From contig OY759316.1 of assembly GCA_963662275.1 (NCBI GenBank), positions 96,001 through 160,000 on the forward strand: a stretch of 64,000 nucleotides of DNA, given 5' to 3'. Positions 1 to 64,000 of the stretch are shown here, one piece after another. A model generated the notes under the pieces. That model was not told the origin of the DNA and made no database searches. It saw only the letters and a list, made by a program, of their open reading frames with translations. The number at the start of each line of letters is the position of its first letter. The stretch's first letter is position 1. The position numbers were made by a program, and so were the translations under genes. The DNA is from Candidatus Cloacimonadales bacterium. GTDB lineage: Bacteria > Cloacimonadota > Cloacimonadia > Cloacimonadales > DAONDQ01.

Positions 1-2580
1 TGCCCCAGTTAGCAGTGAAGCCTGATGTTGTAATAGAAGTACCAGCAGTTGCCACAGGAGCAGCGGGTGGAGTTGGAATGACTTCACCGGACGTTACTTC
101 GACATCGTCGAAATACAAACTTCCACCACTACGTACAGTCATATACCAACGGAGGTAGTAGCTACCTGTCAGATTCAGGGCGACAGTTTTCTGCGTATAT
201 GTACTGGTTATCGTTCCTGCATCAGTTGGAGTAGCCACATATGTGGTAATGTTTGACCAGCTAGCAGAATCTGCAGTGGTAGCTTGAATTGTAATTGTAT
301 AGTTTGCACTGGCAGCGGAAGTCCGTCCCCAGAATGTCAGTTGAGTAGGATTGGTTAATAATGGAGTCCTCACCCAGCCATTGACTTTATTGGTACCGGC
401 ATAATTGGTTCCGGCATGAGCATTTCCTGAAGTGCTTTGAATATATGCACCTGCAGCAGAGATTGCCCAACCTGTAGGAGGCGTCGTAGCACCTTCAAAG
501 CCAGCGGTTAGGATGACTGTGCCGGAGCTACCTGTCGTAATCGCTGTAATTACATTAGAATCGAGACTTGTTCCAGCAGCATTTACTGCACGGACCCGAT
601 AATAATATGTCGTGGAAGCAGTTAATCCACTAACAGCTTGAGTAAGTCCACTTACTGTTAAATTCTGGTAGCCTGTCACATAAGAAGCAAAGACATCAGA
701 CGTGGAAACATCCAAACGATAGCTTGTGGCAGTTGCAGAGGCATTCCAGTTGGCAGTGAAACCAGTCGTTGCAAGATCTGTAGCAGTAGTTGCAACTGGA
801 GCTGCTGGTGCTACAGGAGCCGTTTCAGTAAGTGCAGAAATCACATTTGAATTCGCACTAGTACCATCTGCATTCACAGCACGCACACGATAATAATAAG
901 TTGTGGCAGCAGTCAAACCACTAACGGCTTGAGTAAGACCACTTACTGTCAAATCAGAATAACCTGTTACATAAGAAGCAAATACATCGGAAGTGGAGAC
1001 GTCCAGACGATAGCTTGTTGCTGTCGCAGATGCATTCCAGTTGGCAGTGAAGCCTGATGTTGTAATAGAAGTACCAGCAGTTGCTACAGGAGCTGCGGGA
1101 GGAGTTGGTGTGACGGCACCGGAAGTAACTTCCACATCGTCGAAATACAAACTTCCACCACTGCGTACAGTCATATACCAACGGAGGTAGTAGCTACCTG
1201 TCAGATTCAAAGCGACAGTTTTCTGGGTATATGTACTGGTTACCGTTCCAGCATCTGTTGGAGTAGCTACAAATGTCGTGATATTTGACCAGCTAGCAGA
1301 ATCTGCAGTGGCTGCCTGAATTGTAATTGTATAGTTTGCACTTGCTGCGGAAGTTCGTCCCCAGAATGTCAGTTGAGTAGGATTGGTTAATAATGGAGTC
1401 CTCACCCAGCCATTGACTTTATTGGTACCGGCATAATTGGTTCCGGCATGTGCATTTGTTGAATTGCTTTGAATATATGCACCTGCAGCAGAGATTGCCC
1501 AACCTGTAGGAGGCGTAGTAGCACCTTCAAAGCCAGCGGTTAGGATGACTGTGCCGGAGCTACCTGTCGTAATCGCTGTAATTACATTAGAATCGAGACT
1601 TGTTCCAGCAGCATTTACTGCACGAGCACGATAATAATATGTCGTGGAAGCAGTTAATCCACTAACAGCCTGAGTAAGTCCACTTACTGTTAAATTTTGG
1701 TAACCTGTCACATAAGAAGCAAATACATCGGAAGTAGAAACATCCAAACGATAGCTTGTGGCAGTTGCAGAGGCATTCCAGTTGGCAGTGAAACCAGTCG
1801 TTGCAAGATCTGTAGCAGTAGTTGCAACTGGAGCTGCTGGAGCAACAGGAGCCGTTTCAGTAAGTGCAGAAATCACATTTGAATTCGCACTAGTACCATC
1901 TGCATTCACAGCACGCACACGATAATAATAAGTTGTGGCAGCAGTCAAACCACTAACGGCTTGAGTAAGACCACTTACTGTCAAATCAGAATAACCTGTT
2001 ACATAAGAAGCAAATACATCGGAAGTGGAGACGTCCAGACGATAGCTTGTTGCTGTCGCAGATGCATTCCAGTTGGCAGTGAAGCCTGATGTTGTAATAG
2101 AAGTACCAGCAGTTGCTACAGGAGCTGCGGGAGGAGTTGGTGTGACGGCACCGGAAGTAACTTCCACATCGTCGAAATACAAACTTCCACCACTGCGTAC
2201 AGTCATATACCAACGGAGGTAGTAGCTACCTGTCAGATTCAAAGCGACAGTTTTCTGGGTATATGTACTGGTTACCGTTCCAGCATCTGTTGGAGTAGCT
2301 ACAAATGTCGTGATATTTGACCAGCTAGCAGAATCTGCAGTGGCTGCCTGAATTGTAATTGTATAGTTTGCACTTGCTGCGGAAGTTCGTCCCCAGAATG
2401 TCAGTTGAGTAGGATTGGTTAATAATGGAGTCCTCACCCAGCCATTGACTTTATTGGTACCGGCATAATTGGTTCCGGCATGTGCATTTGTTGAATTGCT
2501 TTGAATATATGCACCTGCAGCAGAGATTGCCCAACCTGTAGGAGGCGTAGTAGCACCTTCAAAGCCAGCGGTTAAGATAA
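1..2580. repeat. Intragenic tandem repeat, 1032-bp (344-aa) unit, about 2.5 copies visible
   Basis: 1-1548 aligns with 1033-2580. Identical shadow ORFs at 954-1181 and 1986-2213 are offset by 1032. Each unit is one beta-sandwich module plus two FN3 domains. Confidence 0.93.
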
Positions 2581-4969
2581 CTGTGCCTGTTCCTGTACCT
2601 GTTGTCAGAGTTGTGATTGTGCTGGAACTGGTACCTCCGGTTTCATTATAGAAAGAGCGAACTCTGTAGTAATATGTGGTTCCAGCAGATAGTCCAGTCA
2701 GGGCAACACTGGTTCCAGTAACTTGCAGGGCATCATAACCAGTCACAAATGTTGAGAAGTCACTACTCGTAGATAAATCAAATTCATAGGTAGTGATTCC
2801 TGACGCTGCTGACCAATTGGCTGTAAAACCTGTATCTGAGATAGAGGTAGCGGCTGATGCAGTGACATTCGGTATATCATTATCCAGGATAGTTAAATTA
2901 TACGAATCGTATGCACCAGCAGTAGCGCTGGTTCCGCCACTTATACTGGCAAGTGAGAAAACGAGAGTTTCATCGCCTTCTAATACAGCATCATCGGTAA
3001 CAGTCACGGTGATTGTCTGATTTGCAGAGCTTCCTGCCGGGAAAGTTATCGTTTGAGTTGTATAACTATTTACATCAGAAGCAGTGCCATCAGTTAATTG
3101 AATCTGGGCAGTTGTCGCCGTTGTTGCACTTGGATTCAAGATACCGACGGTTAATGTTACCGTACCTGCATTTTCATTTACAGAAGCACTTGCAGGACTG
3201 AATTGAATTGTAGTATTGGCAGTGGAACCACCCCAGATGGATGTTACATATTCTGGATGATCAACAAATGGATTACGATTTCCTAGAAAAGAATAAATAC
3301 TTGCATTACGTGCCAATTCCTTGGCATCTACAGGGTCTGAACTATTCCAGGTAATCATTGTGGGAAGCATATCCACACTGCTGATGCTAAGACTCATGTT
3401 ATAGCGAACAGAAAAATAAAGCAGAGCACGGGCTAAATCACCTTTTTGCTGGTCTGCCGGTTCAAAGACGATTTTACCTGAAGCATTGGTTCCCTTTTTA
3501 CTGACATAACCGTTATAGGAAGGGAATGTATTGCTTACAGTAGTAACGACGTCGAAAGGATAGTTTCCGCGAGTTGAATTCACAGTTGAATTCGTGGGGA
3601 AAAGATGATGTATGTCAGCTTTTTTCTTTGAAGCATCTGTAGTACCAAACCAGCTCTGGGCAAATGTATGCTCTGTATTTGGATTAGATGCTCCATCATA
3701 ACTTGAGCTAATTGTGTAGTCCTGTCCTGTGTAAACACAACGCACCACACCGGCAACATTATCCGCAGTTTGGAACATATAGAGTTTTGCTCCATCATAA
3801 TTGGAGTATGTGTTGGTGGCAATCAGGTTATGAAGCCCAGTTTTCAGCGCATCTCCTGTGAGACCGGTAACGGGATCATAGTAACCGCTATAAGGGTCTG
3901 AAGCAGATGTAGTAACTGTAATTGTACCAGAATTTCCACTTGTTCCAGCAGTATTGTATGCACGTACACGATAATAGTAGTTTGTGCTGACAGCTAAGCC
4001 AGTAACAGCTTGATAAAGTCCTGTTACTGTCAAATTATTATAACCTGTTACAAAAGTGGTAAATGTATTGGAAGTAGAAACATCCAAACGATAGGATGTT
4101 GCGCCTGAAACAGTAGTCCAATTGGCAGTAAAGCCCGAAGAAGTGATGCTGGTTGCAGCAGTGGCAGTAGGAGCATCAGGAATAACGACACCGCTTGAAG
4201 TAACAGCTGTAATAATACTTGAATTACTACTCGTACCATATGTATTATTAGCACGTACACGATAATAGTAGGTTGTTGCAGCAGTTAAGCCACTCACAGC
4301 TTGAGTAAGACCGCTGACAGTCAAATCATTGTACCCGGTAACAAAGGTGCCAAATGTATTGGACGTAGATACGTCCAAACGATAGCTGGTAGCTCCAGAA
4401 GAAGCATCCCAATTCGCTGTAAAACCAGTTGATGTAAGTGACGTTGCACTCGTAGCATTCGGAGCATCTGGAGCTGTACCAGAAGCATAATCAGTGATAA
4501 TGATGTCATGAACATAGACCGCTGCACTTGGAGTAGATAAGCGAATTCTGGCTGCTGAAGTTGTGTTCAGATTATATGTGAAAGTTGTACCAGTAGTACC
4601 GATTGTAAATGTTGTCAAATCAGTCCAGGTGCTGCCAACGTATTGTTGAAGTTTTAAGGTTCTTCCGGCACCACCTGCGTGGATACGAAATTCTATCGTT
4701 CCGATGGATGCAAGTGAGGGTATTTCCAGAATTCCATTGGTTGCCTGCATTTGTACATAACCAACGGAACCAGTACCGTTTGCCGCACCAGTAGGTGCAA
4801 CAATGCAAGCCGTCATACTCACGGTACCAGCAGTAATTGTCTGTGTGTAGGCACCATAGGATGCGTGGGATGTCCACGTGGAAATATTCTCATTCACCAG
4901 GTTTGCTGCTGATAAAGCACCAATACTGAGTGTGAGAATCAGTGTTATGAATAACACAATATTTTTCAT
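1..4969 (-). CDS. Large secreted endonuclease I (His-Me finger) family protein with multiple FN3 repeats, a Calx-beta domain and repeated beta-sandwich modules; 3' end runs off the window
   Basis: Not in the ORF track (no stop inside the window); translated by hand. ATG at 4969 follows an AGGAG RBS and gives signal peptide MKNIVLFITLILTLSIGALSA. Nuclease motifs NTEHTFAQSW, DIHHLFPT..VNSTRGNYPF, GDLARALLYF, NRNPFVDHPE. FN3 motifs GFTANW..SYRLDVS..TYYYRVRA. Calx-beta motif TDDAVLEGDETL. Confidence 0.88.
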   Translation of the reverse strand, partial: MKNIVLFITLILTLSIGALSAANLVNENISTWTSHASYGAYTQTITAGTVSMTACIVAPTGAANGTGSVGYVQMQATNGILEIPSLASIGTIEFRIHAGGAGRTLKLQQYVGSTWTDLTTFTIGTTGTTFTYNLNTTSAARIRLSTPSAAVYVHDIIITDYASGTAPDAPNATSATSLTSTGFTANWDASSGATSYRLDVSTSNTFGTFVTGYNDLTVSGLTQAVSGLTAATTYYYRVRANNTYGTSSNSSIITAVTSSGVVIPDAPTATAATSITSSGFTANWTTVSGATSYRLDVSTSNTFTTFVTGYNNLTVTGLYQAVTGLAVSTNYYYRVRAYNTAGTSGNSGTITVTTSASDPYSGYYDPVTGLTGDALKTGLHNLIATNTYSNYDGAKLYMFQTADNVAGVVRCVYTGQDYTISSSYDGASNPNTEHTFAQSWFGTTDASKKKADIHHLFPTNSTVNSTRGNYPFDVVTTVSNTFPSYNGYVSKKGTNASGKIVFEPADQQKGDLARALLYFSVRYNMSLSISSVDMLPTMITWNSSDPVDAKELARNASIYSFLGNRNPFVDHPEYVTSIWGGSTANTTIQFSPASASVNENAGTVTLTVGILNPSATTATTAQIQLTDGTASDVNSYTTQTITFPAGSSANQTITVTVTDDAVLEGDETLVFSLASISGGTSATAGAYDSYNLTILDNDIPNVTASAATSISDTGFTANWSAASGITTYEFDLSTSSDFSTFVTGYDALQVTGTSVALTGLSAGTTYYYRVRSFYNETGGTSSSTITTLTTGTGTGTVILTAGFEGATTPPTGWAISAAGAYIQSNSTNAHAGTNYAGTNKVNGWVRTPLLTNPTQLTFWGRTSAASANYTITIQAATADSASWSNITTFVATPTDAGTVTSTYTQKTVALNLTGSYYLRWYMTVRSGGSLYFDDVEVTSGAVTPTPPAAPVATAGTSITTSGFTANWNASATATSYRLDVSTSDVFASYVTGYSDLTVSGLTQAVSGLTAATTYYYRVRAVNADGTSANSNVISALTETAPVAPAAPVATTATDLATTGFTANWNASATATSYRLDVSTSDVFASYVTGYQNLTVSGLTQAVSGLTASTTYYYRARAVNAAGTSLDSNVITAITTGSSGTVILTAGFEGATTPPTGWAISAAGAYIQSNSTNAHAGTNYAGTNKVNGWVRTPLLTNPTQLTFWGRTSAASANYTITIQAATADSASWSNITTFVATPTDAGTVTSTYTQKTVALNLTGSYYLRWYMTVRSGGSLYFDDVEVTSGAVTPTPPAAPVATAGTSITTSGFTANWNASATATSYRLDVSTSDVFASYVTGYSDLTVSGLTQAVSGLTAATTYYYRVRAVNADGTSANSNVISALTETAPVAPAAPVATTATDLATTGFTANWNASATATSYRLDVSTSDVFASYVTGYQNLTVSGLTQAVSGLTASTTYYYRVRAVNAAGTSLDSNVITAITTGSSGTVILTAGFEGATTPPTGWAISAAGAYIQSTSGNAHAGTNYAGTNKVNGWVRTPLLTNPTQLTFWGRTSAASANYTITIQATTADSASWSNITTYVATPTDAGTITSTYTQKTVALNLTGSYYLRWYMTVRSGGSLYFDDVEVTSGEVIPTPPAAPVATAGTSITTSGFTANWG

Positions 4970-5162
4970 ACAAATCTCCTTGTTCGATTTAATACTAAGC
5001 CTGATAAGCGTATGTTTTGTTGTATCTATTGACTCTTTGCCTTTCATTTCATTTCTTTTGCTGATTAATAAACAAAAACTTTGACCAAGTAAACATATAC
5101 AAAATATTCAGGTTAAAGTGGGTAAACGATTAAAATTATAGAAAGTCTGTCAATGGATATCC

Positions 5163-5198
5163 AAAAAAAATACAGAAATAAGGCTATTTCTGTATTTT
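5163..5198 (-). terminator. Probable intrinsic terminator after the 5280-7145 gene
   Basis: Perfect 14-bp stem aaaatacagaaata / tatttctgtatttt with a 4-nt loop, followed by a T-run on the minus strand. Confidence 0.6.
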
Positions 5199-5279
5199 GC
5201 ATCAGAGATTTGTCATTATTTGAAAAACAGGAAGTAAATCATCAATGCCAAAATCAAGTCAAATTGAAGAATTAGAAAG

Positions 5280-7145
5280 TTATTTCATTAAAACGACTTT
5301 CTGTGTAGAACTATACTTCCCGGCAATCATGTGATAGAAATAGACACCACTGCCAGCTTCCTTTCCAGTTTCATCTTTACCATTCCAAATAAGATTATGG
5401 CTCCCTTCATTCCAATTTTTGGAAGTGAGTGTTTGTATTTTACGCCCTTTGATATCATAAATAGCGATATTCACAAAACACGGAGTTTTCAAAGTAAATG
5501 AGATATTGGTTTCTGGATTGAATGGATTCGGGTAAGCTGGATTTAGCTTAGTAAACATAGGTATTACAGGTGGAATATTTGGATTATCCTGTTCATGAAC
5601 TTGTATCATTACTGGTCCAGTGAAAGAGCTTATACCACCGAAATCGATATTCTCCAGCCAGTAATAGTAAGTATGAGGCGCTTCAACGCTGGGATCAGAG
5701 AAAGTATATGTGTGTAGTGTTGATGTATTTGTTCCAGGGATAATACTAGAATTTACGTACATACCATCTGATATATTCGATCCATCAGTACGAAGAATAT
5801 TGAATCCCAGGTTGTTCGTCTCAGATTCAGTCGTCCATTGCAAGTTTACCAGTAATTGGGAAGTGGAAGATACTGCCGTGAAGGACGAAAGCTCAACGGG
5901 CAGTTCACTTGAGACATCATTTAATGTTCCCAAGGTATAGAAGCCATTATTAGTCACCGAAGTAAGAGGATTAACAGTGAAGGAAATCACTCTGCCAACG
6001 ATAGTGGGAGAACCTGTCACAATTGAATAATTGTCTTTTGTGTCATTTCTGAATAACAGACGGTAATCACTGCCACCAGGCGTGAATGAAGGCAGTCCCA
6101 AGTTATCAAGATTAAAGCTGAAAATGGTATTCAAAGATCCAGAAAATTCCATAAACCACTCTCGATGCAATCTAAGAAAGTGGGGATAACTTACTATGCT
6201 CGGATTGCTTGCAGCCGTTGTTCCTGTTCCTATATCATGTCCTGCACGAATTCTGGCAAAAGCACTGATGTAAGTACCTTTAATCGTTAAGCCATCGGTT
6301 GCTTGTGTTACTGAACCAGCACCTGGCAAAGAGATTTCAATCATATCAGTGTAATGCTCTGGGCTGGTTGTATTAGCTAACGTCAACGCATATTTAGTTG
6401 AAAGATAATTCTCAACCGTTTTGCGTTCGGTATCGGATAAATAGCGATTATAAATAATGAATTCCGTTACCCAGCCGTTGAAATGAGAGTGAGTGGTTGT
6501 ACCACCATAATACTTCCCAATCGCTGATCCAGTCCATTCTGCCAAATGAGCAAGCCTGCCGGAAGTAGCAGTATTCATATTTAATCCACGTAATCCACCG
6601 TTGATATATGTATCATTCCCGAGAGTATTGGAATGTCTGAGTGATACGATAATAGGTGCTTCTCCACTGACATAGTTATTCATTCTCATGTCATAGTCAT
6701 TTGTGTATTGAGCATGGGTGAACGTATTATTTGTACGCCAGCCAATATGCATATTCTTTTGCTGAATCGGGTTTGAACCGCCTAAAAAAAAGTTAAAGAT
6801 AGCATTTGAAGAACGTTTCACAACTGCAATGATAGTGTAATTGGTATTTACTACAAGATTGCCATCAAAGTTTAGATAGCTTGTTGAACCATTGAAAACA
6901 ACAGCAGGCTTACCACTGATGAGGTTTGTTTTATATATAGGTCTACACGACAAAGTATCTTGGAGAGCATGTTTGGCATTTCCACTTAGATCAGTCCAAC
7001 TGCTAACTGCTGTCCCATCTGCTAAACCTAGTGAATTAGCATCCAGCCACATTGTTAAACCGCTACTGACATTACCAGGTCCGACAGCAAATAATGCTGA
7101 GAGGTTGAAAGCAATCAGGATAAGTATTAGATTTTTTTTCTTCAA
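5280..7145 (-). CDS. Secreted LamG/concanavalin-like domain protein with FlgD-Ig (T9SS-CTD-like) C-terminal domain
   Basis: Signal peptide; GLTMWLDA..VSSWTDLSGN..FNGWVTEFIIYNRYLS motifs; ELPVELSSF linker; C-terminal AYPNPFNPET..IYDIKGRKI..WNGKD..SGVYFY. Confidence 0.8.
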   Translation of the reverse strand: MKKKNLILILIAFNLSALFAVGPGNVSSGLTMWLDANSLGLADGTAVSSWTDLSGNAKHALQDTLSCRPIYKTNLISGKPAVVFNGSTSYLNFDGNLVVNTNYTIIAVVKRSSNAIFNFFLGGSNPIQQKNMHIGWRTNNTFTHAQYTNDYDMRMNNYVSGEAPIIVSLRHSNTLGNDTYINGGLRGLNMNTATSGRLAHLAEWTGSAIGKYYGGTTTHSHFNGWVTEFIIYNRYLSDTERKTVENYLSTKYALTLANTTSPEHYTDMIEISLPGAGSVTQATDGLTIKGTYISAFARIRAGHDIGTGTTAASNPSIVSYPHFLRLHREWFMEFSGSLNTIFSFNLDNLGLPSFTPGGSDYRLLFRNDTKDNYSIVTGSPTIVGRVISFTVNPLTSVTNNGFYTLGTLNDVSSELPVELSSFTAVSSTSQLLVNLQWTTESETNNLGFNILRTDGSNISDGMYVNSSIIPGTNTSTLHTYTFSDPSVEAPHTYYYWLENIDFGGISSFTGPVMIQVHEQDNPNIPPVIPMFTKLNPAYPNPFNPETNISFTLKTPCFVNIAIYDIKGRKIQTLTSKNWNEGSHNLIWNGKDETGKEAGSGVYFYHMIAGKYSSTQKVVLMK

Positions 7146-7414
7146 TATATCTGACTCCAGTATTAAACATTAATAATTTCATAGAGGAAAGTTAATTAAT
7201 TCACAGCTTTCGCTCATAAATGTTTTCCATATATCTTATTTAGATTCACGAACTTTTTTGGTTACATATATGTCAAGGACAAAGTACTATATTTACCTGT
7301 AAAACAAAAATACGGAACTGCATGACCCAATGTACAATACAAATAAGGTACTAATACCTATTATATTCAAAATTGTTATTATACACAAATCCCATTCTGC
7401 GAATTATCGACTCA

Positions 7415-10400
7415 TTATTTTGTCTCAGAAATTGCAATTACATGATAGAATTTCATCATTTCAGATAATGTAGTTGTCCAAGTAAAAGACCCTTCAGTTT
7501 CATTAAAAATGCCATCGGAACTGACGTCACTATATGTCCCATTCGGCATATCCGCCGCTTCCACTCGATATGTTACAGGAGTTTGGGGAATTGCATGCCA
7601 TGATAGCACAATAGAATCTGAATCTATCGTAATTTGCATTTCCGGTGTTTGTATATTTTGGTTTGAACCAATATGAGAGCCAAGATAGGTTGCTGTATCA
7701 ATAGGATAGACAACCCATTCAGAATTAGCTGTATTTGTACCTGCAGAAACAGACCAGTTAGTATCTCCAAAATTTATTGTAGAATGCCGTATGAGTGTAT
7801 GATCTTTTGTTGCAGCTAAGGTTCCAGCAACATTCCAGTCTGTTGATGGATCAGAACCCGGTACACCAATAACATCGATTAGTGCTCCGTTCTTCTCTAA
7901 TCCAACAGCATCATTACCATTATAGATAAGTGCAGAACTAGCTAGATTTGTTTTAGCAAGAATATCAGCATTTGCTGATGAATTGGAAATAACATAAGTT
8001 GAATTTGAAGCAAGAGTTCCACTTAAAGCTATTGATGAAGTATTCCAGGCACTTCCATTCATCGCTTGTTTGATTGAATATATCGATAGATCAATCGTCG
8101 ATGTTGTTGGATTATAAAGCTCTATTGCCTTGTTATTGCTGCTTCCTTCCAAATACTCAGATATGAACAGATCACTTGCACTCGAGAGTACAGGAGTCTG
8201 TACTATTATCACATTGGAATTGAGACTCGCACCAGCTACATTCACTGCACGAACACGATAATAGTAGGTTGTATTAGGTGTCAATCCCGTCACCGCTTGT
8301 GTAAGACTAGATACTGTCAAATCCTGGTATCCGGACAAATAGCTGTCAAATAGATTAGACAGCGAAACATCAAAACGATAGGAAAGAGCTGTTGATACAG
8401 AATTCCACTTAGCGGTAAAATTATAGCTGGATAGATCAGCATATACAATCGCAACCGGTGCCACCGGTAATGACAATGTTGTAGAAGTGATAACATTTGA
8501 ACTGGTTCCGCTTGTTTCATTGAAGAATGCATTGACTCGATAATAATAAGTCACACCAGGAGTTAATCCATTCAATACGAGACCTGTACTATCAACTTGC
8601 AAGGCTTCATAACCTGTTATATAGGTTGAAAAGTCATTACTTGCTGATAAATCGAATTCATAGACTGTTATTCCTGAAGCTGCTTGCCAGTTTGCAGTAA
8701 AGCCGGTTGTTGAGATATTTGTAGCTGTTAGTGCGGTCACTGTTGGAATATCGTTGTCAATAATGGTCAGGTTGTAAGAATTATTAGTACCAGCCATGGC
8801 ACTTGTGCCACCTGTGATACTGCTGAGAGTAAATACAAGCGTTTCATTTCCTTCAATGACAGCATCATCAGTCACATTCGCTGTGATTGTTCTACTAGCT
8901 GAACTACCAGCGGGAAATGTCACGGTTTGTGTTGTATAATTATTAACATCTGAGGCAAGACCATCTGTCAAAACAATTTGGGCACTTGTAGCAGCGGATG
9001 CACTTGGATTTTCGATAGTAACGGTTAATGTTACAGCACCCGTGTTTTCATTGACAGTAGAACTTGCAGGATTGAATTGAATAATTGTATTCGTGACTGT
9101 ACCTCCCCATATGGAGGATACATATTCCGGGTGATCTACAAATGGATTGCGATTATGCATAAAAGTATAAATACTTGCATTTCGATTTGTTTCTTTAGTA
9201 TCCGGCGGATCAAAGCTATTCCAGGCTATCATTGTAGGAAGCATATCTACACCACTTATACTTAGACTCATACTGTAACGAACAGAAAAATACAGGAGTG
9301 CCCTTGCAAGATCACCCTTATGCTGATCGGCTGGTTCAAAAACTGTCTGTCCACCTGCATTTCTACCCAATTTACTCACATATCCATTGTAGGAAGCAAA
9401 AGTATTCGTCACGGTTGTTACTACATCGAAAGGATAATTTCCTCTTGTGGAATTGACAGTGGCATCAGTGGGGAATAGATGATGAATATCGGCTTTCTTG
9501 ATACTTGCATCCGTGGTTCCAAACCAGCTTTGGGCAAAAGTATGTTCCGTGTTGGGATTGGTTGCACCATCATACGAGGAATTAATCGTAAAGTCCTGCC
9601 CTGTATAAACACAACGGACAGTACCACTAACATTATCGGCGGTCTGATACAGGTACAGTTTAGATCCGCTGTAATCATTATTTGTATTGCTATCAATCAG
9701 GTTGTGAAGTCCATCCTTTAGCGCCGTACCTGTTAATCCGGCAACTGGGTCATAATAACCACTATACGGATCCGAAGCAGAGGTTGTTACAGTAATTGTG
9801 CCTGAATTACTGCTTGTTCCACTTGTGTTCACGGCTCGGACTCGATAGTAATAATTTGTGGAAACACTCAGTCCGGAAACTGATTGGTTAGTGGAAGTCA
9901 CAGTCAGATCGTTGTAACCTGCTACATAACTAGAGAATGAGATATTGGGTGAAACATCGAGTCTGTAGGAATTCGCTCCTGAAACAGCACTCCAGTTAGC
10001 TACACAGCTTGTGCCTGTGATAGAGCTTGCAGCTAGTGCTGTGGGTGGGGAAGGCGGAGCACCTCCACTGGTCGTGAAATCGATTTCTGCACCATAAGCT
10101 GTATCAACACTGTTGGTTGCATAAGCCCTAACATGGTAAGTAGTTCCTAACGTTAGTCCGGTGATTTCACTTGTGAAAGAACCGGAACCTGATCCGTCAC
10201 TTGTATGACTGCCTGAAAGAATTGGTGTACCGGTTGTATTCCAGCAAACACCTCTTGCAGATACAGCAGCTCCTCCATCAGAAGTAATACTCCCTCCTGA
10301 GGAAGCCGAGATATTGGTAATAGCTGTAATGGCAACTGTCGAAAGAGTTGGGGGTGTAATAGCACCATCTGTCTGGGTAAGGAGGAAATTATCTAAATAA

Positions 10401-10897
10401 AATCGATTATTAGCAGCTACTTTTGCTGTTATCTTAATTTTTGAAGAAGCTGTTCCACCAGTAATATTCACTGTCATGGTCGTCAAGGTTGTCGGGACAG
10501 CAATATCGCTTCCCACCTGCGTAAATGTTGTACCCGTTGGTGCAAAAAGTACTTGGATATATTTACCGGTATCAGAAGCCCAACACATGGTATCAAATTG
10601 AAGTGTTGCAACTCCTGAATTGGCAGAGAGATTTACGGTCTTAGTTACTACATATCCTAAAGCGCTTGAAGAGCCTATCTTTGCTTCACCGACAGTCTCA
10701 ACATAGATCTTCGAACCTGTCCAACCTGTTGTTTGGAATTTGGCATCCATTGTTGTTTGAGATGTTGAAATATCTGTTCCTGCATTTGCAGGAGTAAACC
10801 CACTAAAATTTTCACTTAATACAGTTGTTATACCTACTAATTGAATGGATAATAGCAATAGGAATAACAAGCTTCCACATGTCTTCATTAGTTTCAT
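7415..10897 (-). CDS. Secreted endonuclease I family protein with FN3 repeats, Calx-beta and lamin-tail domain (paralogue of the 1-4969 gene)
   Basis: Signal peptide; NTEHTFAQSW and DIHHLFPT..NSTRGNYPF motifs; lamin-tail motif DLFISEYLEGSSNNKAIELYN; GGAG RBS. Confidence 0.88.
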   Translation of the reverse strand: MKLMKTCGSLLFLLLLSIQLVGITTVLSENFSGFTPANAGTDISTSQTTMDAKFQTTGWTGSKIYVETVGEAKIGSSSALGYVVTKTVNLSANSGVATLQFDTMCWASDTGKYIQVLFAPTGTTFTQVGSDIAVPTTLTTMTVNITGGTASSKIKITAKVAANNRFYLDNFLLTQTDGAITPPTLSTVAITAITNISASSGGSITSDGGAAVSARGVCWNTTGTPILSGSHTSDGSGSGSFTSEITGLTLGTTYHVRAYATNSVDTAYGAEIDFTTSGGAPPSPPTALAASSITGTSCVANWSAVSGANSYRLDVSPNISFSSYVAGYNDLTVTSTNQSVSGLSVSTNYYYRVRAVNTSGTSSNSGTITVTTSASDPYSGYYDPVAGLTGTALKDGLHNLIDSNTNNDYSGSKLYLYQTADNVSGTVRCVYTGQDFTINSSYDGATNPNTEHTFAQSWFGTTDASIKKADIHHLFPTDATVNSTRGNYPFDVVTTVTNTFASYNGYVSKLGRNAGGQTVFEPADQHKGDLARALLYFSVRYSMSLSISGVDMLPTMIAWNSFDPPDTKETNRNASIYTFMHNRNPFVDHPEYVSSIWGGTVTNTIIQFNPASSTVNENTGAVTLTVTIENPSASAATSAQIVLTDGLASDVNNYTTQTVTFPAGSSASRTITANVTDDAVIEGNETLVFTLSSITGGTSAMAGTNNSYNLTIIDNDIPTVTALTATNISTTGFTANWQAASGITVYEFDLSASNDFSTYITGYEALQVDSTGLVLNGLTPGVTYYYRVNAFFNETSGTSSNVITSTTLSLPVAPVAIVYADLSSYNFTAKWNSVSTALSYRFDVSLSNLFDSYLSGYQDLTVSSLTQAVTGLTPNTTYYYRVRAVNVAGASLNSNVIIVQTPVLSSASDLFISEYLEGSSNNKAIELYNPTTSTIDLSIYSIKQAMNGSAWNTSSIALSGTLASNSTYVISNSSANADILAKTNLASSALIYNGNDAVGLEKNGALIDVIGVPGSDPSTDWNVAGTLAATKDHTLIRHSTINFGDTNWSVSAGTNTANSEWVVYPIDTATYLGSHIGSNQNIQTPEMQITIDSDSIVLSWHAIPQTPVTYRVEAADMPNGTYSDVSSDGIFNETEGSFTWTTTLSEMMKFYHVIAISETK

Positions 10898-10930
10898 TTT
10901 CTGCTCCTATATAACCGGATATTCCGGTTT

Positions 10931-13687
10931 TCAATTCATGAACATTGTCTTAGTTATGATTGATTTATCTTTCGTCTTCATTTGAATTAAATAAATACCT
11001 GAACCAACTGTCTTCCCTGTGACATCCTTACCATCCCAAGATGTATCTAATTTGCCTTTGGTAACGAGACCTGAATGCAAGTTACGCACTTTCTGCCCTC
11101 TAATATTGTAGACATCTATTTGCACATTCCCTGTTTTGGAAGTGTTGACAGTTATGTTGAGAGTTCGATAGAAGGGATTTGGATATGTTTTAACTGAAAT
11201 TACAGGAGCAACCCCAGGATTGTCCTGATTCATTGTAGATGTATCTAAATCAAAATAATCAAACATGATCGTATGCAGCATATCGTTAATACTCGGATTC
11301 TCTCCAGTGAGACCATTCAATTCAAAGGCAGATGCTATCGTTTTATAAGTATCTGTTTGGTGATAAATGCCGATGATATCAGAGTTCTCTGCAATAGCTG
11401 TTTTGAAAATTGGAAGATCATCTTCCTGGGACATAAATGGCTTATTCATCAAATTGTAGCCTGTGTAATTCCAAACATGACCGGAGGCAAGATCAAATCC
11501 ATAAATACTCTGAATATTTGCTAAATGTGAGAAGGGAGCAATTGCCATAAATTTATCGATAAACGCATTCTCCATATCTCCTGAGAACTGATCACCTTCC
11601 AGGTACACTTTACCACCGGCATCGAGATAATCTGACAATAATTGGCTTTCTTCCGGGTGATTGGAGAAGTAATATGTGTTTTCTGCAAAACCCGAAAGAA
11701 TAAAGATCGCTTTAAAGTTATTTAAGTATGAATAGTCAGGTATGAGTTTATCCGTATAGATGACATTCATTTCACTCACAGATCGAATCGCTTGGATAAG
11801 ATTTGAAGAGTGGGCATTCAAAGCCGGTTCCCAAACCAATACTTCTCCATCATTTGTAATAAAATCACTTTGATAGCCAATTGCAGGATCACCGAATAAA
11901 AGGTATGTATAGATATTCTGCAACTCAGGCCAGATAATGCCGTCAGAATCAACAGGATCACCAAATAGAAAATAATTGCTATACAGAAAATTCATATTAC
12001 CCAGCGATTGCCCAATAGTCTGGTGAAAATTGACATAATTCTCAAGAAAATAGTAATTATAGGAGTTTAGACCACCCCAACCGGGATTCTTCCAACCAAT
12101 CTTTCCCCAGCCTGTTCGAGTGGCTGCAATAGCAGCAACGGCTTTCTTTTGGAGTATTGTTTCACCTAATGAGATACCTTCCATATCGAGCATACCATTA
12201 TTACAAGAGGCGCAAAAATAGACGGAACCATCCTGGTTTGCCAGATTATCGAAAGTAGTTAAATTAACCAATCCATGCCATTCTGTTTCGCTATTTTGCG
12301 GAATACTATCAAGATTCGTATCCTCAACCCATAGTTTACGAGAAGATGACACACTACTTCCATGTGCTGCCCAGTCGACAATACCATAACTGTTTGTATT
12401 TAATAGATTTGTTAACTCGTCCTGATTTAATGGGTAATCCGAAGGCATTGAAGTAACTAATCCTTCCTGCTCATACATTGTCGTAACATCATTACTGTTA
12501 AAAATATGAGTCTTCGCAAATTCACCCCAAATATCGTTATTTGTCATTAGCCATGGGTTGCCGTTCTCTTGAGCATAATTCAGGATCGCTCCGGGAATAA
12601 GTACATGGTTTTTCCAATCTGCGGTTGTGTTTTCGAAGGCTATGATACGTGCTTCGACCTGGTTCACTCTTGTTGAATCATTAAAGGGAATTCTACCCAC
12701 ATACAGCTCAGGAGTGAAGTCAATACCGTAATCCTCATCTCCATTTCCCATCGAATATTCCCCTAAGATTCCATCATTATCGGTATCAAAATCAGAACTG
12801 AGATCGGAATAATAAAAATCAGAAGGAACCAAAACCGTGCTATTAGGTTCAGGTCCCAAATATTGAATTGGTATTGTATCCACGTCTCCCACAAGTAGAA
12901 GGTATGTGAAAGGAGAGGTTATATAAAGACTAACAAGGTAATTTCGTACTTTTTCTGCGTCATTAAAACCTTGTTGAGTTGCCCGGATGGAATCAACCGA
13001 TACCATCTGAACCTGCATTCCCTGTTGCTGGTGAAATTGTATTAAAGGCAGCAATGCAGGGAATAGGGTTTGCTTAGTAATTATTAAATAATCAAAATTG
13101 CGTAGTCCTGTATCGTGATAATTCAGACGCAAGGCTTCAGGATTAAGAAACTGACCTTCATTCCCATTAATGGATGGAGGAATCCTATTACTGGCAGTTT
13201 TCCCATTGAACGTATAATTTACATCAATTGAGAGATCAGTTATATTTTCCAAGGTACAAGCATTCTCATTGAAGGTATAAGGTAACACATCAAACCTGGC
13301 AAATGCTACATCTCCCCAATGACCAACCCCGACATATTTTATATGTTCTTTCTCGTGATTGTCATAATTCGATGATAGGTATTTTTTATCACCATAGAAA
13401 GGAGGGTTCTTTTCAGGAAATTTCGGTGAATTCATAGTCTCTTTTGAATAATTTGCCTTCCAACTGATATTAACTGCATTAGGAGGTAGAATTATATTCA
13501 CTCTCTTATGAGGTAACCGATAGCTGCCTGGAGCAGTTAAGGTACCGTATCCTTCCATGTTTATGGACACACTGTTAACGTTATTCTCTATTTGGATATC
13601 ATTTATCTTCATCAGGACAGTCGTTGTTTCTGACCAGGCTATAGAAGTAAAGACAGTTATAATGAGATACACTACAAACTTCTTCAA
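10931..13687 (-). CDS. Gingipain-like cysteine peptidase (family C25) with propeptide and FlgD-Ig C-terminal domain
   Basis: YLLLVGDVD, SDFYYSDL and ELYVGRIP motifs; putative catalytic His (WAAHG) and Cys (CASCNNG); LFGDP; C-terminal TYPNPF..YNIRGQKV..WDGKD. Confidence 0.88.
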   Translation of the reverse strand: MKKFVVYLIITVFTSIAWSETTTVLMKINDIQIENNVNSVSINMEGYGTLTAPGSYRLPHKRVNIILPPNAVNISWKANYSKETMNSPKFPEKNPPFYGDKKYLSSNYDNHEKEHIKYVGVGHWGDVAFARFDVLPYTFNENACTLENITDLSIDVNYTFNGKTASNRIPPSINGNEGQFLNPEALRLNYHDTGLRNFDYLIITKQTLFPALLPLIQFHQQQGMQVQMVSVDSIRATQQGFNDAEKVRNYLVSLYITSPFTYLLLVGDVDTIPIQYLGPEPNSTVLVPSDFYYSDLSSDFDTDNDGILGEYSMGNGDEDYGIDFTPELYVGRIPFNDSTRVNQVEARIIAFENTTADWKNHVLIPGAILNYAQENGNPWLMTNNDIWGEFAKTHIFNSNDVTTMYEQEGLVTSMPSDYPLNQDELTNLLNTNSYGIVDWAAHGSSVSSSRKLWVEDTNLDSIPQNSETEWHGLVNLTTFDNLANQDGSVYFCASCNNGMLDMEGISLGETILQKKAVAAIAATRTGWGKIGWKNPGWGGLNSYNYYFLENYVNFHQTIGQSLGNMNFLYSNYFLFGDPVDSDGIIWPELQNIYTYLLFGDPAIGYQSDFITNDGEVLVWEPALNAHSSNLIQAIRSVSEMNVIYTDKLIPDYSYLNNFKAIFILSGFAENTYYFSNHPEESQLLSDYLDAGGKVYLEGDQFSGDMENAFIDKFMAIAPFSHLANIQSIYGFDLASGHVWNYTGYNLMNKPFMSQEDDLPIFKTAIAENSDIIGIYHQTDTYKTIASAFELNGLTGENPSINDMLHTIMFDYFDLDTSTMNQDNPGVAPVISVKTYPNPFYRTLNITVNTSKTGNVQIDVYNIRGQKVRNLHSGLVTKGKLDTSWDGKDVTGKTVGSGIYLIQMKTKDKSIITKTMFMN

Positions 13688-13866
13688 TTTTTGCGCTCCT
13701 TTCTGGTCATATATGTGTATGACCTTATCTAATAATACGATGCAAGAAAATGACCATCTTTGAAAATAATATGAAAATCATGCTTGACATCATCATAAGT
13801 ATTATCAAATTAACGAAGAAGTAATTGCTCTTTCATGAATTGTATACCTAAAAGGAAAACCCGGTA

Positions 13867-14709
13867 GTGAAGAAAGTTAAGATAAAAAACAATATTGTCC
13901 AATCAATCAGGCAATCGATACATAGAAATAGAATCAAGAATTTCCATCCCAAAATCTCTCTGTATATTGAAAAACAGAACTATATCATTAAAACTGCGGA
14001 AAATACTGATGAACTGCAAAAAGCTCTTAGATTGCGGCATGATGTGTTTATTGAGGAGATTTTGCATAAAAAGAAATTACTGAAAACAGATATAGACAGA
14101 TTTGATAAAAAATGTGACCATCTTATTATCATTGATAAACAAACCAACCAGATTATCGGAACATATCGTCTGAATTCTTCCCTATATACGAAGAAATTTT
14201 ACTCAGCAACAGAATTTCATATGAAGCATATCCAAAAACTGCCTGGCAATAAATTAGAACTTGGTCGAGCATGTGTTCATAAGGATTATCGAAATGGCAT
14301 TACCATTTCTTTACTGTGGGAAGGTATCATGGCATATCTATTAAAAAGCGATACAAAATATATGTTTGGATGCTCCAGTGTCAAGACTATGGATAGAGAC
14401 AAAATACTGGGTATGATCCATTATTTTAAAGAAAAAGGGCATATGTCTGATTATACGAAAATCAGTCCTCGCGGTAAGTTTAAAATTCACGGAATCAAGA
14501 AATCCATCAAACTCAATAATTATGATAATCCTGAACAAGATATTAAGGCTAAAGAAATGGTTCCCTCTTTATTAAATTCATATCTGAAAGCCGGAGCAAA
14601 GATATGCGGAATACCTGCTTTGGATAGAAGTTTCCGTTGTGTTGATTTCCTGACACTTCTTGACGTGGAACAACTCAAACGATCTTATGATCGAAAATCG
14701 GAACGATGA
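13867..14709 (+). CDS. GNAT (Acetyltransf_5) N-acyltransferase, OlsB-like
   Basis: LRLRHDVF, DIDRFDKKCDHL, IGTYRL, LELGRACVHKDYR, YMFGCSS and PSLLNSYLKAGAKICG..D motifs. Confidence 0.82.
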   Translation: MKKVKIKNNIVQSIRQSIHRNRIKNFHPKISLYIEKQNYIIKTAENTDELQKALRLRHDVFIEEILHKKKLLKTDIDRFDKKCDHLIIIDKQTNQIIGTYRLNSSLYTKKFYSATEFHMKHIQKLPGNKLELGRACVHKDYRNGITISLLWEGIMAYLLKSDTKYMFGCSSVKTMDRDKILGMIHYFKEKGHMSDYTKISPRGKFKIHGIKKSIKLNNYDNPEQDIKAKEMVPSLLNSYLKAGAKICGIPALDRSFRCVDFLTLLDVEQLKRSYDRKSER

Positions 14710-15491
14710 CCTATTTTCTTAAACTGATAGCTGCTATATTCGAAATTATTAAATTCACATGTCGTGCCCTGACTATCAATTTATCTACTCATAATGCCCA
14801 TAAAAAACATATTCTCTTGATGCAAAATACTTCCCGAACAGGAAAAGCATTAGTTCGGATCATTGGGTTTAAACTGCACATAATCAACCCTGGAATCATA
14901 TCCAATTTCTCAAAACATAATCATTTATTCGTTGCTAACCATGTTTCCTATATGGATATTCCAATCTTAGCATCTATTTATCCGATGATCTTCATTACTT
15001 CCACGGATATGGGTAAAACTCCATTTTTGGGTCAGATCACACAGTTGGGTGGTAGTTTATATACCAATCGAACTCGTATCGCTACATTAAAGAATGAAGT
15101 GAGTAAAATTACGGCAGCATTACAGGATGGATTGGATCTTTCTCTTTTTCCCGAAGGAACAAGCTTTAACGGAGAGACTATCTATCCATTTAAGAAATCT
15201 TTGTTTGAAGTAGCAATACGCTCTAAAACACCAATTCAACCTATATGCATTAAATATCTATCAATAGATGGAAAAACATTTGGATTAGCAAATCGAGACC
15301 AAGTATGCTGGTATGGTGATATGGCATTTGTTCCTCATTTCCCGAATATGCTGAAACTCAAGGAAATCAAAGTTGAGATTACATTATTGGATGAAATACC
15401 TATTGAAGAAGGTATGGATAGACAAATTCTGAGTGAAATGACTTATCAGAAAATCATGGATGTGTTTAAGACTTATCCGTCACTCGTCTGA
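14706..15491 (+). CDS. Lysophospholipid/lyso-ornithine-lipid acyltransferase (PlsC/OlsA family)
   Basis: NHVSYMD (HX4D), FPEGT and VCWYGDMAF motifs; 4-bp overlap with the upstream gene. Confidence 0.85.
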   Translation: MTYFLKLIAAIFEIIKFTCRALTINLSTHNAHKKHILLMQNTSRTGKALVRIIGFKLHIINPGIISNFSKHNHLFVANHVSYMDIPILASIYPMIFITSTDMGKTPFLGQITQLGGSLYTNRTRIATLKNEVSKITAALQDGLDLSLFPEGTSFNGETIYPFKKSLFEVAIRSKTPIQPICIKYLSIDGKTFGLANRDQVCWYGDMAFVPHFPNMLKLKEIKVEITLLDEIPIEEGMDRQILSEMTYQKIMDVFKTYPSLV

Positions 15492-15542
15492 AGTTTGAAC
15501 TTCCCCCTGTAATCTGAACCTAGTGCCCAACACCTTCTGCCA

Positions 15543-17603
15543 TTACCACAGTCCCTTTTTATAATTAAACGTCGAACTGTTCTTCCACTTCAATCCTTGC
15601 TGATAGGAATCTACAATCTCACTTAATTCGTCTTTATTTGGTTCCATAAATGAAAGATCGATCAGGAAACGCGAATATCCATATTCTTCTATCTTATTAC
15701 GATATTGGAAAACCGAAACTGCTTCCTGGGGGATCACAAATGTCCAGCCTTTTCGCGTAAGAACCTGGTATTGTCTATCCGCATCTGAGAATTTCTGTTT
15801 CAAATGCACAGGTTGACGGGAATAGAATAACTGAGGATGGAAGAATAATGGTACAATACCGCCTTTGTTTCGATAATGCATCAAATTAGGTATGTCATTC
15901 TCAAGCGGATAGATAAACCCTTTCACATCTTGGTCAGCGTAGAAATTGATGGCAGCATCATTCATGCAATATACCCATTCATTCGCCATGATATCCAGCT
16001 TACTAAGTTCAGAAAATAGCAGCATTTGGGAAATATGACTAATCAGGAATTTACGATAACCGTCGTTAACAAGTGCTTGTAATTGGCTTTTTATACTATG
16101 AAGAGCTTTCTCTTGGATAAAACGTGGCAATTCAATCCTAGTTTGATTTTTCGAGTAACAGCTTGGAATGTTGGCATCTTCCAATATGGAAAGGGGTACG
16201 AATATTTCTTCGCAATTAATTGTCTGCAAATAATCAAACCAGTCTTTATCATCGATTCGGAAATACAAACCTTGCTTTGTAATGAAATTACGTATTTTGC
16301 ACATCTGTTCCATTACTTGCCGAAACTGCGGTGAGAGAGGTTTCAGATGAATTGGTTTACGATACGGTATCTTCAGTTTTGGTTTAAAAGAGCTTTTATC
16401 GGTCAGGAAGACAGTATTTCCAACTGAGTATTTACCTTCCGGAATAGGCAATGAGACAATTTCTTCCGATTTCGCTATTTCTACTTTTTTCCCATCCACT
16501 TCCATCATTGATGCTGGAAATGAAGGTCTATCTTCTCCAGATGAAGGAAGAATACGCAATGTATCTCCTGGATGAATAGATTGAGACAGTTTGAATGAAA
16601 TTTTATCTTTTGATAGCTCTGCTACATAACCAATGGGCAGTCCTGTGAAGGGAAATTCAGCTATGTTATTTGCGAGAGGGCTTTGCATAAAATAGGCAGT
16701 TCTTTCCCTATTCAATCCTTCATTCAAGATGATCTTAGCCTCCGCTAGCTGTTCTGGGTGATCAATCACCATACGATAGGCTTTTGCTGCAGAATAGACA
16801 TAGTCAGCACGCTTCATCCTGCCTTCTATCTTCAAAGCATGTATTCCAATCTTCATTAGTTGCGGGATCATTTCGATCAATTGCAAGTCTTTCAGGTTGA
16901 ACCAGTATTTTTCACTACTTTCGGATGAATATAATCGTCGACATGGCTGTTTACATAAACCACGATTGGCACTCATACCACCTGCATAACTGGAGAACAG
17001 GCAGCCTCCTGAAAAGGAATAACACAATGCTCCGTGAACAAAAAGTTCCAGATCAATCTGGCTGAGATGCCTGATCTCCTGCAATTCAGGAAATGTCAGC
17101 TCACGAGCCATGATGATTCGTTCTAATCCAGCCCTTTTAGAAAACTGCGCCCCAACAGAATTATGTAATCCCATTTGGGTACTGCCATGTAATGGTATCC
17201 TGGACAGCTTATGAATCAGGTTAAATACTCCCCAATCCTGGACAATAATGGCATCTGGAGGATACGAATTCAGATATTGCACAATCTCCAGTAATTGTCT
17301 AATTTCCGCATTTTTAATCAGTGTATTTAAAGTAAGATAGACTTTCACTTGATTTTGATGCGCAATTTCCACTAATGGTTGCAAATCTTCCACATGAAAG
17401 TTCTTTGCCCGATTCCTGGCATTGAATTTCTCCAAGCCCAAGTATACAGCATCAGCTCCACCTTCTATCGCAGCAGCGAATGCTTCCCGACTGCCAGCTG
17501 GAAGCAGGAGTTCGGGCTTTGAGTTGCCGAATTCCGATTCGGCAATCTTCTTCTGGTTGCTGAATCCTTCTCTGGAGAACTTGTTCTGTCTGTATTTATG
17601 CAT
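15543..17603 (-). CDS. Peptidase U32 family protein (RlhA-like RNA hydroxylase)
   Basis: PELLLPAGS, GADAVYLG, HGSTQ, ELFVHGALCYSFSGGC, NRGLCKQPCR and LKIEGRMK motifs; long C-terminal extension as in RlhA. Confidence 0.85.
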   Translation of the reverse strand: MHKYRQNKFSREGFSNQKKIAESEFGNSKPELLLPAGSREAFAAAIEGGADAVYLGLEKFNARNRAKNFHVEDLQPLVEIAHQNQVKVYLTLNTLIKNAEIRQLLEIVQYLNSYPPDAIIVQDWGVFNLIHKLSRIPLHGSTQMGLHNSVGAQFSKRAGLERIIMARELTFPELQEIRHLSQIDLELFVHGALCYSFSGGCLFSSYAGGMSANRGLCKQPCRRLYSSESSEKYWFNLKDLQLIEMIPQLMKIGIHALKIEGRMKRADYVYSAAKAYRMVIDHPEQLAEAKIILNEGLNRERTAYFMQSPLANNIAEFPFTGLPIGYVAELSKDKISFKLSQSIHPGDTLRILPSSGEDRPSFPASMMEVDGKKVEIAKSEEIVSLPIPEGKYSVGNTVFLTDKSSFKPKLKIPYRKPIHLKPLSPQFRQVMEQMCKIRNFITKQGLYFRIDDKDWFDYLQTINCEEIFVPLSILEDANIPSCYSKNQTRIELPRFIQEKALHSIKSQLQALVNDGYRKFLISHISQMLLFSELSKLDIMANEWVYCMNDAAINFYADQDVKGFIYPLENDIPNLMHYRNKGGIVPLFFHPQLFYSRQPVHLKQKFSDADRQYQVLTRKGWTFVIPQEAVSVFQYRNKIEEYGYSRFLIDLSFMEPNKDELSEIVDSYQQGLKWKNSSTFNYKKGLW

Positions 17604-17869
17604 TTATCTTCCTCATATTAACTCTACAACGTATTATATATAATATGAGCAAGGAATTTTTTATTACCTTTAATGATAAAGGAAGGGAGATCAGTCAAAT
17701 TTCCTCTAGTTATGATGAGATGTTATAGTCATTGATTTCATCGTAGGGCGTGCCGAAGTAAACCCTTCCTGGGAAAATGTAGGGGTTTGCGGCAGTAAAC
17801 CCATCTGTGTACATGAGTCCATGAGGATGGCACGATATAATACATTCTCTATTTATAAGTCTCATGGAA

Positions 17870-17973
17870 GATAAAAAATACATAAAAGAAATAAAAACTA
17901 AAGAAAATCTAAGGATAATCTAAAAAAGTCTAGATGATCCCTAGATGATCCCTAGATAATGCCTAGATGAAAC
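17870..17973. repeat. 11-bp-period degenerate tandem repeat (CTAGATGATCC-type) in a divergent intergenic region
   Basis: ctagatgatcc at 17930 and 17941, ctagataatgc at 17952, ctagatgaaac at 17963; decays leftwards into A-rich units. Confidence 0.65.
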
Positions 17974-18239
17974 CCAGCTCAAAAAGAAAGTGCGAAGTGT
18001 GAAGTAGGAATTGCTAAATTCATAGCAGTGAAAAGCTGATTTTCCTATCATAAATCCCTTTTTTTACATATTCCATCTACCATATCTGCGCTGAATTTGT
18101 CAGTTATTTCCTGAGACCTGAAACCTGGAAGCCTTTTTTTTGTTGCCAAATTCGCAACAATAGCAAAAAAGGATAATTCGAGATTAATTAATCTGGGAAA
18201 ATATTGGAAAGAAATAGAAAAACAGGGAAAGCAGGTTGC

Positions 18240-19247
18240 ATGAATAGATTTGATCTCAGTTCCAAACGAAAAAAATCACTAGTTGAAATACCAGATGGAA
18301 TTGGTGTCTTTTTTTTCTCAGATGGAACACACATATTATATACAGGGAAAACTGCAAATCTAAAACGCACACTTGCTCAAATTCTCTATGCTCCTGATCC
18401 CGAGCCAAAACTGAAGGCAATGCTGGATACAGCAAAAGTATTGGAATGGGAAACTAAAGAGACGCTAATCGAGTGTCTTTTATGGCAGAAGCGGGTCTTC
18501 AACAGTACGGTACCTTTACTTCAAGCAAAGATAAGGTCATCTGATGATTACTGTTATCTCGCGATTAATTTTGAACAACCACCCTTCGTATGTGCCAGTG
18601 AATATACCGGTAATGCGGATTGTTATATTGGTCCATTTCGCGATCGTTTCTATTTGTATGATCTGATGGAGATTGTCTCTGAAATACTGCGCTTGCCGAT
18701 ATGCCCCCTGGACGAATATCCATGTGAACGTATGCATAATGATCTTTGTCCCGGATATTGCCTGGAGGAAGATAATACAAAACTGACTCACTTGATTCGC
18801 CAGACTTATCTCATTCCGACACCAATACTAGTGCATTCATTAAAGACAAAATATGATAAACTTTTTGATGATTTGGAGTTTGAGGAAGCGGATCGGATGC
18901 AATGGAAGATGGTTCAGCTTCGCAAGTATTATGATTATCTGAAGTTCTTTTATATTTCCAAGAATATGAACCTTGTGCTTTCAGATGCAAGCGGTACATA
19001 TCATATCATAAATGGGCTATTAGATTCTTTTAAAAGTACTGAAGGCATGGAAGAGAAATTTACCGTAGTCAATAATACCCAATATCGAGATACAGAATAT
19101 CTTGCCATAAATAAAGAGCAGCTTGATGAAATGTGGATTTTGTACCAACATGCGAAGCAGATACAGCCTGATTTGATCGAAGATATTTATGCGAATTCAC
19201 TGAAAGCAGGATTGGAATTAATTACTCATAAACAAATAGAGGATTAA
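18240..19247 (+). CDS. UvrC N-terminal/Cho-like protein (degenerate GIY-YIG, Cys cluster, UVR motif)
   Basis: GVFFFSDGTHILYTGKTANLKR, YIGPF, C-x6-C-x7-C-x3-C and LEFEEADRM motifs; lacks the UvrC RNase H and HhH half. ATG 18240 preferred over TTG 18204. Confidence 0.7.
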   Translation: MNRFDLSSKRKKSLVEIPDGIGVFFFSDGTHILYTGKTANLKRTLAQILYAPDPEPKLKAMLDTAKVLEWETKETLIECLLWQKRVFNSTVPLLQAKIRSSDDYCYLAINFEQPPFVCASEYTGNADCYIGPFRDRFYLYDLMEIVSEILRLPICPLDEYPCERMHNDLCPGYCLEEDNTKLTHLIRQTYLIPTPILVHSLKTKYDKLFDDLEFEEADRMQWKMVQLRKYYDYLKFFYISKNMNLVLSDASGTYHIINGLLDSFKSTEGMEEKFTVVNNTQYRDTEYLAINKEQLDEMWILYQHAKQIQPDLIEDIYANSLKAGLELITHKQIED

Positions 19248-19256
19248 GGAGTACTC

Positions 19257-20144
19257 ATGAGCCAAAACATAGCAGAACTACCCATTGTGAAAAGAACATA
19301 TAATGGTAAAGTACGCGATATTTATGACTTGGGAGATACTTTGCTGATCGTCACTTCAGACCGGGTATCAGCTTTTGATGTTGTTTTTCCGAATCTAATC
19401 ACAGGCAAAGGCAAGATTCTAAATCAAATATCCGTTTATTTCTTTGAAAAGACAAAACATATTATCCAAAATCATTTCATTACAGATAAAGTGGAAGAAT
19501 ATCCTTCTGAACTTCATCCCTTCAAAGCAGAAATTGAAGGAAGGAGTATGCTCGTAAAAAAGACACGCGTCTTACCCTTTGAATGCATCGTCCGTGGTTA
19601 TATATCTGGTTCAGCCTGGCAGGAATATAAGCGTTTCGGCACAGTACATAATATGATTATGCCTGATGGTTTGAAAGAAAGTCAACGTTTCCCAAAAGCA
19701 CTTTTCACACCTTCAACAAAAGCAGTTGATGGTCATGATGAGAATATCTCTTATCATGAAATGGCTTCACGAATAGATGAACTAATTGCTGAACGTCTCA
19801 AAAATGTATCACTAGCTCTATTTAAATATGCTCATGATTTCCTGAAAGGAAAGCATATCTTATTAGCTGATACTAAATTTGAATTCGGAACTATAGGATC
19901 AGAGATTTATTTGATTGATGAAGTATTCACACCTGATTCTTCACGTTTATGGGATGCACATGAATATGTAGCAGGAATTGCGCAAACCAGTCTTGATAAA
20001 CAATTTATTCGCGATTATGTACAACAGATTGGATGGGATAAAGAACCTCCAGCACCTGAATTACCTTTAGAAGTAATCAAGGCTACTCTTTCCAAATATA
20101 AAGAAGCATATCATCGGATAACCGGAGAGAATAAATTCTTATGA
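19257..20144 (+). CDS. purC: Phosphoribosylaminoimidazole-succinocarboxamide (SAICAR) synthase
   Basis: GKVRDIY, SDRVSAFDV, ECIVRGY, ADTKFEFG, DEVFTPDSSR and DKQFIRD motifs. Confidence 0.97.
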   Translation: MSQNIAELPIVKRTYNGKVRDIYDLGDTLLIVTSDRVSAFDVVFPNLITGKGKILNQISVYFFEKTKHIIQNHFITDKVEEYPSELHPFKAEIEGRSMLVKKTRVLPFECIVRGYISGSAWQEYKRFGTVHNMIMPDGLKESQRFPKALFTPSTKAVDGHDENISYHEMASRIDELIAERLKNVSLALFKYAHDFLKGKHILLADTKFEFGTIGSEIYLIDEVFTPDSSRLWDAHEYVAGIAQTSLDKQFIRDYVQQIGWDKEPPAPELPLEVIKATLSKYKEAYHRITGENKFL

Positions 20145-20536
20145 GATATAAAATTGTGATCGTTGATGACGAAATAGAATTGATAAAGAACCTGAAGTAT
20201 GAACTAGAAGATCTTGATAAAAATCTTGAAGTGACGTATTTTACTTCCGGATATGCAGCTCTTAATACTGTGATGCAGGGAAAAACTGATCTTGTCCTCT
20301 CTGATATTGCTATGCCGGACATGGATGGATTCGAACTCTATTCCCGTATCAAAGAGTATGATACAAATATTCCCATCATCTTGATGACGGGTTTTGGCTA
20401 TGATCCAAATCATGTTGTTGTACGTACAAAACGCGAAGGTCCTGTTGACATTATTCCTAAACCATTCATCACTGAAAATCTATTCGGGTTATTATTAAAA
20501 CGTCTGAAAGAACGTAAGGCTACCAAAGAAGATTAA
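20141..20536 (+). CDS. Single-domain response regulator (REC)
   Basis: VIVDDE, SDIAMPDMDG (phospho-Asp), LMTG and PKPF motifs. Confidence 0.9.
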   Translation: MRYKIVIVDDEIELIKNLKYELEDLDKNLEVTYFTSGYAALNTVMQGKTDLVLSDIAMPDMDGFELYSRIKEYDTNIPIILMTGFGYDPNHVVVRTKREGPVDIIPKPFITENLFGLLLKRLKERKATKED

Positions 20537-20598
20537 CATGGAAGATACACCCACTGATTTGATTCCTGTGTGAATGATCGGTGTCAAGTAGTTCTATC

Positions 20599-21549
20599 AT
20601 GAAGTATAAAGCTATCTTTGTTGCTGTTTTTCTACTCATTATCTCCATATCCCTCTCTGCCATACAATTTACCCGGATTCACGGCACAAATGTTGTCTTT
20701 TATTGCCAGGCGAAGGATATAAAGTATGCTCATTTCCTATTGCAGAAAACTGATGATAAAATCAGCAACTTCCAGGAATCCATGGGTTTTTATCCTGATA
20801 AACCCCTAGCTGTCATTATTGCACCGGATAAGGAATATTACAATCACATCGCAAGGAAACTGGGATCAATTGGAGAAGAAAGCAGGGCATTATTCACTTC
20901 AGAGCATAATATTGTCTATATTCGAAGTCCAAGGGATGGAAATTCCTTTCAAGGAATTGTATACACTTTATTGCATGAGTATATACATTATTTCGTTAGT
21001 TTGAGCTATTATGATGCTCCTCTCTGGTTTCATGAAGGGATGGCAGTTTACTTTTCCGGGCAATACAATTGGGAGATGGGTTATGTCCTGGCGAAATCCT
21101 ATCTGCTTGGGACAGCACAACCTCTCAGTGCGATGAATCAATATCCGGCTAATCGACTTGAGTGGCAGTCTTTCTATGCAAAATCTGCGATGGCTGTCAG
21201 ATATTTATCCATGGAACATCGTGAACAATTTACCAGGTTCTGGCAATTATCCAACCGTACACATTCTTATCCAACCGCATTCTACCAGGCATTCTATCAT
21301 ACTGTAGAGTCCTTTAATAAAGAAGCTGATGATGCAATAAAAAGAGATATGATCGGCTACATGATCATGGTGATTTCCGGTCTGATTTGGGCTGCTTTAC
21401 CTATCGTGCTTGTTTTTGGATACTTTCGGAAAAGAACCTATCCTAAGGATGCAGATGAAGATTTTGAAAAACAAGCCATTGAAAATGGTGAGGATTATTG
21501 GAATCAACCGATTGAATCGGAGGAGAAGCCGGAAGAAGGTGACAGGTAA
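20599..21549 (+). CDS. Membrane-anchored peptidase MA-like zinc metalloprotease
   Basis: Signal peptide, HEYIH (HExxH), PLWFHEGMAVYFS, C-terminal transmembrane helix. ATG 20599 preferred over GTG 20581. Confidence 0.78.
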   Translation: MKYKAIFVAVFLLIISISLSAIQFTRIHGTNVVFYCQAKDIKYAHFLLQKTDDKISNFQESMGFYPDKPLAVIIAPDKEYYNHIARKLGSIGEESRALFTSEHNIVYIRSPRDGNSFQGIVYTLLHEYIHYFVSLSYYDAPLWFHEGMAVYFSGQYNWEMGYVLAKSYLLGTAQPLSAMNQYPANRLEWQSFYAKSAMAVRYLSMEHREQFTRFWQLSNRTHSYPTAFYQAFYHTVESFNKEADDAIKRDMIGYMIMVISGLIWAALPIVLVFGYFRKRTYPKDADEDFEKQAIENGEDYWNQPIESEEKPEEGDR

Positions 21550-21597
21550 CAGGTAACAGGTGATAGTGAGGGAATAGGTGGTAGGGCGATTTCGACA

Positions 21598-21628
21598 ATC
21601 CTCCCTTGAGAAGGGGGGTAGGGGGGTC
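21598..21628. repeat. REP-like palindromic repeat (GACCCCCCTACCCCCCTTCTCAAGGGGGGA family, reverse orientation)
   Basis: Near-identical copies at 30943-30972, 31294-31324 (rc), 40568-40597, 48405-48434 and 48462-48492 (rc). Confidence 0.85.
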
Positions 21629-21801
21629 TCTTTCTGAGAGTTATTTGAAGCACTATTTTACATTCCCTACATCTTCTGCAAATAAGAATGAGTTTAATTC
21701 TTCTATTTTCAATACTCGCACTTTTACATCTAACTCCGCACTCTCCCTCTCTTTGGATAAAGAGAGGGATTAAGGGTGAGTTTGATTCCCTATTTCCTTA
21801 T

Positions 21802-24297
21802 CTAATACGGAAAATCCTTTCCAGCGATGATCTTTTCAATGAGAGAAGCCATCTCATCAGGAATCACCGGTTTCATAAGCATTTTTCTTATTCCAAGAAC
21901 CTTGGCTCGTTCTTTGGTTGCCTGGTCACTAAAACCACTACAGAGAATAACCGGAATATCCGGTCGAATTGCTAAAATCTCCTGGGCTAGTTGAATCCCT
22001 GTCATTCGGGGCATGGTTAGATCGGTAATTACGATATCAAATCGATTCGGATCCTTTTGGAATAATTCAAGAGCAGAATAACCGCTCATTACCGCTTCCA
22101 CATTATAACCATAATATGCTAATGACTCCTGGTACATTTCGGCAAGAGATTCTTCGTCATCAACAAAAAGAACACTGGCATTACCTTTCTTAGGAATTAA
22201 CTCACTTTCAGGAACTTCTTCGGATATTGTATCCAGAGAGGGAAGATATATCTCAAATGTAGAGCCTTCACCTACTTTAGAGTCAAAACGGATGATGCCA
22301 TTATAGGATTGGACAATACCTTGGACGATAGGCAGACCCATACCTGTACCCTCACCTTTAGGTTTCGTAGTGAAATATGGATCAAAAATTCTATCCTTGA
22401 TTTCATTACTGATCCCTGTACCATTATCCTGGACAGAGAGCTTCACATACTGATCATACGTGAATGGTATATGTTTGCGCTGCAATTCCTTGTGAGTGAC
22501 ATCCTCCAGTTTTACGGTCAACATTCCACCATTTGATTTCATGGCGTGTGAGGCATTTGTACACAAATTGATCATGACCTGTTGTATCTGTGTAGAATCG
22601 GCAGCTATCATTCTATTGCTTTTAATCTCAGTCTGAATTTCAATTGTTTGCGGAATTGAAGCACGGAGCAGTTTCAATGACTCAAGTAAAATCTGCTGAA
22701 TAGATATTGGTTTACTTTCCTGTTCAGAAGATCGACTATATGTCAGGATTCGCTGGATCAAATCACGGGCACGGTAACTGGCTTTAATTGCTTCATTCAA
22801 ATCCCCGGCAGCTTTACTTTCGGGGAGTACTTCATTTTTTACCAGTAGCATATAACCTAAAATAACTGCCAAGATATTGTTAAAATCATGAGCTATTCCA
22901 CCAGCTAGTGTTCCAACTGCTTCCATTTTTTGAGCTTGGCGTAACTGAAATTCGAGATTCTTTTTATCAGTAATATCGTGCCCCATGGCAAGCAGACATT
23001 CTTTATTATCAAAATTGATGATGTCTATAGCTAAGAGGAGAGTAAAAACTTCCCCAGTTTTTTTATGAAATTTTAATTCATAATTTGTATATTTCCCTTT
23101 CTCCAATAAGTGTCTTTTAATCCGGGCTATATCATTTATTGAATCCCAGAGACGCATACCGATTGTTGATTTTCCAATAACTTCTGACCTTAAAAATCCA
23201 AATGCAGTAGAAAAGGCATCATTAATCTCAATTAAAAGATCGTCTTCCATAGAAGAAATAAAAATAATATCGGGACTGCACTGAAAAACCTTGGTGAAGC
23301 GTTCTTCACTCTTTTTTCTTTCAATAATTTCTTCTTCCAGTTGCTTCCTTTGAACTACAGATTTGCTTATTAACCTTGAGATTTCCCCAAACTCTGTATC
23401 AGAAGTCGATAGAGTTTCTAATAAACCTGCTTTGTCTTGTTTTAAGCTTTTTGAGATCAACGTCAATGGATGATGAATCCATTTAAAAACGACATAAGAA
23501 AAAAGAATAATGAACAGGAATGTCACTAAAACAAACCAAATCATTGTTGTATTGCTAATCTGACGTGCACTATGCAGGAACTGATTATAAGCAAGAAACT
23601 GAATCTGTGCAACATCTATTCCTCTGAAATCCCTGGCAAACCTAGTGATATTGATATTATAGCCAGGTTCATTCCGGATAATCTGCCTTAAAACGATATG
23701 CACAATCTTGATTTTATAATTAGTCTGCTCTTCTAAAGAACTGATATAATTGCTAGTCCATTTGGTTCCTAAAAGTAAAAATCCTTCGGGAGCAGAGTTA
23801 CCGAATCTATCATTAGATGGGCGAATTGGTGCTCCGTTAATTTCAATTAATTCATCGTTCCGATATATATCAAAACTGAAAGATCGTTCTTTTACTAAAT
23901 TTATAAATATCGAATCAGGGATATCAGGAATAATCATTTTCATTGATGGTTTAACGGTTTTAGAATAAATGAGGTGTCCTGTTTTATCATAGATCCATAC
24001 AAAATCATACGGATTAGTTGATAGCATCGTATTCAGATAATTATCCATCCATGAGATCTTAGGGTCTTTCGTAAATTGAACCATTTCATCAAGGTTCGCA
24101 TAATCACCGAGAATCTTCTGATTATGTTCTTTTTTCAGGTTTAAAATCGTGTCTATGATGATATTACGCTGTTCAAGATCAGATAAAAGGAAAAGACTGT
24201 TTTCTTTTTCGATGGTGTACATAAAGAAATATATGAATGAAGAAAAAATGAGGATCATGAATAAATACAGAACCATGAGCTTTGTCGAAGCTTTCAT
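21802..24297 (-). CDS. Hybrid sensor histidine kinase (CHASE4-like sensor, PAS, HisKA, HATPase, REC)
   Basis: Two transmembrane helices; AGGIAHDFNNIL H-box; NLCTNA; DNGTG; FDPYFTTK..GTGMGL; C-terminal FVDDE..TDLTMP..KP. Confidence 0.93.
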   Translation of the reverse strand: MKASTKLMVLYLFMILIFSSFIYFFMYTIEKENSLFLLSDLEQRNIIIDTILNLKKEHNQKILGDYANLDEMVQFTKDPKISWMDNYLNTMLSTNPYDFVWIYDKTGHLIYSKTVKPSMKMIIPDIPDSIFINLVKERSFSFDIYRNDELIEINGAPIRPSNDRFGNSAPEGFLLLGTKWTSNYISSLEEQTNYKIKIVHIVLRQIIRNEPGYNINITRFARDFRGIDVAQIQFLAYNQFLHSARQISNTTMIWFVLVTFLFIILFSYVVFKWIHHPLTLISKSLKQDKAGLLETLSTSDTEFGEISRLISKSVVQRKQLEEEIIERKKSEERFTKVFQCSPDIIFISSMEDDLLIEINDAFSTAFGFLRSEVIGKSTIGMRLWDSINDIARIKRHLLEKGKYTNYELKFHKKTGEVFTLLLAIDIINFDNKECLLAMGHDITDKKNLEFQLRQAQKMEAVGTLAGGIAHDFNNILAVILGYMLLVKNEVLPESKAAGDLNEAIKASYRARDLIQRILTYSRSSEQESKPISIQQILLESLKLLRASIPQTIEIQTEIKSNRMIAADSTQIQQVMINLCTNASHAMKSNGGMLTVKLEDVTHKELQRKHIPFTYDQYVKLSVQDNGTGISNEIKDRIFDPYFTTKPKGEGTGMGLPIVQGIVQSYNGIIRFDSKVGEGSTFEIYLPSLDTISEEVPESELIPKKGNASVLFVDDEESLAEMYQESLAYYGYNVEAVMSGYSALELFQKDPNRFDIVITDLTMPRMTGIQLAQEILAIRPDIPVILCSGFSDQATKERAKVLGIRKMLMKPVIPDEMASLIEKIIAGKDFPY

Positions 24298-24370
24298 TAA
24301 CTCTCCTTTACATAAGAGACATTCATTTTATTAATCTTGGAAATTCAGATAATCTGCCTGATACGTCAAG

Positions 24371-24413
24371 AAAATAAAAAAACCGCTCGTTACTTATTAT
24401 GAAACAAGCGGTT
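24371..24413 (-). terminator. Probable intrinsic terminator after the 24433-27132 gene
   Basis: Stem aaccgctcgtt / aacaagcggtt followed by a T-run on the minus strand. Confidence 0.6.
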
Positions 24414-24432
24414 AATATAGTACTTTATGCTT

Positions 24433-27132
24433 TTAATGGATTCGAACCAACTTTCTTGTTATCGAGTTGCGAGGAGTTACTAATTTGTAGAAAAAGACAC
24501 CAGAACTGGTATCTTTTCCTATATCACTTTTTCCGTCCCAAGTCAAATTCGTAACACCTGATTGTAATGTGCCATTGTAAAGTGTGCGAATCAATTCGCC
24601 TTTGAGATTATAAATTTTTAAAGTCGCTTTCTCATTGTTACCACTGACCAGTTTCATCGTGGTAGAATCAGAAAATGGGTTTGGTGAAGTGGTTAACTGA
24701 ATCGCTGGAACAGCAGTTTGTCCTTGATCGTCATTTGGTGTACCAGTGCTAATCGTAACAGTAATAGAACTGCTTGAAAGCAAATTCACCCGGACATAGG
24801 CAATATTCTTGTCACCAGTTCTATCCACTTGTTCTAGTGTACCATTTTGAACGGTATAATTATCAGAACCATGAGGCATTTTGAATTTGACCATTGTATC
24901 TTGGAATGACAATGCCAGATTATTTGCAATAGTGGCTGAGACAGTCGAGGAATTACCATCGTTATTAGTTGAATAGCTGATTTGGATATTACTCCCATTA
25001 CTTCCGGCTCCGCTTGTAGTTTGCGGTTGAAGTGTAGAACCATTAACCCGAATTACTCGATATGCTCGATTTCCATCAACACAGCTTTTTGTTGCCAGAT
25101 CATAAGGTTGGGAAGTTGTAGAACCGGAGTTTGTGTGAATATGACCCCAAAGTCCCATATCGACTCCTAATTGAGTCAAATCCAATTGAGAAGAAAAGTC
25201 ATAATGATAAAACATGACATTCGTAGTTGCCTGGGAAACATTCAAATCATTCTGAAGCCACATCATCTGGGTTTGCGTAAAACTCTGATCTCCATAAATG
25301 GATTGCAGGTAATTCTCATAATTAATATAGGCATCCATTCCAATAAAATGTACTGGACCATAGTCAAAAGAATAATCCTGGGTATGATATGGATAACTGG
25401 CACTTGTATTGTTTAACCAAGACCAGCCAAAGAATCTGAACCAATCAACACGGGATGTACCAGCCGTTGGAGGTGTACTTGTCCATCCTCCAACATCATG
25501 ATTCCCTGTGATGATATATACTGGAACTTCAAGTTCACCAAGTATCCGTTTCGCTTTTGAAAACCAATACAAGCTTTGATAATCCTCCAATTCCCCTGAA
25601 TTTACTATATCTCCTGTAATAAGAACGAATTCCGGGTGTATGATATTGATGTCCCGTACAACTTCGCGGAAGTCATTCATAGCGGTAGAATCAGTATCAT
25701 AACCTGCATCGGGATAAAAAATATGAGTAGGTAAATGCAAATCCGTAACCTGTACAAAATAATAGTCAGTTTTTCGGGATGGCAGTACCTGTACAGAATG
25801 CTTTGTCATATCATTGATGTTACCGGAAGCAGTTACTTTCAAATTATATAAATCATAAACAGGAACATTCGGAACAGTGGCATGAATAACCCAACGTGGT
25901 GGACTCAGTTGATAATTGGCATCCGTTATCGACATAGGGATATCCGTAGTCCCTCGAGTTAAATGCAGATTCCAATTCGTCGTAGCCGTTGGAGCATTAC
26001 ATTCAACGGTCATAATTTCACCAGGTAGAACAATATTGGGCATCGTCGGTAAAGGACGCTGAATAACTGTTAGTATCTCCTGCACTTCAGGATGAATGAC
26101 GTAAACATCTACCTGACCCGGCATAATACCAGTTATGTCCGTATTATTATATTGAAATTGTGTTATTGTGATAGGTGTTGTACCTTCTTGGATCGCTGTG
26201 AAATTGAGAATAATCAACAAACCTGAACCAGTTAGTATTCCATTTCCAGAATAATTCACATTTAATACTCCAGGAGTATTCGTTACGTTGACGACTCCCT
26301 GTCCTGAGATTGTTGCCATTTGACTGTAACTCTGATAGCTGATATAGTTGGAGTTATATGTCATCGTAAAGTGATAACTGGTAAAACCTTGAGCCAAGGA
26401 TAGCGTGGAAGTATTGATGGCAATAGCAAAGCTGGTTCCCACTAATTGCGTCAATGTCGGTAGGCTAATGGATACGCCTTGCCCACCTAATTCCAAGTCT
26501 AAAGGACTTCGTGGATTGATAGTATAAGAATTGTAAGAAGAATAGAAACCAACCCCCCGTAAATAGCTGAACTGCAATCCGGGTGCAATCGTATAGCCGA
26601 GTGCTGTGGTGTCGATAAAAATATCATTGAAAACACAAGCTCCACTTCCATCGCTAACGGTCCATTCATTATATGAATTCAAACCTATTGTCACATGGGC
26701 ATTCTGAACTTGGACTAAAACACCTTCATAGATTTCTGAACATGCTTCAGAAGTAGCTACTTGCACTGCTGGAGGCATTGTATTGCCTGAACTTAACACT
26801 TGATAAGCAGTAATTGTGGTTAATTCAGTCATCCCGTTGTACTCTGTAACTAATCCAGTCATTTGAACCAGGTCGCCCTGTGCAGGAGAATGAGAATTTT
26901 CATAGATCAAAACACCTTTCCAAGCTCCACCTTCAGGCATAGATATTACATAGCCGTGACCATTCGCATAATTGGTGGCAGTGACAATACCTGAAGTCGT
27001 TACAGTTTGCCCTGATAGTAAAGATGGATACGTACCATCACCGGCTGCTGTTGTATATTGAATATCATATATTGTGGTTGCAGAAATGATTCCTGCAAGT
27101 AGTAGCAAAATACCAATGAATATACTTCTCAT
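24433..27132 (-). CDS. Secreted calcineurin-like metallophosphoesterase with N-terminal OB-fold-like region, cohesin-like domain and FlgD-Ig C-terminal domain
   Basis: Signal peptide; TIYDIQY..VTTSGIVTA N-terminus; metal motifs TDLH, TGDIVN, GNHD and GHIH; SPNPF..YNLKGELI..WDGK C-terminal domain. Confidence 0.82.
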   Translation of the reverse strand: MRSIFIGILLLLAGIISATTIYDIQYTTAAGDGTYPSLLSGQTVTTSGIVTATNYANGHGYVISMPEGGAWKGVLIYENSHSPAQGDLVQMTGLVTEYNGMTELTTITAYQVLSSGNTMPPAVQVATSEACSEIYEGVLVQVQNAHVTIGLNSYNEWTVSDGSGACVFNDIFIDTTALGYTIAPGLQFSYLRGVGFYSSYNSYTINPRSPLDLELGGQGVSISLPTLTQLVGTSFAIAINTSTLSLAQGFTSYHFTMTYNSNYISYQSYSQMATISGQGVVNVTNTPGVLNVNYSGNGILTGSGLLIILNFTAIQEGTTPITITQFQYNNTDITGIMPGQVDVYVIHPEVQEILTVIQRPLPTMPNIVLPGEIMTVECNAPTATTNWNLHLTRGTTDIPMSITDANYQLSPPRWVIHATVPNVPVYDLYNLKVTASGNINDMTKHSVQVLPSRKTDYYFVQVTDLHLPTHIFYPDAGYDTDSTAMNDFREVVRDINIIHPEFVLITGDIVNSGELEDYQSLYWFSKAKRILGELEVPVYIITGNHDVGGWTSTPPTAGTSRVDWFRFFGWSWLNNTSASYPYHTQDYSFDYGPVHFIGMDAYINYENYLQSIYGDQSFTQTQMMWLQNDLNVSQATTNVMFYHYDFSSQLDLTQLGVDMGLWGHIHTNSGSTTSQPYDLATKSCVDGNRAYRVIRVNGSTLQPQTTSGAGSNGSNIQISYSTNNDGNSSTVSATIANNLALSFQDTMVKFKMPHGSDNYTVQNGTLEQVDRTGDKNIAYVRVNLLSSSSITVTISTGTPNDDQGQTAVPAIQLTTSPNPFSDSTTMKLVSGNNEKATLKIYNLKGELIRTLYNGTLQSGVTNLTWDGKSDIGKDTSSGVFFYKLVTPRNSITRKLVRIH

Positions 27133-27277
27133 ATTTTTTCTCCATTAATGCTTACACTTCAATTGATATTTGATAAAGAAAGTAGTGAATGCTTGCGCTA
27201 CCAAACCAATTCGTGTTTATATATAAATAGTATGCAATTCTCATTCTCAGTTCAAGCCTATTTAATTCTTAAGACAT

Positions 27278-27308
27278 CACAAGGCTTGAGGTTTACTCAA
27301 GCCTTGTG
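27278..27308 (-). terminator. Stem-loop immediately downstream of gap (probable terminator)
   Basis: Perfect 13-bp stem cacaaggcttgag / ctcaagccttgtg with a 5-nt loop; poly-T tail is weak. Confidence 0.55.
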
Positions 27309-27329
27309 TTCATGAATTCAATTCAATGT

Positions 27330-28343
<1,014 letters not shown>

Positions 28344-28567
28344 CTATTTTATTGAATTTATCTGAAAGCTAAGATTTTGGAGTTCAAATTTCCTTCGCAT
28401 CTTTTAGGATAATTCAAGAAATAGGAAATTCGGACTTTACATGAAAACTGAGGTTTTGGAGTTCAAATGCCCTAAACAAATTATCATTGAATAACTGATT
28501 AAAAGGGCATGTGGACTTCAAACCCGACCTTTCATCATCTATAGCTAAAACTCCATTTCAGGTATGT

Positions 28568-29542
28568 TTACAAGAAAACACTTTGATTAGCACTGCCAGT
28601 CATCACGACAAAATCTTCAATTGTCTTCTGCACTGCAGCTTCTGTAGCTCCCATCCATTTGCGGGGGTCGAATTTGCTCTTATCTGGGAAATAATCATTT
28701 GGATTCACATCTGCTGGGCATACAATGGCATATTTTTCTTTTTCCCAGAACTTCTGAATTGCTGTAGCCATATCCATTTGGTATTGTGTATCCTTGTTGA
28801 TTTTTACAACTCCATTTTTGATGGCTAGATGTTGCTGTTCATCTGTAAGCCCTGATGCGCCATGTAAAACGATTCCTCTTTCAATGCCATTCGAGATAAG
28901 CAAATCATCAATCGCCTTGATCAGATCTAAATGAAGTACAACTTTTGCACCTTTAGTGACTCCGTGATTCGTACCAACCGAAGCAGCAAAAAGATCGACG
29001 TTCGTTTTCATCACAAATTCCAATGCTTCTTCCGGTTTTGTATATAATTCTGTATCAGACACGATCTCATCTTCAGAACCTTTGATGTGTCCTATTTCAC
29101 CCTCCACTAAGATATTGTATTTATGAGCAATACTAACAACTTCTTTGGTGATACGGATATTTTCTGCAAGTTCTTCTTTGGAAGCATCAATCATAACGGA
29201 AGATACCAATCCATTTTCCACACAATATACGATAAAATCGAAGTAATTTGGAGTTGCATGATCAATATGCAAACCAACACCGGAACTCTTATACTGATTT
29301 GATAATATCTTTATCGTATTGGAAATCAACTGAGCCCCAACTTTAATATCCTGGGTTGTACCGGCAGCATATTTCACTGCTCCAGAACTCATTTGCAGCA
29401 ATCCATCTGATTTCTTTGCTTCGTATCCCTGAACCAAGCCACGAATGGTTGAATCAAATACTACATTGGAAGCGATGATTCCGAAACGTTCTTTTTTAGC
29501 TTTCAGGAATACTTCTTTCAGTTTTGTTCCATCTAAAAACAT
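28568..29542 (-). CDS. fba: Class II fructose-bisphosphate aldolase
   Basis: LHIDH, SSVMIDAS, VEGEIG, SVGTNHG, VLHGASG and KINKDT motifs; lies upstream of gap. Confidence 0.9.
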   Translation of the reverse strand: MFLDGTKLKEVFLKAKKERFGIIASNVVFDSTIRGLVQGYEAKKSDGLLQMSSGAVKYAAGTTQDIKVGAQLISNTIKILSNQYKSSGVGLHIDHATPNYFDFIVYCVENGLVSSVMIDASKEELAENIRITKEVVSIAHKYNILVEGEIGHIKGSEDEIVSDTELYTKPEEALEFVMKTNVDLFAASVGTNHGVTKGAKVVLHLDLIKAIDDLLISNGIERGIVLHGASGLTDEQQHLAIKNGVVKINKDTQYQMDMATAIQKFWEKEKYAIVCPADVNPNDYFPDKSKFDPRKWMGATEAAVQKTIEDFVVMTGSANQSVFL

Positions 29543-29565
29543 AATTTCTCCTTTTTTCTAATGTA

Positions 29566-30462
29566 TTACAAGCGGAGTATTTTTTCCACAATATCTTTTG
29601 TTGTGATTACTCCGACTACTTTTTTATCCTTCTCGGCTACTGTCAAATGATACAAATTATTCTTTAACATGACAAACACGACTTCTACCATCGTACTACT
29701 AGGTGGTACTGTCTTTTGCAGTTTAATGATATTTTTTATCAGCATGGTTTTTTCTTTCTTCAGGAACTCCTGGAATGGCTCTAGGTTCAAGAGGAAGGAA
29801 AGATCTTCCATCATAAATACGTACTCGGGGAGACTGAGCCTGAGGATATCCAGGTTGTTGATTTCACCAACATATCGATCGTTATCATCCACCACAGGTA
29901 AAAAACCCATATGATTCTTCTTCATAAGATCTGTTACTTCTTGGACAGTCGAATCTTTAGATATGGTGATGGGGAGTGTCATGATATCTCGGGCAAGTAA
30001 ATTCGTTTCTAATTCTACTTCGGTCATTTTCACAAGATCCAGGATCTGTTGACCATTCGAACTTTGAATAATCTGCTTATAAATATGTTCAAATCGTGAA
30101 GATATTTTAGCAAAACCAGCTACTGTCTTCAAGTAGAGCGATGCTTTTTCTGGCGAAGTAATGATCATGACGATCATTCGAACTTCTTCCTTCTCAAAAA
30201 CAACAGGTTTTTTAAAGGTCGCTATTGATACCGCTAATTCTGAAAATCCATCTACTCTTGCATGAGGAATAGACATGCCACCCGGATATACCATTGATCC
30301 CAATTTTTCCCTCTCTTCCAATCCTTGAAGACAAATGGAAGTATCCAAATGAGGATAGACTTTATGCATTTCCTCCAATAAAAACTTGTATACTGGTATT
30401 TTCCCATCCATCTGAAGATTTGGAAAGATAAGTTCGGGTTTTACAAGACTGGCTAAATTCAT
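29566..30462 (-). CDS. PTS EIIA (Ntr/Fru-type) domain fused to a CBS pair
   Basis: EREKLGS..SIPHAR (phospho-His) followed by two CBS repeats. Start moved to ATG 30462 (GGAGG RBS). Confidence 0.85.
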   Translation of the reverse strand: MNLASLVKPELIFPNLQMDGKIPVYKFLLEEMHKVYPHLDTSICLQGLEEREKLGSMVYPGGMSIPHARVDGFSELAVSIATFKKPVVFEKEEVRMIVMIITSPEKASLYLKTVAGFAKISSRFEHIYKQIIQSSNGQQILDLVKMTEVELETNLLARDIMTLPITISKDSTVQEVTDLMKKNHMGFLPVVDDNDRYVGEINNLDILRLSLPEYVFMMEDLSFLLNLEPFQEFLKKEKTMLIKNIIKLQKTVPPSSTMVEVVFVMLKNNLYHLTVAEKDKKVVGVITTKDIVEKILRL

Positions 30463-30954
30463 AATTCCTCCAACAGTTACATCACCATTTTTCTGCATCA
30501 AACACATGCTGAATACAAAATATTCATTTTGTTTAAAAACTTCTATATAAAATCTATACGTCAAGTTAAAAAAAGGGAATTCTTAATTTTTATCTTCCCG
30601 ATATTCTATCTGACACCATATACTGCATGTCATTTACATCTCTTTTTTCTCCATTCAATAAACACTATACATCCTCTATCCATAAAGCATCCATAAAGCA
30701 TGCCTTGGAAGAAATTGAAACTTGTATATATTTTGATAATGATTTGTTATGGTTTTTTTTCTTCTAAGCTATCTATTGAGATTTAAAGAAGCGGGATTAG
30801 TTAAGAGTTCCAGCAACCCTTGGAGTTCAACTTGTCAAAATAATCTTTCCATAAATCTAATCTGATAGGCAAGTTGGACTTCAAGCCCGAATTGAACTCC
30901 AAATCCTTACACTCAGCTTTTCAAACGCTCCAACACTAAAAAGACCCCCCTACC

Positions 30955-31257
30955 CCCCTTCTCAAGGGGGGATTTAGGCAGTCCCCTTCTCAAGGGGGGA
31001 TTTAGGCAGTCCCCTTCTCAAGGGGGGATTTAGGCAGTCCCCTTCTCAAGGGGGGATTTAGGCAGTCCCCTTCTCAAGGGGGGATTTAGGCAGTCCCCTT
31101 CTCAAGGGGGGATTTAGGCAGTCCCCTTCTCAAGGAGGGATTTAGGCAGTCCCCTTCTCAAGGAGGGATTTAGGCAGTCCCCTTCTCAAGGAGGGATTTA
31201 GGCAGTCCCCTTCTCAAGGAGGGATTTAGGCAGTCCCCTTCTCAAGGAGGGATTTAG
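30955..31257. repeat. Tandem array of a 28-bp REP-derived unit (ccccttctcaagg[g/a]gggatttaggcagt), 11 copies, no spacers
   Basis: Units start at 30955, 30983, ... 31235; copies 1-6 have GGGGGG, copies 7-11 have GGAGGG, and the last is truncated. An inverted REP copy follows at 31294-31324. Confidence 0.95.
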
Positions 31258-31327
31258 ATGATCATCCATCTCTATGGGAGATTGTAACTATGAATCCCCC
31301 CTTGAGAAGGGGGGTAGGGGGGTCGGT

Positions 31328-33598
31328 TCATCTTGTCTTCTTAATTAAAACAAATCTGGTGATAAAAACAAAGACGATGGTCATGAAAATAATCATGCCA
31401 ATATCAATGAACAAATTATCTGCATTAAAACCGATGGCATCTGTAATGACTGAATTATCTTCGAGAATAACAAGCTGTTCAAAAGCCCAACGGCTTAGCA
31501 TGAATCCAGCTAAGATATTAACGCCTTCCGGTATGTTGCCAAAAGGAACGATCAAACCACCTAAGATGACTTGTGGTATCAGGGTTATGGGAACCAATGC
31601 CATGGCAGTTTCTCCTGTCTTTACTACAGCAGATAATGCTAATCCCATACTCAGTGCGGAGATAGATGTCATAGTTAGAGTGAGGTTAAGAATAAAAAAG
31701 TTCACGCTCATATCAGCAGTAATGTATGCTGCAAAGCTTAATATTAGGCATTGGAATGCACAAAGCAAAGAAAGAACGCAAACTTTTGACCACAGGTAAG
31801 CATCGATATTGAGATTGGCTTTTTGCTCTCTTTTAAAGATCGTCTGTTCTGTGACAATTTCCCTGGCTGAATTGGAACACCCTAACCAGATAGCTGCTAC
31901 AATTAGCACAAAATAGAGTGACTCAATCCTATCAGTTGATCTGAATACAAGAAAGATAAAGAGACCAATGATCGGAGCTTGCAAAAGCAGGACTGCGGCA
32001 CTAAAAGTATCCCTGAACTTCACTAAAAACATGCGTTTGCACAGAACTGAGAACTGATAAAGTGCATCAGCCTGTAAGGATTGAGGTAATTTATGAGAAC
32101 TCTCCACAGGGTGCTTAAACCCGGAATCTATCCAGTCATTACAGTAAGAACTCTTTAAGTAATCTTGTTGTAAGCGTTGAGGATCAGTTTTCTCAAGGGT
32201 ATCAAAGATATCCTCCGGTTTGGATACCCCAAAATAACCTATTGCTTCCTGCGTTGGACCGAAGTAAGCAAGTCTGCCTCCATAAGTCAGAACGATCAAA
32301 TGAGAAAAGATGGAAAAATTGAGCGCATCAATTTTATGAGTTGTGAGCACGACGATATGCCCATGATCTGCAATATCTTTTAGGAGATGCATTACTTCTC
32401 GATCGCTGAGTGGGTCTAATCCGCTTGTAGGTTCATCTAAAAAATAGAGCGACGGCTCGGTAATCAGCTCTTGTGCCATATTTACTCTTTTCCGCTGACC
32501 ACCGCTAATTCCTTTTTTTTCAGGAGAACCGATAAGCGTATCTTTGGCATTTGTTAGATTGAGAGATAATAGTATTTGCGTAATTTGCCTGGTTCTTTCC
32601 TCTTCAGTTATTTGGTCACCAAGACGAAGTTTACTGGTGAAATTGAGGGATTCTTCAACTGTAATTTCCCGATGGATAATATCATCCTGCGGTACATAAC
32701 CTATTTGACCCTGGAAAGCTCCAGGATTGTGATAAAGAGATACTCCATTGATTTGTACAGAACCTTCGGAAGGTTTTAAGTATCCGTTCAGCATCATCAT
32801 AAGAGTAGTTTTTCCACAGCCTGAAGGACCAATCAAACCGATAAACTGACCCGGTTCAAAACAAATACTCAGATTATCAACCAGCGTCTTATTGGGAACT
32901 TTAAAGCTTAAGTTTTGAGCGACCAGTCGTAAACCTGCACTCCAATCAGGCATCTCCTTACTGAATATTTTAACTAAATCAAGCGGTACACCGCCAATCA
33001 TAATTTTATCATGTTCAGAAATAAGGGCTTTCCCTGTCTTCTGCCCATTGATATAAGTGCCATTAGCGCTATTTAAATCTTCTATCTGCCAGGCAGTTCC
33101 TATCTTTGTCAGCTTGGCATGATAGCGAGATACACGAATATTCTTGATAGTAATGTCATTATCATGCTCTCGTCCAATGCTGATGATATTTTTACCCAGA
33201 ATATTGCTATTTATTGGAATAGAAGGAGGACTAGGAATTTCTGAACCTTCACTGTTTTTGTATGTCTGCAAGACTTGGTGCAAATCTAAGACAAGCCCAC
33301 TCGCTAATGTAATTGTATCATTTGCAGTAACGATCTTCTCAGATATTCTCTGGTTGTTAATAAAAACACCATTCGTTGAATTCAAATCCTTGAGAAGATA
33401 ACTTCCATCAGGAGTAACTATCAGTACACAATGATGCCCGGAAATTCTATTATCCTGGATTAAATAATCGTTGTCAACCGCTCTTCCTATATGAATTGTT
33501 ATTGATTCTGTTGACTGCTTTGCGTCAATCTTCGCTCCACAAAAGGGACAGAATTTAGAATCATTATCAATTGTTTTTGAGCAGTTGGGACACTGCAT
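31328..33598 (-). CDS. Zn-ribbon + 2 x FHA + ABC ATPase + ABC-2 permease fusion (Rv1747-like exporter)
   Basis: CPNC..CPFC; IGR..SGHH..NG and IGR..SRYH..NG; GPSGCGKT, ISGGQRKR, LDEPTSGLD; C-terminal transmembrane helices. ATG 33598 preferred. Confidence 0.92.
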   Translation of the reverse strand: MQCPNCSKTIDNDSKFCPFCGAKIDAKQSTESITIHIGRAVDNDYLIQDNRISGHHCVLIVTPDGSYLLKDLNSTNGVFINNQRISEKIVTANDTITLASGLVLDLHQVLQTYKNSEGSEIPSPPSIPINSNILGKNIISIGREHDNDITIKNIRVSRYHAKLTKIGTAWQIEDLNSANGTYINGQKTGKALISEHDKIMIGGVPLDLVKIFSKEMPDWSAGLRLVAQNLSFKVPNKTLVDNLSICFEPGQFIGLIGPSGCGKTTLMMMLNGYLKPSEGSVQINGVSLYHNPGAFQGQIGYVPQDDIIHREITVEESLNFTSKLRLGDQITEEERTRQITQILLSLNLTNAKDTLIGSPEKKGISGGQRKRVNMAQELITEPSLYFLDEPTSGLDPLSDREVMHLLKDIADHGHIVVLTTHKIDALNFSIFSHLIVLTYGGRLAYFGPTQEAIGYFGVSKPEDIFDTLEKTDPQRLQQDYLKSSYCNDWIDSGFKHPVESSHKLPQSLQADALYQFSVLCKRMFLVKFRDTFSAAVLLLQAPIIGLFIFLVFRSTDRIESLYFVLIVAAIWLGCSNSAREIVTEQTIFKREQKANLNIDAYLWSKVCVLSLLCAFQCLILSFAAYITADMSVNFFILNLTLTMTSISALSMGLALSAVVKTGETAMALVPITLIPQVILGGLIVPFGNIPEGVNILAGFMLSRWAFEQLVILEDNSVITDAIGFNADNLFIDIGMIIFMTIVFVFITRFVLIKKTR

Positions 33599-34094
33599 AT
33601 TTTTTCCTAATAGTTTGCTTTTGTTCAATACCAAAGGCTTTTACAGTTATACTGCCTTCTATAACAACACCACTGAAGGCAATGTTAATGATATCTGTGG
33701 GTTTAAAATCCGGTTCAATTGTTATGTTCAAGGGAATTTCTTCAGTTGAAAATGCTCTTAACATGAATGCATTCCTACTCATAAGAAGAGCTATGATCGA
33801 GTTGTCAGAAGATTTTACATTCAAGATAAAAGGTTCAATATTTAAGGGAATGAAGGTTGGATTCTGAATTTTTAATATTGCTAAACCCTCCTGCCCTTTG
33901 AGGATATCAAGAATGCCTATGTTCTCAACACTGGCTTGAATATTCTGCAGTTTGTGGATACTATATCCGATAAGCACTATCAGAAAGGATAGCAACAAAG
34001 CACAGCACAGAACAAGCCATTGATTACGAGAAAACTGTAGCTTTTGTTTGATGTCTGCTTTATTTGTTACTACGGTTTGATCATAATTTTTCAA
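33567..34094 (-). CDS. Membrane-anchored LEA type 2-like protein
   Basis: Single transmembrane helix, then LKIQNPTFIPLNI..EEIPLNITI..IEGSITV pattern. TTG 34094 follows GAGAAGG; overlaps both neighbours. Confidence 0.55.
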   Translation of the reverse strand: MKNYDQTVVTNKADIKQKLQFSRNQWLVLCCALLLSFLIVLIGYSIHKLQNIQASVENIGILDILKGQEGLAILKIQNPTFIPLNIEPFILNVKSSDNSIIALLMSRNAFMLRAFSTEEIPLNITIEPDFKPTDIINIAFSGVVIEGSITVKAFGIEQKQTIRKKYAVSQLLKNN

Positions 34095-34848
34095 GACGTT
34101 TCCTTCTCTCTTGAGCAGTAGGATGCGTTGAAATAAAATCATTTACAGCTTTCATATTACTGTCTTTAAATTTTACTTCCTTCTTCTCCAGTATTTCAAA
34201 GAAAGACAAGGCACCGGCTTTATTGTAGCCTGCTTTTTGCATAAGTTTAAAACCATATTCATCTGCTTGGCGTTCAATTTCTTTTGAAAATGGATATGTA
34301 TATGTCGTATACGCAATCTGAACCACATTTCCCAAGGTGGGATTAATTTTAGAAGCCTGGTAGGAATGCTGGATACGATGAATGCAATGCTTCAATTCAT
34401 TGTGAGCAATTTCATGAGCGATGACAAATGCCAGTTCATCTTCGTTGTTTATACCATTCAGCAATTCTGTATTGATGAACATCTTCCCACCCGCAATAGC
34501 ATACGCGTTGAAAACATTACTCTGAATAATGGTGACATCATATTTCAAGGCAGTACGCGTACAAAATGGTGTTAATTTATGCATTACTTGATTAACATCG
34601 AATTTCTGAGATTTACTAATTTTAGCATTACTTAGAATTTTAGCTTTTAATTCTGTTCCGATCTTATTTTCATCTGAATCGCTGACACTGTCCATATCAA
34701 GCAGTGCATTATCAATAGTTTGGGCAGCACTTATCCCGGCATTGAAAAGATCATCAATAACTTCACTGCCAAGATGGATAGGGACTAAGAATAGAATTAC
34801 TGCAAGATATTGAATAAGTCGTTTGGATTGCCGGAGTTGAAAATACAC
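34081..34848 (-). CDS. M48 family zinc metalloprotease (BepA/YggG-like)
   Basis: NAYAIAGG, ELAFVIAHEIAH, ERQADEYG..AGY and STHP motifs; exact start uncertain. Confidence 0.88.
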   Translation of the reverse strand: MYFQLRQSKRLIQYLAVILFLVPIHLGSEVIDDLFNAGISAAQTIDNALLDMDSVSDSDENKIGTELKAKILSNAKISKSQKFDVNQVMHKLTPFCTRTALKYDVTIIQSNVFNAYAIAGGKMFINTELLNGINNEDELAFVIAHEIAHNELKHCIHRIQHSYQASKINPTLGNVVQIAYTTYTYPFSKEIERQADEYGFKLMQKAGYNKAGALSFFEILEKKEVKFKDSNMKAVNDFISTHPTAQERRKRLEKL

Positions 34849-35156
34849 GACCAGCCTCCTTTTGGGTCTTTCTTAAAGATCAATTTACCAGGGATATTAG
34901 TACTTGGTAAAAGCATTAGGGGCTTGTTCAGGTCAAAAGAAAAATCAACTACATACTCAGTCCTGGTATCATTAGAATATCCCTCAGAGACGATGGTTAT
35001 TTTTTTTACATTATATGAAGCACCGAGGAATTGAGTCACATTTTGCTTTAAACTGTCAAACTGCTCTTTCTTTAGTTTGCTGAACTTCATACTGCATGAA
35101 GTTGCAACCAGGCAGACTATGAATAACAAAACAAGAATACGAATTTTATATCTCAT
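34797..35156 (-). CDS. Small putative lipoprotein
   Basis: Basic N-terminus, hydrophobic core and lipobox-like LVATSC; 4-bp overlap with the phosphatase gene. Confidence 0.7.
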   Translation of the reverse strand: MRYKIRILVLLFIVCLVATSCSMKFSKLKKEQFDSLKQNVTQFLGASYNVKKITIVSEGYSNDTRTEYVVDFSFDLNKPLMLLPSTNIPGKLIFKKDPKGGWSCIFNSGNPNDLFNILQ

Positions 35157-36106
35157 TGTTTCCCCTTTGAAATTGCCTTTGTAGTATCAGTGGATATCAT
35201 TTTCTTTCCTATTGTGGTTGTATCTACAATAACATGTTTTCCTGAGTTCAGTTTAAATACTGGATATAAGGCATAAATTGTGGCAAACAAAACGATACTG
35301 ACAGAAAATAGAATAATGAATGACCAGGGTACTTTTCTATGAGTTTCCGTATTTACACTAATGGGTGCACCAATGTTTGATTTTACGATCTGAATCGTCA
35401 CATTATCATCACTTCCCTGCTGATTGGCAATATCTACGAAAGCGATGCATGCATCCTGCGGTTCTTTCTCCAGGATTTTGCTCATTTCCGGAAGAGTAAA
35501 ATAATGATACAAACCATCAGAGCATAACATGAAAACATCAGATTTGCATAATGAATAAGGTCCACTGATATCAGGAATGAAATTATCAGTACCTGCTGCT
35601 TTTGTGATGATATTCCTCTGGGGATGATCAATTGCCTGTTCTTCTGTCAGAATACCTCTATCCACCATATTCTGCACTAGCGAATGATCCTTGGTGAGTT
35701 GTCTTAAGAGTCCACCTCTTTTCAGATACAGCCTGCTATCACCTAGATTGGCAAACCAGTACTGCGTTCCAATGATCAACAGCAAGACCACCGTAGTGCC
35801 CATGCCTTCTGTATCAGGATTGGCTTTAGCATACTCAATAATGCTATCCTGAATATGCAGGAAGGCTTGTTCAATTTCAACTCGAGGGTCATATTGGCTG
35901 ACTAAACTCTTGAAATGCTCATAGACAGATTCTACAGCAAGCCTGGAGGCAATCGCTCCACCGGTATATCCGCCCATCCCATCGCATACGATGATGAGAT
36001 GTCCAAAGCTCTCATCATACCTGCCATAGTAATCCTGGTTCTCAGTTCTGACTTTTCCAACGTCTGAGAGATTCCCGAATTCGAAATCCGGCTTCTTCAT
36101 CTCCAT
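35153..36106 (-). CDS. PP2C/PPM Ser/Thr phosphatase (Stp1/PrpC-like) with C-terminal transmembrane helix
   Basis: GKVRTENQD, VCDGMGG, GMGTT, NLGDSRLY, DHS, LCSDGL and GSDDNVT motifs. Confidence 0.94.
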   Translation of the reverse strand: MEMKKPDFEFGNLSDVGKVRTENQDYYGRYDESFGHLIIVCDGMGGYTGGAIASRLAVESVYEHFKSLVSQYDPRVEIEQAFLHIQDSIIEYAKANPDTEGMGTTVVLLLIIGTQYWFANLGDSRLYLKRGGLLRQLTKDHSLVQNMVDRGILTEEQAIDHPQRNIITKAAGTDNFIPDISGPYSLCKSDVFMLCSDGLYHYFTLPEMSKILEKEPQDACIAFVDIANQQGSDDNVTIQIVKSNIGAPISVNTETHRKVPWSFIILFSVSIVLFATIYALYPVFKLNSGKHVIVDTTTIGKKMISTDTTKAISKGKQ

Positions 36107-36114
36107 AATTTCTC

Positions 36115-37674
36115 CTACACCAGGTTAAAATTACCTTCCACCGAACCAAGCTTGAATGTGCAGTTACTTTCCAGTCTAAAAAGCTGAACCTTATTGCCAT
36201 TGATGAAAATACCATTTGTAGAGCCTACATCTTCAATAAGGAAAAAACCATCTTCATAATATATTTTAGCATGGTGTGAGGAGACGGTATTATCCGTTAG
36301 AATAATCCTGTTATCATCTGCTCTGCCAATCGTTGAACCCGTTTTATCGATCGAATACACTTTCCCCATGTCAGTACCAAAAATGATTTCCATACGGAGA
36401 ATGCCGTTTGCAGATTGGGTACTTTGACCGGCACCCATAATCATTGTGCGTTCTCTATCTGCTTTAATTGCTTCAGGTTTTCGTTGTTCGACTATTTCCG
36501 TCTGTGAAGTGGCTTGTTGAATCTTGCTTTCGCTTAATTCTTTTTCTAAAGCTTCCCTTTTTTGTCGTTCTGCATCAATTTCCTTCTGCTTCTGCTCTTC
36601 TAAAAGCCTGATTTCATTATCCCGTTTTTGCTTATTCTTTCTCGCCCGTTTTCTCAGGAACAAGACAACTCCGGTAATAATGACCAAAGCTCCCAGTATG
36701 ATAAGCAATATGACAGGATTTACTTTCTGCTTTTTTGCCAGCGGTGTAACAGGAAGATAGGCTGGTCTGCCGGCTGGGGCAACGAACTTTGCTGCCAGTT
36801 CTTTTGTACCCAAGGTTGTTTTCACGACTATCCCGAGATTATGCTCTGCACCGTCTCCGGCTACACCAACGACGATGTAACTCAATAAATTGATATTCAT
36901 GATCTGGCGGTACAGTCTATTGTAATGCTCAACTAAATCATCTGAAGTGGGAGCATAATAATAGCTTCCTCCCGTGCTTTCCGCCATACGTTCCAGCGAT
37001 TGCAGATAAACTTCCTCCACTTTACTGTAGCCTATGGTAAAGATGGGGATGCCATTATTCTTCGCAATTTGGATAATATCATTTTCGGAATAGGCTTTGG
37101 TGGGATTTTCATCTTTACCATCACCCATCAAAATCAGAATTTTACCAGTCCTGTCTTCGACATTCACCAGTTGCTCAATCGCTTTATCTGCCCCATAATA
37201 GAGGGAAGTAAAATTACCTTTGGGAGTGATGTTATTGATCGTATTCTTTAAAAGAGTTCTTTCATTGGTAAAATCAGCAAGTAATTGATAATCGTCTGCA
37301 TATACACTGATCGCGACTTTATCCACGGAACGGATTTTGTTTATAAAGGGAATGATGGCATTTTTGATTGATTGAATGGGTTCACCACGCATAGAACCGG
37401 AAGCATCCAGGCAAAGCATGATATGCAAGCCCTGCCCTGTTTTCTCGTATGTCGTGGTTCGGAGCGAATCAATCATCTTGCTATCTACGATAACCCTAAA
37501 ATTCTTCTCAGTAAGATCTTTCACCGGTTCATCAGAACTATCCAATACCTGGACAGAACTGATATTCAGAGGGTAGTTTTGAGTATCAGTCTTGATGTAG
37601 CGTGCGGTTATAGGGGTTGCTGATAAGCTTATGATGAAGCTAATGGTGATTAATATGAAGAAGATTCGTTTCAT
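36115..37674 (-). CDS. Signal peptide + vWA (MIDAS) + TM + coiled coil + FHA protein
   Basis: CLDASGSM (DxSxS), LMGDG, transmembrane VILLIILGALVIITGVVLFL, FHA IGR..SSHH..STNG. ATG 37674 has an AAGGAGG RBS; a duplicated in-frame start lies at 37785. Confidence 0.9.
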   Translation of the reverse strand: MKRIFFILITISFIISLSATPITARYIKTDTQNYPLNISSVQVLDSSDEPVKDLTEKNFRVIVDSKMIDSLRTTTYEKTGQGLHIMLCLDASGSMRGEPIQSIKNAIIPFINKIRSVDKVAISVYADDYQLLADFTNERTLLKNTINNITPKGNFTSLYYGADKAIEQLVNVEDRTGKILILMGDGKDENPTKAYSENDIIQIAKNNGIPIFTIGYSKVEEVYLQSLERMAESTGGSYYYAPTSDDLVEHYNRLYRQIMNINLLSYIVVGVAGDGAEHNLGIVVKTTLGTKELAAKFVAPAGRPAYLPVTPLAKKQKVNPVILLIILGALVIITGVVLFLRKRARKNKQKRDNEIRLLEEQKQKEIDAERQKREALEKELSESKIQQATSQTEIVEQRKPEAIKADRERTMIMGAGQSTQSANGILRMEIIFGTDMGKVYSIDKTGSTIGRADDNRIILTDNTVSSHHAKIYYEDGFFLIEDVGSTNGIFINGNKVQLFRLESNCTFKLGSVEGNFNLV

Positions 37675-37690
37675 TCCATCCTCCTTAAGT

Positions 37691-37766
37691 TGTAAAGCAA
37701 GACGCCGTTCTTGCTGTCTGCTCTGGTATGTAAAGCAAGACGCCGTTCTTGCTGTCTGCTCTGGTA
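37691..37766. repeat. Exact 38-bp tandem duplication containing a hairpin, between two copies of the vWA-FHA start region
   Basis: tgtaaagcaagacgccgttcttgctgtctgctctggta x2; flanks 37654-37690 and about 37765-37801 are similar (offset 111). Confidence 0.88.
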
Positions 37767-37795
37767 TGAAGAAGATTTGTTTCATTCCAGACTCC

Positions 37796-38440
37796 TTAAA
37801 TCGTTTTCAGTTGCAGATTTATGGTTCCGATCCTGATAATTGAATTGTTATTTAGCTCAGTCTTATCTTCAATGAATTTACCATCAACATATGTCCCATT
37901 TGTGGAGAGCATATCCTGGATAATGAATTTATTCTCCCGATATAGAAGCACTGCATGTTCTTCGGAAATGCCCGGCTGCTGAATGACAATATCACAGCTT
38001 GGGCTACTGCCTATCCGATGCCTGCCTACATATAGCTTATAGTCAATACCGGCAGGATTGATATCAAATGTGACCAGCCAGCCTACTAACTTCCTGATAC
38101 CAGGTTGTTGAACTGAGCCTGAGTCTTTATCGGTTGAGTTATTCCCATAAATCATGGTTTTATCTGACCTGGCGGTTCCGCTATTTGGATTTGTTGGGCT
38201 GAGTTTGGGAGCACCGAGATCAACGACCGTCTTATCCCTGTTATTAACGGCATTATCAACTTGTGTTTTTGCCCCGCTGATCGTCATTCCCGCACTCGGA
38301 CAGAAAGGGCAATCCGATAAGGCAGCATCATAATTATGCCCATTTCTGCATGTCTTGTAGTCCTGCTTTATCGGAGTGCCGCAACTCTTGCAATAAGTTG
38401 CGCTTCCTGAGTTTTCCAATCCGCATTTAGAGCATTTCAT
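37796..38440 (-). CDS. Double Zn-ribbon + FHA domain protein
   Basis: CSKC..CKSC; CRNGH..CPFC; LVGWLV; FHA IGSS..SEEH..STNG. Confidence 0.88.
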   Translation of the reverse strand: MKCSKCGLENSGSATYCKSCGTPIKQDYKTCRNGHNYDAALSDCPFCPSAGMTISGAKTQVDNAVNNRDKTVVDLGAPKLSPTNPNSGTARSDKTMIYGNNSTDKDSGSVQQPGIRKLVGWLVTFDINPAGIDYKLYVGRHRIGSSPSCDIVIQQPGISEEHAVLLYRENKFIIQDMLSTNGTYVDGKFIEDKTELNNNSIIRIGTINLQLKTI

Positions 38441-38551
38441 ATGTATCTCCTTATTGAAAGTATTCTATATTGAAAACTGGGATGCTAAATTTAGAACAAT
38501 GGCAAGTTACGCAAAACCATAAAAAACAAGCAAGATAATTATAAATATACT

Positions 38552-38719
38552 GTAGCGCCTACTTAAGGAGGTAATCTGGAACGCTATCTTTAGATAGAGC
38601 TATGTGCTCTTTAGAAGGCGTATGCTTTGCTGCTGGTTTGTTTGAATACATGTACTGAAGTCAACGTAGCACCGTCAGGATGACAACGTACCAGATAAAC
38701 CTCCTGAAGTAAGCGCTAC
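38552..38719. mobile_element. REPIN/MITE-like element with GTAG-type inverted ends
   Basis: Left end gtagcgcctacttaaggaggt; right end acctcctgaagtaagcgctac (near reverse complement); interior homologous to 40508-40720. Confidence 0.7.
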
Positions 38720-38759
38720 ATTACTTACTGAAGTAAGCGCTACCAGTATTCTGCATAAA

Positions 38760-40091
38760 TCAAGGTACAATCCTACACAAGCGAAAGCCAATGTTGTAGT
38801 CACTGTAAGTCGCATAGCTATAGAGGTATCGATTGGAAACGGGGCAGCCACTGGCACCGCTACTCCAGCTACCACCGCGTTGCACACGGTAAAACCCGCT
38901 GACAGCACCATGCGGATTCACCTGTGCTCCACTCGGATATGTGCCATAAATGTCCCAGTTCCATTCCCAGATGTTACCGCTCATGTCAAACAGTCCTAAT
39001 TCATTGGCTGTCTTAGTGCCTACGGTGTGGGTAGTACTGCTGGAGTTTGATTCATACCAAGCTATACCGTCAATTGTATTACTTCCACTGTAGGTATAAT
39101 TATGTGTCGAATTACCACCTCGTGCCGCAAATTGCCATTCCGCTTCTGTAGGAAGACGGTAACCATTGGCTGTCCAAGAACAGGATACGTTAGTATGATT
39201 TAGATAATTAGTATTCCAACCGGAAGGCCAGGTAGCGGGATTAACGCCATTTGTGCTGTAGCTATAGCAGGGAGTCAGCCCTTCACTTATACTACGCTTG
39301 TTGCAATACTCGATAGCATTGAACCAGGAGACTTGCTCCACAGGTCTGTTGGTCACACCAGTAAAGTAAGATGGATTTGTTCCCATGACAGCCTGATAGG
39401 CAGACTGCGTCAGCTCATACTTATCCAGATAGAAGGAGGATATGGTTACATTAGATGTACCGTTATTAAATGTACCGCCTTGAACTAAAACAAAGTTCGC
39501 AGGAATTGGTATTATTGTATATAACGCAGTTGCTGTTATACTCGCTTCTATTCCTGTTTTAAAGGCTTTAGCTTTAAGAATTGTTGTTGAGGATATGGTA
39601 ATTGCACCATTATATTGCAATGATGATTCTGTAGGTTCAGAACCATTAGTTGTATAACGAATTTGTGCTCCACTCGTAGCACATGAGATTTCAACCGTTT
39701 GAGCAGATGAGTAAGTACCATCAGCTAAACTAAATGTTGGAGTTGCAACACCTTCAACAGAAATGATTCTGAAGAATTGGTAATGCTGAGATGCTAAGGT
39801 AAACCAGTAAACACTATTTGCATTGTATGTAAAGAGACCTGAAGAAGTAACATCGGTAAAACCTGTAGTGCTTTCATTTGATGCTTCCACAATGTAATTT
39901 GAAGCATTGGGAACAACCGTCCACTTCAACACAGCACTAATATTAATCGATAGATCATTGGGAGGATTGACATCTCTCAGGAAATTCATAGTATTATTGT
40001 TCGATTTGCTTAATCGATCTGGAATAATAATTTTAGAATTTAATCCGGATACTATCAAGACAAGTAATAGAAAGAATACTAACTTTTTCAT
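38760..40091 (-). CDS. Secreted FGE-sulfatase (C-type lectin fold) domain protein with chitobiase/Fn3-associated domain; candidate DGR target
   Basis: Signal peptide; IRYTTNGSEP; PVEQVSWFNAIEYCN, YRLPTEAEWQFAARGG, GLFDMSGNIWEW and RVQRGGSW..IGFRL motifs. Confidence 0.9.
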   Translation of the reverse strand: MKKLVFFLLLVLIVSGLNSKIIIPDRLSKSNNNTMNFLRDVNPPNDLSINISAVLKWTVVPNASNYIVEASNESTTGFTDVTSSGLFTYNANSVYWFTLASQHYQFFRIISVEGVATPTFSLADGTYSSAQTVEISCATSGAQIRYTTNGSEPTESSLQYNGAITISSTTILKAKAFKTGIEASITATALYTIIPIPANFVLVQGGTFNNGTSNVTISSFYLDKYELTQSAYQAVMGTNPSYFTGVTNRPVEQVSWFNAIEYCNKRSISEGLTPCYSYSTNGVNPATWPSGWNTNYLNHTNVSCSWTANGYRLPTEAEWQFAARGGNSTHNYTYSGSNTIDGIAWYESNSSSTTHTVGTKTANELGLFDMSGNIWEWNWDIYGTYPSGAQVNPHGAVSGFYRVQRGGSWSSGASGCPVSNRYLYSYATYSDYNIGFRLCRIVP

Positions 40092-40252
40092 GATTTACTC
40101 CTTTTATTGAATTCATTCTTTAAATGTTACTCTATAGATATTCTTATGTCCATAAAATAGATAATCAGTAATTCCATAATGTAGAGCAGGATGCCGTTCC
40201 TGCTTCACAATAACGTCCTGCGGACTTTCGTAGTATATACTTCCGGATGTTT

Positions 40253-40429
40253 TCACCGACATCTCTCCCGGAAATGAGCGTCATCAGTCAGATGTGGATA
40301 CAGGGTTTTGAGGGCAAGCTTCTTGTCGGTTAAGGCTTCTTCCACCAGATAGACTTCACCCATACCGCCTTTGCCGAGTAAGGATAAAACATGATACTGG
40401 TTAATTTCCTGCCCGATCTGAAATATCAC
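40253..40429 (-). pseudogene. Truncated Ser/Thr kinase N-terminal fragment
   Basis: FQIGQEINQYHVLSLLGKGGMGEVYL..LALK then a stop after 58 codons; coding start and upstream region are homologous to those of the 41460-43118 kinase. Confidence 0.85.
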
Positions 40430-40507
40430 AGGCTCTCCTTCTGAGATTGTATATTTAAATTTGCAGAGTGTAATATATTTTGTCAATAAGTGATTTGTTT
40501 AATAAAC

Positions 40508-40720
40508 GTAGCGCTTACTTTAGGAGGTAATGTAGAACTTTATTTATACCGTTATCTTTTGTTGATTGACCCCCCTACCCCCCTTCTCAAGGGGGGATAT
40601 TCTCCCCACTTTAGAGGACGTATGCTCTGCTGCGGGCTTCTTTAAAATACATGGACTAAAGTCAATGTAGCACGGTCAGGATGACAGCGTTTCTGATTAA
40701 CCTCCTGAAGTAGGCGCTAC
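40508..40720. mobile_element. Second copy of the GTAG-ended REPIN/MITE-like element, carrying a nested CCCCCTACCCCC REP
   Basis: gtagcgcttactttaggaggt ... acctcctgaagtaggcgctac; REP at 40568-40597 lies inside. Confidence 0.7.
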
Positions 40721-40725
40721 GTCAG

Positions 40726-41058
40726 TTATTTGTTCAAAATGCAGTATATTTTAGCTTTTAAGTCTGGCAAATCAACTGTTATCGTTTCCCAGATACGGTT
40801 AAAATTTAGTATTAGATATGCATGCGCAGCCATATCACGGATACCGGATATTTGTTTCCAAGGTATGTCTGAATATGTTAATTTTAAGTCGGTGGATATG
40901 TCTTTTACTTTTTCACCTATATTAATAAGCGTCATTACAACTGCCCTTTGCGCTATCTCAGAAGATAAAAAAGCAGCTTCATCCAGATCTGCAATTATGC
41001 TGTTTATGATGTCTATCTCTTTAAGGATAATCTGGAGAAGAATCGTATCTCTATTCAT
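40726..41058 (-). CDS. HEPN (DUF86/HepT-like) RNase toxin
   Basis: IGE..IPWKQISGIRDMAAHAY (R-x4-H-x-Y), IWETI; overlaps the MNT gene. Confidence 0.9.
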   Translation of the reverse strand: MNRDTILLQIILKEIDIINSIIADLDEAAFLSSEIAQRAVVMTLINIGEKVKDISTDLKLTYSDIPWKQISGIRDMAAHAYLILNFNRIWETITVDLPDLKAKIYCILNK

Positions 41059-41356
41059 AAATAGTTACAGCATCTGCCAGAATACTATCTTTTATCATCG
41101 GTTCCAAGCATTGGCTTTCCACCAAATCAACCGATTTCCCCAATTTTTCTTCCAAATATTGCTTGAGACCGATAAACTTGAAGATACCAAATTGCTTCGT
41201 AAGATCGACGATAATATCAATATCGCTATCAGCTGTATCTTCGCCTTTGGCATAAGACCCAAAGACGGCTATTTTGCTTATACCATAATCATCAATATAT
41301 GGTTTCAAAGCCTCATAAATTATTTTGAAGCGCGGGTTTGTTGTTACTAACATCAT
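41051..41356 (-). CDS. Minimal nucleotidyltransferase antitoxin (MntA-like)
   Basis: VFGSYAKG..DSDIDIIV (GS-x10-DxD) and LGKSVDLV motifs. Confidence 0.92.
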   Translation of the reverse strand: MMLVTTNPRFKIIYEALKPYIDDYGISKIAVFGSYAKGEDTADSDIDIIVDLTKQFGIFKFIGLKQYLEEKLGKSVDLVESQCLEPMIKDSILADAVTIYE

Positions 41357-41459
41357 GACTATTTCTCCAACTCATCTTTATTTTTGACTCTATTGATACG
41401 TATATTATTGTCAAGCAGTGTTTAATTTTACTAAAAGCTGAGGGTTGCAGAGTTCCAGA

Positions 41460-43118
41460 TTAACCTCCTAAAGTAGGCGCTACATTGCATTCCCCGTCTT
41501 TATTCAGTCCCCAGGCGACAATTGAACCGTCCGATTTCATAGCAAGGTTGTGAAAGTAACCTGCAGCAATGGCAATGAATTGATTACCTACGGGAACTTT
41601 GCATTGACCCTCGCTATTATCTCCCCAGGCAACAAGTGAACCATCCGACTTCAAGGCAAGACAGTGAATGGCTCCTGCTGTTATGGCACTAAAATTATAG
41701 CCAACAGGAACATTGTACTGTCCATCCCTATTATCTCCCCAAACAATCAAGGAACCATCCGACTTCAAAGCAATGCTGAAATATTTTCCTGCTGCAATGG
41801 CAGCGAATTTCATACCCTTCGGGACATTGCATTGACCATGATCATTAGCTCCCCAAGCAATGATAGAACCATTACTCTTCAATGCTAGGCTATGATATTG
41901 TCCGGCTGAGATGGCAATGAAATCATTACATTCCTGTTTATCGCATTGACCATCATCATTACAGCCCCAGGAAATTAATGAACCATCCGTCTTCAAGGCA
42001 AGACTGTGAAATCTTCCTGCTGCTATGGCAGTGAAATGATGACCCGTCTGTATAACAGATTGCCCGGAATAATTTGAACCCCAAGCTTCCATTGAACCAT
42101 CCGACTTCAACGCCAGGCAATGGCTTAATCCGCCAGCAATGGCAGTGAAATTATTACCCACTGGAAAAGTGCATTGACCATGATCGTTCAATCCCCAGGC
42201 TGCTAATATGCCATCAGTTTTCACGACAAGACTAAAACAATTACCGGCAGCTATTTTACCGCAACTATCATTATGGATGGGAGATGATTCAATTGGCAAA
42301 TGTGCAGATAATCTACGAAGTATTTCCTCTCCGGATATACGCAAATTGCTTTCCTTCTGAGTCATTGCCTGGATCAATGATGCAGTTCCATCACTAATCT
42401 GCGGATAGATGCTCCTCGGATCAGGCAGAGGTTCATTGACTATCTTATTCATAATCGTTAATTCGCTATCAGTATCTGCATTATAAGGAAGCTGTGTAGT
42501 CAGCATTTCGAATAGAGTTACCCCAAGAGAATAGATATCTGTTTTTGCATCAACATTATTGGCATCATTGACCTGTTCCGGACTCATATAACACATAGTC
42601 CCAATCCGGACACCTGTTTGTGTAATACCCCTTTCTCCCAACATAAGGGCTATGCCAAAGTCCAGGATCTTTACATTGTCCCAAGCATCTAAAATGATAT
42701 TGGATGGTTTAATGTCCCTGTGTATGATCTTTTTGTCATGAGCATAATCCAAAGCGTTCATGATTTGCCTGAATATATAGAGCGCTCGCTGTTCCGGGAT
42801 AGCCCCGGTTTGACTGATTAAATCCTTGATAGTGATTCCGGCAGCATATTCCAGCACCATATTATAGACACCATCTTCTATGAAGAAATTGTGCAAAGTT
42901 ACGATATTGGGATGGCTTAGTTTTGCCTGGATACGTGCTTCATTGATAAACCTCTCAGCAAACTGGGTATCTGTGGTTAAGGATGGATTTAGTCTTTTAA
43001 TGGCTACCTGTCTGCCTAAAAGTGTTTCCTCAGCCAGATAAACCTCACCCATACCACCTTTACCGAGTAAGGATAAAATATGATACTGATTGATATTCTG
43101 CCCAATCTGAAATGTCAC
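41460..43118 (-). CDS. Hanks-type Ser/Thr protein kinase fused to RCC1-like repeats
   Basis: GKGGMG, VAIK, HRDIKPSN, DFG and YMSPEQ motifs; seven ~37-aa repeats AIAAGxxHSLALKSDGSxxAWGxNxxGQC; no transmembrane helix. Confidence 0.93.
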   Translation of the reverse strand: MTFQIGQNINQYHILSLLGKGGMGEVYLAEETLLGRQVAIKRLNPSLTTDTQFAERFINEARIQAKLSHPNIVTLHNFFIEDGVYNMVLEYAAGITIKDLISQTGAIPEQRALYIFRQIMNALDYAHDKKIIHRDIKPSNIILDAWDNVKILDFGIALMLGERGITQTGVRIGTMCYMSPEQVNDANNVDAKTDIYSLGVTLFEMLTTQLPYNADTDSELTIMNKIVNEPLPDPRSIYPQISDGTASLIQAMTQKESNLRISGEEILRRLSAHLPIESSPIHNDSCGKIAAGNCFSLVVKTDGILAAWGLNDHGQCTFPVGNNFTAIAGGLSHCLALKSDGSMEAWGSNYSGQSVIQTGHHFTAIAAGRFHSLALKTDGSLISWGCNDDGQCDKQECNDFIAISAGQYHSLALKSNGSIIAWGANDHGQCNVPKGMKFAAIAAGKYFSIALKSDGSLIVWGDNRDGQYNVPVGYNFSAITAGAIHCLALKSDGSLVAWGDNSEGQCKVPVGNQFIAIAAGYFHNLAMKSDGSIVAWGLNKDGECNVAPTLGG

Positions 43119-43322
43119 AGGCTCTCCTTCTGAGATCGTTTGTTAAATATGCATATGATAATACATTTTGTCAATAGGTGATTTGTCCTCTATGAATCCA
43201 CTTAATTAATACCAAGTTCAATCCAAGCTCTTAGACTTGGAATCTTGCAGGATTGTATTTGGTAAGTAATAGGATTGCAGTTGGTATAATATATGCGGCT
43301 TGAAAAAGGATTCTTATGAAGT

Positions 43323-43396
43323 GTAGAGACGACCTACAAGGGCGTCTCATGCAAACAGTCAAATAGTAGAAAGACGCCCAAGTTGGGCGTCTCTAC
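43323..43396. repeat. Pair of GTAG-family REP palindromes (GTAGAGACG...CGTCTC)
   Basis: gtagagacgacctacaagggcgtctc and agacgcccaagttgggcgtctctac in opposite orientation. Confidence 0.7.
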
Positions 43397-43545
43397 GAAG
43401 TAATTCGACTACGTTCAATGACCGGAATACAGCGCTCCAAGGACTCTTTACAAGAGCAGTTTGTGAAGTGTAAAATAATTCTCTTGCCCATTTCCTGTGT
43501 TTTCTCTTTTTACAAATTAGGATAATAATAAATAGAAAGGATAAA

Positions 43546-45993
43546 ATGATGAAGTCTATTTTTCTTTTATTTCTATTGATGACCTGTATTTCATTGTTTG
43601 CCACAACCATCATGACACAGAGTGAAAAGCAACAGTGCTATGAAATGCTGGAAACGCAAGCATTTGATTCCACTTCCGTCGATTTCTTGAAAGACTGGTC
43701 AACAGATACGGATATGAAACTCCCCGTTGTCCTCGATATCCTGCAGCATCCTTTTCATTATCCGAATCTTGTTCAGGAATTAGATGATACAATACAAACC
43801 GATCAATTTCAAAACCTTCTTCCATTGTTCCAGCATTTTCTTAATGCTGATAATAGCAATATCATGAATTACTTCAATTCTTATCATGTTTTTTTTCGTG
43901 ATGTGGTAAAAGAACCTAAGGACATTTTCGAATATGTAAAAATGGTCTATTCTGATGCAGAAGATAATTGGAAACTTGCCTGGAAGACACTTTCAAGTGC
44001 TGAAAAAGAGAAATTAATCTATTTATCCATTTCTCTCTGGCAGGAAAATGAAGATTCTTTGAAATATCAGGCTTATACAAAAAAGAATCACATCAAGACT
44101 TCTCAAGAAATGGATATGGAGAAGATTAAGCCTTTGTTGAAGAAAGTGAATATGTCTGCTTTAATAAATGCTGCTATCCAGATGCAGGCAGGATTCGATG
44201 TCCTACATCAGGATCTGAAAGACAAAAACTTCCATTTTGGCAAAGAAATGATAGAGCAGAGTAAATGGGGCGATCTGATTATTGGTAGTTCAAAAGATGA
44301 CTCTTATCGCAAGTCTGTTGCTTTTTTACTGGAACCGAATGGTAATGATCATTATTTTCAAAGCATTAATACTGATTTTGAGCATCCTTTTTACTGGATT
44401 ATTGATATGAATGGAGACGATGAATACTATAATCCGGACATCAACGGTATTTTCAGGGTATTCGCTGGGATTGGGATTCATGCTGATGATGAAGGTGATG
44501 ACATTTATAGAGGTGATGATGGTATGATGTCAGCATTTTACGGGTATCAGTGCAGTATTGATGAAAAAGGAAATGATCTTTATCGTGGTGGTTCTTACAG
44601 TCTTGCTGCTGCAACATTCGGTATTTCCATTGTAGAGGATAAAGCGGGTAATGATAACTATTCCTGCACTTCCAATGGCGAAGGATTTGGAGGAACAATG
44701 GGTATTGGTATGATTGCCGATTATGAAGGTCATGATATGTATTATGCTGGTGGGAACTATCTTCATGCTCCGCTGGCTCCACTCGACCAAAGAACGCTCT
44801 CACAGGGATTTGGATTTGGGGTAAGACCTGACTTCGGTGGAGGAATCGGAATACTTTATGATGGAAAAGGCAATGACAGCTATCGTGGTGGCGTATATGC
44901 CCAGGGGGTTGCCTATTGGTATGCTCTCGGGATACTAATCGATAAAGAAGGCAACGATACGTATGATGCTGTCTATTACCCGCAGGGAAGCGGAATACAC
45001 CTGGCAGGAGGCTTCCTCTTCGATGGTTCAGGAGAAGATCATTACTATTCAAAGCATGGACCTGGGCAGGGCGCTGCCCATGATTTCGGTGTTGGTTTCT
45101 TCATTGATCGTGCCGGGAATGATGAATACTCAGTGGAAGGCGGATACGGACTGGCACTGACAAACTCCGTTGCTGTCTTTCTTGATGTCAGTGGTGATGA
45201 CAGATATGAAAGGAATAATGAATCTAACTATGGGTTTGCCAATGAAGCTCGTGACAGCGGTGGCTTAGGAATGTTTCTCGATACAGGCGGTAAGGATTAT
45301 TATGCGAATACTTTCTGTCAGAATGATTCTACATGGCAGAGAGGGACATATGGATTTGGCAGGGATATTGACCTGGTGAAACCCGAAAAGACTGTGATAC
45401 AGGAAATGGCTGAAACGGCAGCAGCAGTCGATAGTACTGCATCTATTTCTGATCTGTTCAAGATTGCCTGTGAATGGGAAGTCGGCAGTGCTCAAAAAAG
45501 AGTGCAATATGCCAGGGAATTATTACTTAAAAGACCTGTCGAAACTGCAGAATATATCTACAAGAATGCAATGACTTCCAAGGATGGGCTAGTATACAGA
45601 GCCATTCAGACTTTCGCTGAAAAGTCTCCTGAATTGAAAAAGTACTTTCCTCAAGGATTGGAGAATTCGGATAGCCTTGTCATCAAAACAACGATTTCAT
45701 TAATTGGTGATCTTAAGGATTCCACTTATGTTCCACAACTTGCTGTTTTTTTACAGAATAAAAAATACGTAACTGCTGTTCTTTCTACTCTCGGTGACTT
45801 GGCAACTGATCAGAGTATTGATTTATTAGTAACTTACATGCATTCCACTATAGAAAAGGAGAGAATTACCGTTGCCAGGGGATTCAAATCCATCAACAAA
45901 CCAAGAGCAAAAGAATTACTGCATGACATGGCAAATGACCCCTCTTTTCTGATCCAGGCAATGGTTCGATTACAGGAAAAGAAAAAGCCTTGA
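43546..45993 (+). CDS. Secreted protein with repeated DxxGxDxY motifs (beta-solenoid-like) and C-terminal HEAT-like repeats; function unknown
   Basis: Signal peptide; many D-x2-G-[ND]-D-x-Y repeats with Gly-rich spacers; helical C-terminus. Confidence 0.75.
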   Translation: MMKSIFLLFLLMTCISLFATTIMTQSEKQQCYEMLETQAFDSTSVDFLKDWSTDTDMKLPVVLDILQHPFHYPNLVQELDDTIQTDQFQNLLPLFQHFLNADNSNIMNYFNSYHVFFRDVVKEPKDIFEYVKMVYSDAEDNWKLAWKTLSSAEKEKLIYLSISLWQENEDSLKYQAYTKKNHIKTSQEMDMEKIKPLLKKVNMSALINAAIQMQAGFDVLHQDLKDKNFHFGKEMIEQSKWGDLIIGSSKDDSYRKSVAFLLEPNGNDHYFQSINTDFEHPFYWIIDMNGDDEYYNPDINGIFRVFAGIGIHADDEGDDIYRGDDGMMSAFYGYQCSIDEKGNDLYRGGSYSLAAATFGISIVEDKAGNDNYSCTSNGEGFGGTMGIGMIADYEGHDMYYAGGNYLHAPLAPLDQRTLSQGFGFGVRPDFGGGIGILYDGKGNDSYRGGVYAQGVAYWYALGILIDKEGNDTYDAVYYPQGSGIHLAGGFLFDGSGEDHYYSKHGPGQGAAHDFGVGFFIDRAGNDEYSVEGGYGLALTNSVAVFLDVSGDDRYERNNESNYGFANEARDSGGLGMFLDTGGKDYYANTFCQNDSTWQRGTYGFGRDIDLVKPEKTVIQEMAETAAAVDSTASISDLFKIACEWEVGSAQKRVQYARELLLKRPVETAEYIYKNAMTSKDGLVYRAIQTFAEKSPELKKYFPQGLENSDSLVIKTTISLIGDLKDSTYVPQLAVFLQNKKYVTAVLSTLGDLATDQSIDLLVTYMHSTIEKERITVARGFKSINKPRAKELLHDMANDPSFLIQAMVRLQEKKKP

Positions 45994-46042
45994 TAGTTTG
46001 TCAGTTCTCTATAATCTGACTATACTATGAACAGGCAGGTTT

Positions 46043-47323
46043 ATGCGATTAAATAAGATTGAAACAAGAACATTCATTCTCTTGATGATCTCCACGTTCT
46101 TCAATGGGTTCATCATGAGTTTGGGAAACATCCAGGATATTATCTCCAAAAAGACCTTCCATGCCCTGGATTGGCAACTAACTCTGTTAGCTATGGTATG
46201 GCCTGTATCGAATTTTATCTCCATCTGGTGGGGACAGATTTTAGAACATTCCAAACATAAAGCACGCTATTTCCTTCTCGTTGCTGTGTTGGGAAGACTG
46301 GTTCTGATCACTGGATTGTGGATTGTTAATATGAATGAGTTCTTAATTCTATTAACCTTCATGTTTTCCTTCAGCTCTTTACTGATACCTGCTACCAATG
46401 CCATTTACCAGGAAAATATCGGTTCCAATAATCGTGGACGTGTGTTTGGCTTTACGGTCAGTCTTTCTACATTAATTTCTATGATTCTTACTTATGTGGC
46501 AGGTAGAATCCTTGATATAAACGAAAATTCATTCCATGTGATCTTGGTTTCGGCAGGTATTGCAGGATTTTTAAGTGCTTTAACTCTCTCTTTTATCAAA
46601 TTTGATAAGAATTATCAGAAACCGAATTTGGAAAGAATGTCTCATCGTGATTTTGCTTTTACTCCCATCAAACGGATGATGGAAATATTGAAAACAAATA
46701 AAGAATTCGCTAAATTCGAAAGGAATTTCTCTGCCTATGGTATGGGTTTCATCATTATGCAGCCTGTACTACCGATTTACATGGTACAGACTCTGCAATT
46801 GAATTATACTTCTAATTTCCTGGCAAAAGGGATATTATCTCAGATGGGGGTGCTGCTTCTTTCTCCGATATTGGGTAAATTGCATGATAAATTTCATCCT
46901 CACAAATTCACAGCTTTGTCTTTTGGCTCTTTAGCATTATTTCCAGCACTGTTTTTGTTATCAGGTATGATGCCTACTCGCTTTGGGGCTATCCTGCTTG
47001 TGAATATCGCCTTCGTCTTCTTCGGAGTTGCCATGACCGGTGTGAACCTATCCTGGAATATGGGTACGATCTATTTTGCCGGTAAAGGGGAATCTCCCAT
47101 GTACCAGAGTGTGCATGTGACTCTCACCGGTATACGAGGTGTGGTAGCTCCCTTGTTGGGTCTTATCCTGTTAAGGCTTTTCGGAATTTTCAGTGTCTTT
47201 ATTTTTGCATTCTGTGCCCTTCTTTTTGCTTCCTGGCTTAGCTATCGTGATTATAAGAATGTTAAAGTTAGTTCTAAAATTACGGAGAATGAGGAAAGCT
47301 ATAATATTGAGAATCCGGCATAG
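46043..47323 (+). CDS. MFS transporter
   Basis: 426 aa, about 12 hydrophobic segments, NRGRVFG and LGKLHDKF loop motifs. Confidence 0.85.
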   Translation: MRLNKIETRTFILLMISTFFNGFIMSLGNIQDIISKKTFHALDWQLTLLAMVWPVSNFISIWWGQILEHSKHKARYFLLVAVLGRLVLITGLWIVNMNEFLILLTFMFSFSSLLIPATNAIYQENIGSNNRGRVFGFTVSLSTLISMILTYVAGRILDINENSFHVILVSAGIAGFLSALTLSFIKFDKNYQKPNLERMSHRDFAFTPIKRMMEILKTNKEFAKFERNFSAYGMGFIIMQPVLPIYMVQTLQLNYTSNFLAKGILSQMGVLLLSPILGKLHDKFHPHKFTALSFGSLALFPALFLLSGMMPTRFGAILLVNIAFVFFGVAMTGVNLSWNMGTIYFAGKGESPMYQSVHVTLTGIRGVVAPLLGLILLRLFGIFSVFIFAFCALLFASWLSYRDYKNVKVSSKITENEESYNIENPA

Positions 47324-47665
47324 GAATAACTAAAAAATTAAAAATTGAGAGGGGAACGCCTCACCCTGTGAGGTGGCAAAACGCACCCCGTGTGTTTGTC
47401 TCCTTGAGTGATAGGAAAACTAAGGTTTTGGAGTTTATAAGCGATATGAAGTTCACAATCAGCTTTTCAAACTCACCGATACTATGCTTCGACTACGCTC
47501 AGCAACCACCACCTCTCTTTATCCAAAGAGAGGAATGGATAACCCGCATCCTGTCTGATTTCCCTCCCTTTGGGTAAAGGGAGAGATTAAGGGTGAGTTT
47601 GATTCTGCAACTGTGAACGTTACATGAAAGCTAAACACTGGGGAAGTAACAGGAGAATAATTATC

Positions 47666-48376
47666 ATGAATGCTGTCGAATCATTAACATCCGATCTGCA
47701 CCAATATTCCAGACCGGAACGCATTGAAGCTTGTGCTCATTTCTTCAAAGCATTTCCAGGAGGTTATGGCGGAGAAGACACTTTTCTTGGCATTTCCGTA
47801 CCAGACCAGAGAAAAGTAGCTAAAGCCTATTATAAACAAATCACTCTTGATGAACTTGCTGAATTGCTCTGCCAGCCAATTCATGAGTATAGGCTGACAG
47901 CACTGATGACTTTAGTTTATCAGTTTCAGAAATCAAAGACTGAAGCAGAACGTACAGCGATAGCTGATTTCTATCTCAAGCATCTCGATTGGGTGAACAA
48001 CTGGGATTTGGTCGATGCCAGCGCTCCTTATATTCTTGGACCATACTTTCTGGATAAAAATACTCAAGTTCTTGATGATCTCGTTTCCACCAATGATCTT
48101 TGGAAGCAGAGAGTTGCCGTTCTTGCCACTTTCGCTTTTATTCGTGTCGGCAAGTATGAATTGACTTTACGTTTTGCAGAAAAACTACTCACTCATAAGC
48201 ATGATCTCATTCACAAAGCTGTGGGTTGGATGCTGAGAGAAATAGGCAATCGGAACTCCCAGGTGGAACATAATTTTTTAGAACTGCATTCACAACAAAT
48301 GCCCCGTACTATGCTGCGTTATTCCATTGAGAAGTTCCCTGAAGAGACAAGACAGTATTTTATGAGAAGAAGGTAA
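47666..48376 (+). CDS. DNA alkylation repair protein (AlkD-like HEAT-repeat family)
   Basis: FLGISVPDQRKVAK, HEYRL, NNWDLVD, LWKQRVA, DLIHKAVGWMLREIG and MPRTMLRYSIEK motifs. ATG 47666 follows AGGAG. Confidence 0.9.
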   Translation: MNAVESLTSDLHQYSRPERIEACAHFFKAFPGGYGGEDTFLGISVPDQRKVAKAYYKQITLDELAELLCQPIHEYRLTALMTLVYQFQKSKTEAERTAIADFYLKHLDWVNNWDLVDASAPYILGPYFLDKNTQVLDDLVSTNDLWKQRVAVLATFAFIRVGKYELTLRFAEKLLTHKHDLIHKAVGWMLREIGNRNSQVEHNFLELHSQQMPRTMLRYSIEKFPEETRQYFMRRR

Positions 48377-48404
48377 CAGCTGACAGATAACAGGTTCAGA
48401 TGAA

Positions 48405-48492
48405 GACCCCCCTACCCCCCTTCTCAAGGGGGGATTTCTTTGTTCCAGCCTCAAGTAGACTATCCCCCCTTGAGAAGGGGGGTAGGGGGGTC
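48405..48492. repeat. Inverted doublet of the CCCCCTACCCCCCTTCTCAAGGGGGGA REP
   Basis: Forward copy 48405-48434, reverse copy 48462-48492. Confidence 0.88.
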
Positions 48493-48509
48493 TATTTTAC
48501 TCTATTACT

Positions 48510-48811
48510 CCTTTTTATCAGTATCCATAACTGCTTCCAAATAGTTCTCTGGATTAACCGAACCACTTCAATTCCGGAATAAGCCTTACAGAAAGGAATT
48601 GGTGTTTTGACTTTTTATTGGGATTCCATTTCACTTCAAAAGCATTCATGACAGCGTTATGTATTTCGATAAGGTCGATTTCCTGTTATGAAGTAGTACG
48701 CCAGAAGTAATGTTCAAATGTAGCACGTTTATTCAGCATGTATTTGCGTCTTTCAGTAATAACGTAGTTTTCCCATAAAGCACCTGAATCGTTACGAAGA
48801 TCAAAGTATTC
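48510..48811 (-). pseudogene. Remnant of the DUF4143 C-terminus of an AAA+ ATPase
   Basis: Hand translation: DLRNDSGALWENYVITERRK..HYFWRTTS*QEIDLIE..AFEVKWN, with an internal TAA, later frameshifts and no 5' part. Confidence 0.72.
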
Positions 48812-48975
48812 CTGATACCGTTGTCCCAAGAAAAGTAGTAATTTGGGGTGTGCGCTCCCTATATTAGAATTATCTGTTCTGATTCATCCGAACCTGTGAC
48901 CTGTTACTTGTAAGCTGTCACCTTTTGCCAGCTCTCCCACTTCGTACTTCGCACCTCGTACTTCGAACTTTCAAA

Positions 48976-51900
48976 TCACTGTGCTATCCTGCATACACGG
49001 AAGCCATTGAAATAGCCACTTCCAGTGGGGTAATTCCAGTTTCGCCACGTAACTGCACAGTTGGAAGCAGAACCGACGATACTGCCACCACGTTTCATAC
49101 GGTAGGAACCACTTGCGGATCCATGGGGATTATTCTGTGCTCCACTCGGGTAGGAGGAGGCATAGATATCCCAAACCCACTCTTCGACATTCCCACTCAT
49201 ATCATATAGCCCAAGCTCATTTGCAGTCTTTGTACCAACTATATGAGTATAACTTACAAATGAATAATACCAAGCCACAGCATTACAATCATTGCTTCCG
49301 CTATAAGTGTAATTATGTGTCTGGTTGCCACCTCTTGCCGCATACATCCATTCCATTTCAGTTAGAAGTCGATATCCATTTCCTGTCCAATTACATGAGA
49401 CATTGATATGATTCGCATTGTTTGTATTCCATCCTACAGGCCAGTTCGTAGGATTTGTTCCATACGAGGCGTAGCTATATGAAGGCGTCAAACCTTCGTT
49501 TAGGCTTCTTCTATTACAATACTCTATGGCATTGAACCAGGTAACATACTCTACAGGAAGATTATTCATATCAGAATGGCTTGAAGGATTCGTCCCCATA
49601 GTTGCAAGATATGCATACTGTGTGATTTCATATTTATCAACGTAAAATGATGATATTGTCACATTTGATGTCCCGTTATTAAAAGTACCACCTTCCACAC
49701 GAACAAAGCTTGTATAAAAGGTATATACGGCTGTTGCCGTCTGAGAGTTTGCCCAGTTTGTTTGATAAGCTTTGGCTTTGAGAATAGTTGTCGAAGTGAT
49801 GCTGATCGAATTCTGATAAAGAGCAGAGCTTTCTGTAGGCTCACTGCCATTGATTGTATAATGAATTTGTGCGCCTTCGGTAGCGCATAAGATACTTACC
49901 GTTTGATTGGAGGAATAAACTCCACTTGTGAGAGTAAATGTAGGTGTACTTACTGTTAAGTTGATTATGTAATCAGCCTTGGTAATAGCAGATATGGTCC
50001 AGCCGGTCTTATAAGCAACTGCTTTTATTGTTTGACTGACACTTACAGTAAATGGACTGCTATATATTGTACCTGAAGTTGGAGAGGGCAGTGAACCATC
50101 AGTTGTATAGCGAATAGTTGCACCGGGAGTGTTTGAGCTAATAGTAACTGTCTGCGGGGATAGATATGTACCGGATGACGGAGAAATGACAGGATTATCA
50201 ACTGTATATTGATCATACCTGCAAACACGGAAACCGATTGTTGAAGAACCTACACAAGCTTCTCCTGCTCCGTTAAGGCAAGTAATAAGACAGTTCTCAG
50301 GCGGACTCCCCCAACTGCCACCCCGACATGAGTGATAATATCCTGGATCTGACTGCATTGGATCCCCCAAAATTATATCCCAACACCATTCAGCGACATT
50401 GCCAGACATATCAAATAAACCAAATTCATTGGGTGATTTTGTACCAATAGCATGCGTGTCATTGTTCTCAAATCCCCAATTTTCTAAATACCAAGCCACA
50501 GTATTTATATCGTTGCTTCCACTATATGTATAATTATGCGTTTGATTGCCACCCATTGCTGCAAATTCCCATTCTGAGGAGGTGGGAAGATGATAGCCTT
50601 CTGTCATATTGCAAAAGATAGAACTTGAATTATTAGAATAAACTATGTTCATTCCATTAAAATGATAATAACTGCCGTTCCATCCTACAGGCCAGTTTGC
50701 AGGATTAGTTCCATAATCCGTGCCATCGTTATATCTATAATAAGGTGTTAGACCTTCATTCATGCTTCGTCGATTACAATATTCTATTGCATTAAACCAG
50801 GATACTGTTTCAACAGGACCATTTGTTACACTTGGAAACGAAGATGGATTCATTCCCATCACTGCTTGATAACCAGCTTGTGTCATCTCATATTTATCAA
50901 GATAAAAGGATGATACTGTGACATCTGATGTTCCATTGTTATAAGTACCTCCTGCAATAAATGCGAAATTTGCCTGATTTGGAAGAATAATCGCGTAATA
51001 GGCTGTTACTGTTTCAGAAGGTGTCCAACCAGCTTTAAAAGCTTTTGCTTGAAGAATCGTCGTTTGTGTAATACTGATTGGAACTGAATACAGAGCAGAT
51101 GACGATATTGGATCACTGCCATCTGTCGTGTAGCGTATTTGAGCACCATCGACGCTGCACAGAATGCCAACAGTCTGTGAAGTAGTATATGCTCCGGAAG
51201 TAAGAGTAAATGTTGGAGAAGTAACAGTTAGATTTATCATGTAATCAATTGCAGAGATTGAGGATGGATTAAGCCCAGATTTGTAGGCAATAGCTTTGAT
51301 AGTTTGACTGTGATCCACTGTTATTGGTGAAATGTAAACTGTACCCATTGTTGTGGAAGGTGTTGATCCGTCAGTTGTGTAACGAATGGTTGCCCCAGGA
51401 GTGTTTGATGTAATTGTAACAGTTTGTGGTAAAAGATAGCTTCCCGATGGTGGAGAAAAGATTGGTGCCAGTACACAAAGTTGTTCGTTCCTACAAACAC
51501 GGAAACCGACATCATAATTACTATAAGTTGCGTCATATCCCCTGGCTGAAACGGTTCCGTAGGTAGAAATTAAACCCCAGCAGCCACCTCGCACTGCACG
51601 ATATTCACCGATCTCGGGTCCATGAGGATTAATTTGTGGACCGCTTGGATAATCGCCACAAAAATCCCATGTCCATTCCCACACATTACCTGTCATGTCA
51701 TTAATACCAAGCTCATTCGTAGCTTTAGTTCCAACAGGATGAGAAGTATTACCTGAGTTGTTATAATACCAAGCTACTACATTGGCATCATTGCTTCCAC
51801 TGTAAGTGTAATTATGAGTCAGGTTTCCACCTCTTGCTGCAAACTCCCACTCTGCTTCAGTAGGAAGCCGATAGCCATTTGCCGTCCAGTCGCAGGAGAT

Positions 51901-52437
51901 GTTGTTATAATAATTATTATCATAATGAAATATAGAGTTCCAATCTATAAACCAAATATTTATGTTATTGCCATAGTCAATGCCGTTCGAAATATAACTG
52001 TAACATGGTGTTAAACCATCCTGCATACTTCTCCGATTACAGTATTCAATTGCATCAATCCAATACATATAATAAATAGGATAATTATCACCAGTACCAC
52101 ATCCCGTACGAGGTTCTCGACCAACAACAGTGCGGTAATTAGCTTGGGTAACTTCATATTTCTCAAGGTAAAAAGATGATACTGTCACAGTAGATCTACC
52201 AATGTTGAAAGTACCACCTTCTACAAAGATAGAGTTATCGGGAACTGAATTACTCACTGGCCTAACTCTGTAAAAATGAAAAGAATTCTGTATAGATTTA
52301 GTCCAAGTGGTTGTTCCTCTTGCTGTGGCAAAGCTGCCTGTGGATGAGATATCCGTAAAATCAGTATCAATCTTATTAGAGCCTTCCACAATATAGCTTG
52401 AAGCGTTAGAGACTGCAGACCAAGATAAGGTAATCAC
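48976..52437 (-). CDS. Triple FGE-sulfatase/C-lectin domain protein with chitobiase/Fn3-associated domains; 3' part of a gene split by IS21
   Basis: Three LPT/LLT..EW..AA(R/M)GG / M(S/T)GNVxEW / RGG..GFRVCR domains and four (R/H)YT(T/I)(D/N)GS modules; the natural 5' end lies at 55141-55312. Confidence 0.88.
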   Translation of the reverse strand: MITLSWSAVSNASSYIVEGSNKIDTDFTDISSTGSFATARGTTTWTKSIQNSFHFYRVRPVSNSVPDNSIFVEGGTFNIGRSTVTVSSFYLEKYEVTQANYRTVVGREPRTGCGTGDNYPIYYMYWIDAIEYCNRRSMQDGLTPCYSYISNGIDYGNNINIWFIDWNSIFHYDNNYYNNISCDWTANGYRLPTEAEWEFAARGGNLTHNYTYSGSNDANVVAWYYNNSGNTSHPVGTKATNELGINDMTGNVWEWTWDFCGDYPSGPQINPHGPEIGEYRAVRGGCWGLISTYGTVSARGYDATYSNYDVGFRVCRNEQLCVLAPIFSPPSGSYLLPQTVTITSNTPGATIRYTTDGSTPSTTMGTVYISPITVDHSQTIKAIAYKSGLNPSSISAIDYMINLTVTSPTFTLTSGAYTTSQTVGILCSVDGAQIRYTTDGSDPISSSALYSVPISITQTTILQAKAFKAGWTPSETVTAYYAIILPNQANFAFIAGGTYNNGTSDVTVSSFYLDKYEMTQAGYQAVMGMNPSSFPSVTNGPVETVSWFNAIEYCNRRSMNEGLTPYYRYNDGTDYGTNPANWPVGWNGSYYHFNGMNIVYSNNSSSIFCNMTEGYHLPTSSEWEFAAMGGNQTHNYTYSGSNDINTVAWYLENWGFENNDTHAIGTKSPNEFGLFDMSGNVAEWCWDIILGDPMQSDPGYYHSCRGGSWGSPPENCLITCLNGAGEACVGSSTIGFRVCRYDQYTVDNPVISPSSGTYLSPQTVTISSNTPGATIRYTTDGSLPSPTSGTIYSSPFTVSVSQTIKAVAYKTGWTISAITKADYIINLTVSTPTFTLTSGVYSSNQTVSILCATEGAQIHYTINGSEPTESSALYQNSISITSTTILKAKAYQTNWANSQTATAVYTFYTSFVRVEGGTFNNGTSNVTISSFYVDKYEITQYAYLATMGTNPSSHSDMNNLPVEYVTWFNAIEYCNRRSLNEGLTPSYSYASYGTNPTNWPVGWNTNNANHINVSCNWTGNGYRLLTEMEWMYAARGGNQTHNYTYSGSNDCNAVAWYYSFVSYTHIVGTKTANELGLYDMSGNVEEWVWDIYASSYPSGAQNNPHGSASGSYRMKRGGSIVGSASNCAVTWRNWNYPTGSGYFNGFRVCRIAQ

Positions 52438-52625
52438 TCCACCAGTGATATGAATTGTTGAATAATATTATGAATTTGAGCCATGAGTATTCCCAAGTTG
52501 AGCCAGTGCTCCACTATAATTGAGCCAGGGAATATTCTACTTTGAGCCACCTTGCATAAATCAGAGTGTGATTAACCATGTGGCAATGCGCTGAAGAGCG
52601 CAAATAACACAATGGAGGTCACAAA

Positions 52626-54170
52626 ATGACCAATTATCGAGAAATCTTGCGTTTACAGGCGCAAGGAATTAGTGAAAGGAATATTGCTCAAAGCCTGCCG
52701 TGCTCCCGCAATACCGTATCCAAGGTGCTGAGGGCAGCAGCCCAACAAGCTGTTTTCTGGCCAATTTCTGATACAATTAGTGACAGGGAATTGGGGAAGA
52801 TGCTATTTCCCATTGTAAATATCGAAGGGTGTCGCAAGATGCCGGATTTTGAGCATATACACAAGGAGTTAGGTAAAAGCGGTGTAACCTTGTCGTTATT
52901 ATGGCACGAGTATTCAGAGCTATGCCGGCAGAATCAGACGATACCCTATCAATACAGTCGATTCTGCGAGCTTTACACGGAATATGCTCATCAAACCAAG
53001 GCAACCATGCGCATTCATCACAAGCCGGGTGAGAAGCTTGAGGTTGATTGGGCAGGTCAATCTGCGTATTTGACAAACAATCTTACCGGGGCACAGCTTA
53101 AAGTTCCAGTCTTTGTCGCTGTTTTGCCCTATAGTGGCTATGCTTATGTTGAAGCACTTCCCAATATGAGTCTGAGTAACTGGATTCAGGCTCATGTAAA
53201 CTGCTTTCAATATATGAACGGCGTGGCAAAAATACTGGTTCCTGACAACCTCAAGACAGGTGTGGAGCGGGTATCCGGTGGAAGCAGTGTAATCAACAGG
53301 ACATATAATGAGCTGGCTAATTACTACAATACAGTGGTCATCCCTGCCAGGGTCAGGCATCCCAAGGATAAGGCAAGTGCTGAAGGGACAGTAGGTATTA
53401 TCTCGACCTGGATTCTGGCTGCTCTTCGCAACAGGAGTTTCTTCTCGCTTAGAGAACTCAATAAGGCAATCAGGGAAAAGTTGGCTGAATTTAACAGTAA
53501 GCCTTTCCAGGTCAAAGATGGCTCCCGTGAAAGCGTATTTTGGCAAGAAGAACGAGAGCAGCTGCTTCCCTTGCCGGAGGAGGCTTATGAACTGGCTACA
53601 TGGGCTACAGCAACGGTTGGTTACAACTATCACATTATGGTTGATAAGAAGTACTATTCAGTGCCTTATGAATATATCCACCACAAAGTAGATATTCGCC
53701 TAACCGCCAGGGTGGTGGAGGTCTTTTACAATTCAGTCAGAATAGCCTCCCCCAGGGGCTTGGAGGGAAACTCTGAGCGATATCAGACCAATGCCGAACA
53801 TATGCCCAAGGATCATCAGGAATACCGGAAATGGGATGCAGATAGTTTTGTTGACTGGGCTTGTACTCTTGGAACAAGCACTGAGTTGGTAATCAAGTCA
53901 ATCCTGGGATCATGCAGGGTTGAACAGCAAGGTTATCGCACCTGCATGGCTGTGCTAAGCGCTTCAAAAAAGTACGGCTGTCAAAATTTGGAAAATGCCT
54001 GTCAGAGAGCATTAAGCTACACACCAAATCCGAGTTACAGAATCATCAAGACTATTCTAAACTCAAATGAACAGAAGAGAAGCACCGATAATGATGCTGA
54101 AGCGGTGCAAAGCTCAGAGTATGCCATCAGCCGGGAATCAGGTTACTACGGGAGAAACGAAAATGACTAA
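52626..54170 (+). CDS. istA: IS21 family DDE transposase
   Basis: N-terminal HTH; HKPGEKLEVDWAG, VPDNLK, PKDKASAE and YSVPY motifs. Confidence 0.95.
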   Translation: MTNYREILRLQAQGISERNIAQSLPCSRNTVSKVLRAAAQQAVFWPISDTISDRELGKMLFPIVNIEGCRKMPDFEHIHKELGKSGVTLSLLWHEYSELCRQNQTIPYQYSRFCELYTEYAHQTKATMRIHHKPGEKLEVDWAGQSAYLTNNLTGAQLKVPVFVAVLPYSGYAYVEALPNMSLSNWIQAHVNCFQYMNGVAKILVPDNLKTGVERVSGGSSVINRTYNELANYYNTVVIPARVRHPKDKASAEGTVGIISTWILAALRNRSFFSLRELNKAIREKLAEFNSKPFQVKDGSRESVFWQEEREQLLPLPEEAYELATWATATVGYNYHIMVDKKYYSVPYEYIHHKVDIRLTARVVEVFYNSVRIASPRGLEGNSERYQTNAEHMPKDHQEYRKWDADSFVDWACTLGTSTELVIKSILGSCRVEQQGYRTCMAVLSASKKYGCQNLENACQRALSYTPNPSYRIIKTILNSNEQKRSTDNDAEAVQSSEYAISRESGYYGRNEND

Positions 54171-54918
54171 TAATACTACTATCATTAAACTTCGAGAGAT
54201 GCTGTTAAATGGCATGGCAGATGCCTACCGAAATCAGGTTAACGATAAATCACTGGAAAACTACAGCTTTGATGAGCGCTTTGGCATGCTGGTTGATATA
54301 GAATGGGATAAGCGCAAGAATAATAGGCTTAAACGTCTGATTCACGGTGCCGGCTTCAAGTTCAGTAACGCGAGCATAGCAGATATTGACTACCATGAAG
54401 ACAGGAAACTTGATCGTAGTGCAATCGTTGAATTGGCATCATGTTCATTTATTGGAGAGAATGAGAATATCATCATCACGGGAGCATCAGGAAGCGGTAA
54501 AACATGGCTGGCTTGTGCATTTGGCATAGCTGCCTGCAAGAAGTACTTCACTGTAAAATACGTCCGCCTGCCTGAACTGTTGGATGACCTCGCTGTTAGC
54601 CGTTGTGAAGGCGGGCATCAAAGAGTCATAGACAGATATGTAAATGCGAAACTGCTGATACTTGATGAATGGCTGTTAACCAGGATAAACGAACAGGAGG
54701 CTAAAGATCTCTTTGAAATAGTCGAGATGAGGTATTCCAAAGCATCTACGGTCTTGTGCTCTCAGTTCAAAACCGGAGGATGGCACGAGAAGATTGGACA
54801 ACCCACTCTCGCTGATGCCATCCTTGACCGGCTTGTTCATAACTCTCACCATATATTTATCGATGGGAAGATGTCAATGAGAGAACGCAAGGGAATAATA
54901 CAAATCAATAAGAAATAG
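54163..54918 (+). CDS. istB: IS21 family helper AAA+ ATPase
   Basis: GASGSGKT, LLILDEW and ADAILDRLVH motifs; ATG 54163 overlaps the end of istA. Confidence 0.95.
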   Translation: MTNNTTIIKLREMLLNGMADAYRNQVNDKSLENYSFDERFGMLVDIEWDKRKNNRLKRLIHGAGFKFSNASIADIDYHEDRKLDRSAIVELASCSFIGENENIIITGASGSGKTWLACAFGIAACKKYFTVKYVRLPELLDDLAVSRCEGGHQRVIDRYVNAKLLILDEWLLTRINEQEAKDLFEIVEMRYSKASTVLCSQFKTGGWHEKIGQPTLADAILDRLVHNSHHIFIDGKMSMRERKGIIQINKK

Positions 54919-55140
54919 CCGGTTCCCTCTTAGATGCATCGTTCCGGCTGCTGCTTCGCTCGGACTACGTCCTCACTCCGCAGCAGCCGGAACTTCATCC
55001 TCCCTAATAAAGTTGATAATATGTAATAAGGCAATAAGATACGTCGTGTGGCTCAAAAAGATAATATAGTATGGCTCAATTATAGTGGAGCACTGGCTCA
55101 ACTTAATCGGACAAGGTGGCTTTTCTGAGCGGAATATGCA

Positions 55141-55312
55141 TTGTCACATCATTGGGTGGAGTCAAAGCATCTCGTTCAGTTTCTTTAAACTGTCCTAATT
55201 GTGGGGCAGATGGCTTCACAATATTTGAGGAATGGTGATTTGAGACTCTCCCTGTCGCAAAGCAAAAAAAACTGCTAAAAAAGAAAACCAAAATGCAAAG
55301 AATGTTTTTCAT
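55141..55312 (-). pseudogene. 5' fragment (signal peptide) of the IS21-interrupted FGE-domain gene
   Basis: MKNILCILVFF..LTPPNDVT joins in frame to IHITGGVITLSW when the IS and one TTGT are removed. Confidence 0.88.
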
Positions 55313-55470
55313 AAAAACCTCTCATTTATGAGTTTATGTTTTAATTGTATCCGTAAGTCATATAGGAGAAGATATCTGAATATAATTCAACAATAATGGC
55401 TGTTATTATTTTGCGTCAAGCATTAATTTTACAAAAAATGAGCTTCTATGACCCTTTACATCCCTTAAGA

Positions 55471-55552
55471 GCATTACGGTACCAATACGGTAGCAATACG
55501 GTATCATTACGGTAAAAAACCGTATTTATACCGTATTGGTATAGTAATGGTA
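55471..55552. repeat. 11-bp-period repeat with an inverted arm (long imperfect hairpin)
   Basis: gcattacggta ccaatacggta gcaatacggta tcattacggta, followed by reverse-complement units (ccgtattta, taccgtattgg, gtaatggta). Confidence 0.8.
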
Positions 55553-55622
55553 CTCTATTATAAGAAAGAGGTGAGTAGATGAAATACTCGGTTTTCATAT
55601 AAAGTTCGCACGCCTTTCTTGT

Positions 55623-55742
55623 TCGAACTTCCAGGTTGAGTATGATTTTCTAGAAAAGCATTCCAAGAAAATGCCCCGAACCATGTTGCACTATGCTATC
55701 GAGAAGTGTCCTTAGGAGATGAGACTGTATTTTATGAGAAGA
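55623..55742 (+). pseudogene. Degraded copy of the 3' end of the AlkD-like gene
   Basis: QVEYDFLEKHSKKMPRTMLHYAIEKCP*EMRLYFMRR versus QVEHNFLELHSQQMPRTMLRYSIEKFPEETRQYFMRR at about 48260-48370. Confidence 0.8.
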
Positions 55743-56221
55743 TTTCCCTCCCTTTTGCAAAGGGAGGGGTTAGGAGAGTTAGTTCTTTTCTTAATCAACT
55801 TTTAAAACATCGCTGTTACTTTGTAGAAACGTCGATTATATGTACCAGCATCTCCTATTGCTCCGGTAATTCCAAACAATCCATTTACAACTAAGATAAT
55901 AAGCTAAGTAATATAGCTATTTTCATATCATACTTCCAAGATTTGCACTACGCTGCAGGTTTGAATATAGATTTCTTATGATTCAAATATTTAATATACT
56001 TGAATATTATGACAGATTACTTTTTCAAGAAGCTCTTGAGATTAATTAAAATGTTGCAAATAATGTAAAGTAAGATTCATAAAATTACAAACTAAGTCTC
56101 CCTTAGGCTTATCAATAAGCAGTTTAAGCAATTCTTTCACTTCGCACTTCGTAAAATTCTCTTGCCCAAAACAATCTAATTTATGAAACTTCCCCTAAGA
56201 GATTTTACTTGCGGAGGTACC

Positions 56222-57832
56222 ATGCCCCGTTATTTAGATAAGAACACAGCCCAAGCTCTGCAGACAGATGTTCTGCTGGAATTGATCCAGCCTTTTTCTG
56301 AACCAGGAAGGAAACTCAAAATGCATGAAAAAGCTTATCTTTCAGGTGAAGAAAGCAAGCTGGCTCTGGAATTTCAGATGATTCATCTGTTAATGAATTT
56401 TAAAATGCAGCAATCTAGTGATTTTATAGTTCTTCAAGATCTTCTCCAGCATTTGGAAGACATTCATAAAACGATTCAGCATTGCGAATCCCACACACTT
56501 GCCCTTCATGAGATATTTGAAATTAAGCATTTCTTATATTTTCAATTACGAATCAATGAAATTCTCCATTTCAATCATCTGACAGATTGTGCAATTTGCT
56601 CTGATTTTATAGAATTGTTTGAATATCTTGACCAGGATAAGCAGAACCAGCCGCATTTTTATCTATCAGATGCGTATTCGGTAGAATTGTCAGAAGTTCG
56701 GAATGAGTTGAATGAGCTGATTAACACAGAGAAGCGATGGTATCAGACAACTCGTGGAAAAGCTGCAAAGTCACTTGGGATGGAAATGGTGGGACTGGAT
56801 GTTGTAATTGATAGAAACAATACTTTTCAGATGGAGAAAGTTGAAAAATCTCCGTATTTCCAGGAAGGGAAAAGCAATTACAGCAATCGTGTCTTCCATT
56901 TAAAGGAAACCCCAAGCTTACACAAAATTCGGACAAAGATAGAAGTTCTAAAGCATAAACTAGAAACTATTGAATTGAATGTCCGCATCCAAATCTCCGG
57001 GAAGATCGCATTGCATTTCAGAGAGCTGGAAAATACTTTTCATGCACTTGCGCAGTTAGATTTGCGTATGGCAAAGGCATCTTTTGGTATTAAGCAATAC
57101 TGTTGCATTCCCAAAATCAACAAACAGATGAAAATTAAACTTCATAAATTGGTAAATCTACCGCTTCGGATGAAACTCCGTGAAATTGGTCATCCCTATG
57201 AAGTGACTGATATTGAACTAACTCATAAGCTAAATATCGTCATCGGGGCTAATATGGCAGGGAAAACTTCTGCTCTGAAATCCCTGGGTCAAGCTGCCTT
57301 TCTAGCAGCCAGGGCAATTCCTGTTCCTGCTAAATCTGCAAGTTTACCATTATTTGATTTTCTCTTTTTCTCCGGTGAAGATAGCCAACGCAAGCAGCCT
57401 GACCTCAGCAGCTTTGCCCAGGATGTTGTTGCGATGCAGGATGCATTAGAAATGCCTGGATTCGGACTATTTCTTATTGATGAATTTGCTCGTGGCACTA
57501 ATCCCTTCGAAGGAGAAGCTCTCTGCTCTTCTCTTCTCTCCAAGATGATTAGTAAAAATGCTCTTACTTTTTCTGCAACGCATTTCCAGGCACCTGCATT
57601 CATCTCAGAAGCAGCACATTTTCTCATGCCAGGTCTGACTGAATCTGATTTTCTTGAAATTAGTCAGTTGCCTGTTAAAGAACGAATTGCAGAACTTCAT
57701 AACAGGATGAAATATAAATTGATAGCCGTTACCAAAGGACAGGAACCACCTCGTGCGGCGTTACGCATAGCTGAAATATTGGGTCTGGATTTGAAGATTA
57801 TTCTATCTGCACGAGATATCTTATCTACCTGA
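56222..57832 (+). CDS. MutS domain V ATPase resembling lysine 5,6-aminomutase reactivase subunit KamC
   Basis: GANMAGKT, LSSFAQD, LIDEFARGTNPFEG and ATHF motifs; N-terminal EIFEIKHFL and FYLSDAYSVEL motifs that I recall from KamC-type proteins; no mismatch-binding or Smr domain. ATG 56222 follows GGAGG. Confidence 0.7.
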   Translation: MPRYLDKNTAQALQTDVLLELIQPFSEPGRKLKMHEKAYLSGEESKLALEFQMIHLLMNFKMQQSSDFIVLQDLLQHLEDIHKTIQHCESHTLALHEIFEIKHFLYFQLRINEILHFNHLTDCAICSDFIELFEYLDQDKQNQPHFYLSDAYSVELSEVRNELNELINTEKRWYQTTRGKAAKSLGMEMVGLDVVIDRNNTFQMEKVEKSPYFQEGKSNYSNRVFHLKETPSLHKIRTKIEVLKHKLETIELNVRIQISGKIALHFRELENTFHALAQLDLRMAKASFGIKQYCCIPKINKQMKIKLHKLVNLPLRMKLREIGHPYEVTDIELTHKLNIVIGANMAGKTSALKSLGQAAFLAARAIPVPAKSASLPLFDFLFFSGEDSQRKQPDLSSFAQDVVAMQDALEMPGFGLFLIDEFARGTNPFEGEALCSSLLSKMISKNALTFSATHFQAPAFISEAAHFLMPGLTESDFLEISQLPVKERIAELHNRMKYKLIAVTKGQEPPRAALRIAEILGLDLKIILSARDILST

Positions 57833-58109
57833 TGTAGCAACAACTTTAGTTATTGCTACCTTCTGTTCTGCCCTTCTTGCCTTATATCCTTCTCAAAGTC
57901 ACCGGATTGAAATCCAGTGTTTATAGCTTTCAGACTTAATGACTTCAGTATGTACTTTACTAATGAGATTAATTACTATACATTACAAATAGAAGAAAAA
58001 GTATATTTTCATTCATCTTATATAAAAAAAATTGACACATTATTAAGCATTATATTCTTATCAGGATGTATTATCCAATAACGATATCCAATCTTCACGG
58101 AGGTATAGT

Positions 58110-61085
58110 ATGAACAAAATTCTATTACTTTGTACTCTTATGCTGATGAGTATGGCTCTGTATGCCTTTACACCTATCATTGATGGCATCAAGGATGCCG
58201 AATGGGGTGAAATTCCCACACATAGCTCCACCACTGTAAAGCAACCCCTTGAATTCAACCTGGATGGCGGATGTTATGTCACGGATGACCCTGATTATGT
58301 CTATATCGCTATTCCCATAGATAATGACCCTTGGGAAGATGGCAAATCTGTTCATTTACATGTCGCAATTGATTTAAGAAATACTCCTGACGGCGGTACG
58401 TATGATGCCTGGGGCAGCAGCATTAGCTATGGTCAGCCATTCAAACCGGAATTTGATGTCATCACCCAATGGAGCACAGCAGATGAAAACTTGGGATACT
58501 CCGCTTTTCAACAATGGATTGGTGGAACGTGGAATGCTGAATCCAACCCCCCCACAGGCATACACCTTAGAGGAGAGGGGTGTCAGTGTGTCGAAATCGC
58601 AATACACCGTAGCCTTTTAGATAATATTGAATATACTGAAGTTATCAATATCTCTGTTTGGGAGCGTCCTGCCTGGGATAAGCCAGGTGCATCCATTTGC
58701 CTGCCTGCTGATCCATCCTTTCCTTCTGATTGGGGCAATGATGGCGGAGTATTTACCACCCAGTTTCCATACACTTTAGCCACCCTTCACACAGTTATCG
58801 TCGCACCCCAGGTGGCAAGTATCATGCAACTCACGAGTTCTTCCTTCAATCTTACTTTCAGCGAACCTATGAACCAAGAAGCTGCCAGTGTTATCTCAAA
58901 TTATAACTACGGCGGTGGGATGATCATTTCATCGATAACTCCTATTAGTCCAACGACATTTAATTTCCAAACCATATCTAATCTTTCAGGCGGAACAACA
59001 TACAGCGTAATAGCCAAGCCGGAAATCGTCAGTGCGGAAGGAACTCCCATCGATCCGGTTCATAACAGCGCTTCTTTTACAGCCGTGAGCAATTCTTCTG
59101 TTACTTTCTACGTTAGTTTGACTGCTCTCATTGAAAGTGGAGGCTTCGATCCTGAATTAGATCAGATAGCTGTACGCGGTGATTTTAATGGCTGGGGAAT
59201 CACAAACGCGGATGGAATTCCCCATCATGTGTTGCCTAGCACTTTCTTTGATGTATATGGAATTACCGTTTCTGTTCCTTATGGAATAGGTCAGACATTT
59301 GAATATAAGTACTGGAACAATCACAACAGCGGTGATAACTGGGAAAACCTTCCAACTAACAGAAGTTTTACAATTGCCGGTGAAACGAATGTCATCCCGG
59401 TGGTATATTGGAACAATGTTGATCCAACTACTCTGATAACTCATCCTATCGCTGTGACTTTTAAAGTTGATATGTTGATGCAGACAGTGTCTTCAGGTGT
59501 CTATCTTGCTGGCGGCTTCAATTCCTGGAATGGAACTGCCACGCAAATGACTCTTGATAGCGGTACTATCTATAAAACAACGGTGACCTTTCCTGCCTAT
59601 TCAACCAAAGCGCAGGAATATAAATTCCTCAATGGTGAAGCCTGGGAGTATACTAGCAACAGGGCAATTGTCCTGGATAATGAACAGACTGCCATGGAAC
59701 TTCCTATTACATATTTCAACAATATTATCCCTCCGGAAATGAAAACAATCACATTCTTACCGAAGTCTCTTTCAACATTCACGAATTTCAATAACAATGA
59801 TGTACTTCCGCCCGGATCAGATATTAATATTGAAACCAGGGAGACCCCTGCTGATTCATGCTGCGAAGAAGATGATGACTTAGTGAGAGTGTGTTACATG
59901 GAGCTCTGGCCTGATGAAGGTGATTATGATTTGAATGATCTGGTTGTTAGATATCGTTTAAAATTGGGCAGTACTTACTGGGGATGCACGCTTCAGAATG
60001 GTATCAATGTCCATGATGGAGAAACAGTTGAATTCTATTTTACATTGACTGACTCTCTCGGAAGAGTTTCCATAGATAATAATGGGGGCGCAAATTATCA
60101 TGTTTCAATTGGTGGTGGTGGACTGCCGAGTTTCACATTCTTACCGATGTCTCTTTCAACATTCACGAATTTTAATAACCATGATGTACTTCCTCCCGGA
60201 TCGAATCTTAAATTAGAAACATTGGAAACCCCCGGTGGTTCATTTGTTTCAGCCAAGGTTTATTACAGATTTGAAGATACTTGGCCAGCAACTGGTGATT
60301 ATGATATGAATGATCAAAATGTTGCATATCATAAGAATATGGCTAGCGCTTACTGGCAATGTACGCTTGTTAATGGTGTCAATGTTCATGATGGAGAAAC
60401 TGTGGGATTTTATGTAACCGCTACTGATTCTCTCGGAAGAGTTTTCATGGATAATAATGGGGGCGTAAATTATCATGTTACAATTGGCGCGGGAGACTTG
60501 CCGGTATTTTCATTCTTACCGATGTCTGCTTCAACATTCACGAATTTTAATAATAATGATGTGCTTCCACCAGGTTCAGACCTTAAATTGGAAACAGTCG
60601 AGATCCCCAGTGGTTCATTTGTTTCAGTCAAAGTGTATTACAGGGAGGATTTATGGCCTAAGAAAGGTGATTATGATATGAACGATGTGCTTGTTAGATA
60701 TAGTATAGATGGTAGAACTTACTGGAATTGCACACTTCATAATGGTATCGATGTTCAGGACGGAGATACCTTGGAATTCTATGTAACTGCTACCGATTCT
60801 CTCGGAAGAGGTTACACAGATAGTAATGGGGGCGCAAATTATCATGTTATAATTGGTGAAGGAAACCTGCCAGCCCCAGGCAATGTGCAGATACATTTTT
60901 ACGGCGATAATATCCATCTTACCTGGAATGAAGTTTCAGGAGCAACATCCTACCGTGTTTACTACTTCGATGATCCGAGTCATCCCAATACCCTGACCTC
61001 TACCGATGCTATCATACCGGATATTACACTGGTTGGACATGCCTTGCTTGGGAAACGATTCTACCGGGTTACAGCATTGAAATAA
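58110..61085 (+). CDS. Secreted modular carbohydrate-binding-like protein (CBM9/DOMON-like, Ig-like, two CBM20-like domains, three ~125-aa repeats, terminal FN3-like module)
   Basis: Signal peptide; IDGIKDAEWG..YVYIAI; LTFSEPM; VRGDFNGW and LAGGFNSW..YKF..WE; repeats ending DNNGGANYHV. Confidence 0.75.
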   Translation: MNKILLLCTLMLMSMALYAFTPIIDGIKDAEWGEIPTHSSTTVKQPLEFNLDGGCYVTDDPDYVYIAIPIDNDPWEDGKSVHLHVAIDLRNTPDGGTYDAWGSSISYGQPFKPEFDVITQWSTADENLGYSAFQQWIGGTWNAESNPPTGIHLRGEGCQCVEIAIHRSLLDNIEYTEVINISVWERPAWDKPGASICLPADPSFPSDWGNDGGVFTTQFPYTLATLHTVIVAPQVASIMQLTSSSFNLTFSEPMNQEAASVISNYNYGGGMIISSITPISPTTFNFQTISNLSGGTTYSVIAKPEIVSAEGTPIDPVHNSASFTAVSNSSVTFYVSLTALIESGGFDPELDQIAVRGDFNGWGITNADGIPHHVLPSTFFDVYGITVSVPYGIGQTFEYKYWNNHNSGDNWENLPTNRSFTIAGETNVIPVVYWNNVDPTTLITHPIAVTFKVDMLMQTVSSGVYLAGGFNSWNGTATQMTLDSGTIYKTTVTFPAYSTKAQEYKFLNGEAWEYTSNRAIVLDNEQTAMELPITYFNNIIPPEMKTITFLPKSLSTFTNFNNNDVLPPGSDINIETRETPADSCCEEDDDLVRVCYMELWPDEGDYDLNDLVVRYRLKLGSTYWGCTLQNGINVHDGETVEFYFTLTDSLGRVSIDNNGGANYHVSIGGGGLPSFTFLPMSLSTFTNFNNHDVLPPGSNLKLETLETPGGSFVSAKVYYRFEDTWPATGDYDMNDQNVAYHKNMASAYWQCTLVNGVNVHDGETVGFYVTATDSLGRVFMDNNGGVNYHVTIGAGDLPVFSFLPMSASTFTNFNNNDVLPPGSDLKLETVEIPSGSFVSVKVYYREDLWPKKGDYDMNDVLVRYSIDGRTYWNCTLHNGIDVQDGDTLEFYVTATDSLGRGYTDSNGGANYHVIIGEGNLPAPGNVQIHFYGDNIHLTWNEVSGATSYRVYYFDDPSHPNTLTSTDAIIPDITLVGHALLGKRFYRVTALK

Positions 61086-61421
61086 GGTATACTCTTGTAG
61101 TCTCAGGAAAGTCCCGTAGGGATGACAGATATTAACGCTCGGGTTTTAACCCGGCGATTTGACAATAGTAATCTGTCGTTCAGATGGGAATCAGAATCAA
61201 ACTTTCCCGGCTAATACTTCGACTACGCTCAGTAACCATACCCTCCCTTGCTTTATTCAAGGGAGGGAAATATGATAGGATACTGTTCATAGACCATTCT
61301 TCCCTTCATCTGAAGGGAGGGGTAGGCTTCTTATTTTCCCTCAGCGAATTTCAATTGACAAGAAAAATAAATTTATAGTTTTTGAATGGACGCTGAGAAT
61401 AACCAGTAAATGGAGACGAAG

Positions 61422-62033
61422 ATGGCTGATAAACTTCAAGAATTAACAGAACGAATCTACCAGGAAGGGGTTACAAAAGCAAAGCAGGAAGCTGATCGCA
61501 TTCTAGCTGAGACAAATGCCAAAGCTGCTGAATTGATTAAAAAAGCAGAAAATGATGCCCAACAAATTCGCAAAGAAGCCCAGGCATTGGCAGAAGAAAC
61601 CCGCAAAAATGTAAACTCCGAACTCCAATTAGCTGCCAAACAGGCAACCAGTGCACTCAAGCAGCAAATCTCCGAACTCATCATTGCCAAAGTGATCGAA
61701 CCATCTGCAGGAAAGATATGGGAAGACCCAAGTTTCCTGAAGAAAATGGTGGAAGCTGCCATTCAGAATTGGCATCAGGGTAATGAACTGGGAGAAGTAT
61801 CCGTAACATTCCCGAAGAACCTGGAAAAGGAAATGGACGAGTTTTTCCAAAAATCCAGTTCTGCAATTATTAGTAAAGGTCTGAAAATTAATTACAGTGA
61901 GAATTTACAATCCGGTTTCTCGATAGGACCAGCAGATGGAAGTTACAAGATCAATTTCTCGGAAGAGGACTTTGCCAGTTTCTTCAAACATTACCTGCGT
62001 CCTAGAGCAATCAAAATACTCTACGGTGAATAA
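61422..62033 (+). CDS. V/A-type ATP synthase subunit E
   Basis: KLQELTERIYQEGV, coiled coil, GFSIGPADGSYKI and YLRPR motifs; first gene of the operon. Confidence 0.88.
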   Translation: MADKLQELTERIYQEGVTKAKQEADRILAETNAKAAELIKKAENDAQQIRKEAQALAEETRKNVNSELQLAAKQATSALKQQISELIIAKVIEPSAGKIWEDPSFLKKMVEAAIQNWHQGNELGEVSVTFPKNLEKEMDEFFQKSSSAIISKGLKINYSENLQSGFSIGPADGSYKINFSEEDFASFFKHYLRPRAIKILYGE

Positions 62034-62038
62034 TATCC

Positions 62039-62881
62039 ATGGCTAGGGAATATTACTATTTCGTAGCCGGATTACCCTCCATTACGATGGAGGATGCTAA
62101 AGCCGCTCGGGATTTGGATGCGTTCCGTCTCGAGATGAAGAATCAGCTTCATGAAGATGATTTTGATTTAGTTAAATTGCTTTTTCTGGCAGATGATCGG
62201 GATAATCTTCTGAATCTTGTCCTTCATTTGGAAAAACCCTGGCTACCACATGGAAATTATCCTCCTTTCATTCTCACGGATGAATCAACATATCCGCAAA
62301 ATCTTCCTGAATTTATGCGAAAATTCATCAAAGCTTTCCGTGATGAAGAACCAATATTTTCCGGTATCTCGTGGGAAAATCAATTAACAACACTTTTCTA
62401 TGAGTATTTGTCAGAAAATTCCAACAGCTTTATCCAGGAATGGTTTGAATTCGAAAAAAACCTGAACAACCTGCTGACTGCATTGTTCTGCCGTAAGAAT
62501 GGCATTCCCCATGAGAGGGAGATTGTTGGTTTTGATGCAGTCAGTGAAATTATTAGACACAGTAATGCTACAGATTTCGGTGTCTCAAAGATGTTTCCTT
62601 ACCTCGATAAATTATTCCAAATCTATGACAATCCGGATATTCTCGAAAGAGAGAAACTGGTGGATCAGATGAAATGGAAATGGATTGATGACAGGAATTT
62701 CTTTCATTATTTTGATATAGATTTGATTCTCGGTTACACGGCTAAGGTTAGAATTGCCGAACGCTGGCAAAAGATGCAGCCTGAACTGGGAAAAGATACA
62801 TTTCAGCACATATTGGATGAATTGGAAGATAGCTTCCAGTTCGGTGATGATTTTACATTAGCGAAAAAGGATAGAATATGA
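62039..62881 (+). CDS. DUF2764 family V/A-ATPase-associated protein (subunit C position)
   Basis: YYYFVAGLP, WFEFEKNLNN and EREKLVDQMKW..YFDIDLILGY..IAERW motifs; lies between subunits E and A. Confidence 0.85.
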   Translation: MAREYYYFVAGLPSITMEDAKAARDLDAFRLEMKNQLHEDDFDLVKLLFLADDRDNLLNLVLHLEKPWLPHGNYPPFILTDESTYPQNLPEFMRKFIKAFRDEEPIFSGISWENQLTTLFYEYLSENSNSFIQEWFEFEKNLNNLLTALFCRKNGIPHEREIVGFDAVSEIIRHSNATDFGVSKMFPYLDKLFQIYDNPDILEREKLVDQMKWKWIDDRNFFHYFDIDLILGYTAKVRIAERWQKMQPELGKDTFQHILDELEDSFQFGDDFTLAKKDRI

Positions 62882-64000
62882 TGACAACAGGTAGCATCAA
62901 AGGGGTTATCGCCAATCTGGTGCTTGTCGAGGTCAACGGCGCAGTTTCACAAAATGAAATATGCCACATTGATCTGGATGGCACTCCACTGATGGCAGAA
63001 GTCATCAAGATTTTGGGCAAAATCGCTTATGTCCAGGTGTTTGAAAGCACTCGTGGATTAAAAGTCGGACACAAGGTAGAGTTCTCAGGTCACATGCTCG
63101 AAGTGACACTTGGTCCGGGAATGCTGTCCAAAAGCTATGATGGTTTACAAAACGATTTGAACAAAATGGAAGGAATCTTCCTGAAACGTGGGGAAAGAAC
63201 CCAAGCCTTGGATGAAGATAAGCTCTGGGATTTCAAACCTATCGCAAAAGCTGGTGATATTGTTGAAGCCGGTTTTTATCTGGGACAGGTACAGGAAAAT
63301 TGGATTCACCACAAGATCATGGTTCCACTTGGCTTTCAAGGGAAATACACGGTCAATGATGTTGCCGAACCAGGTGAATACAACGTGAATGATGTCATCG
63401 CAACTATCGTTGATGACAAGGGAAACAAGATCAAAGTTACCATGGTTCAGAAATGGGCAGTGAAGATACCTATTAAAGCTTATCGAGAAAAACCGCGTCC
63501 CTTTAAACTGATGGAAACAGGTGTCCGGATCATCGATAGTTTGAACCCCATCGCTGAAGGCGGTACGGGATTTATTCCCGGTCCATTCGGATGTGGTAAA
63601 ACAGTGTTGCAGCATCAATTATCAAAACATGCGGAAGCTGATTTGATCATTGTAGCCGCCTGTGGTGAACGAGCCAATGAAGTGGTGGAAATCTTTGTTG
63701 AATTCCCCGAACTGGATGACCCACGTACAGGTCGTAAATTGATGGAAAGAACCATCATCATCTGTAATACTTCCAACATGCCGGTTGCTGCTCGTGAAGC
63801 TTCTGTGTACACAGCAATGACCATTGCTGAATACTATCGTTCCATGGGCTTGAAAGTTCTCCTATTGGCAGACTCCACTTCCCGTTGGGCACAGGCACTT
63901 CGTGAAATGTCCAACCGTATGGAAGAATTACCCGGACCGGATGCATTTCCCATGGACTTACCTGCCATCATTTCCAATTTCTATTCACGTGCAGGATTCA
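62878..64000 (+). CDS. atpA: V/A-type ATP synthase subunit A (partial, runs off the window)
   Basis: Not in the ORF track; hand translation gives MMTTGSIKGVIANLV..QVFESTRGL..LGPGML..IPGPFGCGKTV..CGERANE..NTSNMPVAAREAS..DSTSRWAQALRE. ATGA overlap with the DUF2764 gene. Confidence 0.95.
   Translation, partial: MMTTGSIKGVIANLVLVEVNGAVSQNEICHIDLDGTPLMAEVIKILGKIAYVQVFESTRGLKVGHKVEFSGHMLEVTLGPGMLSKSYDGLQNDLNKMEGIFLKRGERTQALDEDKLWDFKPIAKAGDIVEAGFYLGQVQENWIHHKIMVPLGFQGKYTVNDVAEPGEYNVNDVIATIVDDKGNKIKVTMVQKWAVKIPIKAYREKPRPFKLMETGVRIIDSLNPIAEGGTGFIPGPFGCGKTVLQHQLSKHAEADLIIVAACGERANEVVEIFVEFPELDDPRTGRKLMERTIIICNTSNMPVAAREASVYTAMTIAEYYRSMGLKVLLLADSTSRWAQALREMSNRMEELPGPDAFPMDLPAIISNFYSRAGF

Follow-up and report, generated by a model that had tools for sequence, protein, structure and literature searches.

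A conserved FHA-vWA-PP2C gene cluster with an M48 protease and an FHA-ABC transporter in Cloacimonadota and Ignavibacteriota: a candidate membrane-spanning Ser/Thr phosphorylation switch

The described systems closest to the gene cluster considered here are ArnA/ArnB, the TerY-P triad, Rv1747/PknF, and the T6SS threonine-phosphorylation pathway (PpkA/PppA/Fha/TagQRST). ArnA and ArnB are characterized as a ZnF-FHA protein and a vWA protein, respectively (PMC6509490; PMC12852372). Rv1747 is reported to be an FHA-FHA-ABC transporter positively regulated by PknF phosphorylation (PMC3138270). TerY-P triads are described as accompanying defence systems, and TerY-P-like modules as acting in stand-alone defence (PMC11090510). 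The T6SS pathway is presented as combining a kinase, a PP2C phosphatase, an FHA protein, a lipoprotein, the periplasmic FGE-superfamily protein TagR (residues 127–359), and an ABC-like complex (PMC13713981). A literature search retrieved no paper from the searched library in which FHA, M48, PP2C, and von Willebrand occur together.

The cluster occupies positions 31328–38440, minus strand, of a 64,000-nucleotide stretch of a Candidatus Cloacimonadales genome (hereafter, the window). A check of the open reading frames (ORFs) found seven intact genes, here termed G1 to G7, at the coordinates given by a sequence-only reading of this DNA, which had described them as overlapping or closely spaced. 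With revised starts, G1 and G2 are separated by 121 bp (10 bp if the upstream ATG of G2 is used) and the next gap is 8 bp, after which the downstream genes successively overlap by 4, 52, 62, and 32 bp. Pfam agrees with the earlier count of four FHA domains in three proteins, one each in G1 and G2 and two in G7, and all four retain Gly, Ser-x-x-His, and Asn-Gly. The remaining gene and domain assignments, including those of a lipoprotein and a LEA_2-like protein, are likewise upheld by Pfam, lipobox, and model or profile evidence. The transmembrane (TM) and signal segments given below were called by a crude hydropathy scan.

A scan for loci with the vWA-FHA protein yielded 21 loci from metagenome-assembled genomes of two little-studied phyla, Cloacimonadota and Ignavibacteriota; because it was anchored on G2 alone, its counts do not give the frequency of the other genes apart from G2. 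In 19/19 loci with sequence there, the gene immediately upstream of G2 is G1. The PP2C gene is present in 17 of the 21, and the remaining four contigs stop within 1.1 kb past G2. G4 was found in 11 of 14 loci having sequence after the PP2C gene, always directly behind that gene. The M48 and FHA-ABC genes were each found in nine loci; G6 was found in eight, all of Cloacimonadota type, and each time just upstream of the ABC gene. Two Ignavibacteriota loci, L011 and L017, have a shuffled order with two to five kinases inserted among the genes, but the set of families is retained as a group; L011 holds G5, G1, G2, PP2C, G4, and G7 within 11 kb. Some loci with long flanks lack G7, among them L015, which comes from a complete chromosome, and L018, whose sole ABC ATPase is without FHA domains. 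Moreover, G6 was not found in the Ignavibacteriota loci, nor M48 in L016. Contigs of metagenome-assembled genomes may be misassembled or mislabelled; L003, labelled Gammaproteobacteria, groups with Cloacimonadota. The two phyla are split on a single branch of the G2 tree (support 99/97), which is more in line with prolonged retention than with a recent spread. Recurrence in 21 loci of two phyla places the arrangement beyond chance, and the outcome that the sequence-only reading had named as counting against it, homologues scattered among genomes, is not what the scan returned: the genes form a conserved unit.

G1 (37796–38440, minus strand; 214 aa) consists of two Zn ribbons (Pfam Zn_Ribbon_1 and Zn_ribbon_RanBP), a linker, and a C-terminal FHA domain (E = 5.5e-21); its top match among solved structures is ArnA (5a8i, E = 2.3e-9). 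The hydropathy scan detected no TM segment in G1, which suggests a soluble adaptor. In the window copy, Ser replaces the canonical phosphate-binding Arg after the Gly of the FHA domain; the Arg is kept in 16 of 19 orthologues. G2 is encoded at 36115–37674 (minus strand; 519 aa), the orthologues aligning from an internal Met at 37674 although the ORF runs to 37785. It comprises a signal-like N-terminus, a beta-rich region with a vWA domain (Pfam VWA, E = 6e-18), a TM segment at residues 315–344, a charged linker, and a C-terminal FHA domain (E = 7e-18). Twenty full-length relatives were collected, and the MIDAS pattern is conserved in an alignment of 21 sequences, with D90, S92, T156, and D185 invariant. 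Because the signal-like segment is followed by the TM segment and then by an Arg/Lys-rich stretch, the vWA domain is predicted to be extracytoplasmic and the FHA domain cytoplasmic. This agrees with the earlier description of G2 as a secreted vWA-TM-coiled coil-FHA protein, save that the "coiled coil" is, by sequence, only a charged stretch rich in Lys, Glu, and Gln.

Both adaptors carry invariant threonines in [DE][KR]T[VMI][IVL] motifs. T71 and T95, both in the linker of G1, are invariant in 19/19 sequences, as is T410 of G2 (ERTMI) in 21/21. The motif is present in 17/19 G1, 19/21 G2, and 0/13 PP2C sequences, and it occurs 0.46 times per 1000 aa across all locus ORFs. These threonines are candidate phosphorylation sites. 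G1 and G2 also give partial matches to NCBIfam FhaB/FipA (53 and 69 bits vs a cut-off of 125), and the T6SS Fha/TagH model TIGR03354 scores 37–42 bits vs a cut-off of 120.

G3 (35153–36106, minus strand; 317 aa) is a PP2C Ser/Thr phosphatase (Pfam PP2C_2/PP2C) with one C-terminal TM segment (residues 257–286) and a short low-complexity tail. It scores 227 bits against NCBIfam Stp1/IreP, just under the cut-off of 230, and the catalytic Asp/Gly motifs are invariant in 13/13 sequences. G4 (34797–35156, minus strand; 119 aa) has no Pfam or NCBIfam match. A hydrophobic segment lies at its N-terminus, and lipobox Cys21 is kept in 9/9 orthologues. The AlphaFold2 model (pLDDT 83) shows one helix and a four-stranded sheet, with only weak fold matches in the PDB (E of 0.02 and above). 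Judged by sequence and model, G4 is a lipoprotein outside any described family. G5 (34081–34848, minus strand; 255 aa) is an extracytoplasmic M48 zinc metalloprotease with an N-terminal hydrophobic segment (Pfam Peptidase_M48, E = 6e-27) and an HExxH motif invariant in 8/8 sequences. Among PDB entries it matches 3c37 of the M48 family (E = 6e-20) and BepA (about 1e-7); its NCBIfam BepA and LoiP scores are far under their cut-offs. Natural fusions tie these middle genes together: L015 encodes a 551-aa PP2C-TM-M48 protein, and L021 a G4::M48 protein recognized by the G4 profile (E = 2e-19).

G6 (33567–34142, minus strand; 191 aa) gave no match in a direct Pfam search. It has one TM segment (residues 38–66) followed by a divergent LEA_2-type beta-sandwich, an assignment on which three approaches agree. 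The best Foldseek match of its AlphaFold2 model (pLDDT 80) in the PDB is the luminal domain of TMEM106B (E = 2.4e-5), with the LEA14 entry 1yyc at rank 18. A profile of nine G6 orthologues retrieved 104 representative proteins, Pfam LEA_2 being present in 31 of the 36 weaker matches scanned. Finally, 23 of 30 named Atlas neighbours fall in the LEA_2 set. G7 (31328–33598, the probable start, in an ORF extending to 33634; minus strand; 756 aa) contains a Zn ribbon, two FHA stretches, an ABC ATPase (ABC_tran), and an ABC-2 permease (ABC2_membrane) with about six TM segments. NCBIfam TIGR00955 scores 263 bits across residues 236–724, and the nucleotide-binding domain is nearest to structures of Cdr1, ABCA, and ABCG2. 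G7 is an ABCG-like half-transporter and the probable regulated output of the cluster. Similar FHA-ABC fusions were found in other phyla. The N-terminal alignment revealed no conservation in the linker between the FHA domains, and the L013 and L021 orthologues have a single FHA domain; linker phosphorylation of the Rv1747 type is, for these reasons, not evident in G7.

The window contains a single intact kinase (41460–43118, minus strand; 552 aa), already noted in the sequence-only reading, which combines a kinase domain (Pfam Pkinase, E = 5.7e-59) with an RCC1-repeat propeller. It has no TM segment by hydropathy, and its kinase domain is 50–70% identical to cluster-flanking kinases of other loci; this kinase is the candidate writer of the phosphothreonine marks. 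The truncated kinase previously placed at 40253–40429 is indeed a remnant; its ORF spans 40253–40486 (minus strand) and kinase similarity is confined to 40256–40429 (about residues 4–60 of a kinase domain, ~57 codons). Pfam Pkinase matches at profile positions 1–37 (E = 0.0011), and tblastn with 10 cluster-linked kinases gives 34–54% identity over 48–58 aa. By these similarities, the window has lost a cluster-adjacent kinase, of which the stump at 40256–40429 is left. The stump adjoins a HepT/MNT toxin-antitoxin pair as well as a dispersed repeat, and the surroundings of the cluster also include an IS21-like element and dispersed repeats. Thus, the earlier statement that the operon has no kinase of its own holds for this window but not for its relatives, 13 of 21 loci having one to five Ser/Thr kinase genes within or directly beside the cluster. 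Among 24 such kinases scanned, nine carry an FGE-sulfatase domain and three a CD225 domain, and most have a TM segment after the kinase domain. Directly upstream of G1 in the window, a secreted 443-aa protein (38760–40091, minus strand) matches Pfam FGE-sulfatase (E = 3e-39) and CHB_HEX_C. The FGE part of a kinase-FGE fusion in L002 aligns to 38772–39497, and L007 has pairs of TM kinase and secreted FGE genes upstream of G1. No ectodomain is more common among cluster-linked kinases than the FGE-like type, so this protein may be associated with the cluster; its membership is uncertain. It is also 66% identical to a module of a 1153-aa protein at 48976–52437.

We give about even odds to a model in which the cluster products make up a single membrane-spanning Ser/Thr phosphorylation switch; it would control an ABCG-like exporter and work with a small periplasmic module. 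Cluster-linked kinases would phosphorylate T71 and T95 of G1 and T410 in the cytoplasmic tail of G2; the writers would mostly be membrane-anchored kinases with FGE-like or CD225 parts in the relatives, and here only the soluble RCC1 kinase. The four FHA domains would read these marks, so that G1, G2, and the exporter assemble at the membrane and exporter activity is switched, as PknF phosphorylation does for Rv1747. Outside, sensing or processing would be the task of the vWA/MIDAS ectodomain of G2, lipoprotein G4, and protease G5, and either G4 or the phosphatase would tether G5 to the membrane. G6, the LEA_2 protein with its TM anchor, would help the exporter, possibly handling a lipidic substrate, and the membrane PP2C would strip the marks and reset the switch. 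The direction of signalling, the substrate, and every contact in this model are inferences, as is the route from a vWA receptor to exporter and protease proposed in the sequence-only reading; the physiological role is likely cell-envelope homeostasis. Because the window has no adjacent membrane kinase and the FHA domain of its G1 has Ser at the Arg position, this copy may signal differently or be partly decayed.

The absences of G7, G6, and M48 from some loci mean that such a single machine may over-unify a core and its accessories. Indeed, among loci of sufficient length only the G1-G2-PP2C core never drops out, G7 being missing in L015 and L018, M48 in L016, and G6 in the Ignavibacteriota loci, and FHA-ABC fusions in other phyla have no known tie to vWA-FHA proteins. 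The genes could accordingly be two or three independent modules sharing a neighbourhood: a G1-G2-PP2C-kinase core with another, unlinked target, a lipoprotein and M48 pair, and a LEA_2 and FHA-ABC pair regulated by any cellular kinase. We consider this unlikely, while giving it some weight. The PP2C::M48 and G4::M48 fusions connect the core to the protease pair, six of the families remain within 11 kb in L011 despite its scrambled order, and G7 has FHA domains of its own and, either itself or through its partner G6, overlaps the preceding gene in the window. Less probable still is a regulator of cell-wall or outer-membrane growth like actinobacterial FhaA/FhaB-PstP-PknA/PknB, in which the vWA domain is not a receptor and the protease and exporter serve envelope biogenesis (outer-membrane protein quality control and export of wall precursors). 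It overlaps the switch model, the main difference being the nature of the output. The FhaB/FipA matches that suggest it are partial and, at 53 and 69 bits, far under the cut-off of 125; G3 is Stp1/PstP-like with a TM segment, G5 is distantly BepA/LoiP-like, and L017 has a peptidoglycan hydrolase gene (Amidase_3) among its kinases, but no RodA, PBP, or division genes were found in the window or the scanned locus ORFs.

Two further explanations appear highly improbable. The component types, and the FGE-like domains on or beside the cluster kinases, would suit a T6SS-type sensor module (PpkA/PppA/Fha/TagQRST) in control of a secretion or contractile apparatus whose genes lie at another place in the genome. 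However, no T6SS gene was found in the 64-kb window or in the labelled or scanned part of the locus ORFs, the TIGR03354 scores are far from the cut-off (37–42 vs 120 bits), and the FHA domains fused to an ABC-2/ABCG protein suggest that the target is the exporter itself. Slightly harder still to credit is a TerY-P-like role in anti-phage defence or conflict, in which effectors would join a triad of vWA, PP2C, and kinase. The reported association of such triads with defence systems, the stand-alone defence by TerY-P-like modules (PMC11090510), and the HepT/MNT pair, IS21-like element, and dispersed repeats nearby would be in keeping with it; against it, the vWA domain is predicted to be extracytoplasmic, nucleases and other typical effectors are missing from the cluster, the PADLOC matches are all generic (PP2C, ABC, and kinase) with nothing specific for G1, G2, or G4, and the G2 tree tracks phylum boundaries, unlike a mobile defence island.

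The switch model thus draws on parts of familiar types, and the novelty lies in the ensemble only. No named system was found with this composition, which bears out the earlier proposal of an undescribed system for the cluster as a whole but not for its sub-modules, which have described counterparts. The ZnF-FHA protein G1 and vWA protein G2 correspond to ArnA/ArnB; the vWA, PP2C, and kinase components to the TerY-P triad and to DRA0331-0334 of D. radiodurans; and the FHA-FHA-ABC protein with a kinase to Rv1747/PknF. The cluster belongs to none of these systems, nor to the T6SS threonine-phosphorylation pathway, in which its kinase, PP2C, FHA, lipoprotein, FGE-like, and ABC components all have counterparts; its own transporter is of the ABC-2/ABCG type with fused FHA domains.

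All seven open reading frames of the minus-strand cluster at 31328-38440, which the sequence-only reading had set out as G1 (Zn ribbon-FHA), G2 (vWA-TM-FHA), G3 (PP2C), G4 (lipoprotein), G5 (M48 protease), G6 (LEA_2-like protein) and G7 (FHA-FHA-ABC), are intact. Homologues scattered over other genomes without synteny would have counted against that reading; instead, the same families stay together across 21 loci. It should be noted that these loci come from a single genome scan, anchored on G2 alone, and that all related loci are MAG contigs. The G2-family alignment matched 103 stretches, 23 of which encode a relative; these correspond to 21 distinct loci, labelled in their records as Cloacimonadota (nine), Ignavibacteriota (ten), Gammaproteobacteria (one) and Bacteroidales (one, a 1.8-kb contig). 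The ORFs of the loci were labelled by BLASTP against the window proteins, with profiles used for G4 and G6.

The tightest association is that of G1 with G2: G1 is directly upstream of G2 in 19 of the 19 loci with sequence there, a small extra ORF separating the two in three Ignavibacteriota loci. A PP2C gene is present in 17 of the 21 loci; in the four others the contig breaks off within 1.1 kb of G2. G4 lies directly 3′ of the PP2C gene in 11 of 14 loci with sequence there, while the M48 and FHA-ABC genes are each found in nine. G6 is present in eight loci, all of them of Cloacimonadota type, and always stands immediately before the ABC gene. Window gene order is kept in six Cloacimonadota-type loci (L001-L004, L013 and L021), and in L016 minus the M48 gene. 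In Ignavibacteriota the order is shuffled, with the cluster families still together: L011 reads M48, G1, G2, kinase, kinase, PP2C, G4, kinase, G7, kinase, kinase, and L017 reads G1, G2, four kinases plus an amidase, PP2C, G4, M48. No FHA-ABC gene lies within 10 kb of the cluster in L015, a complete chromosome, or in L018, and L019 holds fragmented copies only. The flanking genes of the related loci have none in common with the flanks of the window cluster.

Natural fusions provide another line of evidence. L015 encodes a PP2C-TM-M48 protein of 551 aa, and in L021 G4 is fused to M48 (G4 profile, E 2e-19); the two fusions link the middle genes of the cluster. The G2 tree parts the two phyla by one branch with support of 99/97, a split that fits long retention within each phylum. 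The Gammaproteobacteria-labelled locus, L003, is a 6.9-kb contig carrying G2-G7 and a kinase; it groups with L001 in the Cloacimonadota clade (99/97), and its label probably reflects faulty binning of the source MAG. The extra ORF between G1 and G2 is conserved, with 108-111 aa, in L007 (8604-8930), L009 (10216-10551) and L017 (10307-10633); it has no Pfam match and is found neither in the window nor in the Cloacimonadota loci. Two further genes give a hint of an envelope role: a MacB/FtsX-type permease 3′ of the FHA-ABC gene in L021 (12264-13574) and an Amidase_3 peptidoglycan hydrolase amid the cluster kinases of L017 (15701-16447).

G1 (37796-38440, minus strand), to which Pfam and NCBIfam assign Zn ribbon(s) and an FHA domain, is a 214-aa protein consisting of a RanBP2-type Zn ribbon match, a linker and the FHA domain; its best match among solved structures is ArnA (5a8i, E 2.3e-9; also 8s05 chain C). 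G2 occupies an ORF at 36115-37785 on the same strand, in which the orthologues begin at the Met at 37674, and carries VWA and FHA domains (Pfam/NCBIfam); 20 full-length relatives, 38-66% identical, were found in the protein collection. A single-sequence PDB search with its vWA domain gave ArnB as best match (8s05 chain A, E 3.4e-8). The designation of ArnB as the closest vWA structure was dropped, since the family profile ranks 4rck higher and ArnB second. The G2 ectodomain may be an ArnB/Sec23-like β-sandwich into which the vWA domain is inserted. By a crude hydropathy scan, G2 has a signal-like N-terminus, a TM segment at residues 315-344 and a C-terminal FHA domain; together with an Arg/Lys-rich stretch after the TM segment, this predicted topology places the vWA domain outside the cytoplasm and the FHA domain inside. 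The MIDAS of vWA domains generally consists of Asp-x-Ser-x-Ser/Thr, Thr and Asp, and the pattern is kept in G2, with D90, S92, T156 and D185 invariant in an alignment of 21 sequences. The Gly, Ser-x-x-His and Asn-Gly positions are present in all four FHA domains of the cluster. In the window G1, Ser replaces the Arg that follows the Gly; the Arg is present in 16 of 19 orthologues.

The linkers of G1 and G2 are poorly conserved apart from three threonines: T71 and T95 of G1, invariant in 19/19 sequences, and T410 of G2, invariant in 21/21. All three lie within one short motif, [DE][KR]T[VMI][IVL], which occurs in 17/19 G1 and 19/21 G2 sequences, in 0/13 phosphatases and in 1/10 G7 N-termini, against a background of 0.46 per 1000 residues over all locus ORFs. 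From this pattern of conservation we infer that T71, T95 and T410 may be kinase targets and FHA ligands.

G3 (35153-36106, minus strand) is a PP2C phosphatase (Pfam PP2C_2 and PP2C) that scores 227.2 bits against NF033484 (Stp1/IreP), slightly below the cut-off of 230. Its metal-binding motifs, D42/G43, D197/G198 and D234/N235, are invariant in 13/13 sequences, and a crude hydropathy scan finds a single TM segment C-terminal of the catalytic domain. G5 (34081-34848, minus strand) matches Pfam Peptidase_M48 with 95 bits against a cut-off of 20.3, and H145, E146 and H149 of its HExxH zinc site are invariant in 8/8 sequences. Against the BepA and LoiP models it reaches 62 bits (cut-off 570) and 54 bits (cut-off 365), and its assignment as an equivalog of either was rejected.

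The remaining two envelope proteins, G4 and G6, have no direct family match in Pfam or NCBIfam. G4 is a lipoprotein, as judged from an N-terminal hydrophobic segment that closes with a lipobox Cys, invariant in 9/9 orthologues. Its AlphaFold2 model (pLDDT 83) is a four-stranded sheet with one helix packed on top. By Foldseek, PDB structures match it only weakly (NTF2-like proteins and the N-domain of PBP2a, with E values of 0.02 and above), and the Atlas matches are only to unnamed lipoprotein clusters; G4 thus stays without a family. For G6, a word-based homologue search found only the protein itself and one near-identical protein, and a profile search was used instead. The profile, built on nine orthologues, reaches 104 representative proteins, and Pfam LEA_2 (PF03168) is present in 31 of 36 scanned weaker matches. 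The AlphaFold2 model (pLDDT 80) is a TM-anchored β-sandwich, hydropathy indicating one TM segment ahead of it. Among PDB structures, the TMEM106B luminal domain matches it best (E 2.4e-5), with AF_0446 and plant LEA14 (E 3.5e-3) at lower ranks, all fold matches being modest, with TM-scores of 0.27-0.52; in the Atlas, 23 of 30 named neighbours belong to the LEA_2 set. Because fold, profile and Atlas results all point to LEA_2, the label "LEA-2-like" proposed from sequence alone can be kept in the sense of a distant relationship: G6 is at best a distant member of the LEA_2 superfamily. Lipid binding has been proposed for LEA_2 domains, that of TMEM106B among them.

G7 (ORF 31328-33634, probable start 33598, minus strand) combines a Zn ribbon, two N-terminal FHA domains, an ATPase and an ABC-2 permease in a single chain (Pfam ABC_tran and ABC2_membrane), with about six TM segments by a crude hydropathy scan. 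The structures nearest to its nucleotide-binding domain are those of Cdr1, ABCA and ABCG2, and its score against TIGR00955 is 263 bits. The linker between the FHA domains is rich in Ser, Thr and Pro, with no Thr conserved over 10 orthologues; two of the 10 lack FHA-1 and thus have a single FHA domain.

The absence of a kinase gene from the cluster, which the sequence-only reading had taken as a feature of the system, is instead peculiar to the window copy: in 13 of the 21 loci, kinase genes are found inside the cluster or right next to it. A kinase gene directly adjoins G7 in six of them (L001, L003, L006, L011, L013 and L016), whereas in the window no kinase is adjacent and about 8 kb separate G7 from the closest intact one. 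Most cluster-linked kinases have a TM segment C-terminal of the kinase domain. Among 24 kinases scanned, nine carry an FGE-sulfatase domain, three CD225 and one ankyrin repeats; a Zn ribbon or OB fold was found in none of the 24. In L007 the gene for a TM kinase stands beside a separate gene for a secreted FGE protein. A pair formed by DUF2752 and a kinase with C-terminal CD225 (interferon-induced transmembrane protein-like) recurs 5′ of G1 in L001 (1570-1956/1986-3155) and L016 (4967-5494/5509-6648).

A tblastn search of the window with ten cluster-linked kinases hit two places only: an intact, soluble kinase with RCC1 repeats (41460-43118) and a stump comprising kinase residues about 4-60 (40256-40429). 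The stump is neighboured toward G1 by a gene for an FGE-like secreted protein (38760-40091) and on its far side by a copy of a 20-base repeat (40580). The kinase-FGE fusion of L002 aligns with its FGE part to 38772-39497, within the FGE gene, and with its kinase part to the stump; for this reason, the adjacent membrane kinase of the window was probably lost by rearrangement. A simple recombination origin of the secreted FGE gene from a kinase-FGE fusion is conceivable, but so are others, since the 443-aa FGE protein is 66% identical to the last module of a 1153-aa protein encoded elsewhere in the window (48976-52437). The 1153-aa protein itself comprises three FGE-sulfatase domains and four CHB_HEX_C/Fn3_assoc modules. 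Between stump and intact kinase is inserted a typical toxin-antitoxin pair, in which a HepT-like RNase gene (40726-41058) overlaps that of an MNT-type nucleotidyltransferase (41051-41356) by 8 bp.

The region 3′ of the cluster is repetitive. Four bases past the G7 stop starts a perfect inverted repeat with arms of 32 nt (30943-30974 and 31293-31324); within it stand about 11 units of 28 bp arranged head to tail (30955-31262), and every unit has a short GC-rich hairpin (CCCCTT..AAGGGG). Because it has no spacers, the array is not a CRISPR; it may be a terminator, an RNA-stabilising array or a REP/BIME-like element. Four further sites in the window (21597, 40580, 48417 and 48461) carry its 20-base hairpin motif, with none expected by chance; the copy at 40580 falls between the stump and the toxin-antitoxin genes, and those at 48417 and 48461 form an inverted pair. 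The motif looks like a dispersed repeat family at rearrangement junctions. An Rfam search of 28000-44000 at gathering thresholds gave nothing, and scans for sigma-70 promoters and terminators did not define the ends of the operon (6 terminator-like sites against 7.3 expected). The window also contains an IS21-like element (52626-54918), with a transposase (rve and Mu-transposase C-terminal; 52626-54170) and an IstB-like ATPase (54067-54918). Large secreted proteins are encoded at 2-13687 and 24433-27132, among them Endonuclease_1 with fn3 and Calx-beta, a C25 peptidase and a metallophosphoesterase. The presence of Por_Secre_tail, the T9SS sorting domain, on some of these proteins indicates that the organism uses T9SS.

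In the most likely mechanism, kinases would place pThr marks on the G1 and G2 linkers, the four FHA domains would read them and thereby couple both proteins to the exporter at the membrane, and the membrane phosphatase G3 would erase them. By analogy with Rv1747 of Mycobacterium tuberculosis, which anchors the model, this coupling would gate the ABCG-like exporter G7. Outside the membrane, a sensing or processing role in the envelope, or one in support of the exporter, may fall to the vWA domain, lipoprotein, M48 protease and LEA_2 protein; a part for G6 in lipid handling is conceivable from the proposed lipid binding of LEA_2 domains.

Bacterial signaling by Ser/Thr kinases, PP2C phosphatases and FHA domains is known mainly from Actinobacteria, Firmicutes and T6SS. 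Uncultivated Cloacimonadota and Ignavibacteriota both keep a compact cluster that unites a vWA domain facing outward, an adaptor resembling ArnA, a phosphatase in the membrane, a protease and a putatively FHA-gated, ABCG-like exporter. If its parts act together, it would offer a tractable model of pThr gating of an ABC exporter outside mycobacteria and a membrane-embedded bacterial counterpart to archaeal ArnA/ArnB. It would also give a functional context to orphan families, namely the G4 lipoprotein and the bacterial TM-anchored LEA_2 proteins, and test whether the T6SS damage sensor, in the way its components are combined, represents a wider design for envelope sensing. If the parts are independent, the finding shrinks to a well-annotated signaling neighbourhood.

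Of the systems to which the cluster can be compared, Rv1747 is the architectural counterpart of G7. It is described as an FHA-FHA-ABC exporter phosphorylated by PknF, the kinase of its own operon (PMC3138270); according to the same source, phosphorylation regulates it positively and its own pThr sites are bound by its FHA domains. By architecture, G7 likewise has two FHA domains, an ATPase and an ABC-2 permease in one chain, and a kinase gene adjoins it, not in the window, but in six loci. Unlike Rv1747, G7 has an extra Zn ribbon, an unconserved inter-FHA linker and, in two orthologues, a single FHA domain, and it is part of a far larger set that includes vWA-FHA, PP2C, M48, lipoprotein and LEA_2 genes.

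G1 and G2 recall the ArnA/ArnB module of Sulfolobus, described as ZnF-FHA and vWA proteins under kinase and phosphatase control, the ArnA FHA domain binding phosphorylated Thr of the ArnB C-terminus (PMC6509490, PMC12852372). G1 shares with ArnA its architecture and size, besides the best structural match, and in both cases a ZnF-linker-FHA gene adjoins a vWA gene (19/19 loci). ArnB is described in these sources as cytoplasmic and free of TM and FHA, and its C-terminus is the phosphorylated helical bundle ArnB_C; G2, with its signal-like N-terminus, TM segment and FHA domain, is not such a protein. The Arn module controls archaellum expression, and nothing comparable is found here.

A combination of vWA and PP2C also occurs in the TerY-P triad, in which a TerY-like vWA protein and a PP2C are encoded together with a Ser/Thr kinase (PMC11090510), and of DRA0331-0334 of D. 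radiodurans, reported as a vWA, PP2C and kinase operon with FHA proteins (bioRxiv 10.64898/2026.01.23.701218). The window has vWA and PP2C with a kinase stump, and 13/21 loci have an adjacent kinase. Here, in contrast to TerY-P, the vWA domain is predicted to be extracytoplasmic and is fused to FHA, and the kinases carry FGE-like, CD225 or ankyrin domains in place of the Zn ribbon or OB fold at the C-terminus of TerY-P kinases; neither TerY-P nor DRA0331-0334 has anything that corresponds to the protease, lipoprotein, LEA_2 and ABC genes. TerY-P triads are also linked to defence genes; PADLOC gave no specific match and no defence model for the cluster. The "ternary systems" of PMC7159879, at first taken as a vWA-PP2C-kinase precedent, are described there as MoxR-vWA-VMAP systems and were dropped. 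As for the actinobacterial FhaA/FhaB-PstP-PknA/B cluster, it is matched by sub-threshold scores only: G1 and G2 reach 53.1 and 68.9 bits against the FhaB/FipA equivalog NF049868 (cut-off 125), and window scans found no RodA or PBP families.

The threonine phosphorylation pathway of the H1-T6SS of P. aeruginosa (PpkA, PppA, Fha1, TagQ, TagR and TagS/TagT), read as a sensor of membrane damage, has strikingly similar component types, as far as described in PMC13713981: a Hanks kinase in the membrane, a PP2C, an FHA protein, a lipoprotein, an FGE-superfamily protein in the periplasm and a complex of ABC-like type. T6SS families were found neither in Pfam scans of the window nor among 39 locus proteins scanned, and G1 and G2 score 37.5 and 42.5 bits against TIGR03354 (TagH/Fha; cut-off 120.25). 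The periplasmic domain of PpkA is probably a vWA domain, although three papers examined for this contain no such statement. The cluster differs in carrying its vWA domain on an FHA protein and not on the kinase, in having an ABC-2/ABCG-type transporter with fused FHA domains, and in the added M48 and LEA_2 genes. A more ambitious proposal, which we consider a long shot, is that the cluster forms a trans-envelope circuit, not recognised before, by which FCB-group bacteria respond to damage or stress, a cousin of the PpkA/PppA/Fha/TagQRST sensor that works without T6SS. Periplasmic kinase ectodomains of FGE-like type, the outward-directed vWA/MIDAS domain, an M48 protease tethered by the lipoprotein and a LEA_2 protein that handles lipid would detect or process an envelope defect, and a reciprocal pThr-FHA "handshake" among the ArnA-like adaptor G1, the receptor G2 and the FHA domains of the exporter would switch on export of lipid or glycolipid by the ABCG-like G7 to repair or remodel the outer envelope.

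Within the searched literature, which had subscription-only papers and bioRxiv supplements outside its scope, no paper combines FHA, M48, PP2C and von Willebrand, and only the TagQ/TagR paper combines FGE-sulfatase, FHA, PP2C and kinase. The ensemble thus appears to be undescribed; the sequence-only reading had likewise not recognised the gene set as a named system. The cluster resembles Rv1747/PknF, ArnA/ArnB, TerY-P and the T6SS pathway in parts and is a member of none, and its logic is a familiar one.
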